This document shows positions 1 to 64,000 of a stretch of 64,000 bases of DNA, piece after piece. The stretch is taken from positions 21,587-85,586 of IMG/VR virus record IMGVR_UViG_3300032163_000007; one strand, written 5' to 3'. The notes below the pieces were generated by a model. The model saw only the letters and a program-made list of their open reading frames with translations, was not told where the DNA came from and ran no database searches. Position 1 is the stretch's first letter. Each line of letters starts with the position of its first letter. Origin of the DNA: a virus (lineage: Duplodnaviria > Heunggongvirae > Uroviricota > Caudoviricetes). A program made the position numbers and the translations under genes.

Positions 1-468
1 CTGATTCAAAACTTAGAGGCTCTAGTCAGTATTGATAAGAACGACCTGGATGAAGAAATTATTAAGAACCCAAGTCGGTTTGCTTGGGTGGCTGTTTTAG
101 CTGAAGAGGCTGAGGTTGCTGAGGCCAGAGCAAAGCGTGAATACGAGAGTATGGAAAGCCTTACCGATCTAGGCATTAGATCCGGGGCAATCCCGCTTCC
201 TGAGGGGATTTCAAAGTTGACTGAAGGCGTAATAGAAGCGATAATTAAGTCAGATGAGAACCTAAAAGAAGAGTACGGTAAATACCTTCAAGCAAAACAT
301 CAAGCTAACACTATGAAGCGGATTGTACAGAGTCTTGTACAAAAGTCGGACATGCTTCGGACGTTTAGTTCTAATGTGAGGAAAGAACTGGAAAGCGACT
401 TCGACGTTAAGAAAGAAGTAGCCAAAAAGGTTCTCAAAGCATCCAAGGAAAGCCGAGGTGACCAATAG
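1..468 (+). CDS. hypothetical protein (5'-truncated; the frame is open from window position 1)
   Basis: No stop in frame upstream of the listed start at 88; charged coiled-coil composition; no recognisable motifs. Confidence 0.4.
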   Translation: MIQNLEALVSIDKNDLDEEIIKNPSRFAWVAVLAEEAEVAEARAKREYESMESLTDLGIRSGAIPLPEGISKLTEGVIEAIIKSDENLKEEYGKYLQAKHQANTMKRIVQSLVQKSDMLRTFSSNVRKELESDFDVKKEVAKKVLKASKESRGDQ

Positions 469-537
469 ACTTAAAAAGCATGTAACGAGTAGCGCAATAT
501 CGCACAAAAAAATTAAAGCAAGAAAAAGGAGTTTATT

Positions 538-1344
538 ATGGCATTGAACATGGATAAGATTAAGGCAAAGCAGGCAGAACTATCTGGCGAAAGAAAAGCA
601 GGCAGTAGTTCAGACCGCAAGTATTTTACCCCACAAGAAGGCGACAACCACATTCGTATTCTTCCTCCAATGGATGGAGAAGACACATTTTATTTTGAGT
701 TCCTCACACACTTTGGTGTAGGTCCAAACAACGAAACTGTAGAATGCCCTCGCTCATTCGTAAAGAAGGCTAAATGCCCAATTTGTGATATCGTATCGGA
801 GCTTTACAAAGGTGACGAAGAAGACAAGAAGAATGCAACAGCACTTCGAGCCAAGTCTCGCTACCGCGTAAACATGATCAACTTAGATAAGCCTGAAGAT
901 GGTGTACAGATTTATGAGTTCGGTAAACTCATTGCTCAAGATCTTCTAAGTTTCATCGTTGATGACGACTACGGTGATATCACCGATCTCGGAACAGGCC
1001 GTGATATTACAACTAAGCGTACAGGTACTAAACGTGATACAAAGTACACGATTATGCCACGCCCAGTTGCATCATCTCTTGATACAGAAGTCATGGAACT
1101 CGCTCACGACCTTCGTGCAACCTTTACCGAGCATTCGCTTGATGAAATTGAAGCGATCCTTGACGGCGAGGATAAAGAAGAGCGTGCTACCAAAGCAGCA
1201 GCTCCAAAGGCAGCTCCTAAAGCAGCAGCTAAGGAAGAGGCTGACGATAGTGAACCTCCTTTTGATGCTGATGAAGCTCCAAAGGCTACTGGTTCAACAA
1301 GTAAGGCAGACATTTTAGCTCGTCTAAAGAAGTCACAAGCCTAA
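538..1344 (+). CDS. ssDNA-binding protein, T4 gp32-like
   Basis: RBS AAAAAGGAG; 'NHIRILPP' resembles the gp32 N-terminus; His/Cys zinc site (H..ECP..CPIC); acidic C-terminal tail typical of SSBs. Confidence 0.7.
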   Translation: MALNMDKIKAKQAELSGERKAGSSSDRKYFTPQEGDNHIRILPPMDGEDTFYFEFLTHFGVGPNNETVECPRSFVKKAKCPICDIVSELYKGDEEDKKNATALRAKSRYRVNMINLDKPEDGVQIYEFGKLIAQDLLSFIVDDDYGDITDLGTGRDITTKRTGTKRDTKYTIMPRPVASSLDTEVMELAHDLRATFTEHSLDEIEAILDGEDKEERATKAAAPKAAPKAAAKEEADDSEPPFDADEAPKATGSTSKADILARLKKSQA

Positions 1345-1361
1345 GATTGTAGGATAGTATT

Positions 1362-1394
1362 AAAGACGCCCCCTTCCTGGGGGCGTCTTATTTT
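1362..1394 (+). terminator. rho-independent terminator
   Basis: GACGCCCCC-ttcct-GGGGGCGTC hairpin followed by TTATTTT. Confidence 0.7.
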
Positions 1395-1408
1395 CATAGG
1401 AGGATATT

Positions 1409-2455
1409 ATGGCTAAGAAAAAAGAATTAGACCCATCCGCTCCATTTAATGTTAAGAATCTTATCAGTAAAATGGCTAGTGAGTTTGGAGATGAGTTTGT
1501 AGCAGACCCTGACGAAGACAAGAGTATTCAAGGACTTCCCACAGGGATGCTTATCCTTGACAAAGAGATTGGTACAGAGGGCGAAGGTGGATTACCAATT
1601 GGTAAGGTTGTAGAGATCTTCGGAGACTACGCAACTGGTAAAACACTGCTAGGTATGATGGCTATTGCTGAGGCACAGCGTCGTGGTGGTATTGGTATCC
1701 TGCTCGATGTTGAGAGAGCTTACAACCCAATTCGCTGCGCTGAGCTCGGAGTGGATAATGAGAGCTTGGTAGTACTCTACCCAGAATCTCAAGAAATGGC
1801 TTATCAACAAATCATTGCAATTATGGAGGAGATCCGTGGCAGTGGTTTTGATAAAGAGATTGTTATGGTGTGGGACAGCCTTGCGGCTAGCGCCTCTAAC
1901 CAGGAGCTTGACAAAGAGATAGGTGAGAACACCGTAGCGGCTAATGCACGCGTTAATTCCTCAGCAATGAAGAAGGTAGCTAATGCAGTTCACAAGGGTA
2001 AGGCGATTCTCATCATTATCAACCAAATCAGAACAAATGTAGGTGTTATGTTTGGTCCTGATGCAGTTACCGCTGGTGGTAAAGCCGTTCGCTTCTACAG
2101 CAGTCTGCGTATGCACGCTAAGATTGATAAGAAGATTAAGTCTGAGGATAACAAAGACGACATCATTGGTATGTCGGGTTACTTTGAAATCATCAAGAAC
2201 CGCTTCAGTCAACCATTCGTCAAGTGTCCATTCGTCATGTACTTTGATGCAAGAGGCATTGATAAGCTCGCAGGAGTATTTGACTATCTGCTTCGTCATA
2301 AGAAGCTGAATCTAGCTAAGACAGCCGAAGGTAAAGACCGCAAAGGTTATTATATCCTCGACGGCTACACTGACACTTTCACAGAGAACACTTTTAACGC
2401 CTTCTTAGAAGAGCATCCAGATGTGATTGAGAAGCTCAGAAAGAACGAGCTGTAA
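1409..2455 (+). CDS. RecA/UvsX-family recombinase
   Basis: Walker A GDYATGKT; 'GGLPIGKVVEIFG' and 'ILLDVERAYNP' parallel the RecA core; RBS AGGAGG. Confidence 0.8.
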   Translation: MAKKKELDPSAPFNVKNLISKMASEFGDEFVADPDEDKSIQGLPTGMLILDKEIGTEGEGGLPIGKVVEIFGDYATGKTLLGMMAIAEAQRRGGIGILLDVERAYNPIRCAELGVDNESLVVLYPESQEMAYQQIIAIMEEIRGSGFDKEIVMVWDSLAASASNQELDKEIGENTVAANARVNSSAMKKVANAVHKGKAILIIINQIRTNVGVMFGPDAVTAGGKAVRFYSSLRMHAKIDKKIKSEDNKDDIIGMSGYFEIIKNRFSQPFVKCPFVMYFDARGIDKLAGVFDYLLRHKKLNLAKTAEGKDRKGYYILDGYTDTFTENTFNAFLEEHPDVIEKLRKNEL

Positions 2456-2456
2456 A

Positions 2457-3413
2457 ATGGCTTTAATTCTTGATGGTAATAACATAGCGTATCGAATCTG
2501 GTCCACAGAAGCAGGCAACCTCAGCACCCGTAAGGGTGAGAGGGTTGGTGTGTGTTATGGCTTCATTAAGATGCTACATAGCTTTCTAAACTCTGAAGAG
2601 TTTGACAGGTACCCCTCTTACAAGAGGCCTGTTATTGTAGTGTGGGACATTGGGAAGTCAAAGAGGCGGAGAGAATTATACCCCGAGTATAAAGGTAATA
2701 GGGAAAAGGATGACAGCTTCAATGACTTCATTGAGCAGGTAAATCTCATCAAAGAGGTTATTCCACACTTTCCTATTATATCCTTACAGCTGAAAGGCTA
2801 TGAGGGAGACGATCTCATTGCGGCTATATGTTATTACCTTCAAGAAGAGCAAAATGTTATAGTTACAGCAGATAAAGATCTTACTACACTTATTGACGAC
2901 AATGTCAGTATGTTTAAGTTGGACATGTTTACTGCGGGACATACCCTAATCACAAAGGCTAACTTTAGCGAGAAGCTGAAGATCAAGTACAAGAAAAAGG
3001 GAGAGCCAGCGGAGACACCTATCCCCTTCAACAAGATGATGGATCTCAAGGTTCTCGAAGGAGACACCTCTGACAATATTAACGGAGTTGCAGGTGTGGG
3101 AAAGGTTAGTATAGCGCAGCTATTTGAAACCTTTGGCGGTTTACAGGAAGCTCTTGCAGTAGAGGATTACGTAGGTGACACCAAGCTCATGAAGACGCTT
3201 GAAAAAATTCGTGCCAGTGAGGATATCATTAAACGTAATTATGAGCTCATTGATCTTAAAAAGTTCCTAGACGCTGAAATTCTTACTTATGTGGGCGAGG
3301 AATTGTTAAAAGACAAAGTAGTAAATGTTGAAGGTATTAGGGCCTTTTATAAAGAGAAGGAATTTTCCTCTCTGATGCTGTCACTTAATGACCTTTTATC
3401 TTATTTAATCTAG
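2457..3413 (+). CDS. 5'-3' exonuclease / flap endonuclease (T4 RNase H-like)
   Basis: N-terminal 'LILDGNNIAYR' typical of FEN/Pol I 5'-nuclease; acidic metal-binding clusters; start set at the ATG just after the upstream stop. Confidence 0.7.
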   Translation: MALILDGNNIAYRIWSTEAGNLSTRKGERVGVCYGFIKMLHSFLNSEEFDRYPSYKRPVIVVWDIGKSKRRRELYPEYKGNREKDDSFNDFIEQVNLIKEVIPHFPIISLQLKGYEGDDLIAAICYYLQEEQNVIVTADKDLTTLIDDNVSMFKLDMFTAGHTLITKANFSEKLKIKYKKKGEPAETPIPFNKMMDLKVLEGDTSDNINGVAGVGKVSIAQLFETFGGLQEALAVEDYVGDTKLMKTLEKIRASEDIIKRNYELIDLKKFLDAEILTYVGEELLKDKVVNVEGIRAFYKEKEFSSLMLSLNDLLSYLI

Positions 3414-3422
3414 GAGCTACTA

Positions 3423-4445
3423 TTGAAATTTATACTCTTTTCAGACATACACTTTCACAAGCATAATGCATTCGCCACATATATAGATGGTGTGCACAGT
3501 AGGGTATTCTACACATTCCTAGTCCTAGAACAAATTCTAGACTACGCCAGGGACAACCAGATCAAGGATATATTCTTTGCCGGTGACATGTATCACACAA
3601 AGAGCTACATAGATACCTCTGTAATTGACCCGGTATATGCGTTCTTCCTCAAGTACAGGGATGAGTTCAACTTTTACTTTATAAGTGGGAATCATGACTT
3701 TGCAGACAAGGGTAAGCATAGTCTACTAACCCCATTCAAGGCTCTAGGAAAACTCGCTGAGGGCCCGGAGGTATACACCCTAGGAACTACAAGAGTAGGC
3801 ATGATCCCCTATAGGTTTAACAAGCTATCACTACTCCAAGAGGTCTCAGAGATGAATGTAGATGTGCTTATCCTTCACGAAGGCATCTCAGGAGCTAAGG
3901 TTGAGGGCAGAGAGATTGAGGAGGGACTAAACCTCAAAGAGCTAAAGAAGACACTATCATCTAGAGTTAAACACGTGTTTATGGGACATTTTCACGATCC
4001 AAAGTGCTTGGATGACTCTATGGTTAGCTTTATTGGTGCGCCTATACACATCACTTTTGGAGATATAGGACCTAGAGGCTTCCAAGTATACGATACAGAC
4101 GCACATACACACGAGATGGTTGAGACAGTATTCCCCAAGTTTATTACATTGGACGACGCAGCTATTAAGAAGTACTCTGAGGAGGACCTCAAGGAGCTTT
4201 GTACAAGCAACTACGTAAGATTCCAAATAACAAAAGAGACTGCCTTAGTGGAGCGCATCAAAGAGGTTACTCCAGTAGTGATTAATTTGCAAGCAGAGAA
4301 GCGCGACTACGAGCAGCGATTAGACATCGGGGTCTCAGACGACCTATCAGATATTATGGCAAAGTACATAGCCAAGTTCAATACAAATTTTGATGTAGAC
4401 AAGCTACTAACTATAGGTAGTGAGATAATCGAGGAGTCCAAATGA
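3423..4445 (+). CDS. sbcD: SbcD/Mre11-like nuclease (T4 gp47-like)
   Basis: Calcineurin-like phosphoesterase motifs DIHF, GDMYH, GNHDF, GHFH; TTG start 7 nt after AGGAG; lies upstream of the SbcC/Rad50 gene. Confidence 0.75.
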   Translation: MKFILFSDIHFHKHNAFATYIDGVHSRVFYTFLVLEQILDYARDNQIKDIFFAGDMYHTKSYIDTSVIDPVYAFFLKYRDEFNFYFISGNHDFADKGKHSLLTPFKALGKLAEGPEVYTLGTTRVGMIPYRFNKLSLLQEVSEMNVDVLILHEGISGAKVEGREIEEGLNLKELKKTLSSRVKHVFMGHFHDPKCLDDSMVSFIGAPIHITFGDIGPRGFQVYDTDAHTHEMVETVFPKFITLDDAAIKKYSEEDLKELCTSNYVRFQITKETALVERIKEVTPVVINLQAEKRDYEQRLDIGVSDDLSDIMAKYIAKFNTNFDVDKLLTIGSEIIEESK

Positions 4446-6703
4446 TCCGCTTAAAAAAGATGTATTTACACAATTTCATGAGTTACAAGGAGCTAGAAGT
4501 AGAGCTCGACAATAAGGGCTTGATCTTTATAAGAGGAGAGAATAAGGAAGGCGCTTCCGCTAATTCCAATGGTGCGGGCAAATCAGCATTACCTGACGGC
4601 TTGAGTTGGGTTCAATTTGGTAAGACTATAAGAGGTGTCAGTGACAGTGAAGTCGTAAATAACAAGATCAGAAAAGACTGCATGGGAGCTCTTTTCTTAG
4701 AGGATGACATAACTGGTGACAACATCGAAATTAAGAGATACCAAGCTGACTCTAAGCATGGCAATGCCCTATATCTAAAAGTTAACGGGTCTGACATAAC
4801 TGGCACCGATAAGAAGGAGACCCAAATAAAGATTGAGTCACTACTCAATACGAATTTCGAGTTATTCATAAATAGCTTTTTATTTGGGCAGGGTATTCTA
4901 AAGTACTTTGCAGAACTCACCGACACTGATCAAAAGCGCGTACTCGAGACCGTTATGAACGTGGGTGAACTTGAAGACCATCTCAAGACTACCAGAAAGA
5001 AGCAAAAGGAAGTAAATGAAGATGTGGTGGGCACGCAGAATGAGCTTACCATGGTAAACTCAAAGGCAGAGACGCATGAGAGTCAGATTAAGTCTCTAGA
5101 GGCGCAGCAAAATGCTTTTGAACTCCAGAGAAAATTCAGCATCGAATCCACCGAGTTATCTATCAAGCGCATAGACACAGAAGAGTTAGAAGCGGAAGTG
5201 GCGTCAATCGAAAAAGAGATATTAGAGACGGAGGCTCTGAAGCAGCTGGAAGTTCCAGTGGATCAGAGAAAGAAGATGGAGCTTGAGACAAGCCTTAAAG
5301 CAGCTACAAGAAAGCGCATAGAAGCGGAGGGGTCTATACAGCAATACATAGCAGCTCTGTCTAAGCTTAACACAGAGTTTACTGTAGAAGACTTACTTCC
5401 TGTTGCTGAGTTACTTTTAGAGCGAAAAGACGAACTTGAGAGTCATCTGGTAGTCTATGATCAGAAGGAGCAGACAGCTCGAGAAGAGGCTCAAAAGGCT
5501 GGAACAGCCTATGCCATACACTTAAGCAACCTCAAGGCAATAGAGACTAGGGAGAATGAGTTTAGTAAGTTGGACGGAGTCAAGACCTGCCCAACATGCA
5601 GTCATGAGCTTACTGGGGAGCACTTGAAGAAAGAGCTAAAGAATCTTGAGAAGCAGTACCTTGAGATAGAGGCGGAGGCTTTAGAGGTATCCGAAGTACA
5701 AATAACACACGAGACGATAGCCGATGGCTGTGTTAGTGCGAGAAAGACGGCTCAAGTGGAGATCACTGATATAAATAATAACCTAGCAATAGTGACCAAG
5801 CAGATAGAAGATGTTGAGACCGCTGCTGCTTATGAGCTACAATTAAAGAATCTGAAAGAGACCCTCACTAGCGTAATTACACAAGAAGAGGATTTTAAAA
5901 GGCAGTTTGATGAATTAGACGTGAGCATAAGTAAAAACCTCTTAATACTACAAAAAAACAGCCAAATAGATAGAAGCTTGAGGTTGCTTGAGGACAGAAA
6001 GAGCAATTCCTCGATGTCACTACACAAAGCTGCATCAGAAATTAAAGCACTAAAGGCTAGACTCAAAGAGCTTGAGGACAGCAAGTCTCCATATCAGAAG
6101 AGCATTGAAGAGGCAAATGAAAGTATCAAAGTACAGAAAAGAAAAAACATAGACCTAGAGAAGGAGCTAGTAAAGCTTCGAGATAGAGCAGCCATGCTTG
6201 CGTTCTGGGAAGATGCCTTTAGCACTTCTGGGATACGATCTCTAATACTTGATAGTGTAGTACCAATATTAGATGAAAAAGCAAATGAGTACTCTAAGAT
6301 CCTGACAGACGGATCTATAAGAATTCAATTCAACACTCAACAAAGACTGAAGAGTGGAGAATTGCGAGATAAGTTCCAGGTACAGGTATTTAATTCAACC
6401 GGTGCCGAGGTATACAAAGGAAATAGCGGCGGAGAAAGACGGCGAATCGATTTATGCATACTCTTAGCACTTCAGCATTTAGCACAAACCAAAGCCAAGT
6501 ACTCATTTAACGTATTATTTTTTGATGAACCTTTCGAGAATTTGGACGCTGAAGGCCAAGAAAAAGTATATACACTACTAAAAGTTCTAGCAGAGAAGAC
6601 TCCTTCAGTATTTGTAATAACGCACCAAACAGAACTCCTGGCCTCAGGTGAAAATGTATGGACGATTAAAAAAGAGAAAGGATATTCTAAACTCTATGAC
6701 TAA
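4442..6703 (+). CDS. sbcC: SbcC/Rad50-like ATPase (T4 gp46-like)
   Basis: N-terminal Walker A GAGKS; long coiled coil; zinc-hook CPTC; C-terminal 'LFFDEPFENLD' Walker B/D-loop. Confidence 0.8.
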   Translation: MIRLKKMYLHNFMSYKELEVELDNKGLIFIRGENKEGASANSNGAGKSALPDGLSWVQFGKTIRGVSDSEVVNNKIRKDCMGALFLEDDITGDNIEIKRYQADSKHGNALYLKVNGSDITGTDKKETQIKIESLLNTNFELFINSFLFGQGILKYFAELTDTDQKRVLETVMNVGELEDHLKTTRKKQKEVNEDVVGTQNELTMVNSKAETHESQIKSLEAQQNAFELQRKFSIESTELSIKRIDTEELEAEVASIEKEILETEALKQLEVPVDQRKKMELETSLKAATRKRIEAEGSIQQYIAALSKLNTEFTVEDLLPVAELLLERKDELESHLVVYDQKEQTAREEAQKAGTAYAIHLSNLKAIETRENEFSKLDGVKTCPTCSHELTGEHLKKELKNLEKQYLEIEAEALEVSEVQITHETIADGCVSARKTAQVEITDINNNLAIVTKQIEDVETAAAYELQLKNLKETLTSVITQEEDFKRQFDELDVSISKNLLILQKNSQIDRSLRLLEDRKSNSSMSLHKAASEIKALKARLKELEDSKSPYQKSIEEANESIKVQKRKNIDLEKELVKLRDRAAMLAFWEDAFSTSGIRSLILDSVVPILDEKANEYSKILTDGSIRIQFNTQQRLKSGELRDKFQVQVFNSTGAEVYKGNSGGERRRIDLCILLALQHLAQTKAKYSFNVLFFDEPFENLDAEGQEKVYTLLKVLAEKTPSVFVITHQTELLASGENVWTIKKEKGYSKLYD

Positions 6704-6851
6704 GATTATCGCACTGAAAGAAAAGGTATGCCCAATCTGTAAGAAGCCCTTTGAGGCTGGAGTGGGAGAAGTATTTTGCAAGACTAGCTGCAGAAAAAAG
6801 GCTAGTGGAATTGAGAAGTACACAAGAAACTATATGATAGGCCGTGTGTAA
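6696..6851 (+). CDS. small zinc-ribbon protein
   Basis: CPICKK...CKTSC Cys pairs; ATG overlaps the sbcC stop. Confidence 0.4.
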   Translation: MTKIIALKEKVCPICKKPFEAGVGEVFCKTSCRKKASGIEKYTRNYMIGRV

Positions 6852-7180
6852 TGGAAGAGGTTATGAAGTGCCTGGAATGCCCTGATGTAGTTCTCGAACC
6901 AATGCGAGTTTCATGTCTTCCAGGGGGTGTTGGATATTTCTGCAGGTCATGCAAGTACATCTACAACATGCAAGAGTATCGTCGAATGAAGAGAGAGTTA
7001 GGGATTGTTGAAGATCATGAATTACCCCGTCCTGAGGACTTGGATCCATCCAAAGTAATAAGAATAGGCGGAGACAGTAGCCTACCCACTCAGGAATTAC
7101 CAGATAACATAAAAGAGTTGCTTACGGCCACCTTCGCGGAGACCAAGAATGCCTATAGTGACGGAATAGAGGAGAGATAA
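6851..7180 (+). CDS. small zinc-finger protein
   Basis: CLEC...C...CRSC Cys clusters. Confidence 0.4.
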   Translation: MEEVMKCLECPDVVLEPMRVSCLPGGVGYFCRSCKYIYNMQEYRRMKRELGIVEDHELPRPEDLDPSKVIRIGGDSSLPTQELPDNIKELLTATFAETKNAYSDGIEER

Positions 7181-7872
7181 TGAGAAAGATAGTAAAGCGG
7201 TTATTAGCAGACATCATTGATCAATTAACTGATACACAGCTACGATCTATGATTGATACTGCAGTAACATCATTAAGTGTTGCAAGCGTTGCAAGTATCA
7301 CTAGTTCCATAGAGCCAGGTCCAGAGACCTATCTCATTGACGATGTGATTAAAAAGGTTGAAGAAGAGGTAAACGCAGGGGACCACCCGCTGAACATTAT
7401 TGGCAGGCTTGTTAAAGAGGAGCCGGAAGAGTCTAAAGAGGCCCAGATAGAGAGAAAAGTTCTCACATCCTTTTTGGAAACAAAAGGACTCAAGAACATA
7501 GACCACGAAATATCTCTAAATGACCTTCGAGCGATAGCAAAGGGTCTAGGAGAAGCTAAGCCAGTTGCAGCCAAGCCAGACATCTCTAAACTGCCTCCAC
7601 CAATTGCAAAAAAAGGTAAAGCGACGCAAGATGATGTCATGGAAGCTGTACACAAACTAGCAGGACCTAATCTAAGTGATAAGGATAGAGAGTGGATAGG
7701 GGAGTGGCTGGGTAAGTACACTTTAGACCAAATCAATGACTCCCTAAAGGGGTCAATCGCACAAGGAGCCTATTCTCTCCGACACACAAATGGAGTGTTA
7801 AAAAAGTTTGATGTGATTGAAGCAGAAGCAGGCACCAGGGGTGGTCAAGTAGGCAGATGGAAGTTTGAGTAA
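7180..7872 (+). CDS. hypothetical protein
   Basis: Listed ORF with start/stop coupled to neighbours; no recognisable motifs. Confidence 0.4.
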   Translation: MRKIVKRLLADIIDQLTDTQLRSMIDTAVTSLSVASVASITSSIEPGPETYLIDDVIKKVEEEVNAGDHPLNIIGRLVKEEPEESKEAQIERKVLTSFLETKGLKNIDHEISLNDLRAIAKGLGEAKPVAAKPDISKLPPPIAKKGKATQDDVMEAVHKLAGPNLSDKDREWIGEWLGKYTLDQINDSLKGSIAQGAYSLRHTNGVLKKFDVIEAEAGTRGGQVGRWKFE

Positions 7873-9167
7873 TGGCTAACTATTCGTCAATAACACAATC
7901 CCCAGCAGTAAAGCATTTAGTAATAGACCCCAAGATCAGGGTTTGTGATAAACCTCTAGAGACTATGTCTTTTGAGGAGCTCATAGAGACTCTCAATCTA
8001 AAGGGTTACCGAACACTTAACAACTACATAGCGAAGGAAAAGCTGATAGGTTTCTTGGAGGGTGTAGAAGATGGAACTACTACGATGGACAATCTTCCAC
8101 CGCATATGAGAACTCTTACTGTTGCCAGATATAACACACTGGAAAAAATACACTACCTCAAGCAACGGGGGTACATGACTAATAGGACTATCACAGATAC
8201 TGAGATTAATGATGCCTATGAGTGCTTGAAGAACGGCAGAGAGGTACCTGAGAATAACAGATGTCGTCCTGACGTCTTTAGAAAGAAATCAGACAAGATA
8301 GCAATTTTATCTGACCGAGACGTAGCCCTGTTCGAGAAGAATGGTTTTGTAGACGAGGATATGTTTGCTAGGTATAGCGCCATCTACCGTGAGTTTGTAG
8401 TTAAGCGAACTCCTAGGGAAGACATTAAGAAGCGTTTCGGCGTAGACTATGATGAGATTGGTGAGGCAGTAAAGAAGATTAGAGGCTTTTTATCTGAGCG
8501 CTTTGTTCCACAAGATCAATTGGCGGACGCGCTTGAAGAGGGTAAGAGATCCTTAAATCAATTGTATGACACACTAGCTAAGGCGAATACACGACTTGCA
8601 GAATTTGATCATAAAACAGAGACGTCTTACTACACCTTTATCGAGACATACTTTCCTAAGAATAGCCAGCAAGAGCAGGTAATTATCAAAGGTATTGCCC
8701 GAGAGAGAGCCCTGCTTCTTGATTCCACACTAAAAGTTAGAAGAGCCATCTCTGACGAGCGCAAAGCTCTACTAGAGCTACAAGGACTCTTAGGTGGCCC
8801 CGTAAATCTACTGCAACTCAATGTAGTAAATAATCAGAGCAATCCTACTGCAAAGGGTATTTCAAACATACTTAACGCGGATATTAATGACGCCATTCTT
8901 AGTGGCTTTGATGGTACGGAGATTTCAGAGAAGGCCACAGATGACTTTGATTACGAGAAGTATATCACCAGGCTCAGTCAGGAAGACCAAGATGCTTTCG
9001 AAAAGCTATTAGACAAGATGACCGATTTCTACTTTGAAGATATGGAAGTTAAACAGATGGATGCTATCGAGCATACAAGGAATATGATTAGCCAGAAAAG
9101 AGGAGACTTCTCCTTTCTGGATAAGGTCATAGACGCAGAAGTCTCTGAGCCTGATTATGAGCAGTAA
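7872..9167 (+). CDS. hypothetical protein (lies directly upstream of the terminase large subunit; a small-terminase role is possible but unsupported)
   Basis: Position only; no recognisable motifs. Confidence 0.35.
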   Translation: MANYSSITQSPAVKHLVIDPKIRVCDKPLETMSFEELIETLNLKGYRTLNNYIAKEKLIGFLEGVEDGTTTMDNLPPHMRTLTVARYNTLEKIHYLKQRGYMTNRTITDTEINDAYECLKNGREVPENNRCRPDVFRKKSDKIAILSDRDVALFEKNGFVDEDMFARYSAIYREFVVKRTPREDIKKRFGVDYDEIGEAVKKIRGFLSERFVPQDQLADALEEGKRSLNQLYDTLAKANTRLAEFDHKTETSYYTFIETYFPKNSQQEQVIIKGIARERALLLDSTLKVRRAISDERKALLELQGLLGGPVNLLQLNVVNNQSNPTAKGISNILNADINDAILSGFDGTEISEKATDDFDYEKYITRLSQEDQDAFEKLLDKMTDFYFEDMEVKQMDAIEHTRNMISQKRGDFSFLDKVIDAEVSEPDYEQ

Positions 9168-10785
9168 GCCTATAAGCGCGAGCTTCTTCGACAAGCGAAT
9201 CAATAAAAACGCCGACCTATGGACAATGAAGCACAGGGCTCTCAAAAACAAGCCCTACAGGTTTAAGGGCAAAGCACCTAATCAACAGAGACCCTTTTTA
9301 CAACAGATGCTCAGGGATCCCGCTAGATACAAGTGTTACCAGAAGTCACGACAAGCGGGTGTATCTGAAAATTCAGTATCAGAAGTATTATACCTTTGTG
9401 ATATTCACGCCTATAGAAAATGGGTGTATGTATTCCCAACTTTCGGACAGATGAAGGACTTTGTGCAGACTCGAGTTGAGCCTGCTATTCAGTCCTCACC
9501 CTATATCACTAGTCTACTTGATAAAAAGAAGAACAACGTACACTTAAAGCACATTAAGAACTGCGATATTCTCTTCAGATCTGGTAGTAAAGCAAGCGCT
9601 GGTGAAGGTGTCGACGCAGATGGAGTATTCTTTGATGAACGAGATCGTATGAATACAAACATCCTAGATGCGTTTAAGGAAGGTCTATCAAGCTCAGACC
9701 TAGCTCTAATCAGAGACATTAGCACACCCAGCCTTCCAGGATCTGGTGTTAACATCAGCTTTGAAAAGTCCGATAAGAAATATTGGTTCGTTAAGTGCAC
9801 CAAGTGTGGGCATAAACAAAATCTAACGTACCCCGATAACCTAGTAAAGATTAAGTCAGAAAATAGATACACTTACAAATGCACCAAGTGTGGATGTGTT
9901 GATTGTATTGATAGGTCAGAGGGTGAGTGGGTCCCCGAAATTGTAGGAATACAGACAGAGGTCAGTGGGTATCAACTGTCCCAGTTAGACTGTCCTTGGA
10001 TCAGTGCAAGTGAGATCGTAGCTAAAAAAGATAAAATGTTTCCTCAGTTCTTCTACAACTACGTTTTGGGCAGACCCTACGTAGGTAGCAATCTATTAGT
10101 GCTGCAACAACACATTAATAATTGTATCAGTGATAAGTTTAATATCGTCACTAAGACTGGAAAGATCGTAGCAGGTGTTGACTGGGGAGATACCAGTTGG
10201 ATGGTTATAGGAATGCTTGTGGAGCAAAAGGTAGTTATATTATACTTTGAGAAAATAGCTTTCGCTGATCCAGAGATGCACATTCGACGAGTAAAGGAGC
10301 TTTTCGAGCAGTTTAAAGTGGATCTTATGGTATGCGATAGTGGCTATGGTAAGGATCGTAATGCCGTGCTGTTTAAAGAGCTCCCAGCAGGTAGAGTTGT
10401 TGCATGTAACTATGTAGACACAAGAAATTCAAGAATCATAGACAACGTTTGGGGCACATCTAAGCCGGCGGTTACTTCAAATAGAACCGTTAGTTTGAGA
10501 GTCATGGCAAGAGCTTGGCAGAGACAAGACTTCATATTCCCCCAAAACCTTCTCAATAATCCCAACGCTCTTGACTTCTTTAATCATTTAAAGGCCTTAG
10601 CCATCAAGCTAGAGGAAGTTGAAGAGGGTGTTGTTTTTGAACGTGTGGGGCACATAGGCGCCGACCACTTTTCTCACGCGTGCAATTACCTCTACATTGG
10701 AGCCTTCAAAGTCATGGGTAGATCCTATGTCGGGTTCATGCAAGAGGTCAAAGAAAACGAAAGAGCCCTCCTCGGAGGAAAGTAA
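9157..10785 (+). CDS. terminase large subunit
   Basis: Deviant Walker A 'KSRQAGVSE' (SRQxG[KV][ST] type); Walker B-like 'VFFDERD'; C-terminal acidic nuclease-like region; internal Cys4 zinc ribbon. Confidence 0.6.
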   Translation: MSSKPISASFFDKRINKNADLWTMKHRALKNKPYRFKGKAPNQQRPFLQQMLRDPARYKCYQKSRQAGVSENSVSEVLYLCDIHAYRKWVYVFPTFGQMKDFVQTRVEPAIQSSPYITSLLDKKKNNVHLKHIKNCDILFRSGSKASAGEGVDADGVFFDERDRMNTNILDAFKEGLSSSDLALIRDISTPSLPGSGVNISFEKSDKKYWFVKCTKCGHKQNLTYPDNLVKIKSENRYTYKCTKCGCVDCIDRSEGEWVPEIVGIQTEVSGYQLSQLDCPWISASEIVAKKDKMFPQFFYNYVLGRPYVGSNLLVLQQHINNCISDKFNIVTKTGKIVAGVDWGDTSWMVIGMLVEQKVVILYFEKIAFADPEMHIRRVKELFEQFKVDLMVCDSGYGKDRNAVLFKELPAGRVVACNYVDTRNSRIIDNVWGTSKPAVTSNRTVSLRVMARAWQRQDFIFPQNLLNNPNALDFFNHLKALAIKLEEVEEGVVFERVGHIGADHFSHACNYLYIGAFKVMGRSYVGFMQEVKENERALLGGK

Positions 10786-10811
10786 GTAAATTAACAGCGA
10801 TAGGAGCATTT

Positions 10812-11936
10812 ATGTCGAAAGAGTATTTAATAGCAAATGATCTAGGATATCTTCTAGATCTCATATGGAAGATCCCTCTGCTTACAAAGGCACAGGAAAG
10901 AGAGCTAACAGCTCTTGCAAAAGAAGTGAACAACCCGGATAAAGAAATTGCAAAGAAGGCCAAAGAGGCCAAGGATTTATTCGTTGTCAGTAACATGCGT
11001 CTAGTAATTAACATTGCCAGGCACTACTACCGTAAGGGCATAGAGTTAACGGATCTAGTACAAGAAGGAACATTTGGCTTAATAAGAGCTATAGAGAAGT
11101 TTGATCCCGATAGAGGCTTTAGGTTTAGTACGTACGCAACATACTGGATAGCTACGTTTATCTCGAAGGCTGCACAGAAGTCTACAGCACTATACATTCC
11201 TAATCACGCCAATCAAAAGCTTAACAGGTACTGCAAAATATCAAATGAGCTTATGGAGGCAGCCATAGACACTGACCTAGATAGATATACAATGATTAAA
11301 GAGCGTATGGCAGAGACTACCCTACAACTACCTATAGGAACTACTCTGAAGTCCTTCTTAAATAAATATCCTAATCGTTACCAGTACAACAAGACCTCCT
11401 GTATCTTAACGATAAAAGATGCAATGGAATCAGCAGATATTACTGATCTCCTAGACATGTTTCCTGATCGGTACGACGAGGCAAATCCCGACCAGCTACT
11501 AGAAAATCCTACAAGAGTTTTAATTGCAAAAGCAGTGCAGAGATCTCAGGGTGGAGACAGAGACTTTGAGCAGAGTGAGGAACTCTACAGAATAACACAG
11601 ACATTCTTTAGCTTAGAGGATAGTGTGGGTGAAAGCAACTTTACATTTGGCGATATTATCGTTGAAGAAGAATCCGCTGGAATGGAAGAAAAGACTCAGC
11701 TTCGAGAGGATGTAGAGATCGGAATGAAAGAAGCTCTTAATGACAAAGAGTTCTTTGTTCTGAAAGCTAGATATGGACTATTTGATAGTGACATTCTTGA
11801 GCTCGAAAAGATATCAGAAGTATTGGGAATCACAAAAGAGCGTATTCGTCAAATAGAGAGCACAGCAGCTAAGAAGCTTAGAGCATATTTTAAAGAGACG
11901 GAGTACGCATTACATTACGGAGGTAGGCATGTATAA
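10812..11936 (+). CDS. sigma-70 family RNA polymerase sigma factor, with a long insertion between regions 2 and 4
   Basis: Region 2 'RLVINIARHYYRKGIELTDLVQEGTFGLIRAIEKFDPDRGFRFSTYATYWI'; region 4.2 HTH 'ISEVLGITKERIRQIESTAAKKLR'. Confidence 0.8.
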   Translation: MSKEYLIANDLGYLLDLIWKIPLLTKAQERELTALAKEVNNPDKEIAKKAKEAKDLFVVSNMRLVINIARHYYRKGIELTDLVQEGTFGLIRAIEKFDPDRGFRFSTYATYWIATFISKAAQKSTALYIPNHANQKLNRYCKISNELMEAAIDTDLDRYTMIKERMAETTLQLPIGTTLKSFLNKYPNRYQYNKTSCILTIKDAMESADITDLLDMFPDRYDEANPDQLLENPTRVLIAKAVQRSQGGDRDFEQSEELYRITQTFFSLEDSVGESNFTFGDIIVEEESAGMEEKTQLREDVEIGMKEALNDKEFFVLKARYGLFDSDILELEKISEVLGITKERIRQIESTAAKKLRAYFKETEYALHYGGRHV

Positions 11937-12195
11937 ACCAAAACCAGCAACTTATGAGACCATCAAGGATTTTTCTACTAATCAGATAGTGTATGCCTGC
12001 TGTCAGCAAGCCCAGCACAAGGACCGAGTTACAGGGGTAATTTGGGATGTTGCTCTACAGAAGTCAGCTAAGGCTTATCCCAGAGAATCCAGCTATCAAG
12101 CGGCTAAGATTCTATTAAAGGAAAAAGGGCTAGATAGCGCGAAAAAGGTGGGTTTTTTGGTTGACTACTTCTGGCAAGTTACGAAGCATAATTAA
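11929..12195 (+). CDS. hypothetical protein
   Basis: Listed ORF; overlapping start. Confidence 0.35.
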   Translation: MYKPKPATYETIKDFSTNQIVYACCQQAQHKDRVTGVIWDVALQKSAKAYPRESSYQAAKILLKEKGLDSAKKVGFLVDYFWQVTKHN

Positions 12196-12210
12196 GCTAC
12201 GTCCTCTTAA

Positions 12211-12420
12211 ATGAAAGACATCGAACTCGAAGATACTGACCTAGAAAACTTATATATTGCTAGGTTTGATAAATTGGTAGAAAAGCATGTAGCCGTGAGG
12301 TTACTACAGGATCTAAAGAAAGAATTTCCTAGTGTATTTTTCATTGCTGCGTATGACGATACGAAGCTGAAGATTGCCCATGTTAAGAATGACAAAAAAA
12401 TAATAATTAGCGAGGTATAG
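12211..12420 (+). CDS. hypothetical protein
   Basis: Listed ORF. Confidence 0.3.
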   Translation: MKDIELEDTDLENLYIARFDKLVEKHVAVRLLQDLKKEFPSVFFIAAYDDTKLKIAHVKNDKKIIISEV

Positions 12421-12422
12421 TT

Positions 12423-12860
12423 TTGGGTATTAAGTGTGGCATAACCTGTCAAAATTGCTTTGAAAAGATCATATATGATATGGGGTCTAAAGAGCTTATT
12501 AAGTGCCCTAAATGCAAGGAAACCCAAAAAGAGAAGAAGAGGTTCAAGTGCTCAGTCTGTGATAGTGAGGATATGATTAGGGTTGATATAAATGGGGAGA
12601 TCCCCGAGATAATGTGTGAGTGTGGTGGGCTAATGACCACGGGGCATATAGAGGGAGCACCTGCGGTGCACTACAAGGGTAGTACAGGATTTCGTACCAG
12701 TGGTGGGTTAAATGGTGGCTGGGACTGGGGTAAACCGAAAGCAAATCCTCTTGATGGCCATAGAATGGGTAAAGAAGAGAAGAAGCATATTGAAGATCAG
12801 ACAACCAAGAAATATGTAAAACAAATAGAAGGAGCGAAAAAAGATGCAAGTACAAGCTAA
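12423..12860 (+). CDS. zinc-ribbon protein
   Basis: Four CxxC pairs (CQNC, CPKC, CSVC, CECG). Confidence 0.4.
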   Translation: MGIKCGITCQNCFEKIIYDMGSKELIKCPKCKETQKEKKRFKCSVCDSEDMIRVDINGEIPEIMCECGGLMTTGHIEGAPAVHYKGSTGFRTSGGLNGGWDWGKPKANPLDGHRMGKEEKKHIEDQTTKKYVKQIEGAKKDASTS

Positions 12861-13191
12861 TGATAATGAGACATCCACAGCAGTGGATATAGCGGATCTA
12901 CCAGGTTCAACAGCAACAAAACAACCAAAGTACACGCCACCACCACAGCAGCCAAATAGGGCTCAACGCAGGCTTAACACCAGGGGAGAGCGACATCGCC
13001 TAACAAAGAAAGTTCGTCACGTAAGAGGCAAGATGCTGTATGGCATGTTTGATATCACAAGCATTATGAAGCTGGGCATTTTTACACACCCAGGCACTGC
13101 CAGTCTAGCCATCAAAGCCGGCCTCAATGCCTCTAAGCTCATCGCTCTTCGTGCAGAACATGAAAAAGAGAAAGCGGAGGCAGTAGCATAA
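12844..13191 (+). CDS. hypothetical basic protein
   Basis: Listed ORF; Pro/Gln-rich and basic. Confidence 0.3.
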   Translation: MQVQANDNETSTAVDIADLPGSTATKQPKYTPPPQQPNRAQRRLNTRGERHRLTKKVRHVRGKMLYGMFDITSIMKLGIFTHPGTASLAIKAGLNASKLIALRAEHEKEKAEAVA

Positions 13192-13192
13192 C

Positions 13193-16100
13193 ATGATAAC
13201 AGAGAGAATCAAGTCTTTGGTAAGTACAAAAGGTATTAAGAAGGTAGTAAAGCGTAATGGTGAAACTGTTCCATTTAAGAAGGATAAAGTAGCAGAAGCC
13301 ATAAAGAAGGCAGCAGCATCTGTCAGTATTGATGATGTAGCAGCACTTAAGCTAGTCACTGAAGAGATCCTTGCAGAGATAAATAAATGGAATAGTAAAA
13401 CCATCCCAGCAGTAGAAGAGATTCAAGACTTAATAGAAAACACTTTAATTAAAAATAATCATGCGGAGATAGCTAAAGCATATATCCTTTACAGGGAGCA
13501 ACGTAGCAATATCCGAGACAAGGAAAAGCTGTTGCTAGACATCAGCAAGACTATGGATGGATACCTGGACCAGAGCGATTGGCGTGTTAACGAGAACAGC
13601 AACATCAATTATTCTCTGGGTGGGTTGATCCTACACAATGCAGGTACAATCACAGCCAATTATTGGCTCAATAATGTTTATCCCAAAGATGTAGCAGATG
13701 CCCATCGTAATGGTGACTATCACATCCATGACATGTCCGTGTTCGGTCCTTATTGTGCCGGCTGGTCGCTCAGACAACTCCTAGAAGAGGGTTTCGGTGG
13801 TGTATTGAACAAGATCACATCTAAACCAGCAAAACACCTTTCTACGCTTGTTTCACAAATGGTTAACTTCTTGGGTACACTTCAGAATGAATGGGCTGGT
13901 GCTCAGGCGTTCTCAAGCTTCGACACCTACTTGGCTCCTTTTGTCAGAGTAGATAATCTCACATACAAAGACGTTAAGCAACAAATTCAGAGCTTTATTT
14001 TTGGAATCAATACTCCGTCACGCTGGGGCAGCCAAGCCCCCTTTACCAACATCACGTTGGATTGGGTGGTACCTACGGACTTAAAAGACTACCCAGTAAT
14101 CATTGGTGGTAAGTCGCAAGACACTACGTACGGTGATTATCAGGTAGAGATGGATATTGTTAACAAGGCTTTCCTAGAGGTCATGCTTGAGGGTGATGCT
14201 GAAGGCAGAGGTTTTGCGTACCCAATTCCAACGTATAACATTACGAAGGACTTTAATTGGGATCATCCTAACTCTGACCTGCTATTTGGTATGGCAGCTA
14301 AGTATGGTACTCCCTATTTCCAGAACTTTATCAATAGCACACTGAACCCAGTAGATGTGCGTTCAATGTGCCCTCTAGCGGCTACGGAAAAGGTACTTAT
14401 TAAGTCTTCCCGGGGTAGAGGCTTGGAGTATGTGTCCATAGGCAACATTGTGAACGCCCAAGTTTTTGACCCTAATAGAGTTTATGAAGTCTACTCCGAT
14501 GGTAAGTTTGTGGAGGGTAGATTCCAGAGGTATGACGACCAGCAAATGCTGAGGGTTACTTTAGAAAACAACCACCAAATCACCATGAGTAAGAGTCACT
14601 TAAACTTTGTTAGGCTGTTTAAGGGGGAGGAAATAGTACTTGAGGGGGCGCATCTGAAGGACTCCATGTATCTTCCCTATAGTTTGAACTCCCTTAAGGG
14701 AGAGGGTGGAGACTTTGCTCTAGGACTTCTCGTAGGAGCTTTCGCCGGAGATGGGTCTCTCTGTGAAAGAGAGGGTGGATGGAGTATAAATCTATCCCTT
14801 AACAAAAATCAGAAAACTACTTTAGCACTAGAGTTAGAGAATATCTGCAAGAACGTCTTCGGCGCCTTAGTCAGTTACACAGAGTCCGAGACCTCGGAGC
14901 TACTATCCATGAGAGTTAATTCCCAAGCAGTAGTAGGATTAGTAAGTGACTTTGTGGACAGCAAGGGCTTAGATAAGTCCTACAAGGCTCGCGTCTTTGG
15001 AATGAGTGAGGGGTTCCGTAGGGGAGTGCTAGATGGGCACACTAGAACTGATGGTAACTTCGACAGGGAGACCCGACGCATTTACTCATCGTCCCCAAAA
15101 ATGGTAGAGTGCCTAAATATGTTAGCATCCTCTTTGGGCACAGTGACCTCCGTGTACGAGCACGAGTTAAATAGGGAGTCGGGAGCTCTGAGTAATAATT
15201 CAAACTATTGTGTAACCTTCCCGGAGTACAAGAGGGATAGCTATGGGAATCGTTGGTTTAAGGCTGATAACAAGCTGTGGATGAAGATTAAGTATGTGGA
15301 GGAAGTTCAAGGAAATGTAGGGTACTGTCTCGAGGTACTTGATGACGAACCTATGTTTACAGTAGGCACTACAGGCATACTCACGCATAATTGTCGCCTT
15401 CAGCTGGACAAACGTGAACTACGTAATCGTGGTGGTGGTCTGTTTGGTGCTGATGAGATGACAGGCAGTATTGGTGTAGTCACTATTAACTTGGCTCGTA
15501 TTGGGTACCTGGCTAAGACCAGAAAAGAGTTCCTTTCTAGGTTAGATCACCTAATCGACTTGGCTAGTGAGTCTCTAACAATTAAGCGTAAAGTCTGTAA
15601 CCAGCTTATGGAGGGCGGTTTATACCCCTATACAAAGCGTTACTTGGGTAGCTTTAAGAACCACTTTAACACAATTGGAATCAACGGTATGAACGAAGCC
15701 CTTCTCAATTTTATGGAGAAGGACATCTCTGATCCCAAGGCCAAACAGTTTGCTAAGGATATTCTTAATCATATGAGAACTCGTATGCAAGATCTCCAAG
15801 AAGAGACAGGAGACCTCTATAACTTAGAAGCTACTCCAGCCGAGTCTACTTCTTACAGGCTAGCAAAGATCGACAAAGACAAATATCCAAATATCATATG
15901 TTCTGGTACATGCGACCCATACTATACAAATAGTACGCAGCTACCAGTTGGGCACACCCCAGATATATTTGAGGCGTTAGATCATCAAGATGACCTACAG
16001 ACTCTTTATACTGGTGGTACGGTTCTGCATGGCTTTTTAGGAGAGAGACTGCAGGGCTCGGAAGCGTGTAAGAAGTTAGTGAAGAAAATTCTTTACAACT

Positions 16101-16261
16101 ATCACATTCCGTATCTTACTATATCTCCAACCTTCTCTATCTGTCCTACTCACGGATACTTAGCAGGTGAGCACTTCTTTTGCCCGAAGTGTGAGCAAGA
16201 AGAACGAGTATTGTTGCAAGGCCAGATTAGCAACCTAGAAACAGAACTGGAAAAAATGTAG
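13193..16261 (+). CDS. nrdD: anaerobic ribonucleoside-triphosphate reductase NrdD (class III) with an N-terminal ATP-cone and an in-frame intein; C-terminal zinc site; the glycyl-radical domain is absent from this ORF
   Basis: ATP-cone 'VKRNGETVPFKKDKVAEAIKKA'; NrdD-like core; C-terminal 'CPTHG...CPKCE'; an intein interrupts it (see mobile_element); no RVxGY motif in this ORF. Confidence 0.8.
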   Translation: MITERIKSLVSTKGIKKVVKRNGETVPFKKDKVAEAIKKAAASVSIDDVAALKLVTEEILAEINKWNSKTIPAVEEIQDLIENTLIKNNHAEIAKAYILYREQRSNIRDKEKLLLDISKTMDGYLDQSDWRVNENSNINYSLGGLILHNAGTITANYWLNNVYPKDVADAHRNGDYHIHDMSVFGPYCAGWSLRQLLEEGFGGVLNKITSKPAKHLSTLVSQMVNFLGTLQNEWAGAQAFSSFDTYLAPFVRVDNLTYKDVKQQIQSFIFGINTPSRWGSQAPFTNITLDWVVPTDLKDYPVIIGGKSQDTTYGDYQVEMDIVNKAFLEVMLEGDAEGRGFAYPIPTYNITKDFNWDHPNSDLLFGMAAKYGTPYFQNFINSTLNPVDVRSMCPLAATEKVLIKSSRGRGLEYVSIGNIVNAQVFDPNRVYEVYSDGKFVEGRFQRYDDQQMLRVTLENNHQITMSKSHLNFVRLFKGEEIVLEGAHLKDSMYLPYSLNSLKGEGGDFALGLLVGAFAGDGSLCEREGGWSINLSLNKNQKTTLALELENICKNVFGALVSYTESETSELLSMRVNSQAVVGLVSDFVDSKGLDKSYKARVFGMSEGFRRGVLDGHTRTDGNFDRETRRIYSSSPKMVECLNMLASSLGTVTSVYEHELNRESGALSNNSNYCVTFPEYKRDSYGNRWFKADNKLWMKIKYVEEVQGNVGYCLEVLDDEPMFTVGTTGILTHNCRLQLDKRELRNRGGGLFGADEMTGSIGVVTINLARIGYLAKTRKEFLSRLDHLIDLASESLTIKRKVCNQLMEGGLYPYTKRYLGSFKNHFNTIGINGMNEALLNFMEKDISDPKAKQFAKDILNHMRTRMQDLQEETGDLYNLEATPAESTSYRLAKIDKDKYPNIICSGTCDPYYTNSTQLPVGHTPDIFEALDHQDDLQTLYTGGTVLHGFLGERLQGSEACKKLVKKILYNYHIPYLTISPTFSICPTHGYLAGEHFFCPKCEQEERVLLQGQISNLETELEKM
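14369..15391 (+). mobile_element. intein (341 aa) with a LAGLIDADG homing-endonuclease domain inside NrdD
   Basis: Starts with Cys after '...VRSM'; ends '...GILTHN' followed by the extein Cys ('CRLQLD'); LAGLIDADG motifs 'LLVGAFAGDGS' and 'VLDGHTRTDGNF'. Confidence 0.75.
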
Positions 16262-16271
16262 GAGGAAAAAA

Positions 16272-16466
16272 ATGGGAAAGACAAAAGAACAGTTATTAGA
16301 AGAGATTAAAGTAATGAAAGATAAGCTAGCTAGTGTAAAAGGTAAGCCGGCAGAAGTTTACACACGGATTGTAGGATACTACAGAGCAGTTCAGAACTGG
16401 AATCTTGGTAAAAAGTCAGAGTATGCTGACAGAGTAGAATTCGCAGAGAAGCCCGAAGCGGCCTAA
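16272..16466 (+). CDS. NrdD C-terminal glycyl-radical domain encoded as a separate 64-aa ORF
   Basis: 'TRIVGYYRAVQNWNLGKKSEYADRV' matches the NrdD glycyl-radical motif (RVxGY...WNxGKxxE...R); own RBS GGAGG 6 nt upstream; different frame from nrdD, whose stop is 10 nt upstream. Confidence 0.7.
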   Translation: MGKTKEQLLEEIKVMKDKLASVKGKPAEVYTRIVGYYRAVQNWNLGKKSEYADRVEFAEKPEAA

Positions 16467-16501
16467 AACAGATCCTATGTACCCACGGTACAAAAGGTAA
16501 A

Positions 16502-16523
16502 GGGGCCGCCGTACGGCGGCCCC
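16502..16523 (+). other. GC-rich stem-loop GGGGCCGCC-gtac-GGCGGCCCC, no T-run
   Basis: Perfect 9-bp inverted repeat between the nrdD module and the next gene. Confidence 0.4.
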
Positions 16524-16543
16524 AGACACAATAAGGAGTAGAT

Positions 16544-17950
16544 ATGTACACACTGAGAGACATGGATTATGATGATTCTGAGGGAGAGGTTGGCGTTAAT
16601 GAGGAGTTCGAGACAGCAGCAGAGGCAGTAGAATGGATCGCGGATAACTTCGAACCAGAGGATGTCCCTGTGTTACGTAGCCTAAGATTTACCATCCCCG
16701 TAGAGAATAGAAGACTCAGGCCCTCCAGAGGTGTTAATATAGAGAAGCAATACTGCAAGTATGTTAAAGGTTTTCGACTAGAGTCCGACTACGAGCAGCC
16801 CGTATCGGAGAGCTACGCGGAAGAGGAATATATTCCCGTAGAACCTGAACCCGAGCCTGAAATAGGCGAGCTAACCAAAGAGGAGCTTCTTAAAGAGAAT
16901 CAGAGGCTAAAGAAGTCTAACCAGCTACTCATGGATAAGAATAGGCTTAATAACAAGGACTACCGAGGGACAACTAGGCAAGAAAACGCTCTAGAAGCTT
17001 ATACCAAGGCTATTTCTGTGGCGCTTCAGGGAGCATCCCTAGGTAGGTTCACAATAAAGCATAATACAATTGACGGAGACGCTCCTGTGGGTATCGTGCA
17101 ATTATCTGACATACACTTTAACGAACTAATCAATCTCAAACACAACAAGTATGACTTCTATGTAGCAGCGAAGCGTCTAGCTAAGTTAGCAATGCACGCC
17201 AAAACTCATTTCAAGGCTTGGGGAGTCAAAAGGATTTTAGTAGCATGTACAGGTGACCTTATTAACAATGATAACATTCCTGATAAGTTACTTAATGCTG
17301 CTACAAACAGAGCTAGAGCGAGTGTGCTCGCCACCTACGTATTGCAGCAGTTTATTATAGATCTCAACCAAGACTTTGACGTGAATGTCACAGGGGTAAG
17401 TGGTAATGAATCTCGTATCAAAGATGAGATTGGCTTCAGTGATGCCATCGCAACAGATAACTATGACAGCATGATTCTACAAATGCTTCACCTATTATTC
17501 AAAGACACAGATGTAAATGTATTCTTCTGCGGGCATAATGAGGGCTTTGTAGACGTAAATGGTAAAACGATAATGCTTATGCATGGTCACGTGCTCAAGG
17601 GTACGGACATTGAAAAATATGTGCAGCAGATTCGAGGCAGGCATTCAAGCAGAGGCCTTAACGTAGACTATGTCTTAATGGGGCATATGCATAGTGCTCG
17701 AATCGGGGATCAGTATGCTAGATCATCTTCATTATGTGGAGCTAATGATTATAGCGAGGATTCTCTGAACTTAAGTAGTAGAGCCAGCCAGAATATCTTC
17801 TTAGTAGATGAATCTGCAGTGCATGGTATTAGAGTAGACCTACAAGACACAACTGGGATCAGGGGCTACGATATAATTAAAGAGCACGAGATGTACAACG
17901 CTAAGTCCCACGATAAGTCTGTTAGATACGACAACATCTACAAGATTTAA
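16544..17950 (+). CDS. calcineurin-like metallophosphoesterase
   Basis: Motifs SDIHF, GDLIN, GNES, MHGH, GHMH; acidic N-terminus followed by a coiled coil. Confidence 0.55.
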   Translation: MYTLRDMDYDDSEGEVGVNEEFETAAEAVEWIADNFEPEDVPVLRSLRFTIPVENRRLRPSRGVNIEKQYCKYVKGFRLESDYEQPVSESYAEEEYIPVEPEPEPEIGELTKEELLKENQRLKKSNQLLMDKNRLNNKDYRGTTRQENALEAYTKAISVALQGASLGRFTIKHNTIDGDAPVGIVQLSDIHFNELINLKHNKYDFYVAAKRLAKLAMHAKTHFKAWGVKRILVACTGDLINNDNIPDKLLNAATNRARASVLATYVLQQFIIDLNQDFDVNVTGVSGNESRIKDEIGFSDAIATDNYDSMILQMLHLLFKDTDVNVFFCGHNEGFVDVNGKTIMLMHGHVLKGTDIEKYVQQIRGRHSSRGLNVDYVLMGHMHSARIGDQYARSSSLCGANDYSEDSLNLSSRASQNIFLVDESAVHGIRVDLQDTTGIRGYDIIKEHEMYNAKSHDKSVRYDNIYKI

Positions 17951-17971
17951 GCCATAATTAAGGATAGAGAC

Positions 17972-19678
17972 ATGGAAAACACCAAACAACTCATTGACCG
18001 TAATCTTAGAGAAGCTAACAAAGCAGTGGAGGATTCAAAAAGAGCTATGAATTTACTAAAGAGTTCCGACTCAAATGACAATTTCGGTAACAATACCATT
18101 GGTATTAACCAACAGGTAAAGACGGTAGATGAGCAAGCTCAATTAGGAACGGAACTAGTACAGGTTCACGTTGATCCTACAACTAAGACATTTCCATTTG
18201 GTGCATTTATTGATCCCTATATTACAGTTGATGCTGGTGGGTATGTAAAGAAGCAATCCCTACTCGACTTTAAGACACTGAGAAAAATTGCTAAAAAAGT
18301 AGAGCCCATATCTGCAATTATTAAATTGAGAAGCAACCAAGTTGGAGCCTTCTCCCACGTAAGTCATGACACAGATGGTGTAGGCTTTAAGATCATGTTA
18401 AGGAATCAGACCAAGCATCCTACACCACAAGAATTAGTTGAGATGCACGCAATTGAGGAGTTCTTACTCAACACAGGCTTCTCACACAACCCGAATAGAC
18501 AGGATAACTTCGAAGCATTCCAACGTAAAATTGTTAGAGACAGATTAACTCTTGATGCTATATCAGTGCAGCTAGTTGCTAATAAAAAAGGTGAACTAAC
18601 TGAATTCTGGGCTATGGACGCAGGTACAATCTTCTATGCAGTAGAACACTACAATGCAAGAAGAACCGGCACCTACCAGCCTATCCGATACATTCAAGAA
18701 CGTGACGGCCAAATTGTTGGTGAGTTCACGGGACTTGAGATGGCTTATGGAGTTGCTAATCCCACTACAGATCTAGAAAATCAGGGATATGGCGAAAGCG
18801 AAGTGGAACTCCTAATCGAAACTGTCACAGCTTACCTTTTTGCGAGAGACTACAATAAGTACTTTTTCTCAAAGAATAGTGTACCAGCAGGTATCATTAC
18901 CCTGGTAGGTAAGTATGGCGAACAAGAATTACAAGACTTTAAACGCCAATGGGTAGCACAGGTGCAAGGCACAAATAATGCATGGCGTGTTCCTATCGTA
19001 ACTGCTGAAGAGGGCAAGGGTGCCACATTCACTCCTTTTAAGACATCGCACAAGGATGCCGAGTACATGAACTACTTGGAGTTCCTAATTAAGATTACTG
19101 CAGCTGTTTATCAGACGTCACCAGAGGAAATCAACTTTGCGATGGGGTCTGGAGTTCAATCCTCTCCTATGGTAGCTAAAGAGGGTGGTCAAGCCATCCT
19201 CGCTTCCAAAGATAGGGGCTTAGTTCCACTGTTGAGGTTCCTAGAGAACTTCTACAATAAACACTTGGTACAGAGGCTAAATCCTAAATATAAGTTTATG
19301 TTTACAGGGACGCAGCCTGAGGATAGACAAGCTAAGGCCGATTTAAAGAATAAAAGAAGCTTCTATCTGACGATTAATGAATTGCGAGCAGAAGATGACC
19401 TCAAACCTATTAAACTCAAAGACGTCGAAGATCCGATGGACCTACCCAACAATCCCGCCCTTTTGCAGGCTTGGCAGGCTATGCAAATGCAGAAGCAGCA
19501 AGAAGAGATGCAAGCTCAGCAGCAGGCCACAGGTGATGGTGAGGCGGCACTTGCGGAGGACGAAGGGGAGCCAGGCAGTACTACTGGCGGGGAAGGAGCG
19601 GAAGCAGATGCTCCTGAAGTTATTGGAGAGGGCGCCCCTCTAGCCAAAAGCTTTATGGTTGAGACTTCCTTAGACTAA
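17972..19678 (+). CDS. hypothetical protein with an acidic C-terminal tail (a portal protein is possible, but unverified)
   Basis: 568 aa; Gln/Glu-rich acidic C-terminus; no diagnostic motif recognised. Confidence 0.3.
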   Translation: MENTKQLIDRNLREANKAVEDSKRAMNLLKSSDSNDNFGNNTIGINQQVKTVDEQAQLGTELVQVHVDPTTKTFPFGAFIDPYITVDAGGYVKKQSLLDFKTLRKIAKKVEPISAIIKLRSNQVGAFSHVSHDTDGVGFKIMLRNQTKHPTPQELVEMHAIEEFLLNTGFSHNPNRQDNFEAFQRKIVRDRLTLDAISVQLVANKKGELTEFWAMDAGTIFYAVEHYNARRTGTYQPIRYIQERDGQIVGEFTGLEMAYGVANPTTDLENQGYGESEVELLIETVTAYLFARDYNKYFFSKNSVPAGIITLVGKYGEQELQDFKRQWVAQVQGTNNAWRVPIVTAEEGKGATFTPFKTSHKDAEYMNYLEFLIKITAAVYQTSPEEINFAMGSGVQSSPMVAKEGGQAILASKDRGLVPLLRFLENFYNKHLVQRLNPKYKFMFTGTQPEDRQAKADLKNKRSFYLTINELRAEDDLKPIKLKDVEDPMDLPNNPALLQAWQAMQMQKQQEEMQAQQQATGDGEAALAEDEGEPGSTTGGEGAEADAPEVIGEGAPLAKSFMVETSLD

Positions 19679-20430
19679 TGCTAGATATATTCGGAATAAA
19701 CAAACTCGCTGACCTGTTAAAAGCAAGGTCATCACAAAGAACTCTAATCAGCAAGACTGACTTAGGTAATAGAACTCTGTACCTTTATAGGCAGCCAGAT
19801 GGCACTATGAAAGAGGTATATCACAAGAAGAGTTTAAACCCTCGTAAAGACACTGCTAAAGCTCCTATTCAAGCTCCTGGCATGAAGGGTGAGAGTGCAG
19901 ACGATGAACCTCCTAAGCCCCGACGCAAAAGAAAGCCAGAGCCTGAGAAGGAACAGAAGTACGCAACGTATCAAGAGCAGGGACCTGGACGCAGACACAA
20001 GTACTTTGTACCTTCGTCAGAAGAGTATGAACTCGTAGATGAGCAGGACTCAAGATCAGGTATCTCATTGAAGTGGAAGATACTGAAGCACAAGAAGAAG
20101 GGCACAGAGCTCCACCTCATGGAGGGAGACAAGTTCCATCTATCCTTATATGACTTTCAAAGCACTCCTTCAAAAGATAAAATAGCCTTCGCTGTAAATG
20201 TTCAGAACATAAAGATCGATAATGCGGTCTATAGAAAAGGCGTGCATCTTCCCGTGAAGGATTTTACTAGAGATCCTCTAAAGTTTCTTCTCCAGGTATC
20301 ATTCTTAAAAGATGAACAGATCCAACAGAAGACGGCTCACTGGGTTTCTACTAATAGCAACACAGACCTTAAGAGCGTTGTACATGGGATTGAATATGGA
20401 TTGGAATCTACGTATTTTCTAGAGTCATGA
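19678..20430 (+). CDS. hypothetical protein with a basic Lys/Arg/Pro-rich segment
   Basis: Listed ORF; 'PRRKRKPEPEKEQK'. Confidence 0.35.
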   Translation: MLDIFGINKLADLLKARSSQRTLISKTDLGNRTLYLYRQPDGTMKEVYHKKSLNPRKDTAKAPIQAPGMKGESADDEPPKPRRKRKPEPEKEQKYATYQEQGPGRRHKYFVPSSEEYELVDEQDSRSGISLKWKILKHKKKGTELHLMEGDKFHLSLYDFQSTPSKDKIAFAVNVQNIKIDNAVYRKGVHLPVKDFTRDPLKFLLQVSFLKDEQIQQKTAHWVSTNSNTDLKSVVHGIEYGLESTYFLES

Positions 20431-20957
20431 GGATACTAGGTTTGGACGCCTCGTCCAAGAGCTTTGGATGGGCGCTATACGACACTTCAAAGGATCATAT
20501 ATTTGCCAGTGGTGTTATACCCCTTAGAGGCAATGACTTAGGGGAAAAGCTTACCACTATCTATGATGAGTTGAGAAAACTCTACTCCGAATTTTATCCA
20601 GATGACATTGTTATAGAGGACATCTATTTAAAGAATGTTAAAACTATCGAAACTCTTAGTGAGGTTCGAGGTGCTGCTAGATTGGCCGTATGGCCAGAGC
20701 CCCTTCATAAAATCTCAACCAATTCTATGAAGAGCGGTATAGGTTTAACTAAGGCAATGCAAGATCCAGAGGTCAAAGCTAAGATCGCCGACTTAAAGGC
20801 CACACTAACCACCTCGCAGTATAAGGAAGGTATGCGTAAAATCAAGAAACAGCTTGTTATGGACATAGTTAATAAGCAGTTCGGTCTATGTCTGACTTGT
20901 GATGATGAGAGTGACGCCTGTGCCATCGCATATACTTACGCAAAAACTCTAAAGTAA
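20427..20957 (+). CDS. ruvC: RuvC-family Holliday junction resolvase
   Basis: 'ILGLDASSKSFGWAL' (catalytic Asp); 'IEDIY' (Glu); 'DESDACAIAY' (D..D), the RuvC fold signature. Confidence 0.65.
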   Translation: MRILGLDASSKSFGWALYDTSKDHIFASGVIPLRGNDLGEKLTTIYDELRKLYSEFYPDDIVIEDIYLKNVKTIETLSEVRGAARLAVWPEPLHKISTNSMKSGIGLTKAMQDPEVKAKIADLKATLTTSQYKEGMRKIKKQLVMDIVNKQFGLCLTCDDESDACAIAYTYAKTLK

Positions 20958-20990
20958 CTTTTTTCTTAGTTTCTAGTATAATTAGTAATA
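20951..20990 (+). promoter_or_regulatory. variant of the AAAGTAAGTTTTT motif (AAAGTAACTTTTTT...TCTAGTATAAT) with a -10-like TAGTATAAT
   Basis: Matches the recurring intergenic motif; contains TATAAT. Confidence 0.35.
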
Positions 20991-21432
20991 GCTAGCACAG
21001 CTCGCTCATGAGACCCGCAGATTGGCCTTGTGAGAATTGGGTGTTAGTGTAAGATTCTGTGAGTGGTTACAACTCTGAAGTGACACTCAGCGCCTCCTGC
21101 GCAACTGGTTTACCAGTGGAGGCGCAAAAATATATCCATCTACCAAGTGTAGTTTGGGTCCAGGAGTCCTCGCAAGGGCCTCCTGCTACCTCGTGCTCGA
21201 TAGTAAGAGGAAATGCTTTTAGCAGTCGTTTGGCGTAATTAAACGGCTCACCAAATAAAAATAGGCTATAATAAATATAGCAGCTACCACGTAGCTAACA
21301 AAGCAAGAAGGAGTTAACCACATGAAAGACAGTTATCGATATTTAAAACTAGAGTCCTCATGTCTGGAAAAACTCCATTCATCGTTGATCTAAAACCCCC
21401 GTATCGAGTTCGTTTATTGTTATGTGTTTTAA

Positions 21433-21523
21433 GGAAGGCCAACCCGATAGTTGGCGACGGGAGCTGTCTTGAAAACAGCCGAGCCGAAAGGCCTTAGAGG
21501 ATCGTCCCCTCTGCCTTCCGCCA
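21433..21523 (+). tRNA. tRNA-Ser(TGA)-like, type II, divergent D-arm and T-loop (possibly pseudo or atypical)
   Basis: 7-bp acceptor GGAAGGC/GCCTTCC + G + CCA; anticodon arm GCTGT-CTTGAAA-ACAGC; long variable arm with GAAA tetraloop; T-stem AGAGG/CCTCT with loop ATCGTCC; layout parallels E. coli tRNA-Ser(UGA). Confidence 0.5.
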
Positions 21524-21558
21524 TTAAATAGAGTAGTGTTCGAATTCTTGGAAGGATG

Positions 21559-21571
21559 CCATAATTAAGAT
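21559..21571 (+). promoter_or_regulatory. HEG-associated -10-like element CCATAATTAAGAT directly abutting the ATG
   Basis: Shared TAATTAAG core immediately upstream of all six homing-endonuclease starts. Confidence 0.45.
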
Positions 21572-22150
21572 ATGGAAATAGAAAGATTTTGTGATGTATG
21601 TGGTAAAGGCTTAGTTGGGAAGCAGCGGCACTACTGCTCCACTAGGTGTAAGCGTCTAAGCCACAAGAGCCTAGGGGGTACTGCATACTGCGTAATATGT
21701 GGAGAAAGTTTTCTAACACATGGAAGGTTAAGTCAGAAAACCTGCTCTACTACGTGTGCTGGCCTGTACAGGTCGAGAGCTCTAGATATTGAGAAGGTTG
21801 ATCGGGAGTACCGTCAGCGTAGTAAAGACCATTACGCAAAGTACAAGCAGGCGTATATTGACAGAAATAATAAGCAGTACGCAGAAGGCAAGGCATTTAT
21901 TAATGAGGAAAAGGTTCGTAGGGGTGGATGCTGCGTCTGTGGAGAGCTGGAACCTGTAGTACTTGACTTACACCACCTTGACCCAAAGCAGAAAGAAAAT
22001 AACTTAGCCCAGATGATCAGATACAGAAAAGAGCGAATTTTAGATGAGATGGCAAAAGGAGTTATTATATGCTCCAATTGTCACAAGAAGCATCATGCAG
22101 GACTTTTAGAGATTCCTTCCGATGCTGATAGAGGGCAGGTAGTCTCGTAA
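21572..22150 (+). CDS. HNH homing endonuclease with N-terminal zinc-ribbon repeats
   Basis: Repeated CxxCG...F and CSTxC motifs; HNH core 'DLHHLDP...N...CSNCHKKHH'; lies inside the tRNA array. Confidence 0.7.
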   Translation: MEIERFCDVCGKGLVGKQRHYCSTRCKRLSHKSLGGTAYCVICGESFLTHGRLSQKTCSTTCAGLYRSRALDIEKVDREYRQRSKDHYAKYKQAYIDRNNKQYAEGKAFINEEKVRRGGCCVCGELEPVVLDLHHLDPKQKENNLAQMIRYRKERILDEMAKGVIICSNCHKKHHAGLLEIPSDADRGQVVS

Positions 22151-22218
22151 GGGGCGAGGGTTGGCTGTAAACCAATTGCGGAAACGCCTTTATGGTTCAA
22201 ATCCATAACTGCCCACCA
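22133..22218 (+). tRNA. tRNA-Tyr(GTA)-like, type II; its 5' end overlaps the last 18 nt of the HNH gene
   Basis: Acceptor GGGCAGG/ACTGCCC (6 bp) + A + CCA; anticodon arm GTTGG-CTGTAAA-CCAAT; variable arm with GCG-GAAA-CGC; canonical T-arm TATGG-TTCAAAT-CCATA; 3 nt rather than 2 between acceptor and D-stem. Confidence 0.5.
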
Positions 22219-22255
22219 TAAAAATCGTTGACCTGAGTAGGTCGTAAAACTGCTC
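22219..22255 (+). repeat. conserved ~37-nt element (copy 1) immediately after a tRNA CCA end: TAAAAATCGTTGACCTGAGTAGGTCGTAAAACTGCTC
   Basis: Near-identical copy at 23599-23635; contains hairpin GACCT-gagt-AGGTC. Confidence 0.6.
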
Positions 22256-22320
22256 CGCGGTGGATAATAACAGAAAGTTGGTGATGTATATGTTGTAAAA
22301 GATCTAAGGAGGTCAACAAC

Positions 22321-22545
22321 ATGTCGAGATCAGTAAAGAAAAGTGGTTGGTGCACGGACGGACGCGATGGGCGTAAGTGGTGGAAAAACCAAGCCAACAG
22401 AAAGTTACGAAACGCGGAGGAAGTACCAAACGGTAAAGCATATAAGAAGCTTTATGAGAGTTGGAACATTCACGACTACAGGTTTCAAGTAGACCTGCAT
22501 GCGTGGTGGTTTGCAGAGAAGCCCTGGAAATACTTGGGCAAGTAA
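22321..22545 (+). CDS. hypothetical basic protein
   Basis: Strong RBS AAGGAGG; 74 aa, Lys/Trp-rich. Confidence 0.5.
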   Translation: MSRSVKKSGWCTDGRDGRKWWKNQANRKLRNAEEVPNGKAYKKLYESWNIHDYRFQVDLHAWWFAEKPWKYLGK

Positions 22546-22556
22546 ATTGTAAATGT

Positions 22557-22642
22557 GCCGGGATGATGTAATTGGTAGCCTTGCTAGTTTTAGAAACTAG
22601 TGTCCTTCGGACGTAGGAGTTCAAGTCTCCTTCCCGGTACCA
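22557..22642 (+). tRNA. tRNA-Leu(TAG), type II
   Basis: Strong similarity to bacterial tRNA-Leu (D-loop AATTGGTAG, variable arm GTGTCCTTCGGACGT, T-arm GGAGTTCAAGTCTCC); CCA encoded. Confidence 0.85.
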
Positions 22643-22654
22643 AAATAAATAGTA

Positions 22655-22727
22655 GCTCTTGTAGCCCAACGGTAGAGGCACCGTTCTTAAACAGCGTCAA
22701 GTACTGGTTCGAATCCAGTCAGGAGCA
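22655..22727 (+). tRNA. tRNA with anticodon TAA (would read UUA, Leu) but class I shape with a short variable loop
   Basis: Acceptor GCTCTTG/CAGGAGC; T-arm ACTGG-TTCGAAT-CCAGT; anticodon loop CTTAAAC; A73. Confidence 0.55.
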
Positions 22728-22743
22728 TAATAAAGGTATTTTA

Positions 22744-22815
22744 GGGATTGTAGCTCAGTGGTAGAGCAGCCGACTCTTAATCGGAAGGTCGATGGTTCAA
22801 ACCCATCCTGTCCCA
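22744..22815 (+). tRNA. tRNA-Lys(CTT)
   Basis: D-arm GCTC-AGTGGTA-GAGC; anticodon loop CTCTTAA; T-arm GATGG-TTCAAAC-CCATC; one U-U mismatch in the acceptor stem. Confidence 0.7.
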
Positions 22816-22818
22816 AGA

Positions 22819-22893
22819 GGATTCATAGCTCAATAGAAGAGCAGCCGGCTTTTAACCGGAAGGTTTAGGGTGCAAGTCCCTATGGATCCACCA
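22819..22893 (+). tRNA. tRNA-Lys(TTT)
   Basis: Acceptor GGATTCA/TGGATCC; anticodon loop CTTTTAA; T-arm TAGGG-TGCAAGT-CCCTA; CCA encoded. Confidence 0.75.
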
Positions 22894-22954
22894 AGGCAGT
22901 ATTAGAAAGGAAAGTAATTATGTTGAAACGAGTTAGATCAATTTAAGAAATAAT

Positions 22955-23044
22955 AGAAGCGTGGTCGAGAGGCTTATGACAGCAGTTTGCTAAACTGCCG
23001 AGCACGAAAGTGCTCCGTTGGTTCGATTCCAACCGCTTCTGCCA
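22955..23044 (+). tRNA. tRNA-Ser(GCT), type II
   Basis: Perfect acceptor AGAAGCG/CGCTTCT; anticodon loop TTGCTAA; long variable arm; T-arm GTTGG-TTCGATT-CCAAC; CCA encoded. Confidence 0.8.
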
Positions 23045-23047
23045 ATT

Positions 23048-23122
23048 GGCGCTGTCGTCTAATGGTTAGGACACCTGGTTTTCAACCAGGGAATCAGGGT
23101 TCAATTCCCTGCAGCGCTACCA
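23048..23122 (+). tRNA. tRNA-Glu(TTC)
   Basis: Anticodon arm CCTGG-TTTTCAA-CCAGG; T-arm CAGGG-TTCAATT-CCCTG; CCA encoded. Confidence 0.75.
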
Positions 23123-23130
23123 ACAATCAA

Positions 23131-23208
23131 GCGATCGTGGCCGAGTGGTCCAAGGCGGTGAGCTGCAACCTCACTAATCCAGAAGTTCGAATCTTCTCGA
23201 TCGCTCCA
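23131..23208 (+). tRNA. tRNA-Cys(GCA)
   Basis: Perfect acceptor GCGATCG/CGATCGC; anticodon arm GTGAG-CTGCAAC-CTCAC; T-arm AGAAG-TTCGAAT-CTTCT; CCA encoded. Confidence 0.7.
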
Positions 23209-23265
23209 AATTAAGTACTAAAAGTTACGCCATATAGTCTATAATATAAATAAGGAGTTGAAGTA

Positions 23266-23367
23266 AATGTCAGTTGTAGCACGTATCCCCCAGATCCAAC
23301 ATCAACAACGCATTAGCCATGCTCCAGCTATTGTAGTGCCCGCAGCGTGGGACGATAGCATCAAATA
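23266..23367 (+). CDS. micro-ORF (33 aa) inside the tRNA array, with its own promoter-like TATAAT/TATAAATA, an RBS and a terminator
   Basis: 'TAGTCTATAATATAAATAAGGAGttgaagtaaATG'; followed by a rho-independent terminator. Confidence 0.35.
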
Positions 23368-23393
23368 AATACAGCCTCCATTTTTAGACAGTT

Positions 23394-23423
23394 CAAAAAA
23401 GGAGGCTTCGGCCTCCTTTTTTT
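23394..23423 (+). terminator. rho-independent terminator (bidirectional type)
   Basis: AAAAAAGGAGGC-ttcg-GCCTCCTTTTTTT. Confidence 0.8.
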
Positions 23424-23445
23424 ATTGTCTGTGGAGTTTGTTAGA

Positions 23446-23519
23446 CCGTGTGTAGCTCAGTTTGGTAGAGTACTGGTTTTGGGAACCAGATGCCGAAGGT
23501 TCGAACCCTTCTACACGGA
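23446..23519 (+). tRNA. tRNA-Pro(TGG)
   Basis: Acceptor CCGTGTG/TACACGG; anticodon arm CTGGT-TTTGGGA-ACCAG; T-arm GAAGG-TTCGAAC-CCTTC. Confidence 0.75.
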
Positions 23520-23523
23520 AAAT

Positions 23524-23598
23524 CTGGGATAGGTGTTTTTAGAGGCATAGCCGCTTTGGAAGCGGGCGGGGTTGGGGCGGTTCCAACATTCCAGACCA
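23524..23598 (+). tRNA. degenerate tRNA-Pro(TGG)-like tandem copy (pseudo or atypical tRNA)
   Basis: 7-bp acceptor CTGGGAT/ATTCCAG + A + CCA; anticodon loop TTTGGAA on a 4-bp stem; T-stem GTTGG/CCAAC with non-canonical loop GGCGGTT; D-loop lacks GG. Confidence 0.35.
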
Positions 23599-23635
23599 TA
23601 AAAATTGCGGACCTGAGTAGGTCGTAAAACTGCTC
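23599..23635 (+). repeat. conserved ~37-nt post-CCA element (copy 2): TAAAAATTGCGGACCTGAGTAGGTCGTAAAACTGCTC
   Basis: Near-identical to 22219-22255; again directly follows a degenerate tRNA's CCA. Confidence 0.6.
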
Positions 23636-23648
23636 AGTACTTGAAACT

Positions 23649-23723
23649 AGGCTTATAGTGAAATGGTTATCACACTTCCCTTTGACGGAAGTATTATTGG
23701 TTCGAATCCAGTTAGGCCTGCCA
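23649..23723 (+). tRNA. tRNA-Gln(TTG)
   Basis: Acceptor AGGCTTA/TAGGCCT; D-arm GTGA-AATGGTTA-TCAC; anticodon arm CTTCC-CTTTGAC-GGAAG; T-arm ATTGG-TTCGAAT-CCAGT; CCA encoded. Confidence 0.75.
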
Positions 23724-23758
23724 AAGTTATATCTTGTTGTGTTTAGATCTTACTCTGC

Positions 23759-23771
23759 CTATAATTAAACT
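23759..23771 (+). promoter_or_regulatory. HEG-associated element CTATAATTAAACT abutting the ATG
   Basis: Shared TATAATTAA core. Confidence 0.45.
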
Positions 23772-24419
23772 ATGGAAAAGAAAAAAGAAGATCGATTTTG
23801 CAGCATATGTGGTAGACGCTTAGCTTGGAATCAAGTCAGCTGTTGCTCTAACACGTGTAGACTTGCACTCAAAGAGTCTAAGAAGACTATAAAGTTTTGC
23901 AAGCAGTGTGGAAAGCAGCTGGGACCTAAAGACTATCAGAAGCAGTTCTGTAATGGATCTTGTGCTGCTACGTACAATAACTTAGCAAAGGGTAGAGACA
24001 GAATGGTAGAGGCGGTATGTCCTATATGTGGTAAGAAGTTTACTACTCTACCACATAAGCGTAGAGTTAGTTGTAGCTCTGAGTGCGCCCTTGTGCTTAG
24101 GAGCCACAGAGTAGCGAGCCTTATAAAGAGTGGAGAGTTCACATACCAAGGAGGTGGTAGTGTCCCCCAAAGTGTTAGGCGATATATTATGCAGAAGTAT
24201 GGGAGTAAGTGTACTAAGTGCGGTTGGCATGAGGTCAATCCTAAAACAGGAAAGACACCGCTACATGTAGACCACATAGATGGTAACTCCCAGAATTATA
24301 AAGAGGAGAATCTAGATCTGCTATGCCCTAATTGCCACAGCCTGACCCCTACCTATGGTAGTCTTAATAAGGGTAACGGCAGGGATAGTATAAAGAAGCG
24401 GATTAAGGGTTTAGTATAG
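23772..24419 (+). CDS. HNH homing endonuclease with zinc-ribbon repeats
   Basis: Five CxxCG/CSxxC repeats; HNH core 'LHVDHIDGNSQNYKEENLDLLCPNCH'. Confidence 0.7.
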   Translation: MEKKKEDRFCSICGRRLAWNQVSCCSNTCRLALKESKKTIKFCKQCGKQLGPKDYQKQFCNGSCAATYNNLAKGRDRMVEAVCPICGKKFTTLPHKRRVSCSSECALVLRSHRVASLIKSGEFTYQGGGSVPQSVRRYIMQKYGSKCTKCGWHEVNPKTGKTPLHVDHIDGNSQNYKEENLDLLCPNCHSLTPTYGSLNKGNGRDSIKKRIKGLV

Positions 24420-24484
24420 CAGTAGTACGCCGATCTCCAAAATCGGAGGTAGGAGGGCAGCACTTCTAATCCTTGCCATATAAC

Positions 24485-24560
24485 GGGGCTGTAGCGCAAC
24501 TGGTAGCGCATTTGTCTTGCACACAAAAGGTCATCGGTTCGATCCCGATCAGCTCCACCA
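24485..24560 (+). tRNA. tRNA-Ala(TGC)
   Basis: D-arm GCGC-AACTGGTA-GCGC; anticodon arm TTTGT-CTTGCAC-ACAAA; T-arm ATCGG-TTCGATC-CCGAT; CCA encoded. Confidence 0.8.
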
Positions 24561-24563
24561 AGC

Positions 24564-24638
24564 GGTTTGTTGGTGTAATGGTTAGCACGGTTGATTGTCA
24601 ATCAACAAGCAGGAGTTCAATTCTCCTACTTACCGCCA
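24564..24638 (+). tRNA. tRNA-Asp(GTC), acceptor stem with two U-U mismatches
   Basis: D-arm GTGT-AATGGTTA-GCAC; anticodon arm GTTGA-TTGTCAA-TCAAC; T-arm AGGAG-TTCAATT-CTCCT; 3' end ...ACCGCCA. Confidence 0.6.
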
Positions 24639-24641
24639 TTT

Positions 24642-24716
24642 AGGATATTAGCTCAGCAGTAGAGCAATCGGCTGATAACCGATAGGTCCGTAGGGCAGCA
24701 CTACGATATCCTACCA
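24642..24716 (+). tRNA. tRNA-Ile(GAT) with atypical D-loop (no GG) and T-loop (GGCAGCA, no TTC)
   Basis: Perfect acceptor AGGATAT/ATATCCT + A + CCA; anticodon arm ATCGG-CTGATAA-CCGAT; T-stem CGTAG/CTACG. Confidence 0.55.
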
Positions 24717-24832
24717 TAAAGATTTGAGGGATAGAATGAGCCTGCGGTGGTTGAGACCCCACACTACGAAGAGGTAGTAAAAATAGCAGGCCCCCTTCAC
24801 TCCGCCCGGGTACGCGGTAAAACTGCCCATGA

Positions 24833-24905
24833 GGATCCTTAGCTCAGATGGTAGAGCGCCCTCCTTACAAGTGGGATGTCGTAGGTTCGAGTCCTACAGG
24901 ATCCA
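24833..24905 (+). tRNA. tRNA-Val(TAC)
   Basis: Perfect acceptor GGATCCT/AGGATCC; D-arm GCTC-AGATGGTA-GAGC; anticodon loop CTTACAA; T-arm GTAGG-TTCGAGT-CCTAC. Confidence 0.75.
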
Positions 24906-24908
24906 AAT

Positions 24909-24985
24909 GGGTAATTAGCTCAATGGATTAGAGCGCATGCCTACGAAGCATAAGGTTGAAGGTTCGAGTCCTTCATTGCCCTCCA
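24909..24985 (+). tRNA. tRNA-Arg(ACG)
   Basis: Acceptor GGGTAAT/ATTGCCC; anticodon loop CTACGAA; T-arm GAAGG-TTCGAGT-CCTTC; CCA encoded. Confidence 0.7.
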
Positions 24986-24988
24986 AGT

Positions 24989-25062
24989 GGTGATAGTAGT
25001 GTAATGGAAGCACACTTCTCTGTGAAAGAAGTAGACAGGGGTCAGTACCCGCTATCACACCA
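24989..25062 (+). tRNA. tRNA-His(GTG) with G-1 and a non-canonical shortened T-arm
   Basis: G-1 + acceptor GTGATAG/CTATCAC; anticodon arm CTTCT-CTGTGAA-AGAAG; T region GGGT-cagt-ACCC; CCA encoded. Confidence 0.5.
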
Positions 25063-25068
25063 TTAAAT

Positions 25069-25102
25069 TAAAGTAAGTTTTTTTAGACTTATAGATCCAT
25101 GT
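25069..25102 (+). promoter_or_regulatory. promoter-like motif AAAGTAAGTTTTTTT-N-TTATAGAT
   Basis: One of 7 copies of AAGTAAGTTTTT ... TATAG/CTAGT found 10-35 nt upstream of start codons. Confidence 0.45.
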
Positions 25103-25291
25103 ATGAAAATCACAGAATATAAAATAGTAGGATCTCAGAGAGCTTCAGATTTGGAACACAAAGTCAAGATGGGTCTAAGAGAGGGTTTCCAACCCCTTGG
25201 TGGGCCATTCTTCAGTACAATAGGAAGCTACTTCAGTCAAGCTCTAGTAAAATATGAGGAGGAAAAATGTTTAACAGTATCGGCGAAATAG
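25103..25291 (+). CDS. hypothetical protein
   Basis: Listed ORF immediately downstream of the promoter-like motif. Confidence 0.4.
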   Translation: MKITEYKIVGSQRASDLEHKVKMGLREGFQPLGGPFFSTIGSYFSQALVKYEEEKCLTVSAK

Positions 25292-25497
25292 TGGATTGGC
25301 TCAAAGAATCTAATTGGCCTCAGAAGATAGCTCTTCAGATCGACCCGAGGATAGCTCAACTGCCCCCAGAAGAGTTACATGAGAGGCAAACAGCTCTCAC
25401 ACACCTAGTAAATTACTTGCAACAAATGGGTTATGCAATGCAGCAGATAAACATGAATGCCCAGCAGATTCTTTTGTGGCAAAGGATGGTAGCATAA
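25267..25497 (+). CDS. hypothetical protein
   Basis: Listed ORF. Confidence 0.35.
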   Translation: MFNSIGEIVDWLKESNWPQKIALQIDPRIAQLPPEELHERQTALTHLVNYLQQMGYAMQQINMNAQQILLWQRMVA

Positions 25498-25910
25498 TGA
25501 CAGAGGTAGAAAAATGGTTAGCAGCTTGGGGAGATAGAACAGTTATAGCTTTTGATTTTGACGGAGTTATTGCAACCTATGAAGGTTGGCTAGGTGCAGA
25601 TGTGTTTGGGAAGCCTATTAAACAAACAATTGACTTTATGAACAGTCTACAGTTTAGGTCAGACTATAAGTTCTATGTTACAATCTTTACATCTAGGCAA
25701 GCTACTCCTGCTATCAAGAAATGGTTAGCAGATAACAACGTACACTACGATTCTATTAATGATAATAGTCACAATCCTCCAGACAGTTCTCATAAACCAT
25801 TCTATCATGTATTCATCGATGACAGAGCCATTGGTTACCGGGGTCAGCACATCTCTGATGTATCCAACGAGATGCATTGTATAATTAAGGGGATCTACGG
25901 ACATAAGTAG
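25476..25910 (+). CDS. HAD-superfamily hydrolase (nucleotidase-like)
   Basis: HAD motif I 'IAFDFDGVI'; C-terminal 'FIDDRA'. Confidence 0.5.
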   Translation: MAKDGSIMTEVEKWLAAWGDRTVIAFDFDGVIATYEGWLGADVFGKPIKQTIDFMNSLQFRSDYKFYVTIFTSRQATPAIKKWLADNNVHYDSINDNSHNPPDSSHKPFYHVFIDDRAIGYRGQHISDVSNEMHCIIKGIYGHK

Positions 25911-25918
25911 GAGTTAAG

Positions 25919-26488
25919 ATGGCTGATGTCAACTTCGATATAAACAAGCTTCGTGTTGGTGATATATTCAACTATATTCCTTTACCCCTTAGTACTGCTA
26001 AAGACCCCATGGATTGGTTGGGTAAAGCCTTTGGCATATTCATAGCGAAGGTGACTTGGTCAAAGTACAACCACACATCTCAGGTAGTAGCTATTTTCGA
26101 TGTAGAGCCCAGGATCAATATTACAGAAGCGCTTCCTAAACTAGGGGTCTACACAAAGCCCTTTAATCCCAAATGGTTTCCCAATATAACAATATTTAGA
26201 CCTGGCTCATGCTCCGCTGCAAAATCTAAGGAAGCCGCTAATTGGTGGAGATCCAAGAATGGTAGCAAGTATGATTATGTAGCAGCAGGCTTGAGTGGGT
26301 TCCGTAACTTTTTCAACTTCTTTAGACGCGAGAAGTTAATTTTTGACAACCAACAGAAATACTTTTGCAGCAATGGTGTGGCCCTAGGCTATGCTGAGCA
26401 AGGTGTTCAGATATCAAAATCTGAGCCCAGTCAATGCACCCCCGGTGACATTGGTCGCAACAAGGATTACTTAGTCATCGTTGAATAG
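25919..26488 (+). CDS. hypothetical protein
   Basis: Listed ORF; RBS GGAG. Confidence 0.4.
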   Translation: MADVNFDINKLRVGDIFNYIPLPLSTAKDPMDWLGKAFGIFIAKVTWSKYNHTSQVVAIFDVEPRINITEALPKLGVYTKPFNPKWFPNITIFRPGSCSAAKSKEAANWWRSKNGSKYDYVAAGLSGFRNFFNFFRREKLIFDNQQKYFCSNGVALGYAEQGVQISKSEPSQCTPGDIGRNKDYLVIVE

Positions 26489-26947
26489 TTGAAAACTCCA
26501 CAACTCGAACTTGCTGTCGTAAAATGGCTCAACCCCAGAATGAATCTCATTGTACCCAATGTGAGTTGGGGTCTTGTGAATCACGAGTGTGATCTATTAT
26601 CTATGTCCAAGTCTGGGTATCTAACAGAGATAGAACTAAAGGTATCCAAGTCAGATCTAATGAATGACTTCAAGAAGAGTCATACTCACTACGATAAGAA
26701 GATCAAGTATTTCTACTATGCCGTTCCAGAAGAATTAAAGGCTGTAGCTTTAGAGGTTATTCCTAAAGAGGCTGGACTCATAATAGCCTATAAAGCTAGG
26801 AATGGCCATATAAAAGCTGATGCCATTAAGTCTCCTATAGCTAGACCTGCAAAGGCTCTTAGTGATAAGGACCAGTTCCAACTGGCGCGTCTAGGCACCA
26901 TGAGAATTTGGAGCCTAAAGACGAAACTCCTAAAATACTTAAAGTAA
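26489..26947 (+). CDS. hypothetical protein (possible PD-(D/E)xK fold)
   Basis: TTG start; 'ECDLL...EIELK' resembles a D..E.K nuclease core (weak). Confidence 0.3.
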   Translation: MKTPQLELAVVKWLNPRMNLIVPNVSWGLVNHECDLLSMSKSGYLTEIELKVSKSDLMNDFKKSHTHYDKKIKYFYYAVPEELKAVALEVIPKEAGLIIAYKARNGHIKADAIKSPIARPAKALSDKDQFQLARLGTMRIWSLKTKLLKYLK

Positions 26948-26975
26948 GTTTTTTCTAAACCCTAGTAATCTACAT
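26941..26975 (+). promoter_or_regulatory. promoter-like motif AAAGTAAGTTTTTT-N-CCTAGTAAT
   Basis: Copy of the recurring motif; the upstream gene's TAA stop lies inside it. Confidence 0.45.
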
Positions 26976-26996
26976 CACAAAATAGAAGGAGTATGT

Positions 26997-27560
26997 ATGA
27001 AACTAAGTGTTAAGCAGATGTTATTATTGGGTGCGTTAGGTTTGTTACTTGTAGTGGGACTATTCGTAGGTGGAAGCTATATTAGCTACAGCAATAAAGA
27101 GGTTGGATTGCGTAATTTGATTACAGCTAAGATGACAGATAACCGCAGTGAGTATGATAACATGTGGAAGAAGATTTCTCAGATCGCACAAGTCAGCCAA
27201 AAAGATCGTGAATCCTTGAGTGAGTTGTTTAACGGCTATGCTAGTGCTCGTAATACCGGGGGTAAGAACCAGGTCATGACATGGATTAAGGAAAGCGTCC
27301 CAAACGTAGACAGCAAAACTTATACAAACCTGCAAAATATTATTGCATCGAGCCGCGACAGCTGGACACAGCGTCAAAAAGAGCTTATCGATTACAACCG
27401 AGAGCATGATAATTTGATCACCATGTTCCCCAGTTCATTGTTCGTAGGTAAGCGTGGTAAGATTGAGATCAAGATCGTTACTAGCACTAAAACAGAGACT
27501 ACGTTTCAAACGGGTAAAGATGATGATGTTGATATGTTTGCTGATCCTAAGCGTAGATAG
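26997..27560 (+). CDS. LemA-family membrane protein
   Basis: N-terminal TM; 'DYNREHDNLITMFPSSLFVG' matches the LemA C-terminal signature (YN..I..FP). Confidence 0.6.
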   Translation: MKLSVKQMLLLGALGLLLVVGLFVGGSYISYSNKEVGLRNLITAKMTDNRSEYDNMWKKISQIAQVSQKDRESLSELFNGYASARNTGGKNQVMTWIKESVPNVDSKTYTNLQNIIASSRDSWTQRQKELIDYNREHDNLITMFPSSLFVGKRGKIEIKIVTSTKTETTFQTGKDDDVDMFADPKRR

Positions 27561-27569
27561 GAGCTAACT

Positions 27570-28658
27570 ATGTGGATGATGTACTTAATAGCTTTGATCC
27601 CGATAGTCGTAGGAATGTTCCTATGGGCATTTTCTAAGAGAATAACACTCACTGAGTACCTACTCTCTTGTTTAACAGGCATTGTTGTTACAGTACTAAT
27701 CACCCTCCTCATGGCACTCGGCATGACTGGGGACATCGAGACCTGGTCAGGCCTAGTTACCAAAGCCACACATATTCCTACCTGGGTTAACACCTATGAG
27801 CAGGCTCACTATGTCACAGTAGGTAAGACTACAACCGTATACTACACCACTGAGTACAACACTAACCCAGAGCACTGGGTTGCTGAGGCTACCCTTGGAA
27901 GTAGGGGCGCTGAAATTGGTATCAGTGAGGCCAGGTATAATGATATCTTAAAGAAGTTTGGCAGAGAAGTAGTAGTTAATGGGAGTAGGCCTAGTTATCA
28001 TTCTGGAGATAGGAATGACTACGTTGCTGTTAACGATAGCAAATACGTCTATCCAATCACACAGGAGTATAGTTTTACAAATAAGGTAAAGGCTTGTCCT
28101 AGTGTGTTTTCATACACGAAGGTATCTCCTGGAATTAAGGTGTTCGAATACCCCAAGAACGAGGACCTCTTTAAGTCAGATAGACTCATGGGAGAAGCCA
28201 AGAAAGACTTCAACATCTACGAGTTTGACAAGTTAAACACGGCAGTAGGTATGAAGATCTGGGCAAACATCATAATTGTAGGTTTTAAGGGGCAGGACTC
28301 TAAGATTGCCCAACTACAAGAGGCAAAGTGGGTCGGTGGAAAGAAGAATGACCTAGTCATTTGCTATTCCAAAGAACCCAAATGGGCTTATGTGTTTGGA
28401 TGGACTGAGAATGAACAGGTAAAGCGAAATCTCGAAGAGCTGTTTACTATCGGAACGATCAGTGGTAATATGTTACCTCAGATCCAAGAAGTAGTTATGA
28501 AGGATTATAAGATTAAAGACTGGTCTAAGTTTGATTACTTGACTGTAGAACCTCCGGGCTGGGCATTTGCTCTCTTGATCGCTTTGATGCTGCTAACGCA
28601 GTTTGGGTACTACTGGTGGGCATTTACGAATGGAGAAGATAAAGATGAAAGTATTTAA
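27570..28658 (+). CDS. membrane protein (DUF2207-like partner of LemA): N-terminal TMs, large central domain, C-terminal TM
   Basis: Hydrophobic N- and C-termini; adjacent to the LemA gene, as is often seen in bacteria. Confidence 0.4.
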   Translation: MWMMYLIALIPIVVGMFLWAFSKRITLTEYLLSCLTGIVVTVLITLLMALGMTGDIETWSGLVTKATHIPTWVNTYEQAHYVTVGKTTTVYYTTEYNTNPEHWVAEATLGSRGAEIGISEARYNDILKKFGREVVVNGSRPSYHSGDRNDYVAVNDSKYVYPITQEYSFTNKVKACPSVFSYTKVSPGIKVFEYPKNEDLFKSDRLMGEAKKDFNIYEFDKLNTAVGMKIWANIIIVGFKGQDSKIAQLQEAKWVGGKKNDLVICYSKEPKWAYVFGWTENEQVKRNLEELFTIGTISGNMLPQIQEVVMKDYKIKDWSKFDYLTVEPPGWAFALLIALMLLTQFGYYWWAFTNGEDKDESI

Positions 28659-29799
28659 GAAGGACAATTTAATAATCAAAAGCTGGTGTGAGAATCCCGA
28701 GCAAGGTGCGCTGGACCAAGCATTCAATACAGCATCGGCTCCCTATATATTTAGACAAGTATGCCTAATGCCCGATACCCATCAAGGTTATGGCGTTCCC
28801 ATTGGGGGCGTAGTTGCGACTAAAGGAGTTATTCTTCCTGAAGCCGTAGGAGTTGACATTGGATGTGGGATGATCGCCGTAGAAACGAGTATTGACGTAC
28901 CCAGTGTTGATCAAATTAAGGCTGTGATGGGAAAGATTCGTGCAGTTATTCCTGTTGGAATGAATCACAGAGCAGATAAGTGCCCCATCTCTGCCATGCC
29001 TAGCATAGGAGACATCATCAGCAATGGTATCGTGGAACGAGAGTTTGAGTCAGCTAGAAAGCAACTTGGAACTCTTGGAAGCGGAAACCACTTCTTAGAA
29101 CTACAAAAGGATGCTAAAGGCAAGCTTTGGGTCATGATCCACAGCGGAAGCAGAAACATTGGATACAAGGTTGCAGAGCACTACATCGATGAAGCCAAGC
29201 TTCTGAATAAAATGTGGTACACAAACACTCCTGAAGAGATTTGTATGCTACCCGCTGACTCAGAACTAGGAATAGCCTATGCTGCTGAAATGCAATACTG
29301 CGTTGACTTCGCTCTGGCGAATCGAAAGATGATGCTTGATGACGTTATGGCTATTATCAGCCACGATCTAGGAGCTAGCTTCAAAGAGCCTATAAACATA
29401 GCGCATAACTATGCAGCTATTGAGCACCACTACGGAGAGAACGTAATAGTTCATCGCAAGGGTGCTACTAGAGCTAGACTCGGTGAATTAGGAATTATTC
29501 CTGGGAGTCAAGGAACAAAGTCGTATATTGTTGAGGGTCTCGGCAATCCTGAGAGCTTTCAAAGCTGCAGTCATGGTGCTGGGCGTACAATGGGCCGTAA
29601 AGAGGCTACACGAGTTTTAGATCTAGTTGCTGAGATTAAGATACTGGATGACCAAGGAATTGTTCACGGTATTAGAACTGCCAAGGACCTTGAAGAGGCT
29701 ACAAGTGCCTACAAGGACATCGATATAGTCATGGAAGAACAAAAGGATCTTGTTAAGATTGTTACTGAGTTGCTCCCTGTAGCAGTAATAAAGGGGTAA
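28645..29799 (+). CDS. rtcB: RtcB RNA 3'-phosphate/5'-OH ligase
   Basis: RtcB motifs PDTHQGYGVPIGG, GCGM, GSGNHF, HSGSRN, NYAAIEHH, HRKGAT, IPGSQG, SHGAGR. Confidence 0.85.
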   Translation: MKVFKKDNLIIKSWCENPEQGALDQAFNTASAPYIFRQVCLMPDTHQGYGVPIGGVVATKGVILPEAVGVDIGCGMIAVETSIDVPSVDQIKAVMGKIRAVIPVGMNHRADKCPISAMPSIGDIISNGIVEREFESARKQLGTLGSGNHFLELQKDAKGKLWVMIHSGSRNIGYKVAEHYIDEAKLLNKMWYTNTPEEICMLPADSELGIAYAAEMQYCVDFALANRKMMLDDVMAIISHDLGASFKEPINIAHNYAAIEHHYGENVIVHRKGATRARLGELGIIPGSQGTKSYIVEGLGNPESFQSCSHGAGRTMGRKEATRVLDLVAEIKILDDQGIVHGIRTAKDLEEATSAYKDIDIVMEEQKDLVKIVTELLPVAVIKG

Positions 29800-29800
29800 C

Positions 29801-30022
29801 ATGGTAAAATTCTACAAGATGGTCTTGTATGTGATTGACTACAATGGAGTCTACGAAGATGGAGTTGAAGATATCGTAACAGAGCTCGACAACTCCATCG
29901 ACGCGGGCATAACGCTAGGTAGAGTTAAGACTACGAATATTGATTGGGATGATGACCATGAGTTGAATGACACTCGCGCAACAATTGAGGATCACGATAG
30001 GTACTTTGATAAATGCAAATAG
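29801..30022 (+). CDS. hypothetical acidic protein
   Basis: Listed ORF. Confidence 0.35.
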   Translation: MVKFYKMVLYVIDYNGVYEDGVEDIVTELDNSIDAGITLGRVKTTNIDWDDDHELNDTRATIEDHDRYFDKCK

Positions 30023-30321
30023 GTAACAAAGCCACCTATGAGGAGTTCAACATTAGGAAGTTTGGAGAGCCTTTTGTTGAGCACGTCAAGAAGCGCATGT
30101 ATCTCGAATTGGGTAAATTCTTAACTGGTAAGATTCCCATAGACGAGCGAAAGACTATTGATCCACGTGGCTTCGACGCCACAGAGTATTCAGTAAAAGC
30201 TATAGTTCTGAGTTGGGAGAAGTGGAAATACATCGAGGCGATGCTCAGGGGCATATCCATATCTGCGAATCAATATGAGACGGCGCACGAAATTATTAGA
30301 ATGACGAAAGAGGAGTTATAA
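30013..30321 (+). CDS. hypothetical protein
   Basis: Listed ORF. Confidence 0.35.
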   Translation: MQIGNKATYEEFNIRKFGEPFVEHVKKRMYLELGKFLTGKIPIDERKTIDPRGFDATEYSVKAIVLSWEKWKYIEAMLRGISISANQYETAHEIIRMTKEEL

Positions 30322-31562
30322 TGGCTGATATACTAATAGGTTTGCAGTTTGGTGACGAGGGTAAGGGTAAGATCACAGATATACTATCCAAAGACGTCGA
30401 TACGGTCATACGCTTTCAGGGTGGGGCCAATGCTGGACATACCATTGTAGTAGATGGCAAGGAGTACAAACTTCACATGGTTCCAAGTGGTATCATCCAG
30501 GGCAAGCAGTGCCTCATTGGAAATGGCTGCGTAGTGGATTTTGACCAGGTAGAAAAAGAGTTTGCCATGCTAACTGCTGCAGGCCATGACATCTCCCTAA
30601 TTAAGATCAGTAAACTAGCACACGTAGTTGTGCCAGAGTACAAGAAATTGGACTCCCAACAAGAGGAAGGCCGCACAAATAAAATAGGCACAACTCAAAG
30701 AGGTATTGGACCCACATATGAGGCTAAAATCGCTCGTCGTGGTATTCAAGTAGGAGAATGTTATGAGCCCTTCATTACTATGGACCGACTCAGAGCCACT
30801 CTTAGTGGGGTTTATTTAGATGAGGAAATTAGAGACATCGCCTATAGGCTCAGAGCGCAGACTGACAAACTTCAGAGTCACTTCGTTGATGGTATTGAGT
30901 TTGTACAGGCTCTATTAGAATCTAATCAGAGAATTCTCTTAGAGGGGGCTCAAGGAACTCTTCTTGACGTAGACTTTGGTAGTTATCCGTACGTCACATC
31001 ATCCTCAACTACTGCAGGCGGAGCCTGTACTGGCTCTGGAATTAGCCCTCTTCACATTGAAAATATCTGGGGAGTATTTAAGGCCTATGTGACTAGAGTT
31101 GGAGAAGGTCCTTTTGACACTGAAGATTGCAAGTATGGGCAAGAGCGCCCTGACGGTACCTTTGAAGACGCTGAAGCATATATCAGAGAAAAAGGCCATG
31201 AGTTCGGTACAACCACGGGACGTCCTCGTCGTATAGGTTGGTTGGACCTCCCCGCTCTTAAGAGAGCCATAGCCATCAACGGCTGCAATAGATTGGCTAT
31301 GATGAAGTTAGATGTCTTATCTGGACTAGATCTAATTAAGGTTTGCTACGATTATCTCGACAACCGCATCTACACTGACGAATGGACTCCGATGTATGAA
31401 GAGTTTGAAGGCTGGACAGAGGACATCAGTGGAATCACTAACTACTTTGAGTTACCCCTAAATGCTCAAAAACTTATAGTGTATATCGAGAATGAGATAG
31501 GTAGATCATTAGATATAATTAGTACAAGCAATGATAGGAGCAAGGTGATCAATCTTGACTAG
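30321..31562 (+). CDS. adenylosuccinate synthetase family protein (PurA homolog; candidate PurZ)
   Basis: 'GLQFGDEGKGKITD' and 'RFQGGANAGHT' are PurA P-loop and His motifs; full-length (413 aa). Confidence 0.8.
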   Translation: MADILIGLQFGDEGKGKITDILSKDVDTVIRFQGGANAGHTIVVDGKEYKLHMVPSGIIQGKQCLIGNGCVVDFDQVEKEFAMLTAAGHDISLIKISKLAHVVVPEYKKLDSQQEEGRTNKIGTTQRGIGPTYEAKIARRGIQVGECYEPFITMDRLRATLSGVYLDEEIRDIAYRLRAQTDKLQSHFVDGIEFVQALLESNQRILLEGAQGTLLDVDFGSYPYVTSSSTTAGGACTGSGISPLHIENIWGVFKAYVTRVGEGPFDTEDCKYGQERPDGTFEDAEAYIREKGHEFGTTTGRPRRIGWLDLPALKRAIAINGCNRLAMMKLDVLSGLDLIKVCYDYLDNRIYTDEWTPMYEEFEGWTEDISGITNYFELPLNAQKLIVYIENEIGRSLDIISTSNDRSKVINLD

Positions 31563-31743
31563 CCCCTTTAAATTAGGTGACTTTGTTTGGTGTATGGGAG
31601 AAGGCTTTACATATGTGGGTCAACTCGAGGATGGCGAGATAATGCTCGTACGACCTATACAGGGTCATCCTTTCCATGTGCTAGAAACTGAGTACGTCTA
31701 TGCAGAGGATATGGCGAAATTCTATAAGGAGAATGGCAGATGA
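31555..31743 (+). CDS. hypothetical protein
   Basis: Listed ORF. Confidence 0.35.
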   Translation: MTSPFKLGDFVWCMGEGFTYVGQLEDGEIMLVRPIQGHPFHVLETEYVYAEDMAKFYKENGR

Positions 31744-32231
31744 GACTTGAACAAATCAGTCTTCTTGACTGTGAAGTCATGGCGAAGCAGCTTGCAAAGG
31801 TTGACGCTGAAGATGGGCAGAGTACTTGGATTTATGACGAGGCTATGCATCGGAACGCTGAATATTTCTCTATTATGCAGAAGAACCCCATAGGCTTTGT
31901 TGTGCTTAAAAAGGGTGGCTTTGGAGAGGTGTTGTTCTGGTTGAGCATAGAGCCCTCCAAGAGATATGGCAGTGCGGGAGCGCTCGCGACTTACATAGCG
32001 TTGAACTATGCCTTTGAGAAGCTTAAGGCCAAGTGTATCCTCAGCGATGTATTCCAAGATAATACCAAGTCGATGAAGATCCACAAGGCAATCTTTGTTA
32101 AGCATGACGACAAGCGTATAGTGAATAACAAAAAGGTAACAACTTTTGTTATGACTAGGAACAAGTTTGAAGCCAATAAAGAGATGTATGATAGAGTAGG
32201 AAGGGCTTTACGTGACAGTAACTACATTTAA
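31740..32231 (+). CDS. GNAT-like N-acetyltransferase
   Basis: 'RYGSAGALATYIALNYAF' resembles GNAT motif A (R..G.G/A). Confidence 0.4.
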   Translation: MRLEQISLLDCEVMAKQLAKVDAEDGQSTWIYDEAMHRNAEYFSIMQKNPIGFVVLKKGGFGEVLFWLSIEPSKRYGSAGALATYIALNYAFEKLKAKCILSDVFQDNTKSMKIHKAIFVKHDDKRIVNNKKVTTFVMTRNKFEANKEMYDRVGRALRDSNYI

Positions 32232-32322
32232 AGAAGCCTTCCAACAGGTATAGAGCTCCACAGTAACAGCTCAATATGTGAAAGCTAGGCTTGAGAAGGA
32301 AGCTGCTGAACCCAGAGACCCC

Positions 32323-32679
32323 ATGGACGAGGTGGTTCAGTATATTGTTGTACGCAAGGACCTCAACATGAGTAAAGGTAAGATGGCTGCACAAGTGGCA
32401 CATGCCAGCATTGCTACTGTCTATCCCTACCTATGGGACGCTGAGGTAAAGACATGGTTGGACAGGGCCTTCACAAAGATTATCTTAGAAGTAAAGAATC
32501 TAGCAGCTCTAGAAAAACTGGAACGTATGTGTATTGAGCGTCACATGGTGTTCAAGACAATAGTAGATAATGGCCGAACAGAGGTGGAGCCTAATACGCC
32601 CACATGCTTAGGGTTTAAGCCCTATAAAAAATCCCAGCTCGGTGACTTTCTCAAAAAGTACCAACTGTACAAAGATTAA
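32323..32679 (+). CDS. peptidyl-tRNA hydrolase, PTH2 family
   Basis: 'YIVVRKDLNMSKGKMAAQVAHAS' and 'DNGRTEVEPNTPTCLGFKP' match PTH2 conserved blocks; start set at the Met that gives a ~118-aa PTH2-sized product. Confidence 0.7.
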   Translation: MDEVVQYIVVRKDLNMSKGKMAAQVAHASIATVYPYLWDAEVKTWLDRAFTKIILEVKNLAALEKLERMCIERHMVFKTIVDNGRTEVEPNTPTCLGFKPYKKSQLGDFLKKYQLYKD

Positions 32680-32711
32680 AGTAAGTTTTCAAAAAGTTTA
32701 TAGGAGTATAT
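32677..32711 (+). promoter_or_regulatory. promoter-like motif TAAAGTAAGTTTTC-N-TTTATAGGAG
   Basis: Copy of the recurring motif. Confidence 0.45.
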
Positions 32712-33047
32712 ATGCAATCAATAAATATAGCAGGCCATCAAATAGACCTATACATAAGTCCCTCCCTAGAGGCGTTTAACCCACAAAATAGAGGCCTATT
32801 CGATCACAATAAAAATGACATATACATAGACAGCCATTTAGATAAAGATCTAAAGCAAGCAACTCTCGCACATGAGGTGCTTCACGCCATTTTTATGAGA
32901 AGTGGTGGAGAGAAATACTTGCAAGGCTTTGGTGTGGACGATGAGGCTGTCGAAACTCTAGTCCAGATTCTAGAGAATACCTTTTTTACATTCTTAAGGG
33001 GTAACACCAACTTTTACGAAAAAATTAATTTAGAAGGCGAGAAATAA
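32712..33047 (+). CDS. small HExxH metallopeptidase-like protein
   Basis: 'LAHEVLHAIF' zincin motif. Confidence 0.4.
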   Translation: MQSINIAGHQIDLYISPSLEAFNPQNRGLFDHNKNDIYIDSHLDKDLKQATLAHEVLHAIFMRSGGEKYLQGFGVDDEAVETLVQILENTFFTFLRGNTNFYEKINLEGEK

Positions 33048-33673
33048 TGGAAGAAGTATATGAGAAGACTATAATAGAGGCGCTTAATAAAGACCCAGCG
33101 GTGGCTCTACGTGATATCGCTGGAGCAGCCTCAAAAGCTGCGATTAGGACAAAGAAGAGGTTAGTTGGTCCATGGGGAAGGATCAAGTATGTTACTAAAA
33201 GGCTCAAGATGCGTTTACGAGGCGACTATGTTTGGCCTTCTAACTCTAGAGCACCAAATGATGATTCCAAGTTCATTACAGAAAATATGGAGAGAGCCTT
33301 TAGAAAACTTCCTCTAATATCCTTTGAAGAGGCTACTGCTCCCACTATCAGTCTTACTAAGACTGTAAAAGACATTGCCGAGAAGTATGAACTTGATCAG
33401 CCTACTGGGAACCTGAGTATACATGAATTTCGAATGAAACTCAAAGCGGATGCCGATCTGAAAGAGATGGAGTTTGAGGAGTTGAAGGCGGTTACTGAGG
33501 AGAGTCAGGGCCCTCCTCGCTGGGGTGACATGACAGAGAAGAGGTATAATCGCCTAACTAAACAATCTAATATAGAGATAGTCAAGGTTCAACAGGAGAT
33601 AGTGAGAAATCGTATAGAGTTTCCACGAAATCTAACAGAGTTTACCCAAGACTACAGAGGAGTGAAAAGATGA
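33047..33673 (+). CDS. hypothetical protein
   Basis: Listed ORF. Confidence 0.35.
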   Translation: MEEVYEKTIIEALNKDPAVALRDIAGAASKAAIRTKKRLVGPWGRIKYVTKRLKMRLRGDYVWPSNSRAPNDDSKFITENMERAFRKLPLISFEEATAPTISLTKTVKDIAEKYELDQPTGNLSIHEFRMKLKADADLKEMEFEELKAVTEESQGPPRWGDMTEKRYNRLTKQSNIEIVKVQQEIVRNRIEFPRNLTEFTQDYRGVKR

Positions 33674-34038
33674 CAAAAATACAAATACTTAAGAATGGAG
33701 CCTGTTTTGTAGGAGACGTTCTCATAGAAGACGCCTTTTTTATGTTTAAGCCTGAGGGGCTTGAGGTCATAGGGTTGGCAAGACATCGCAGACACTCCTG
33801 GGATAACATTACTGAGGATGATAGTGACTACTGGAAAGAAATTGATCCAGACTGTATTGAGACTCGTAAGAGACTTTTCTCTAAGAAGACCTATGGGTTT
33901 GTTGCAGCTGGTTTCCACTATCTTAAGAAATGTGAGGACTTCCAGTTGCTTACTAATAATTACGTAATCGTCGGTAATTACGAGCCGTATGTAGTAAAAG
34001 AGGGTATGGGATTAACGCGGTTCACAGAAAACGGTTAA
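33670..34038 (+). CDS. hypothetical protein (first gene of the deazaguanine island)
   Basis: Listed ORF; translationally coupled to the queD homolog. Confidence 0.35.
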   Translation: MTKIQILKNGACFVGDVLIEDAFFMFKPEGLEVIGLARHRRHSWDNITEDDSDYWKEIDPDCIETRKRLFSKKTYGFVAAGFHYLKKCEDFQLLTNNYVIVGNYEPYVVKEGMGLTRFTENG

Positions 34039-34051
34039 GAAAGGACAGAAG

Positions 34052-34555
34052 ATGATCATAAGAAAAAGTTTTAAGTTAGAGATGGGTCATAGAGTAGTAG
34101 GTTCCTATACAACGGGATGCCAAAGCAATCACGGACATAGTGCCGTAGTGGAGCTGTTTTTAGAGGCTAAGACATTGGATCACACAGGAATGATTATTGA
34201 TTTTACTGAGGTTAAAGATCTTCTTGGAGACTTTTTCAACCAGTTCGATCACCGCACACTAGTATGGGACCAAGACGTTGAGTATTTGGAAGCTCTGGAG
34301 AAGCTAGGTTTTGCTCTCATGATAGTGCCTTATAACAGTACTGCAGAGAACATCAGTAAGCACATGTACCAGTTTGTTAGAGAAGCCCTTAAGAACCGCG
34401 TTAGAGTGGCAAGTGTGCGCTACCACGAAACTGTCACGGGTTATGCTGAATACTTTGTGGAAGACTACGACAGAGACGCCATGAACAACAACCTGTTTGA
34501 TCTCAGTCATGTGTTCTTGTCAGAAGCTACATGCATTAAGGAGTACCAACGATGA
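34052..34555 (+). CDS. queD: 6-carboxy-5,6,7,8-tetrahydropterin synthase QueD (PTPS family)
   Basis: 'EMGHRVVGSYTTGCQSNHGHS' (H..C..HGH zinc/catalytic motif); 'TGMIIDFTEVKDL'. Confidence 0.75.
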   Translation: MIIRKSFKLEMGHRVVGSYTTGCQSNHGHSAVVELFLEAKTLDHTGMIIDFTEVKDLLGDFFNQFDHRTLVWDQDVEYLEALEKLGFALMIVPYNSTAENISKHMYQFVREALKNRVRVASVRYHETVTGYAEYFVEDYDRDAMNNNLFDLSHVFLSEATCIKEYQR

Positions 34556-35220
34556 AAATAAATACAATATACCCAGCAATCGAAGGAGAGGGAGTCCGAG
34601 TAGGCACTCCTCAGCTATTCATCCGTACACAAGGATGTAGTATTGGATGTAAGAATTGTGACACTGTGGGATCTTGGAATCCTAACACAGGCACAGAAAT
34701 GTCAGTGAAAGAAATCTTTCAAAAGGTCATTGATAGTGGTCTTGACTCAATTAGCATCACCGGAGGCAACCCCCTAGAACAGGATCTCTACGACCTAGTG
34801 GGATTACTTCACCGAAGAAATTTTACAGTTAATATCGAGATCACTGGCCAAGACAATGACGAAGAGGTTCTTGACTTAGTAGACTTTATTAGTTGTGACA
34901 TCAAGACTCCGTCCACTGGGGTTACAGCTAATCTAGATATTATCGACGACATCTTAAAAAGCTATGGCCACTGCACACAGATCAAGTGCGTATGTGCTGA
35001 CCAAGCTGACTTAGACTTCATTATCGATTGTTACAACCGGTTCAAAGATAGACTTGATTACCATATGGTTATCACGCCTTGTTGGACAGAGCGCGCAAGT
35101 GCTGCTGATGTTGAGTTTATTGATCATATCATGAAAACTGTTATGGATAACAACTACCACATGCGAGTCATTGTACAACAGCATAAGCTACTCTTCGGAA
35201 GTAAACGCGGCGACGTATGA
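34552..35220 (+). CDS. queE: 7-carboxy-7-deazaguanine synthase QueE (radical SAM)
   Basis: 'LFIRTQGCSIGCKNCDT' matches the QueE CxxxCxxC-D motif; 'ITGGNPL'. Confidence 0.75.
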   Translation: MKINTIYPAIEGEGVRVGTPQLFIRTQGCSIGCKNCDTVGSWNPNTGTEMSVKEIFQKVIDSGLDSISITGGNPLEQDLYDLVGLLHRRNFTVNIEITGQDNDEEVLDLVDFISCDIKTPSTGVTANLDIIDDILKSYGHCTQIKCVCADQADLDFIIDCYNRFKDRLDYHMVITPCWTERASAADVEFIDHIMKTVMDNNYHMRVIVQQHKLLFGSKRGDV

Positions 35221-35357
35221 TTGAGCGTTTATTAAAGCAACTACCACTAAGCGTCAGGAGAAAGATATATGAGATCCTTCGCGAGGAGTTTGAGTGGACC
35301 AGAGAAAAGATTGATGCAGCAATAGACAAGATTATAGAGGAGAACCAACCAAAATGA
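35217..35357 (+). CDS. small hypothetical ORF (46 aa), overlaps the queE stop and the PRTase start
   Basis: Found by eye between listed ORFs. Confidence 0.25.
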   Translation: MIERLLKQLPLSVRRKIYEILREEFEWTREKIDAAIDKIIEENQPK

Positions 35358-35782
35358 ATGTTATTACTTGGAAGCAGTATTTAAAAGATATTGATAAATT
35401 GGCAAGTAAGATTACTGAGAAGTTTGATTACATCTGGGGCATTCCCAGAGGTGGGCTAATTCCTGCTGTAATCCTAGCTCACAAGCTTGATATTCCTCTC
35501 GTGTCTGATAGAAAGATGTTAAGCATGAGGAATGATTATAAGCTTCTAATTGTGGATGACCTCTACGAGACAGGTAAAGCTCTATGTGAGGCAATAGCAA
35601 TGCTACCTTCAAAGGTTAGCTGGAGATCTGCTGTAGTTTATACCAAAGCGGATAAAGAGATCGCACACTATTCTGGTCCTCTGATGGATAAAGATGCTTG
35701 GATTGTGTTTCCCTACGAAAAAGTAGAAAACGCTGAAACAGATAGTGTGGAATATCAATTAAGTCGAAAGGATAAAGTATGA
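35354..35782 (+). CDS. type I purine phosphoribosyltransferase (Gpt/XGPRT-like)
   Basis: 'WGIPRGGLIPAVILAHKLDIPLV' and PRPP motif 'LLIVDDLYETGKAL'; 142 aa, the size of E. coli Gpt. Confidence 0.6.
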   Translation: MNVITWKQYLKDIDKLASKITEKFDYIWGIPRGGLIPAVILAHKLDIPLVSDRKMLSMRNDYKLLIVDDLYETGKALCEAIAMLPSKVSWRSAVVYTKADKEIAHYSGPLMDKDAWIVFPYEKVENAETDSVEYQLSRKDKV

Positions 35783-36066
35783 ACTATAAAGAGTGCGATA
35801 ACCTATTTTGGAAAAAGGTTCGTAAAGCCTCAGGCTTAAAGAATACGTATAGACTGAGTAAGGCTTGCAGACTAGCGTGTTATGAGATAGGTAAGCTTAT
35901 GTTAAAGGCTGCGGGTATGCCTATTAGTGTCTATAAGTCAGACCTAGCTGAGTGGCTAGTGTTGAAAGAGGATTATAGGGCGGCTGCTTTTGAGATGTTC
36001 GACACAGCTCAGTTCAAAAGCAAAATACAAGAGGTAACGTCGAGCTACCCAGAGGAGGGTAAGTAA
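35779..36066 (+). CDS. hypothetical protein
   Basis: Listed ORF. Confidence 0.35.
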   Translation: MNYKECDNLFWKKVRKASGLKNTYRLSKACRLACYEIGKLMLKAAGMPISVYKSDLAEWLVLKEDYRAAAFEMFDTAQFKSKIQEVTSSYPEEGK

Positions 36067-44311: not shown

Positions 44312-45100
44312 ATGGGTACAGATATTAAGGTAGGAATTGGTTCAGTAGTGGTGGGGTTGGTTGTAATCGTAGCGATTATGATGGCCTTCTCCTCAGTTAA
44401 GTTCGTCGGTATTGGTCAGCGCGGAGTTGTGTTTAATAAGTTCAGCGGTGAGATTAGTCGTACATTGGGTCAAGGTGTTAACTTCGTTAATCCTATTACT
44501 GACAAAGTGAAGAAGTATGATGTTAAGGTCACCAAAGAGACTTATGAAATGGAAGGTCTGAGTTCAGACAGTCAAACAATCAAAGCTAAGATCGTAGTCA
44601 ACTACAAACTTCGCAGTGAAAAATTGATCAGTATTTACCAGAACATCCAGGGTGATATCTCTGAGACGGTTCTTGCCAATGCGGTTATTGATACCACTAA
44701 AGCAGAGCTTGGTAAGTTTACCATCGATAACATTGCTAAGAACAGAGAGAGTCTCAAGCTAGCTGTTGAAGATGCCCTCAAAAAGCGCATGTTCTCACAG
44801 GGTATTGATATTCAGAACGTAAGTATCACTGATGTTAACTTCAGTGCGGAATTTGAAAAGTCCATCCAGGACAAAATGATTGCAGAGCAGCAAGCTCTTC
44901 AAGCTAAGAACAATAAGGAAAAGGTTCGTTATGAATCTGAGGCCAAAGCCATTGAAAACGAAAAGATGGCACAGAGTATCAGCCCAATGGTTCTTCAGCA
45001 ACGTCTGATCGAGAAATGGGATGGTCACCTACCAACAACTATGTCTGGTGGTGGAACAGGTGCAATGAGCTTCCTAATGAATTTAGGTACAGCGAAGTAA
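44312..45100 (+). CDS. SPFH/band-7 (prohibitin/HflC-like) membrane protein
   Basis: N-terminal TM; SPFH core and C-terminal coiled coil 'AEQQALQAKNNKEKV'. Confidence 0.65.
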   Translation: MGTDIKVGIGSVVVGLVVIVAIMMAFSSVKFVGIGQRGVVFNKFSGEISRTLGQGVNFVNPITDKVKKYDVKVTKETYEMEGLSSDSQTIKAKIVVNYKLRSEKLISIYQNIQGDISETVLANAVIDTTKAELGKFTIDNIAKNRESLKLAVEDALKKRMFSQGIDIQNVSITDVNFSAEFEKSIQDKMIAEQQALQAKNNKEKVRYESEAKAIENEKMAQSISPMVLQQRLIEKWDGHLPTTMSGGGTGAMSFLMNLGTAK

Positions 45101-45120
45101 GTTACAGTAGTTAAGGTGGT

Positions 45121-45150
45121 GGTGATTAGAAGCAGGGGCACAAGCCCCTG
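45121..45150 (+). terminator. rho-independent terminator
   Basis: AGCAGGGGC-acaa-GCCCCTGCT followed by ATGGTTTTC. Confidence 0.6.
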
Positions 45151-45715
45151 CTATGGTTTTCACCGCATCAGATAAAAATAATTGTCAGCGGTGTCGTGAG
45201 ACACCCACAGTGTAGAGCATACGGCTGTGACTAAATAGGGGTAATATACATCCCCAAATAAGAATGATTGCAGGCCTGAAATGTCAGGAGGATGGACTAG
45301 AATGCTGTTATGCTCCCCATCCATAAATGGAAGCAACCGTGCTGACAATTAGAATATAGACGTGGGTGGTTTGCAACCTAGAAGCAATCAAGGCATCGCC
45401 TCTTAACAATGCGTACCCGGCCGAGTGATATGGTCTAAAGTGGCTATAGGCCACAATGATGGTTAAAGCGTATCACCTCCTACCAGTCGGCAGACTGGGC
45501 CCACGCTATCCTCTAAGGAGTTTGTAAGTGTCAATAGGTCAATGGTTTGTAGTGCTAATAGTTATTGAAAGTATTCTGGGTGGATTGTGCTTCGGCCTGA
45601 TGGAAGGTGATATAATTAGGGCACTGTACTGGATCCTCATTGGTATACTTAACGCTCTAACACTCTATATGAAATGATAATTAGAATAGTATGTTAGAAG
45701 GTGGGTGATTGTAGC

Positions 45716-45844
45716 ATGAAGAAAGTAGCAAGTATCGTATTGGTTATGGCAGTAGTGGTAGTCCTCATAGGATGCGCCCCTAAGGCAGCAGTTAGCGCAG
45801 AAGCAGTAACAGCAAACGCGGTAGTAACAGTAGACGCAAAATAA
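45716..45844 (+). CDS. small lipoprotein (42 aa)
   Basis: RBS AAGGTGG; signal peptide with lipobox 'VLIGC'; not in the ORF track (<60 aa). Confidence 0.45.
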   Translation: MKKVASIVLVMAVVVVLIGCAPKAAVSAEAVTANAVVTVDAK

Positions 45845-45858
45845 AAACAATGGTTTTG

Positions 45859-45886
45859 AGGAACCCCTGCGGGGGTTCCATTTTTA
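45859..45886 (+). terminator. rho-independent terminator
   Basis: GGAACCCC-tgc-GGGGGTTCC followed by ATTTTT. Confidence 0.75.
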
Positions 45887-45887
45887 G

Positions 45888-45961
45888 GCCCGGTTAGCAT
45901 AGAGGTCATGCAGCGGATTTGTAATCCGCCTACGGGGGTTCAAATCCCTCACTGGGCTCCA
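45888..45961 (+). tRNA. tRNA-Thr(TGT)
   Basis: D-arm GCAT-AGAGGTC-ATGC; anticodon arm GCGGA-TTTGTAA-TCCGC; T-arm GGGGG-TTCAAAT-CCCTC; CCA encoded. Confidence 0.8.
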
Positions 45962-45980
45962 CTTTCATTAAGGATGTAAT

Positions 45981-46415
45981 ATGAATCAACACAAATACAC
46001 GATTGTCAGTGGAAGAAGCGGCAGTGGTAAATCCACGTTCGCCGAGCTCTTAGCTGCTCAATCAGGAGTCAAGCATATGGAAGTCTCAGATATAGCAAAA
46101 AGAATTCAGCTGGCTACAGGAGAAAACTTCTTTGACATCACAGCTCAGGAGATTTTCGAAGGGTTAATAGTTGAGCTTGGTGACGAGCCTGCAGTTATAT
46201 CGGGTATACGACAACCGGAGATATATGATCTGCTTGAAGCCGCCCTTAAAGATATCTATCACATCTACTTGGATGTACCTTATAAAGTAATCAGAGAACG
46301 CCTACTCGGAAGAGGGGGTGCCGATTACAACATTGATGCCAAGCTAGATATGGACAAGATTCTTGGGACCGAGAACCTTAGAGACAAAGCACACAAAGTA
46401 GTAGATTTTTCTTAA
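45981..46415 (+). CDS. P-loop kinase-like protein (nucleotide or polynucleotide kinase family)
   Basis: Walker A 'GRSGSGKST'; 144 aa. Confidence 0.4.
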   Translation: MNQHKYTIVSGRSGSGKSTFAELLAAQSGVKHMEVSDIAKRIQLATGENFFDITAQEIFEGLIVELGDEPAVISGIRQPEIYDLLEAALKDIYHIYLDVPYKVIRERLLGRGGADYNIDAKLDMDKILGTENLRDKAHKVVDFS

Positions 46416-46565
46416 CTAGTATAAAGGAGTAATCATGAGTTCCGATTGCGCGAAGTGTATCTTCAGTTTCGACAAGGAATTTTGCGACAGAGGAGGTTTG
46501 TGTGGAAGTTTTATACGTAGAAGCCCACAGACTGTAGGAAGTTTTAAAGAGAAAAAGGAGACAGT

Positions 46566-47360
46566 ATGTCAAAAGCAGTAAAGTTAGCGTTAATTACCCC
46601 AACGGTCTATCTAGATAAGTTTGCTAGCCAGGGGGATATACACTTGATCCTATCTCATCTGATAGGAGAGAACACCTACACTGAATACTACAGGAAGCAG
46701 AAGAAGCTCAAGATTATGGACAACGGTTTGTTTGAGAACCACGTTGCTGAGCCCACTACAGTACTTCTCAAGAAAGCTGAGATTGTTGGAGCTGATGTTA
46801 TTGTCGCTCCAGATGTATTATATGATTGTGATGCTACTCTTGCCGAGCTTGACAAATTCCAAGAAGCCATGGCAAAGTCTAAGAAGAAGTACAAGGTCTT
46901 TGGTGTGCCTCAGGGTAAGAACTTAGATGACTACCTGAGATGCCATCGTGGCATGTACCTGAGAGGGGTGGACTTCATAGGTCTGTCTATACTCGCCGTA
47001 CCAAAAGCCTTCAAAGAGATCACTGGCACCGACGACATCAGTCTCAACAGAATGGTATGTATGAACTATCTTGAGGACCAGAGGATGGTTTTTGATGGTA
47101 TCAAGTATCACTGCTTGGGTCTGGGCTCCTTTGCTGGAGAGATAGCTGTAATGGCTCAACACAAATGGGTATATAGCAATGACAGCTGCAGCTTCTTCCA
47201 AACTGCTAATGTTAGACAGCTACCATACTTTGGTGGGTATGTTGTGGGTGGCAAGCCTGAGGCAAAACTTGAATTTAATATGATGTTAATGGATAGTGGG
47301 AAAGAAGCTGTAGCCCAGAAAAACATTGAGACTCTCAAAAGATATGCACAAAGAGCTTAA
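46566..47360 (+). CDS. tRNA-guanine transglycosylase-like TIM-barrel protein (DpdA candidate, DNA 7-deazaguanine transglycosylase)
   Basis: TGT-like blocks 'IMDNGLFE' (~DSGGFQ), 'DVIVAPDVLYDCDAT' (~MAFDEC), 'VFGVPQGKNLDDYLRC' (~GIVQGG..DLR), 'GVDFIGLS', 'LGLG'; no CxCxxC zinc site. Confidence 0.45.
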   Translation: MSKAVKLALITPTVYLDKFASQGDIHLILSHLIGENTYTEYYRKQKKLKIMDNGLFENHVAEPTTVLLKKAEIVGADVIVAPDVLYDCDATLAELDKFQEAMAKSKKKYKVFGVPQGKNLDDYLRCHRGMYLRGVDFIGLSILAVPKAFKEITGTDDISLNRMVCMNYLEDQRMVFDGIKYHCLGLGSFAGEIAVMAQHKWVYSNDSCSFFQTANVRQLPYFGGYVVGGKPEAKLEFNMMLMDSGKEAVAQKNIETLKRYAQRA

Positions 47361-47389
47361 GTAAGTTTTTATTCTTTCTAGTTTTATTT
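47358..47389 (+). promoter_or_regulatory. promoter-like motif TAAGTAAGTTTTTATT-N-TCTAGTTTTAT
   Basis: Copy of the recurring motif. Confidence 0.45.
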
Positions 47390-49018
47390 ATGAAATTCGA
47401 TGAAACCGTTTATTTACACGTAAGAAATAGCTTTGTCACTATAAAGTGCGAGTATATTACTGCGTTCCAAAAGCTCAAGAGAGAGCTATCCTTTCGTCCC
47501 ATGGGCTACAACTATAGTCCTAAGTTTAAGAGTGGCATGTGGGATGGATATATTCAGTTTGTTAGAGGTGACAAATTGATGACTGGGCTTCTACCTCTAA
47601 TCATAGAGGCATGCAAAGCCAATAAGTATCCATATAAAATCATTGATGAGCGCAAGGACCCCCTTAAAGAGCTTAATGAAATCAACCTCAGTAATGGCAT
47701 TACTCTCAGAGATGATCAGTATGAGGCCGTAGCTGAGGTAATTCATAACAAGAGGGGCATTGTGGCAGCTGCTACAAACGCAGGCAAAACATATATTGCT
47801 ACGGGCCTATATAAAGCTACAGGCCTAAAGACTCTATTCCTTACACATCGTGAAGAGCTCTTTACTCAGACCGAAGAAACCTTTGAAGGCATGCTTGGAG
47901 AAAAGATTGGTCACATCTGGGACAAGGACAACGACCACAACTTCAAGCTGACCATTGGAATGGTTCCCACAATAGCTAGGCGTCTTGAGAATCCCGAAGA
48001 AACTCTAAAGGGCCTGAAGAAGAGACTACTCGATCATAGTATAGAGTTACGTAAAGCCTGTGATGTGTTGAATAAGGTTGCAGGTCCTATTGGGATTAAG
48101 ACTTACACAGCTAAAGTAAAGAAGATTGAAAGCAATATGAAGAGAGTGCAAACTTCAGTTACTAACCTCACAAACAATATGGCCGCAGAGATCCAGAGAT
48201 GGAAAGATCTCAATAAGTACCTCTCTGAAGTAGAGATGGTTATAGTGGATGAAGCGCATCATAGTAGTGCTGAGACTTATGAGGATATTCTCTTAAAGTG
48301 CGACAGTGCATTCTACCGAGTGGGATTAACAGGTACTCCTGACTCCAAGGACAAGGTCAAAGATCTAAAGCTGAGAGGTTTGTTGGGGGAGGTCATATAT
48401 ACTATATCCAATCAGGAACTGATCGAGCTTGGAGTGAGCTCCACACCTACGATACACTTCCTTACTACACGTAAGCCTATTGTTGCTTCAGATTATCAGA
48501 GTGCCTATAAGTTAGGAATTATCAAGAACAGTGAGCGCAATGATCACATTGTTGAGGTATGTAAGAAGAAGCTAGCAGACAACAAGCCAGTCCTAATTCT
48601 AATCAACCATACAGACCATGGAGACCACCTGCACGAGTACCTCCTCAGGAGTGGATTCAAAGCCGACGATGTGGCGTTCATTCATGGTGGAAGCGTTGAC
48701 AGCCATAGAAAGGCAAAATTGACGGCTTTCAAGGAGGGTAAGGTGCCTATACTAATAGCATCTCTCATCTTACAGGAAGGAGTCAGCGTAAATAGCATAG
48801 GAGCGTTGATATTTGCCTTAGGTGGTAAGTCAAACGTACGAGTGTTACAGATTGCAGGTCGTGCTCTACGACTTAATAACTATGGCAATAAGGTGGAGAT
48901 CTACGACTTTTTAGACTATGGAGATCAATACCTGAAAGAGCATAGTAAGGAGAGGTATAGCACATATAAGAAAAGCTTCGGAGTAGAAGCTTTTGCAGAA
49001 GGGACACCAGAAGTATGA
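47390..49018 (+). CDS. SF2 DEAH-box helicase (UvsW-like)
   Basis: Motif I 'ATNAGKTYIA'; motif II 'VDEAHH'; motif III 'GLTGTP'; motif VI 'QIAGRALR'. Confidence 0.65.
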   Translation: MKFDETVYLHVRNSFVTIKCEYITAFQKLKRELSFRPMGYNYSPKFKSGMWDGYIQFVRGDKLMTGLLPLIIEACKANKYPYKIIDERKDPLKELNEINLSNGITLRDDQYEAVAEVIHNKRGIVAAATNAGKTYIATGLYKATGLKTLFLTHREELFTQTEETFEGMLGEKIGHIWDKDNDHNFKLTIGMVPTIARRLENPEETLKGLKKRLLDHSIELRKACDVLNKVAGPIGIKTYTAKVKKIESNMKRVQTSVTNLTNNMAAEIQRWKDLNKYLSEVEMVIVDEAHHSSAETYEDILLKCDSAFYRVGLTGTPDSKDKVKDLKLRGLLGEVIYTISNQELIELGVSSTPTIHFLTTRKPIVASDYQSAYKLGIIKNSERNDHIVEVCKKKLADNKPVLILINHTDHGDHLHEYLLRSGFKADDVAFIHGGSVDSHRKAKLTAFKEGKVPILIASLILQEGVSVNSIGALIFALGGKSNVRVLQIAGRALRLNNYGNKVEIYDFLDYGDQYLKEHSKERYSTYKKSFGVEAFAEGTPEV

Positions 49019-49977
49019 CTAAACTAGACGAAGTATACCAGAGACTAGCACTGCCGAAGGAATTATCCTTTGTCCGGGACAACCTACTGTACATGGTACT
49101 AGCAGGCAGCCATGCCTATGGTACCAATACTGCAGAGTCTGACGAAGACTTCAGAGGAGTTTGTATAGCGCCTCTGAGATACTATATGACCAACCAAGGT
49201 TTTGAGCAGCGTGAGGATAAGACCAACGACATCACTGTGTACAGTATTAACAAGTTTTTTCAGTTGGCTTCTGAAGTCAACCCGAATATCATTGAACTGC
49301 TTTTTATTGATCCCAAAGAGGCTGTTTATGTGCATCCTCTAATGGAGGAAATTCTCAAGAAGAAAGATATGTTTCTCAGCAGAAAGGCCGAGCACACCTT
49401 CTTAGGATATGCCTATGCACAGCTACAGCGTATTAGAACGCATAAGAAGTGGCTTGATAAGCCTCTGACGCAGCCAAAGCGTGAAGATTTCGGCTTGGAG
49501 CCAGTTCCACGTATAGCACATGAGAAGATCAAGGCGTTTTACACCCTTGGAGCTGACTGCTACAACATGGTAGGCAGTGACTTTGGTGACTATTTACGTA
49601 GGGAAGATGCATTCAACACGGCTCAAAGCTCATGGGATAAGTATAACGGCTGGCAAAAGAGCCGAAATCCTAAGAGATTCGAGTTAGAGAAGGCTTATTC
49701 CTACGATGTTAAGCATGGTATGCACCTTTGCCGTCTGCTATGTATGGCAGAAGAGATTGCTGTGGAGCGGACTATTAAAGTTAGACGTCCAGATGCAGAG
49801 TTCCTCTTAGATATTCGCAATGGCAAGTTCACGTATGAGGAAATCCTCCAATGGGCTGCTGATAAAGAGGCGAGAGTTAAAGCTGCGTTTGAGAGGAGCA
49901 GCCTCCCATGGGGTGTAAATCATGAGGCAATCAACTCCCTTTTAGAGAATACTCTAAGAAGTTTCTTTGGAATCTGA
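49015..49977 (+). CDS. nucleotidyltransferase-fold protein (Pol beta superfamily)
   Basis: 'LAGSHAYGTNTAESDEDFRGVCI' (GS...D.D signature). Confidence 0.5.
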   Translation: MTKLDEVYQRLALPKELSFVRDNLLYMVLAGSHAYGTNTAESDEDFRGVCIAPLRYYMTNQGFEQREDKTNDITVYSINKFFQLASEVNPNIIELLFIDPKEAVYVHPLMEEILKKKDMFLSRKAEHTFLGYAYAQLQRIRTHKKWLDKPLTQPKREDFGLEPVPRIAHEKIKAFYTLGADCYNMVGSDFGDYLRREDAFNTAQSSWDKYNGWQKSRNPKRFELEKAYSYDVKHGMHLCRLLCMAEEIAVERTIKVRRPDAEFLLDIRNGKFTYEEILQWAADKEARVKAAFERSSLPWGVNHEAINSLLENTLRSFFGI

Positions 49978-50003
49978 AAAGGAAGAACACAATCCGCTTG
50001 TGG

Positions 50004-50016
50004 CTATAATTAAGAC
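50004..50016 (+). promoter_or_regulatory. HEG-associated element CTATAATTAAGAC abutting the ATG
   Basis: Shared TATAATTAAG core. Confidence 0.45.
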
Positions 50017-50808
50017 ATGATTAAAACTGAAGAAGAAAAAAGGAAGATCTACGCAAAGATCTCAGCAACAAAGAGAACTCCTGAGGGCAGGAAGAGACAC
50101 GCTGAGGCCTTAAGGAAGTCAAAGGAGAAGTGGAAACAGACAAGAGCTAGAAATAAAAAACCAGCACATAATAAGCTACCTGATACAGCGAAAGTCAAGA
50201 AAGTGTGCTTAAATTGTGGTAAAGAGATGCTTGTACTGCCCTGCTATTCAGAAACTAAGCACTTTTGCAGCAGACTATGTGTGACCCTATACAGAAAGGG
50301 AAGGGTTCATGAGGGGTATAACCTTAACAGCCATCATGACAAGGGTCGTTGGGGAATTATAGGTAGATACCAGGGCATTCTATTTAGAAGCCTTCTAGAG
50401 CTCTCGTTTATTACAAAAAAACTAAAAGAGAGCCAAAGCCTGCAGTCAGAACCCTTTTCTATAGTGCTTCAAGACTATTTACAGGAAGGAGAGTTTAAGG
50501 CCTTTAGTATAAAACCTAGTACTCTATACTTTCCCGATTTCCTCGTAGATGGTACTCTTCTTGTGGAGATTAAGCCTAGCAACCAGGTGAGCCAGAATCT
50601 TAATCAAGCAAAGACGTTAGCTGCACAAAGATACTGTGATACGAGAGGCCTCAAGTATCAGTTGCTCACTGAGCACGACATCGATCCTCAATACTACTAT
50701 AATACAATGAAGTTCGTATCCCAGAGTCCAAAGGAGGATTTCGTTTGGTATAAAAAGCCTACTAATAAGAGGCTAATCAAACAGTTTAACATGGAGGGAA
50801 AATTATGA
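50017..50808 (+). CDS. putative homing endonuclease: zinc-ribbon N-region + PD-(D/E)xK-like C-terminal domain
   Basis: 'CLNCGKEM...FCSRLCVTLY' matches the HEG repeat family; 'FPDFLVDG...LVEIKP' looks like a D..E.K nuclease core. Confidence 0.45.
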   Translation: MIKTEEEKRKIYAKISATKRTPEGRKRHAEALRKSKEKWKQTRARNKKPAHNKLPDTAKVKKVCLNCGKEMLVLPCYSETKHFCSRLCVTLYRKGRVHEGYNLNSHHDKGRWGIIGRYQGILFRSLLELSFITKKLKESQSLQSEPFSIVLQDYLQEGEFKAFSIKPSTLYFPDFLVDGTLLVEIKPSNQVSQNLNQAKTLAAQRYCDTRGLKYQLLTEHDIDPQYYYNTMKFVSQSPKEDFVWYKKPTNKRLIKQFNMEGKL

Positions 50809-51365
50809 GAGTAGCAACATTAGTCCTAGCAGTCTGCATGACGCTAGGGAGTATCACAAGCAGAGGTGACGAAAAGGCGTCACCAAACCAAATCACCCAC
50901 CAGATTATTAGCGAGTACATAAAAGGAAACTATCAAGCAGTTAGTAGAGAAGATGTGCGAGCAATAGTGCAGACCACTACGATATTATGCAATGAGCATC
51001 AAGTTGATCCTTTTTTGATTACCGCGATTCTATCAGTGGAGTCTAACTTTAACAGGTACGCAGTTAGTAATGTAGGTGCGAGAGGGTTGGGTCAATTGAT
51101 GCCATTTAATTGGGCACCATACGGTATTACGGATCCCCATGATATCCACCAGAACCTTAAGGGGACGGTGCTTATGATGAAGGAGCTTCTGGCTTTTTGG
51201 CATGGCGACACCACTCTAGCGTTAGCTTCGTACTACCAAGGTATTGAGGCCACTAAAAGAATGGTAAGGAGAGGAGTGGCGTTACCACGCTACACTCTTG
51301 CGTATGTGGCCAGCATATCTCGAGCGTACAAGATTGTGGCACGCAGTGCACAAGCATCACTTTAG
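50805..51365 (+). CDS. lytic transglycosylase (SLT domain) with signal peptide
   Basis: 'LSVESNFNRYAVSNVGARGLGQLM' SLT catalytic motif; N-terminal signal sequence. Confidence 0.75.
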   Translation: MRVATLVLAVCMTLGSITSRGDEKASPNQITHQIISEYIKGNYQAVSREDVRAIVQTTTILCNEHQVDPFLITAILSVESNFNRYAVSNVGARGLGQLMPFNWAPYGITDPHDIHQNLKGTVLMMKELLAFWHGDTTLALASYYQGIEATKRMVRRGVALPRYTLAYVASISRAYKIVARSAQASL

Positions 51366-51374
51366 GAGGAACAA

Positions 51375-51539
51375 ATGGATCAGATCACAATAGTAGCATA
51401 TTCACATGGGGAAACGACGAGAGTTAGCTTTCCTGATGACGCAGATATCTACGAACTCGCAGAAAAGTTCAGAGTGATTGCATTGGGTTTAGGCTACCAT
51501 AATGAGAATATCAAAGAGATTCTCCCAGAAGCGGAATAA
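51375..51539 (+). CDS. small hypothetical ORF (54 aa)
   Basis: RBS AGGAGG; fills the gap before nrdG. Confidence 0.3.
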   Translation: MDQITIVAYSHGETTRVSFPDDADIYELAEKFRVIALGLGYHNENIKEILPEAE

Positions 51540-52237
51540 TGAAGGGCTGGCAAAAGACAAGTCTTATTGATTTTGGGGACGAGATAGTTTCGATGTTTTT
51601 CTATGGAGGCTGTAACTTTAGGTGTCCTTTTTGTCACAACAGGGATCTGGTGCTTAATCCGGACAGTTTGCCGGATATCGCCGAAAGCGATGCATTCCAG
51701 TATCTCAGTGACAAAAGAAAGATATACGATGGGGTCGTTATAAGTGGTGGGGAACCTACACTTGACCCCCGTATCGCTGAGATCTGTGGGATGTTTAAGA
51801 GGTCCGGCTTTACAATAAAACTGGACACAAATGGAAGTAGACCCGAAGTACTTAAGAGCTTGGTTGACGCCAAGCTGGTTGATTACGTTGCGATGGACAT
51901 CAAAACATCGCTTACTAAGTACCCACAGGCTGCACCTTTTATTGCTGCCGAGGATCTTGTAGCTGATGTCAAGCAGTCTGTGGGTTTTCTGATAAATGGC
52001 AAAGTGGATTACGAGTTCCGGTCTACCATATATCCTCCTTGGTTTGAAGCCGAGGACTGGGAGGAGATAGCTGAGTGGCTCAAAGGAGCCAAGCGCTACT
52101 ACTTACAGCAGTTCAATCCCAAGAATACTTTGGATCCCGAAGCTACGAAGGTAATTCCTCACAGAAAAGACTATCTAGAGATTAGAGCTGAGTATTTATC
52201 AGGATTTATGGATCTCTGCGAAGTCCGACTCATCTAA
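51539..52237 (+). CDS. nrdG: anaerobic ribonucleotide reductase activating protein NrdG (radical SAM)
   Basis: 'GGCNFRCPFCHN' CxxxCxxC cluster; 'ISGGEPTLDP'; NrdD is present in the same genome. Confidence 0.7.
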   Translation: MKGWQKTSLIDFGDEIVSMFFYGGCNFRCPFCHNRDLVLNPDSLPDIAESDAFQYLSDKRKIYDGVVISGGEPTLDPRIAEICGMFKRSGFTIKLDTNGSRPEVLKSLVDAKLVDYVAMDIKTSLTKYPQAAPFIAAEDLVADVKQSVGFLINGKVDYEFRSTIYPPWFEAEDWEEIAEWLKGAKRYYLQQFNPKNTLDPEATKVIPHRKDYLEIRAEYLSGFMDLCEVRLI

Positions 52238-52268
52238 AGTAAGTTTTTCTTTTCTTATAGATAAATGT
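52235..52268 (+). promoter_or_regulatory. promoter-like motif TAAAGTAAGTTTTTCTTTTCTTATAGAT
   Basis: Copy of the recurring motif; the nrdG TAA stop lies inside it. Confidence 0.45.
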
Positions 52269-53723
52269 ATGAAATACAATTTATACCCACAGCATCAGCA
52301 CGATTTTTTAGCCAGACTAGATACTAGCGTAAAAGCTAGAGGTGGTAACCTATTCTTTGTTGGTGGTTGTGTTCGAGATGCCCTTCGTGGTAATTCAAAT
52401 CCCAGCGATACTGATATTCTGGTAGTTCGAATCACTGATGAGCAGTTTAGAGAGGCTCTAGAAGAGTTTAAGAATACTCCATCATTTTCAACCATTACCT
52501 ACGACTTTGTAGGTAAGAGCTTCGGCGTGTACAAAGTTAGTGTGACTTCAAAAGTTGAGGGAGATTACTTCATCGGTAATGGTGTCAGTAGTGTTATTGA
52601 CTTTGCATTCCCCCGTAAAGAGGTAAGTACTGGTGACGGCCACAGAGACTTTGAGAATGAGTTTGATCCATTTATGCCCATCGAAGAAGACCTAGCACGT
52701 AGAGATTTTACTATGAACGCCATTGCTATCAGCTTTGATGGTAAGACCATCGTTGACCCCTTCAAAGGAAGAACTGACATTAACAAAGGCATACTACGAA
52801 GCATTGGCACTAATTCTATCAGTGAGGACTACTTGAGAGCGCTTCGAGGTGTTCAGTTCGTAGCTAGGTTTAACCTCTATATCAATGCTGATACTCTGAA
52901 GCAGATTCAAGACAATGTGTACCTAATTGATACTATTTCTGAGGATCGTATCCGCCAGGAACTGGCGAAGCTGCTTAAGGCTCCATTTGTTCATAGAGGG
53001 TTTGAACTCCTCAAGAATACTGGGTTGTTACAAGCCATTTGTGAGCCTCTATACAATTGCAACGCAAACAACAACTACAACTGGTTGCATCACAAGTACA
53101 ATACATACTGCCATACCATTCAAGCCATTGACAATTTGTCAAGAACCTGTGATCCTGTGGTAGCAGTTGCAGCAATGCTCCATGACATTGGAAAGCCTCT
53201 AACTGAGAGCGTAGATGAGTATGGAATCTATCACAACTACCGCCACGAAGAGGCTAGTGTAAAACTGGCCAAGGTTTGGCTGGAAAGCTACCACTACAGT
53301 AATGACGACACCGAACAGATCTTATGGCTGATTGCCAATCATATGGGACAACCTCATAGAGAGGCTAGTCCAGGACGACGCAAGCAGATCAAGAAGCTGC
53401 TGAGATCAGCTAAAGATAAGTCATGGGTAATCAACCTATTCCTACTAAAACAAGCAGACTCAAACGCCAGCCTGGACTTTGTTCATACCAATGAGGTCAT
53501 GGACTGGATCTCTACGATGACTGATATCATTGAGCAGCAAGAGGCATTCTCACTTAAAGACCTACAGGTGCATGGCTTTGATATGCTGGAACTTGGGCTT
53601 AAGGGACCAGCTATTGGTCACATGCTTAACAAGCTACTCACTGACGTAATTGAGGGAGACATTGTCAACGAAAGAGATGCTCTACTGGACTACGTGAAAG
53701 TTACCCAACTGGTTGTAGTATGA
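52269..53723 (+). CDS. cca: CCA-adding tRNA nucleotidyltransferase with C-terminal HD domain
   Basis: Head motif 'FVGGCVRDALRG...DTDILV'; 'RRDFTMNA'; HD motif 'AAMLHDIGKP'. Confidence 0.75.
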   Translation: MKYNLYPQHQHDFLARLDTSVKARGGNLFFVGGCVRDALRGNSNPSDTDILVVRITDEQFREALEEFKNTPSFSTITYDFVGKSFGVYKVSVTSKVEGDYFIGNGVSSVIDFAFPRKEVSTGDGHRDFENEFDPFMPIEEDLARRDFTMNAIAISFDGKTIVDPFKGRTDINKGILRSIGTNSISEDYLRALRGVQFVARFNLYINADTLKQIQDNVYLIDTISEDRIRQELAKLLKAPFVHRGFELLKNTGLLQAICEPLYNCNANNNYNWLHHKYNTYCHTIQAIDNLSRTCDPVVAVAAMLHDIGKPLTESVDEYGIYHNYRHEEASVKLAKVWLESYHYSNDDTEQILWLIANHMGQPHREASPGRRKQIKKLLRSAKDKSWVINLFLLKQADSNASLDFVHTNEVMDWISTMTDIIEQQEAFSLKDLQVHGFDMLELGLKGPAIGHMLNKLLTDVIEGDIVNERDALLDYVKVTQLVVV

Positions 53724-54166
53724 TAGGATGTAAACAGTGTGGCCTCTGCTGCAAGGCAATTGCTCTGAGGTACTCTAAGAAGTATGTCAGAGATGTTGTC
53801 AGGACTTCAAAGCGAGCAGGAGACAAGAATACTGACGGGCTACTCATGCTCAATCACTGGAAGCGTATTCCAAGGCTTGAGGCTGAGGCTATTAACCCTG
53901 AGTATATTGGCACACACGAGGGTTACTACTTTTACAGGTGTAACAAGCTCAAAGACAATAAATGCAGTGATCACGGAGGAAAAACCAGAATTTGCAGTGG
54001 GTATCCGTTCTATGATGACTTTCCTGATCCCCTAGAGGTAAATGACAAACTCATGACGAGTAAGTGTGGCTTTTACATGACCCCAGAGAATACAGAGGAA
54101 TATGTAGAGCACCTGTTACTGTGCAAGCCCTTTGGCAAATGGATTCCACCCAACCAATTAACTTAA
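53720..54166 (+). CDS. YkgJ-family Cys-cluster protein (CxxCxxCC)
   Basis: 'CKQCGLCCK' plus C-terminal Cys/His. Confidence 0.45.
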   Translation: MIGCKQCGLCCKAIALRYSKKYVRDVVRTSKRAGDKNTDGLLMLNHWKRIPRLEAEAINPEYIGTHEGYYFYRCNKLKDNKCSDHGGKTRICSGYPFYDDFPDPLEVNDKLMTSKCGFYMTPENTEEYVEHLLLCKPFGKWIPPNQLT

Positions 54167-54210
54167 TGTATTTTTATACATTTCAATAGAAATAAATGAA
54201 GGAGAGACGT

Positions 54211-54492
54211 ATGTTAAAACCGTTACGAGGCAGAGTATTAGTACAGGTTCCAAAGCAAGAAGAAGTAGTTAAGAATGGGATCATTCTTACTGGTGGGGCA
54301 CCTGCTCCAACAGAGGGCGTTGTAGTTGCTGTCGGCATTGCAGAAGAGGCTGCTGATGGTCGTGTAATTCCCGGAGAAGTGTTCGTAGGAGACACCATAG
54401 TATTTCCAGCTCATTCAGGACAAAAGGTCAAGGATGGGGACGAAGAGTACTTGGTGTTCTACGAACGAGATATCATCGCAACAAGAAAGTAG
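54211..54492 (+). CDS. groES: co-chaperonin GroES (Hsp10) homolog
   Basis: 'LKPLRGRVLVQ...GGIILTG...GVVVAVG...GDTIVFPAHSGQKVK.DGEEYLVF...DIIA' parallels GroES; RBS AAGGAGAG. Confidence 0.75.
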   Translation: MLKPLRGRVLVQVPKQEEVVKNGIILTGGAPAPTEGVVVAVGIAEEAADGRVIPGEVFVGDTIVFPAHSGQKVKDGDEEYLVFYERDIIATRK

Positions 54493-54500
54493 GAGGCAAT

Positions 54501-55700
54501 ATGAAGGATTACTTAGAGCAGAGATTTCCAGGAAAAGAGATCAAAGTATGGGATACCCTATATAAAAAGACCAGCACAGGTGCAGTAAGTGAATGGACGA
54601 TTGGTGTTGCAGGCAACGTCATTGTTACATTTTTTGGCCAGGTAGATGGTAAACTGCAGAGTGTCGAAGAAACTGTTGCAGGTAAGAACATCGGCAGAAA
54701 GAATGAACGCTCACCAGAGCAGCAGGCTCTAGCAGAAGCTGAGAGTGCTTGGCAGAAGCGAGCAAAGACAAACGCTCACGTGGATGTTGAAGTGGCAAAA
54801 GTAGAAACAGAGAAGGCTTCCAAAGAGGGTGGCTATTTACCTATGCTGGCTCATGCCTGGGAAGATCACAAAGACAAGATCACATTCCCTTGCTTTGTTC
54901 AGCCCAAGCTAGACGGTGCCAGATGCATTGCTATTAAATCTAATGCAGAGGGCGTTAAACTCTACAGCCGTACTGGTAAAGAGACTAATACCGTTCCCCA
55001 TATCAACTTCGAACTCATGCAGATTATGCGTGATGGAGAGATTTGGGATGGAGAGTTGTATGAGCATGATGCCGATTTTAATGATAGTGTGGGCTCATTA
55101 CGTGCCACTGTAAACACCAACTCCAACGCAACAGCGAAGATTAAGTACTGGGTCTATGATTGTCCTCGTATTGAGGAGCTCAAAGAGGAGGCTGGGTTTG
55201 CGGCAAGATACCAAAGACTTGAGCGTAGAATACAGACGCTATCTAATGTGAGATCAAGGCCCATGGACGTAGTACTTGTGCCCACACATGAGGTATTTAA
55301 TGCTGATGCCATCCCTGCACTACACAAACAGTACACAGCAGACGCCTACGAAGGTGTTATGGTCAGACAGAAGAACATGAAGTACACACAAAAGCGTACT
55401 AACACACTCCTCAAGTATAAGACGTTTAAGGATGAAGAGTTCATCTGCATTGGTTATGAAGAGGGTAAGGCGTCTAAGGCTGGCATGGTTGGAGCATTCA
55501 TCCTGAAGATAGAGAATGAGGCTTATCCAAACCGTAACTCTTTTAAGGCTGGCTTAATAGGCACGGAAGTCTATTCCAAGGATCTGTTTGAGCATCCTGA
55601 AAAGTTTATGAATAAGCCGATTACGATACAGTACTTCTCTAAGTCAAAGTATGGCATACCGAGATTTCCTAAAGCAAAGGCGGTACGTGATTATGAATAA
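54501..55700 (+). CDS. ATP-dependent DNA ligase
   Basis: Motif I 'QPKLDGARC' (KxDGxR); nucleotidyltransferase fold; 399 aa. Confidence 0.65.
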   Translation: MKDYLEQRFPGKEIKVWDTLYKKTSTGAVSEWTIGVAGNVIVTFFGQVDGKLQSVEETVAGKNIGRKNERSPEQQALAEAESAWQKRAKTNAHVDVEVAKVETEKASKEGGYLPMLAHAWEDHKDKITFPCFVQPKLDGARCIAIKSNAEGVKLYSRTGKETNTVPHINFELMQIMRDGEIWDGELYEHDADFNDSVGSLRATVNTNSNATAKIKYWVYDCPRIEELKEEAGFAARYQRLERRIQTLSNVRSRPMDVVLVPTHEVFNADAIPALHKQYTADAYEGVMVRQKNMKYTQKRTNTLLKYKTFKDEEFICIGYEEGKASKAGMVGAFILKIENEAYPNRNSFKAGLIGTEVYSKDLFEHPEKFMNKPITIQYFSKSKYGIPRFPKAKAVRDYE

Positions 55701-55848
55701 GGCGCTTTGGACGTGTTTTGTTATTGCCTTTTGCTTTGGGGTAGTTAATCTTCCCCTGGGGCTACCCTGGTGGACCTATTTTCTAAAGGGCTGCATATTC
55801 GGTGGTTGTATGGGCTTTGTAGCAGGGGTGCTTCATGATAATTACTAG
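55651..55848 (+). CDS. small membrane protein
   Basis: Two hydrophobic helices. Confidence 0.35.
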   Translation: MAYRDFLKQRRYVIMNKALWTCFVIAFCFGVVNLPLGLPWWTYFLKGCIFGGCMGFVAGVLHDNY

Positions 55849-56032
55849 CACAGGAAAATACTGGATCAGATTGATTATCATAGCCTTGTTATGGCTTGGA
55901 GTGGTGGCGTTAGCTGCTACTGAGATGAAGCACCTCTTGAAGAATCTCCATGGGTGGAGATGGGCTGTAGCTGAGATCGGTTTTATAGCTACAATTGTAT
56001 TCTTGGGAGGTAAGATCAGTGATTCTGTATAG
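55835..56032 (+). CDS. small membrane protein
   Basis: Two hydrophobic helices. Confidence 0.35.
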   Translation: MIITSTGKYWIRLIIIALLWLGVVALAATEMKHLLKNLHGWRWAVAEIGFIATIVFLGGKISDSV

Positions 56033-56291
56033 AGAGGTTAAGAACAAGGCCTTTACTACATGGCTCAATGACCGGATCGGCGTACGCTTTATTAAGCGTT
56101 TAGGCATTGTTAAGGGTTACTACTTTGGTAACCGAGAAGTTGCGCATGAAGAGCATATCACATATTTGGGTATAGTTTATTTAGCAGAACAGGGATTGCA
56201 CTTGTTTAGAGAAGTTGAGGTTCAAGAAGGCCCACTGGCAAGTACAATTCGCGATGCTGTGTTTGCTAAGATAGAAGAGATAGGAGCATAA
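55995..56291 (+). CDS. hypothetical protein
   Basis: Listed ORF. Confidence 0.35.
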   Translation: MYSWEVRSVILYREVKNKAFTTWLNDRIGVRFIKRLGIVKGYYFGNREVAHEEHITYLGIVYLAEQGLHLFREVEVQEGPLASTIRDAVFAKIEEIGA

Positions 56292-56430
56292 GATGCATAA
56301 TGAGTTATTGGCTACAGTAATGGGAATATTTTTTTGGTTTCTAATCTTTGGTGCATTGATCACATGCAACACAACTACAGCTTGCTGTGCTATTGCTATT
56401 GCGGTTGCATTTTACAAATAAGGAGAACAC

Positions 56431-56679
56431 ATGAAGGTTATTGAACAAAGTGTAGAGATTATTGACTTGGGTGGAACACCCCTGGAAATTTACAAGAAGC
56501 TTGAGAACATCGGCAGGGTTTGCTATAAGTCAGAAGATAAAATCACAGATGAGACCCATGACAAGTTTCTCAGGGATGTCATAAGAAGAGGTCACGAGTC
56601 TGTACTTGAGCACCACAACATCACGTTGAGGTTTATCACGGACCGTGGTGTAACCCATGAAATTGTCATGCCCGCTTAA
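56431..56679 (+). pseudogene. thyX: thyX (FAD-dependent thymidylate synthase), N-terminal part; the gene is split by a frameshift
   Basis: 'RVCYKS...HESVLEHHNITLRFITDRGVTHEIV' matches the ThyX N-terminal half; stops 4 codons later. Confidence 0.6.
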
Positions 56680-57076
56680 CTTTGCCAGCTACTCGCAAGA
56701 AAGTACACGCTATGTGAACTATAATAAGGTTGGTATGGAAGTGATCCTTCCAGTTGAGTTTGCGAACACTATCACTGATGTGAATAGAAGTACGCAGTAT
56801 TGGCAGTGGCAAGAGGCTATGAAACGAGCCGAGGACCATTACAACAATATGATCAAAAATGGTGCTGTGCCACAGCTTGCCAGATCAGTTCTACCAAACA
56901 GTTTGAAAACGGAGTTAGTGATGACAGCGAACATCAGAGAATGGCGACACTTTCTCAAGTTGCGTACAGCTATGGCAGCGCATCCACAGCTAAGGAGCCT
57001 AGCTACAACTCTACAAACTATGCTTGCTACCGAACTCCCTATTTTCTTTGAGGTCACCCCTAAGTTGGATCAGTAG
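56657..57076 (+). pseudogene. thyX: thyX C-terminal part in the +1 frame; the RHR part of the ThyX motif is replaced
   Basis: 'ASYSQESTRYVNY' is the ThyX S..S.RY motif, but the positions that should be RHR read CPL/PLN. Confidence 0.6.
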
Positions 57077-57085
57077 CAAGAATGA

Positions 57086-57099
57086 GTAATAATTAAGAT
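57086..57099 (+). promoter_or_regulatory. HEG-associated element GTAATAATTAAGAT abutting the ATG
   Basis: Shared AATTAAGAT core. Confidence 0.45.
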
Positions 57100-58155
57100 A
57101 TGAAAAAGAGCATGGGATACACAGAAGACACAAAGATCCTTACAGAGGATGGTTGGAGGTGGGTTAAAGATCTGGAGAGTGGGTGCATGGTCCACACCCT
57201 CGACTATCAGGGGCAACTATGTGTAACTCCGGTTCAAAAAGTTATATGTGAGGAATACTCTGGAGAAGTTCTCCATTTGAAGTCTTCAAAGATAGACCTG
57301 GATATAGGGGCCCTCCAACCTCTCTTTGTGAGAACAGAGAATAAAAGTCCTTTACATGTGCCCGCTCAGGATGTAACTCATAAGCATATTTTTCTAAAGG
57401 GAGCTCAAATCCCTGAAATTATGGCTGAGCAGATTGTTGGGTTGCCGTCAGTGGTTGATGGCGGGTTCCTAAAAAGAGTTGTTGCAGAGAGATATCTAGA
57501 TACGAACCAGTTTCTACTTTTCTTAGGACTTTGGGTAACGGATGGGTCTATCCGATTAACCGGTAGAGCTGGAAATCAGGTTAGAATATCCCAAGTTAAA
57601 CCTTCCGTCAGAGCTGTGATAGATAAACTTCTAGCTGCCTTAGACTTTAAGTACTCTTATAGTTGCAAAAGCTACTACATGTACTCTAAACAACTTTTCT
57701 GCTTCCTTCGGGAGCAGTTCATAAAAAATAACGACCCTAAAAAAGGATATTACGTTAGTATCCCTTTATGGATAAAAAAGATGCACGCGTTACACTTAGA
57801 GCATTTAGTAAAGGGGTTAATGCTTGGAGATGGAAGATTAGAGCCTAACTGCGAGTACAGTGGGTACCTTACAACAGCTTCGGAGGCTCTAGCTGAAGAT
57901 TTCGCAGAGATAGCCTTAAAGATGGGAAGATGCGCAACAATCCGGAAGAAGGGAGTGGGTATGGTTCATAGTAAGCAGAAAGTTCCCTACTACTTTGTGT
58001 CTCTTCTTAAACCTATTACACACTACGCAAGGACTACGCAAGTCTTAAGCAAATTTTATAGTGGTCCTCTATACAGTATATTTCTAGATGGCCAGAAACC
58101 TGTATATATAATGCAAAAAGGTAAAACTTTATGGGGAGGTACAAATGGCGAATGA
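57100..58155 (+). CDS. free-standing LAGLIDADG homing endonuclease with an intein-like (Hint) N-terminal segment
   Basis: 'LFLGLWVTDGS' and 'LVKGLMLGDGRL' LAGLIDADG motifs; N-terminal 'DTKILTEDGWRWVKDL' resembles intein block A; no C-terminal HN splice junction. Confidence 0.6.
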   Translation: MKKSMGYTEDTKILTEDGWRWVKDLESGCMVHTLDYQGQLCVTPVQKVICEEYSGEVLHLKSSKIDLDIGALQPLFVRTENKSPLHVPAQDVTHKHIFLKGAQIPEIMAEQIVGLPSVVDGGFLKRVVAERYLDTNQFLLFLGLWVTDGSIRLTGRAGNQVRISQVKPSVRAVIDKLLAALDFKYSYSCKSYYMYSKQLFCFLREQFIKNNDPKKGYYVSIPLWIKKMHALHLEHLVKGLMLGDGRLEPNCEYSGYLTTASEALAEDFAEIALKMGRCATIRKKGVGMVHSKQKVPYYFVSLLKPITHYARTTQVLSKFYSGPLYSIFLDGQKPVYIMQKGKTLWGGTNGE

Positions 58156-58426
58156 CCTCTTTCTAGAGATGAAGTCTGACCTCAAGAAGCACGCTGAAGA
58201 TTCGGATAGACGTTTGTCAGATATTCAAAATCATGTGGAGCAGTTGGCTCTTACAGAGATGATAGTGAATGCTAAACTTCGTCATCTCGAGTATGCCAAT
58301 GTGGTCTACAAAGAGGCCTTGAGCCTTGCTTGTGAGTTGCTAGAAGAGTTTACAGGTAAGCAATCAGAGGAGTTTGCTGCAGACTTTAAGAAGCAGGCAG
58401 ATTCAGAAATGAGTGATGGAAGATGA
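58145..58426 (+). CDS. hypothetical coiled-coil protein
   Basis: Listed ORF. Confidence 0.35.
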   Translation: MANDLFLEMKSDLKKHAEDSDRRLSDIQNHVEQLALTEMIVNAKLRHLEYANVVYKEALSLACELLEEFTGKQSEEFAADFKKQADSEMSDGR

Positions 58427-58592
58427 TTGATTTGACAAAGATAGCTCTCCACAAAAGAGAGGATGCTCTAATTGAACGACTGGGTATAAAGAGAGACCTT
58501 CAAGGGACTCTTCACCAGGTAGACATTCTCGAGGCGATAATTAAGCGCATAGAGGCCTTAGAAAGAAAGGCGAAAATATAAGGAGATGCGCT

Positions 58593-58862
58593 ATGTTCAA
58601 GACCCTGTTTAAGACTATCGGGAAGATAATCAAGGATTTGTTTCAGGAGTTTGGGTCATTTAGTTTGTCAAGGTTGAGCTTTGCAATTACTCCGGTATCA
58701 GGGCTATGCATCGCCTTCTCAAAAGGTGACATCCCACCTGGGGTGGTCACAGTAATAGGTACTCTGCTAGTATACGTATTTTCATCGAAGACAGGATTGA
58801 ACCTTGCTGCAAAGATGGATGCAAAGCTACTTGCTGAGGCCGATAAAGCTACAAAGGAGTAA
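58593..58862 (+). CDS. small membrane protein (holin-like topology)
   Basis: Two TM helices with a charged C-terminus. Confidence 0.35.
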   Translation: MFKTLFKTIGKIIKDLFQEFGSFSLSRLSFAITPVSGLCIAFSKGDIPPGVVTVIGTLLVYVFSSKTGLNLAAKMDAKLLAEADKATKE

Positions 58863-58864
58863 CA

Positions 58865-59125
58865 ATGTTACAGAAGAACTTAAAGAAAGCCAATATGATG
58901 AAGTTCATTGGCTACATGAAGAAATTATATGAGGGTTTGACATGGGAAAAGAAGTCAGATGACGAAGATGTCTATGTCATCCATTTACCAGGGCTCAAGT
59001 CCCAGATAAAGGTTGAGATGATGAACTTAGGAAGCCTAGTGAACATTCCCACGGAGCTCTACCACTTCGACAAAAAGGCCTATGACAGGCTTGAAGTGCA
59101 GATAAACTCCTACTTCAACAAGTAG
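58865..59125 (+). CDS. hypothetical protein
   Basis: Listed ORF. Confidence 0.35.
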   Translation: MLQKNLKKANMMKFIGYMKKLYEGLTWEKKSDDEDVYVIHLPGLKSQIKVEMMNLGSLVNIPTELYHFDKKAYDRLEVQINSYFNK

Positions 59126-59131
59126 TAATAT

Positions 59132-59170
59132 CACCACGAATATTGGTACTATAACCAATATTCGTGGTAG
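59132..59170 (+). other. long perfect stem-loop CACCACGAATATTGGT-actat-AACCAATATTCGTGGTAG, no T-run
   Basis: 16-bp inverted repeat immediately after a stop codon. Confidence 0.5.
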
Positions 59171-59204
59171 ATTCACACCCAGAAAATTAAATGTAAGAAT
59201 TCTT

Positions 59205-59232
59205 TAAGTTTTAGTATAATACATCTAAAGGA
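59205..59232 (+). promoter_or_regulatory. promoter-like motif TTTTAGTATAATACATCTAAAGGAG
   Basis: Member of the GTA(A)TATACATC motif family; contains TATAAT. Confidence 0.45.
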
Positions 59233-59233
59233 G

Positions 59234-59533
59234 ATGAGTTATATGAGTTTATTTTGTGGTGAGTGCGGACAGCCGTGCGGTATTGAGGTCGTTGACCTAG
59301 GTATTGGAGTCTATGATTGTGGAGGTCATTCTGAAGTTGATTCCAGACCCTGCTGCGTCAGTGATTGCTGTGAGGCAGATATCTACGCAGAGCAATGCGA
59401 AACCTGTGAAGGAGCCTGCGTAGTACTTGATCCTGATACTGGCCATATGGTTAAGTGTGATGACTGTAATGGTACAGGTCTCACGGGCCTCATGGATGAA
59501 GACGAATTAGAAGATATAGCAAGAGGAGATTAA
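59234..59533 (+). CDS. Cys-rich protein (DnaJ-type zinc-finger-like CxxCxGxG repeats)
   Basis: 'CGECGQPCG', 'CETCEGAC', 'CDDCNGTG'. Confidence 0.4.
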   Translation: MSYMSLFCGECGQPCGIEVVDLGIGVYDCGGHSEVDSRPCCVSDCCEADIYAEQCETCEGACVVLDPDTGHMVKCDDCNGTGLTGLMDEDELEDIARGD

Positions 59534-59535
59534 AA

Positions 59536-60432
59536 TTGATTAAATGCTTTTACCATAGTAGCGACTTAGACGGCAAGTGCAGTGCAGCGATAGTTAGACT
59601 CAAGTATCCCGATTGTGAATTGTTTCCCATCGACTACAACGATCCTTTCCCCTGGGAAGATATAACAGCTACTGACACAATAGTCATGGTTGACTTTAGT
59701 TTAGCCGCTTCAGACATGAAGTACTTGGCCGAGAAGTGTAAATTGGTTTGGATCGACCACCACGCAACGGCTCTTGACGCCGCTAAGGTGATTGGCTTTG
59801 AGCCAGAAGGTTTGCGCAAAGTAGGAGATGCCGCTTGTGAGCTGGTTTGGGACTACTATTTTGACAGTCACTATCACCCCACCGCAGTTATATTCTTGGG
59901 CAGATATGATGTCTGGGATCACAGCAATGCAGACGTGGTACCATTTCAAATGGGTGCACGTATGTATGCTCTCGAACCTGATGACTCGATGTGGAAGGTT
60001 CTTCTTGTGCCTCCATCGATGAACCCCAAAGAAACCCAGGACTTAGTCTTGAAGATCCTCGGTGAGGGTAAGATTATCCTCGAGTATGAGAAGCAACAGA
60101 ACGCAGATCTGTGTAGAAAGCATGCCTTTGAGGTTGATTGGGGTGGTCTGAAAATGATCGCTGTTAACTCCGCAAAGGGCAGTGCTGTACTTGATAGTGT
60201 TGTAAAGCCAGAGCATGATCTCACTTGTACGTTCTCCACGAATAGTGTGGTATGGTGGGTTAGCCTATATAGTGGCAAGCCTGATGTACACTGTGGTGAA
60301 ATCGCCAAGATGTTTGGTGGTGGAGGACACAAGGGTGCAGCTGGGTTCACTTGCAATGAATTGCCTTGGCTCAAAGCCAATCCTAAAAGAGATACATTGT
60401 CAGAGATCAATGAGCTTCTGGGCATCCTATGA
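59536..60432 (+). CDS. DHH-family phosphoesterase (NrnA-like nanoRNase/pAp phosphatase)
   Basis: DHH motifs 'YHSSDLDG', 'MVDFS', 'WIDHHAT' and 'MFGGGGHKGAAGF' (DHHA1 GGGH). Confidence 0.7.
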   Translation: MIKCFYHSSDLDGKCSAAIVRLKYPDCELFPIDYNDPFPWEDITATDTIVMVDFSLAASDMKYLAEKCKLVWIDHHATALDAAKVIGFEPEGLRKVGDAACELVWDYYFDSHYHPTAVIFLGRYDVWDHSNADVVPFQMGARMYALEPDDSMWKVLLVPPSMNPKETQDLVLKILGEGKIILEYEKQQNADLCRKHAFEVDWGGLKMIAVNSAKGSAVLDSVVKPEHDLTCTFSTNSVVWWVSLYSGKPDVHCGEIAKMFGGGGHKGAAGFTCNELPWLKANPKRDTLSEINELLGIL

Positions 60433-60902
60433 AAAACCAGAAAGAGGTAATGGAGTTAGCTGCAGAGCTTCACAAAGGCCAGACTCGTGAAGATGGCATC
60501 GAGCCTTATGTGAACCATCCTCTCAGAGTATCCACACTATACCAGGAATACACTTGGTCTAGTAACCAAATCATGATTGCGCTCCTGCATGATACGATTG
60601 AGGACTGTGGCGTGACGGAGGATGACCTTGTAATGAAGCATGGAGTTCCTCCTGCTGTAGCTATGGGAGTTGCAATGCTTTCTAGAGTGAAAGATGAGTC
60701 TTATGTGGACTTTATCCACCGCATTGGTAAGAGCTTCAAGTCTATGAGGGATATCAAAATCGCTGATATAAAGGATAATCTTAGGAACCATAAGAAGAGT
60801 AGTAGAAGAGATAAGTATGAGCTTGCTCTAGCTCTGCTGCAGTCTTATGGGGACCTCGAAGAAAAAACAACCGTAATTCTTAATGTATTAAAGCAAAAAT
60901 AA
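60429..60902 (+). CDS. HD-domain hydrolase of the RelA/SpoT (p)ppGpp-hydrolase type (small alarmone hydrolase-like)
   Basis: 'HPLRVSTLY...IMIALLHDTIEDCG' matches the SpoT/Mesh1 HD signature. Confidence 0.6.
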   Translation: MKNQKEVMELAAELHKGQTREDGIEPYVNHPLRVSTLYQEYTWSSNQIMIALLHDTIEDCGVTEDDLVMKHGVPPAVAMGVAMLSRVKDESYVDFIHRIGKSFKSMRDIKIADIKDNLRNHKKSSRRDKYELALALLQSYGDLEEKTTVILNVLKQK

Positions 60903-60929
60903 ATAGTAATATACATCTAAAAGAAAGAG
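60900..60929 (+). promoter_or_regulatory. promoter-like motif AATAGTAATATACATCTAAAAGAAAGAGG
   Basis: Member of the GTAATATACATC family. Confidence 0.45.
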
Positions 60930-61199
60930 GTGCTTATTATGCAAGCAACACAAATTAAAGAACTAGTTAAGTCAACAAAAGGTAAGGTATTTGGTATACA
61001 GTTTGTTAAGCGTACCACTGGTGAGTTGAGAAAAATGACTTGCCGTACTGGAGCCAGAGTTGGTGTAACGGGTGAAGGTCGTAAGTATGACCTCGATGAG
61101 AAGAATCTTCTAAGTGTCTACGATATGAAGAAAGGCTTCAGAACTATACCGATCGAAGGTGTAGTATCATTTACGTTTAAGGGTGTGAAGTATGAGTAA
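60930..61199 (+). CDS. hypothetical protein
   Basis: Listed ORF; RBS AGAGG. Confidence 0.4.
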   Translation: MLIMQATQIKELVKSTKGKVFGIQFVKRTTGELRKMTCRTGARVGVTGEGRKYDLDEKNLLSVYDMKKGFRTIPIEGVVSFTFKGVKYE

Positions 61200-61368
61200 G
61201 AAAAAAGTAAACGAAGCTATCGTTGAGATCGAAAAGGCTCAAGATGTACTAGGTGAGCTTAAGAAGCATATAGTCTTGGAGATATCTAAGGCAAAGGCAT
61301 CTAGCTTAGGGGTTCAGCTTGAAAAGGCCTTGGATCTGCTTGAGGAGGCAAAGCATGACGGAGAGTAA
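61192..61368 (+). CDS. small coiled-coil ORF (58 aa)
   Basis: Found by eye; overlaps the upstream stop. Confidence 0.25.
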   Translation: MSKKKVNEAIVEIEKAQDVLGELKKHIVLEISKAKASSLGVQLEKALDLLEEAKHDGE

Positions 61369-61427
61369 AGCGATACTAGCCTCCGTAAAGCGTGCCATGT
61401 CTGATGTGTAGGGTGGCTTTAGCAGAA

Positions 61428-62198
61428 ATGTTAAAAGCATATCACAAAGACCGTCAGAATCCTCCTAAACAAGGGAATAGGCATACAATGCGCACCTTTG
61501 CTCTAGGAGACGTACACGGCAACTATAAGGCACTGATGCAAGTGCTGGAGCGAGCCAACTTCAACTATGAAGAGGACACGCTCATTGGTTTAGGGGACTA
61601 CTGCGACGGGTATCCTCAGACCAAAGAGGTCATTGATGAGCTGCTGAAGATCAAAAATCTGATACCTATTATGGGTAATCATGACGAATGGCTAAGAGAA
61701 TACTTCCGCAAGGGAGCTATGCCTCATATATGGGTGTCTCAGGGCGGTCAGGCCACATTAGAGAGCTATGATTTTACTTTCAATGAAGCTCATCTCAACT
61801 TCCTTGACCACTGCAGATACTCATATACTGATGAAAAGAACAGGATTTTCTGTCACGGCGGCTTCCCCAAAGACACCACAGACATCCTTGATGTGGATCG
61901 CCACATCATAACTTGGGACAGAAGCCTAGTCAAAAATGCTATAACTAAAAAGCAATACTCGACTGACAAGACCCGTACCAAGTACGTGGAAGCATTTGAA
62001 GAGGTTTGGGTGGGTCACACGACTACCCAAGGTTGGAAGACATTCCAGCCTATCATAGCATTCAATATCTATTTGCTCGATACTGGCGCAGGCTGGGACG
62101 GCAAGCTAACTCTGATGGATGTAGACTCCAAGGAAGTCTTTCAGAGTGATTTTGGATGGGAATTGTATGGAGAAAATCAGGGAAGAGGTACTTACTAG
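61428..62198 (+). CDS. PPP-family Ser/Thr phosphatase or ApaH-like diadenosine tetraphosphatase
   Basis: 'LGDVHGNY', 'GDYCDGYPQ' and 'GNHDEW' metallophosphatase motifs; start uncertain (61428 or 61498). Confidence 0.6.
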   Translation: MLKAYHKDRQNPPKQGNRHTMRTFALGDVHGNYKALMQVLERANFNYEEDTLIGLGDYCDGYPQTKEVIDELLKIKNLIPIMGNHDEWLREYFRKGAMPHIWVSQGGQATLESYDFTFNEAHLNFLDHCRYSYTDEKNRIFCHGGFPKDTTDILDVDRHIITWDRSLVKNAITKKQYSTDKTRTKYVEAFEEVWVGHTTTQGWKTFQPIIAFNIYLLDTGAGWDGKLTLMDVDSKEVFQSDFGWELYGENQGRGTY

Positions 62199-62389
62199 TG
62201 GCTGCATATAGATATAAGTGCGAGATATGTGGTTTCATCAATGACGTCAACCACAGCGTCGAAGAGTTGGACACACACAAAGAAATCTGTCCTATGTGTG
62301 AACACGAAATGTTCCGACCAATAGGTGCCGTGGGCTTCCAACTAAAGGGTCAGGGTTTTCATGTTAATGATTATCCCAAGCCAATATAG
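62156..62389 (+). CDS. small zinc-ribbon protein
   Basis: 'CEICG...CPMCEHE'; start uncertain. Confidence 0.35.
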   Translation: MGIVWRKSGKRYLLVAAYRYKCEICGFINDVNHSVEELDTHKEICPMCEHEMFRPIGAVGFQLKGQGFHVNDYPKPI

Positions 62390-62424
62390 CATAATCAACC
62401 AAAAATCTTAATGTATCTTTCCTC

Positions 62425-62462
62425 TTTTGTATAGTAATATACATCAAAACTAGGAGGAATTC
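62425..62462 (+). promoter_or_regulatory. promoter-like motif TTTTGTATAGTAATATACATCAAAACTAGGAGG
   Basis: Member of the GTAATATACATC family. Confidence 0.45.
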
Positions 62463-62464
62463 TT

Positions 62465-62776
62465 ATGAGAGAAATAGAAACCATGAAAGACGTCGTAATG
62501 GACATCCTGAAGAAGGATCCTAAGTCGCGGGATTGCGATAAGCGTATGCTTACTGCTCTTGCGATGCGCAACTTCAACTTGAGAGAAGTCTGTAATAACG
62601 ATGGAGTGTTAATGGAAAGGGTTATAGGCATTTTCATGAAGCTTCCGTCAGGTTCTGCGATTCGCGCTCGTACGCACATTCAATGTGAGTTAGGAATGTA
62701 CCTACCCTCGCCGGAGGTCGCTAAGCGAAGAGGACAACGCTTTGAAGAGATCAAGGCAAATATACATACCTTATAG
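62465..62776 (+). CDS. hypothetical protein
   Basis: Listed ORF; RBS AGGAGG. Confidence 0.4.
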   Translation: MREIETMKDVVMDILKKDPKSRDCDKRMLTALAMRNFNLREVCNNDGVLMERVIGIFMKLPSGSAIRARTHIQCELGMYLPSPEVAKRRGQRFEEIKANIHTL

Positions 62777-62787
62777 GAGAAAACTAG

Positions 62788-63138
62788 ATGGATAAAATTA
62801 AGGCTCACGCCAAAGCATTACCTGTGGAGATGCGCTTACAGATATTAGAGAATGTCATGTTTAAGCATTTCAAAGAAGACTTCAAGAATCAAGTGGGGAC
62901 ATTCTACGGTGAGTATATAAAGGCCCAGACCACACCAATTCCCGAGTATGCTGACCTCATGACAGTAGAGGAGTTCATTGAGCGTGTGGTAACTGGAAGC
63001 ATCACTGATAACGATGGTCATGGCTTTTACGTAACCAATGACCTAATATACTCAATGTTTCCTGTGAACATAGGGAGCACCTATAACACAGCTTCAACAA
63101 AGAAGGGCTTCACACACGTGGCCTGGTTTAATAAATAG
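62788..63138 (+). CDS. hypothetical protein
   Basis: Listed ORF. Confidence 0.4.
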   Translation: MDKIKAHAKALPVEMRLQILENVMFKHFKEDFKNQVGTFYGEYIKAQTTPIPEYADLMTVEEFIERVVTGSITDNDGHGFYVTNDLIYSMFPVNIGSTYNTASTKKGFTHVAWFNK

Positions 63139-63147
63139 GAGGAAAGC

Positions 63148-63732
63148 ATGCCAACAGGATACACCTCAGACATTGAGGACGGAATTACGTTCAATGAATT
63201 TATTATGAATTGTGCCAGAGCTTTTGGAGCCTGCATCTCACTAAGGGATAGTAACGATCCCATACCCGAGAAGTTTGAAGTAGGTACCTACGAGGCCAAT
63301 GCTATAGTGGAGGCTAAGGCCAGACTGAAGATGCTCAACAAGATAGATCCAGCGACGCTAGCAGAGGCAGCGGAACTGTATAATGAGAAGAACATTCATC
63401 AGCACTGGGATTCCTTAGCAAAGGACACATCTCGAAGAGATGCCTATGAGGCTATGCTTAAACAGGTCAAAGCATGGAAACCACCAACAAAAGAGCACAA
63501 AGGGCTCAAAGAGTTTATGGTGGAGCAGATAAACTCTAGCATAGAGTGGGATTGTAATCATGAGCGCAGTATGCCTGAGGTGCTCACTCCTAAACGGTAC
63601 TTGGAGTTAGAGTTGGATCGCGCTAAATGCAATGTTGAGTACTTCACAAAGTCTCTGAAAGAAGAGAAAGCAAGAGTAGCGTCAAGAAACAAATGGATCA
63701 AGGCGCTGAGAGATTCAATAAAGGAGGCATGA
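63148..63732 (+). CDS. hypothetical protein
   Basis: Listed ORF; RBS AGGAGG. Confidence 0.4.
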   Translation: MPTGYTSDIEDGITFNEFIMNCARAFGACISLRDSNDPIPEKFEVGTYEANAIVEAKARLKMLNKIDPATLAEAAELYNEKNIHQHWDSLAKDTSRRDAYEAMLKQVKAWKPPTKEHKGLKEFMVEQINSSIEWDCNHERSMPEVLTPKRYLELELDRAKCNVEYFTKSLKEEKARVASRNKWIKALRDSIKEA

Positions 63733-63733
63733 C

Positions 63734-64000
63734 ATGGCAGACGTTTATCAGATGGTCACAGACCGTATCATCAAGAACTTAGAAGAGGGAAAGATTCCTT
63801 GGAAACGTCCATGGAAAGGTACCGAGCTCGCACCAAAGAACTTCGTGAGTCGGAAACCCTACAAGGGCTTCAACCTATTCATGCTGGCCTTCGAAACAGA
63901 GGAGTACTTCTTGACTTTCAACCAGGCCAAGAAACTCGGTGGACACATCAAGGCTGGAGCCAAGGGTCTCCCAGTCATTTATTGGAACATGAGTGAGGTC
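63734..64000 (+). CDS. ArdC-like (DUF1738) N-terminal ssDNA-binding domain protein, 3'-truncated by the window edge
   Basis: 'VYQMVTDRIIKNLEEGKIPWKRPW...KPYKGFNLFMLAF...GLPVIYW' parallels the ArdC/TraC N-domain; RBS AAGGAGG. Confidence 0.55.
   Translation, partial: MADVYQMVTDRIIKNLEEGKIPWKRPWKGTELAPKNFVSRKPYKGFNLFMLAFETEEYFLTFNQAKKLGGHIKAGAKGLPVIYWNMSEV

Follow-up and report, generated by a model that had tools for sequence, protein, structure and literature searches.

The window, that is, the whole stretch of DNA that was analysed, covers 64,000 nucleotides of a 172-kb contig from a large uncultured phage with a SPO1-like terminase. Between positions 59536 and 62198, within an early/middle nucleic-acid-metabolism region, the + strand carries three hydrolase ORFs, all of which are intact (Table 1). 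The original prediction had placed a DHH phosphoesterase, a SpoT/Mesh1-like HD hydrolase and a PPP-family phosphatase at these positions, and our Pfam, PHROG, motif and fold matches bear out all three domain calls. The genes of the DHH and HD proteins overlap by 4 nt (ATGA). The trio is not contiguous, however, as the HD and PPP genes are separated by two small ORFs and a gap of 120 nt. The first of these small ORFs gave no Pfam, NCBIfam or PADLOC match; in another locus (L177), a homologue precedes an R-type SAH by 4 kb. For the second, gene predictions also exist in the ENA and Logan assemblies. The ORF of the PPP protein opens with a GTG at position 61392, but its true start is the ATG at 61488, which begins the sequence MRTF, is the start in 26/26 aligned homologues, and is preceded by AAGGGA 12 nt upstream.

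Table 1. Genes of the hydrolase locus and RNA-repair genes encoded in the same window.
Feature	Position	Strand	Basis
RtcB RNA ligase	28630..29799	+	Pfam RtcB 4.7e-107
TROVE (Ro60-like) protein	41298..42755	+	
RlaP, RNA-repair Pol-beta nucleotidyltransferase	49015..49977	+	Pfam RlaP 2.7e-22
CCA-adding tRNA nucleotidyltransferase with HD domain	52269..53723	+	
DHH/DHHA1 two-domain phosphoesterase, NrnA-like, 298 aa, TTG start	59536..60432	+	PHROG, motifs, AF2/Foldseek
Single-domain RelA/SpoT-type HD hydrolase (small alarmone hydrolase, SAH), 157 aa	60429..60902	+	Pfam HD_4, PDB match, catalytic residues
Small ORF, 86-89 aa	60930..61199	+	PHROG 2267 (unknown function)
Small ORF, 58 aa, predicted helical	61192..61368	+	No family match
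Lambda-phosphatase/ApaH-like binuclear metallophosphatase (PPP), 236 aa	61488..62198	+	Pfam, PHROG, motifs, AF2/Foldseek

In the case of the DHH protein, the Pfam scores lie just under the gathering cut-offs for both domains (DHH, 26.9 bits against 28.1; DHHA1, 21.8 bits against 25.9), and a search of NCBIfam gave no match; its membership of the DHH family therefore rests on fold and motifs. It matches PHROG 4771 'DHH phosphoesterase' (1.2e-39), and the motifs of the DHH family (H7/D10/D12, D53, D74-H75-H76, D125 and G262-G263-G264-H265) show no variation among 30 homologues. In the AF2 model (pLDDT 92.8) a linker helix at residues 164-196 joins two domains. The best Foldseek matches of this model in the PDB are NrnA, Rv2837c, DhhP, TM1595, GdpP and PggH (E values of 1e-12 to 1e-9), with a probability of 1.00 for NrnA, Rv2837c, TM1595 and GdpP, and these matches span nanoRNA/pAp, cyclic dinucleotide and cOA specificities. 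The DHH + DHHA1 fold, the metal-binding motifs and the GGGH motif are common to the DHH protein and to NrnA, Rv2837c (CnpB), TM1595, DhhP and the catalytic domain of GdpP, but the identity to these five proteins is just 13-17%, and they are longer (310-340 aa against about 280-298 aa). The clade that includes the protein is large, occurs chiefly on phage and metagenome contigs, and has invariant residues of its own (W72, W105, Y124-D125-x-W127 and F137-Q138). More than 3,700 proteins make up its metagenome family, and several of them are labelled NrnB/COG2404 by JGI. The relatives lie mostly within replication or nucleotide-metabolism regions, with DNA polymerase A, ThyX (9/80 loci), DNA ligase (7/80), RNR and dUTPase as neighbours; NrdD, PurA and ThyX are encoded in the window analysed here.

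For the HD protein, the sequence makes a convincing case for a small alarmone hydrolase. Its Pfam HD_4 score exceeds the gathering threshold (37.3 bits against 27.2), and TIGR00691 (spoT_relA) matches with its N-terminal hydrolase part (3.7e-16). The catalytic set of RSH hydrolases is complete (H15, Q18, R20, Y27, H30, H54-D55, E58-D59, K110, D113 and N117), and the motifs HxGQxR, PYxxHP, HDxxED, KxxD and DN align with the catalytic positions of Aph1 and Rel. The protein consists of the hydrolase domain alone, lacking synthetase and regulatory domains, and the flanking ORFs are unrelated. Its best sequence match in the PDB is 7SMG (2e-14), the (p)ppApp hydrolase Aph1 from a Bacteroides caccae prophage, followed by Rel/SpoT hydrolase domains and MESH1. 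The two proteins align end to end (157 aa against 143 aa for Aph1), as would suit the short type of scaffold from which two helices of (p)ppGpp hydrolases are missing, and they have in common their short length, the DESYxDFIxR segment with R96, and the C-terminal K133-Y134 pair. The loop from N114 to Y134, on the other hand, is 7 residues shorter in the HD protein, and, unlike Aph1, the HD protein has no MuF toxin encoded next to it.

It has been reported that the (p)ppApp specificity of Aph1, which is part of a MuF module, is marked by a signature of six residues (D24, R96, D116, R119, K133 and Y134; PMC10083569). The HD protein departs from this signature: the corresponding residues are R20-R98-R119-K122-K129-Y130, against D-R-D-R-K-Y in Aph1. 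Thus, R119 of Aph1 is replaced by Lys, and both base-facing acidic residues, D24 and D116, are replaced by Arg, as in Rel and SpoT. Arg at these two positions is the common state, being present in 56/80 SAH-like proteins in metagenome loci. Because the closest solved relative is specific for (p)ppApp, activity on (p)ppGpp is not assured; and since two key specificity positions of Aph1 carry Arg in the HD protein, it may have either substrate preference.

The stand-alone SAHs of Salmonella phage PVP-SE1 (PbcSpo) and of phage SSU5 (PaSpo) provide a precedent, as they neutralise every toxSAS toxin tested (Jimmy et al. 2020; PMC7229694). Like the HD protein, they are single-domain RelA/SpoT-type HD hydrolases with no partner synthetase, they are encoded by lytic or large phages, and their catalytic motifs are identical. 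Our tblastn search with the HD protein retrieved 'metal-dependent phosphohydrolases' of Seunavirus (PVP-SE1-like) and rV5-like phages at about 31-36% identity. However, the HD protein is low in identity to the SAHs of PVP-SE1 and SSU5, is shorter, and has a scaffold nearer to that of Aph1. It has also been reported that SAH enzymes reverse the pyrophosphorylation of tRNA-CCA (10.1101/2021.04.30.441581).

The PPP protein matches Pfam Metallophos (1.6e-15) and PHROG 246 'NinI-like phosphatase' (3e-53). All metal-ligand motifs (GDxHG, GDxxD, GNH[DE], H and GH) are present, and D8/H10, D37, D40-G41, N64-H65-D66, Q85-G86-G87, H123, W143/R145, H177 and D198 are invariant. Lambda phosphatase (NinI, 1G5B), a Ser/Thr phosphatase with the same binuclear metallophosphatase fold and metal ligands, is the closest Foldseek match of the AF2 model (pLDDT 95), with a TM score of 0.70-0.75; the phosphatase domain of C. 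thermocellum Pnkp (4J6O) scores 0.70 and ApaH 0.61-0.64. What sets the protein apart from NinI is the loss of the phosphate-binding Arg of GDxxDRG, as the motif reads GDYCDGY in the PPP protein and GDxxDG[WYF] across its family, together with family-specific QGG, WDR and C-terminal QSD...LYP...GR motifs; the second Arg (R145, in WDR) is kept. The scores for the NCBIfam equivalogs are far below those required for ApaH (59 bits against 176), PrpA/PrpB (57.9 against 326) and PrpE (16.4 against 340). Both lambda phosphatase and the Pnkp phosphatase domain are known to have 2',3'-cyclic phosphodiesterase activity (PMC2190708).

The original prediction suggested that the three enzymes could act together. 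We searched for the three families with HMMs within 10 kb on either side of 80 viral loci per family and of 80 metagenome loci. HD_4 and PPP were found near none of the 80 viral DHH loci, DHH near none of the 80 viral PPP loci, and neither DHH nor PPP near any of the 80 viral or the 80 metagenome HD_4 loci. The sole co-occurrence of any two families in these 320 loci was an HD_4 gene 6 kb from a PPP gene (1/80 viral PPP loci), and in LR756500 the DHH and PPP homologues are more than 220 kb apart. Furthermore, in a simulation assuming 5-8 phosphoesterase genes among about 100 genes in the window, three of them fell by chance within five consecutive genes in 3-16% of the runs; the proximity of the trio is therefore weak evidence by itself. 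Adjacent genes overlap in 37/83 pairs in the window, in 23 of these by 1 or 4 nt. The ATGA shared by the DHH and HD genes is therefore nothing unusual, as stop and start codons overlap as a rule here. Thus, the trio is not a dedicated conserved module, and its clustering has no special meaning; proximity in this single genome could reflect co-expression. The same inventory of genes, namely HD-alarmone and DHH phosphodiesterases, calcineurin-like phosphatases, RlaP, CCA-adding enzyme and RNA ligases, has been described in a survey of jumbo phages (Iyer, Anantharaman, Krishnan, Burroughs, Aravind 2021; PMC7824862). That survey predicts functions family by family and does not describe the trio as a unit.

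The tRNA-protection theme that had been noted for this genome is real: the window encodes RtcB, the Ro/TROVE protein, RlaP and a CCA-adding enzyme, and it contains 19 tRNA genes. The PPP family is found in the contexts of RNA ligases and ThyX. An RNA-repair gene is present in the flanks of 12/80 PPP loci against 3/80 ThyX-anchored control loci (Fisher p=0.027), and Rnl, RtcB or TROVE lies within 150 nt in 6/80 loci against 1/80, a difference that rests on small counts (p=0.12). In the window, however, the PPP gene is located 20-30 kb from the RtcB and Ro genes, and no polynucleotide kinase or RNA ligase is fused to it or encoded next to it. The presence of RlaP, CCA-adding enzyme or tRNA arrays beside some DHH and HD relatives hints at RNA repair.

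Based on these data, we favour the view, to which we assign a probability of about 0.55, that the locus holds three independently acquired accessory phosphohydrolase genes, which by sequence are catalytically intact and would each have a role of their own. The substrates from which the HD protein would strip the 3'-pyrophosphate are (p)ppGpp, (p)ppApp or both, and pyrophosphorylated CCA ends of tRNAs may be among them; during infection, this activity may blunt the stringent response of the host or abortive infection of the toxSAS/CapRel type. Judging from fold, motifs and family context, the DHH protein is probably an NrnA-like, Mn2+-dependent phosphodiesterase acting on short substrates, among them nanoRNA/nanoDNA, pAp and linear dinucleotides, which most likely completes the breakdown of host nucleic acids to mononucleotides for phage synthesis. 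The PPP protein is a putative lambda-phosphatase-like phosphomono/diesterase. Because of its fold and the neighbours of its family members, we propose that its most plausible task would be the healing of 2',3'-cyclic or 3'-phosphate RNA ends; alternatively, it may hydrolyse Ap4A or protein phosphates.

The original prediction went further and suggested that the three enzymes together could counter host signalling. In a coordinated battery of this kind, the HD protein would remove alarmones and the tRNA pyrophosphates made by toxSAS/CapRel systems, the DHH protein the cyclic di- and oligonucleotides of CBASS, type III CRISPR or c-di-AMP signalling, and the PPP protein nucleotide signals, Ap4A-like or other. 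For the HD protein this alarmone/toxSAS reading is well founded, given the complete catalytic set and the precedent of phage SAHs acting against toxSAS (PMC7229694; 10.1101/2021.04.30.441581). With respect to the DHH protein, an anti-signalling role is conceivable, as c-di-AMP phosphodiesterases and a nuclease that degrades cOA belong to the DHH/DHHA1 enzymes, and the cyclic-dinucleotide phosphodiesterases GdpP, DhhP and Rv2837c are among its Foldseek matches. HD-alarmone and DHH phosphodiesterases of jumbo phages have likewise been proposed as counter-nucleotide defences (PMC7824862). The PPP protein resembles ApaH, and the three genes lie on one strand within 2.7 kb. Nevertheless, we found nothing that ties the DHH or the PPP protein specifically to signalling by cyclic oligonucleotides or c-di-AMP. 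None of the three proteins matched a PADLOC model or contains a known anti-CBASS, anti-Pycsar or anti-CRISPR fold, none of the families has a conserved defence-related partner, and the contexts of the DHH and PPP families point to replication and nucleotide metabolism in the former and to RNA-end repair, besides ThyX, in the latter. Together with the near-absence of co-localisation (1/320 loci), this makes joint action of the three improbable, and of the original prediction as a whole the part concerning the HD protein stands, whereas we found no support for the roles given to the DHH and PPP proteins or for joint action. A quite different role for the HD protein is very improbable, namely that it confers immunity to a (p)ppApp-synthetase toxin encoded by the same phage, in the manner of the Aph1-Apk2 MuF module. 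On the one hand, Aph1 is its closest solved relative, the full Aph1 signature is present in 54 HD proteins from viral and related loci, and a MuF-type protein adjoins the HD gene, within head modules, in 47/80 viral HD loci (PMC10083569). On the other hand, the signature residues D24 and D116 are lacking in the HD protein, its gene lies outside the head module, 40 kb from the portal gene (17972-19678), and no RSH-synthetase or MuF match was obtained among the roughly 50 window proteins scanned, a set drawn from 64 of the 172 kb and covering only part of the small ORFs.

Alternatively, the trio may be accessory to tRNA repair: the SAH would clear the 3'-pyrophosphate from CCA ends, the PPP protein convert 2',3'-cyclic or 3'-phosphate ends, and the DHH protein trim or clear away short fragments of 3' or 5' ends, allowing RlaP or the CCA-adding enzyme, together with the ligases, to restore the tRNAs. 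We consider this unlikely, though somewhat less so than the coordinated battery. The repair genes of the window argue in its favour, as does the ability of SAHs to use tRNA 3' ends as substrates (10.1101/2021.04.30.441581), and several of the relatives are suggestively placed. Of the closest DHH homologues, the one in L001 has an RNA ligase on one side and a CCA-adding enzyme plus RlaP on the other, and the one in L007 is flanked by RlaP and a CCA-adding enzyme. The DHH gene of csAssE-Sib overlaps a PNK/3'-phosphatase gene. In L175, an R-type SAH gene has RlaP on one side and, on the other, 10 tRNA genes in an array that begins 7 nt past the stop codon of the SAH gene, and PPP genes adjoin Rnl, RtcB or TROVE in six divergent phages. 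However, the enrichment for DHH is not significant once near-duplicate loci are removed (5/75 vs 3/80, p=0.48), RNA-repair genes are missing from the surroundings of most DHH loci (L003, L335-L337 and over 70 loci from IMG/VR), and RlaP occurs within 10 kb of an R-type SAH in just two loci (L175 and L180). In addition, the trio itself is 6-30 kb away from the repair genes, and RtcB does not require healing of 3' ends. A broader form of this idea concerns the families: the short R-type SAH, the lambda-like GDxxDG[WYF] phosphatase and the phage DHH clade could be previously unrecognised end-processing parts of phage tRNA repair; we regard this as improbable. It would have the SAH clearing the CCA 3'-pyrophosphate made by toxSAS, the PPP protein healing cyclic or 3'-phosphate ends for Rnl-type ligases, and the DHH protein trimming damaged termini before RlaP or the CCA-adding enzyme acts. 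If it were true, the trio would exemplify a repair toolkit whose parts are dispersed and freely combined.

The locus is a fresh example of enzyme kinds that are already known. As members of the PPP subfamily recur next to RNA ligases, and some SAH and DHH genes are neighbours of RlaP, CCA-adding enzyme or tRNA arrays, these proteins are testable candidates for end-healing steps still missing from phage RNA repair. If the HD protein neutralises toxSAS/CapRel-type defences, it would add a divergent, compact SAH lineage to the counter-defence repertoire of phages. In combining an Aph1-like scaffold with Rel-like base-contacting residues, this lineage could also help to define what determines specificity for (p)ppApp, (p)ppGpp or tRNA.

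The three hydrolase genes, encoding an NrnA-like phosphoesterase (DHH protein, 298 aa), a RelA/SpoT-type HD_4 hydrolase (HD protein, 157 aa) and a lambda-phosphatase/ApaH-like metallophosphatase (PPP protein), are located exactly where they were originally predicted (see the table below), and they had been read as a cluster of enzymes that could act together against host nucleotide signalling. Here we show that the three genes are not conserved as a unit. HMMs were built from the alignment of each family, and at least 412, 557 and 158 matches to the three families were found in IMG/VR, of which 80 loci per family were scanned with flanks of up to 10 kb on each side; for the DHH family a single-protein search retrieved no IMG/VR loci, and the alignment-based search provided them. 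No HD_4 or PPP gene was present in the 80 DHH-anchored loci, no DHH gene in the 80 PPP-anchored loci, and neither DHH nor PPP in the 80 viral HD_4-anchored loci. One PPP-anchored locus (1/80) contained an HD_4 gene, 6 kb away. Another 80 HD_4-anchored metagenome loci, among the matches listed, contained neither partner. Within these flanks the families almost never co-occur (one case in 240 viral and 80 metagenome loci), which argues against the proposal that the trio acts as a unit. In the annotated collection, only record LR756500 carries relatives of two of the three genes, and these are more than 220 kb apart.

Two small ORFs and a gap of 120 nt separate the HD and PPP genes, and the ATGA overlap of the DHH and HD genes was rejected as evidence for coupling, because overlaps occur in 37 of the 83 adjacent gene pairs in the window and measure 1 or 4 nt in 23 of these. 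A scan of the 58-63 kb region for consensus promoters and terminators gave fewer sites than in shuffled sequence and was uninformative. Given 5-8 phosphoesterases among about 100 genes, the chance of finding three within five genes is 3-16%. No PADLOC defence model matched any of ten proteins from this region, the three hydrolases among them. We conclude that the juxtaposition is peculiar to this genome and does not count as evidence for joint function. All three proteins are divergent, but the enzyme classes to which they belong are known. The original observation holds, and its interpretation finds support in part: the HD protein is a credible alarmone hydrolase, and the DHH and PPP proteins look generic on present evidence. 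For jumbo phages, it has been proposed that HD-alarmone hydrolases and DHH phosphodiesterases counteract nucleotide-based immunity, and that calcineurin-like phosphatases, RlaP and CCA-adding enzymes serve RNA repair (PMC7824862).

Coordinates of the features discussed, in the window and in compared loci (L numbers; IMG/VR, metagenome or phage records bearing homologues)
Feature	Record	Coordinates	Strand
NrdD	window	13193-16261	
First tRNA array	window	21433-24985	
HNH endonuclease ORF	window	21572-22150	
HNH endonuclease ORF	window	23772-24419	
QueE-like radical-SAM gene	window	34552-35220	
FolE2 GTP cyclohydrolase gene	window	36834-37625	
Second tRNA array	window	43175-45961	
HNH endonuclease ORF	window	43303-43971	
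SPFH/Band-7 gene	window	44312-45100	
ThyX and LAGLIDADG region	window	56431-58155	
ThyX, first ORF	window	56431-56679	
ThyX, second ORF	window	56657-57076	
LAGLIDADG endonuclease ORF	window	57100-58155	
Cys-rich ORF (99 aa)	window	59234-59533	
DHH gene	window	59536-60432	+
HD gene	window	60429-60902	+
PPP gene	window	61488-62198	+
NAD+ salvage and repair region	L001	2396-9100	
NAD+ salvage and repair region	L089	2959-8384	
ArdC-N and PIF1-type helicase genes	L093	13306-15487	
RlaP, SAH and tRNA genes	L175 (IMGVR_UViG_3300014204_000217)	2131-4822	
Polynucleotide kinase and DHH pair	L339 (csAssE-Sib, OR575929)	4136-5930	

The window belongs to a large uncultured phage; nearly all of its ORFs are on the + strand, and its GC content is 41-45%. 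Its genes recur on a 171,862-bp ENA contig (ERZ27247924 k141_804020), and its large terminase shares only about 35% identity with those of SPO1-like Bacillus phages. Megablast of the 4.5-kb trio region against 50,697 phage records gave no match; hence, a close annotated relative is absent. Besides 19 tRNA genes, the window encodes gp32-like, RecA-like, SbcCD-like and UvsW-like proteins, FEN, RuvC, DNA ligase, NrdD, PurA, ThyX, FolE2, a QueE-like protein, RtcB, TROVE/Ro, RlaP, an HD-domain CCA-adding enzyme, a sigma factor and a portal protein.

ThyX is broken into two overlapping frames, also in the ENA assembly: the first ends with "...THEIVMPA*" at the expected site of the RHR motif, the second resumes with "...SQESTRY", and a LAGLIDADG endonuclease ORF follows. 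Both tRNA arrays are interrupted by HNH endonuclease ORFs, and the second also contains the SPFH/Band-7 gene. The Pfam NRDD model matches the 1,022-aa NrdD in two separate stretches, which suggests an insertion, possibly an intein. The QueE-like and FolE2 genes point to a 7-deazaguanine pathway that would modify DNA or tRNA. The Cys-rich ORF directly upstream of the DHH gene has DnaJ-like CxxCxGxG zinc-finger repeats, and its sole family match is a weak one to GRXCR1/2_C. Just past the 3' end of the window, locus L093 continues with genes for a protein with ArdC-N and MPTase-PolyVal domains and for a PIF1-type helicase.

The HD protein scores above the Pfam HD_4 cut-off, and its best solved relative is the (p)ppApp-specific hydrolase Aph1 (PDB 7SMG, 2e-14); Rel/SpoT hydrolase domains and MESH1 come next. 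In an alignment with the full Aph1 sequence, which was taken from locus L241, all catalytic residues are kept (H15, H30, H54-D55, E58-D59, D113 and N117). It has been reported that (p)ppApp-specific enzymes are marked by six residues, D24, R96, D116, R119, K133 and Y134 in Aph1 (PMC10083569); the HD protein has R20, R98, R119, K122, K129 and Y130 at these positions. Its length and alignment fit the short scaffold of Aph1, and it shares the C-terminal signature, but unlike Aph1 it has Arg at both base-facing acidic positions. This is the state of E. coli SpoT and SeRel, since the D24R and D116R substitutions in Aph1 were designed to mimic those enzymes, and a D24R/R119A variant gained ppGpp hydrolysis (PMC10083569). 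Arg at both positions is the common state among SAH-like proteins of metagenome loci (56/80, among the matches listed). The sequence therefore does not settle which substrate is preferred. Among the viral and related loci, the HD protein falls into a smaller "R-type" group (L089, L175, L177 and L179-L181); the metagenome scan retrieved no R-type relative closer than 39% identity among the matches listed, and in tblastn, Seunavirus and rV5-like phages gave "metal-dependent phosphohydrolases" at 31-36% identity.

It is credible that the HD protein is a phage small alarmone hydrolase (SAH), and other SAHs offer a strong functional precedent. Phages PVP-SE1 and SSU5 encode stand-alone SAHs that neutralised all toxSAS tested (PMC7229694), MESH1 and ATfaRel restored aminoacylation of pyrophosphorylated tRNA (10.1101/2021.04.30.441581), and the SSU5 SAH is a routine detoxifier of CapRel. 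An HD protein could instead confer immunity against a phage-borne toxin, as in Aph1-like self-immunity. The full Aph1 signature is present in 54 HD proteins from viral and related loci, and most viral HD loci (47 of 80) lie in head modules, next to a MuF-type protein. Such a role is unlikely here, because none of the roughly 50 proteins of the window that were compared with Pfam or PHROGs matched an RSH synthetase or a MuF toxin; a toxin gene may still lie among many small ORFs or in the remaining 108 kb of the genome.

The DHH protein matches PHROG 4771 (1.2e-39), with Pfam DHH and DHHA1 scores slightly below the cut-offs. Its family is very large, with 3,751 matches at E≤1e-3 that come from contigs of phages and metagenomes and in most cases are 274-305 aa long, and several members carry the JGI label NrnB/COG2404. 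The DxD, D, DHH, D and GGGH motifs are unchanged in 30/30 homologues, and the AF2 model (pLDDT 92.8) matches NrnA, Rv2837c, DhhP, TM1595, GdpP, PggH and RecJ-like proteins with probability 1.0. Predicted fold and motifs place it with the stand-alone DHH-DHHA1 phosphodiesterases, whose substrates extend from nanoRNA and pAp through c-di-AMP; sequence alone cannot tell which.

The most economical reading is that the DHH protein would be a nanoRNase/pAp-type enzyme finishing nucleic-acid turnover in a phage that also encodes NrdD, PurA and ThyX. The neighbours of the family are heterogeneous, mostly of replication and nucleotide metabolism: ThyX occurs in 9/80 loci and DNA ligase in 7/80, DNA polymerase A lies directly upstream in L335, and RNR and dUTPase are also found. 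Action on cyclic nucleotides is possible, as is a role in RNA repair. In locus L001 the order is RNA ligase, DHH, CCA-adding enzyme, Zn-ribbon and RlaP; in L007, the DHH gene lies 0.8 kb downstream of RlaP and 1.6 kb upstream of a CCA-adding enzyme; Rnl is within 1 kb in L061 and L075; and in phage csAssE-Sib, a polynucleotide kinase/3'-phosphatase gene overlaps the start of the DHH "NrnA" gene, with four tRNA genes about 3 kb upstream. RNA-repair neighbours were present in 9/80 DHH loci versus 3/80 in a ThyX-anchored control set, an excess that is not significant once near-duplicates are removed (about 5/75, p=0.48). The contigs with the closest DHH (L001) and HD (L089) homologues carry NAD+ salvage genes (NAPRTase, NAD synthase and isochorismatase) beside RNA ligase, CCA-adding enzyme and RlaP, a layout that suggests a common accessory region for counter-defence and repair.

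As for the PPP protein, upstream GTG and ATG codons of its long ORF are probably not used, because all homologues start at MRTF, matching ATG 61488, and an AAGGGA ribosome-binding site precedes this codon by 12 nt. It belongs to PHROG 246 "NinI-like" (3e-53), and its AF2 model (pLDDT 95) is nearest to lambda phosphatase (TM 0.70-0.75), followed by ApaH and the phosphatase domain of C. thermocellum Pnkp; its NCBIfam scores for ApaH and PrpA/PrpB are similar and far under the cut-offs. The metal ligands of the family are complete, but it has GDxxDG[WYF] where lambda phosphatase has GDxxDRG, together with QGG, WDR and C-terminal QSD...LYP...GR motifs that are particular to it. In 6/80 loci the PPP gene lies within 150 nt of an RNA-repair gene: an Rnl-type RNA ligase (L111, L131 and L164), RtcB (L102 and L137) or a TROVE/Ro gene (L107), and the six PPP proteins share just 38-60% identity. 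This compares with 1/80 in the ThyX control (p=0.12); an RNA-repair gene anywhere in the flank was present in 12/80 PPP loci versus 3/80 control loci (p=0.027). Shortly downstream of the ligase, L111 and L131 also carry another metallophosphoesterase gene and an ORF resembling P-loop kinases. Lambda phosphatase and the Pnkp phosphatase domain have documented 2',3'-cyclic phosphodiesterase activity (PMC2190708), which, with the RNA-repair neighbours, makes a role of the family in RNA-end healing a reasonable hypothesis, although the window PPP gene itself is far from RtcB and Ro. A mycobacteriophage metallophosphoesterase, gp48, has been described as a DNA-damaging MPE. Work on the RES/NARP1 "phage phosphatase" concerns Macro-domain enzymes and is hence not relevant.

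The clearest case of an SAH gene placed with an RNA-repair gene and a tRNA array is locus L175, in which the gene for a short SAH of the R-type comes after an RlaP homologue (29% identity to the window RlaP) and before an array of ten tRNA genes, the first of them 7 nt past the SAH stop codon. Two leads merit a test. One is the lineage of short R-type SAHs; the other is that PPP-subfamily genes, like some DHH and SAH genes, recur next to RNA-repair genes and tRNA arrays.
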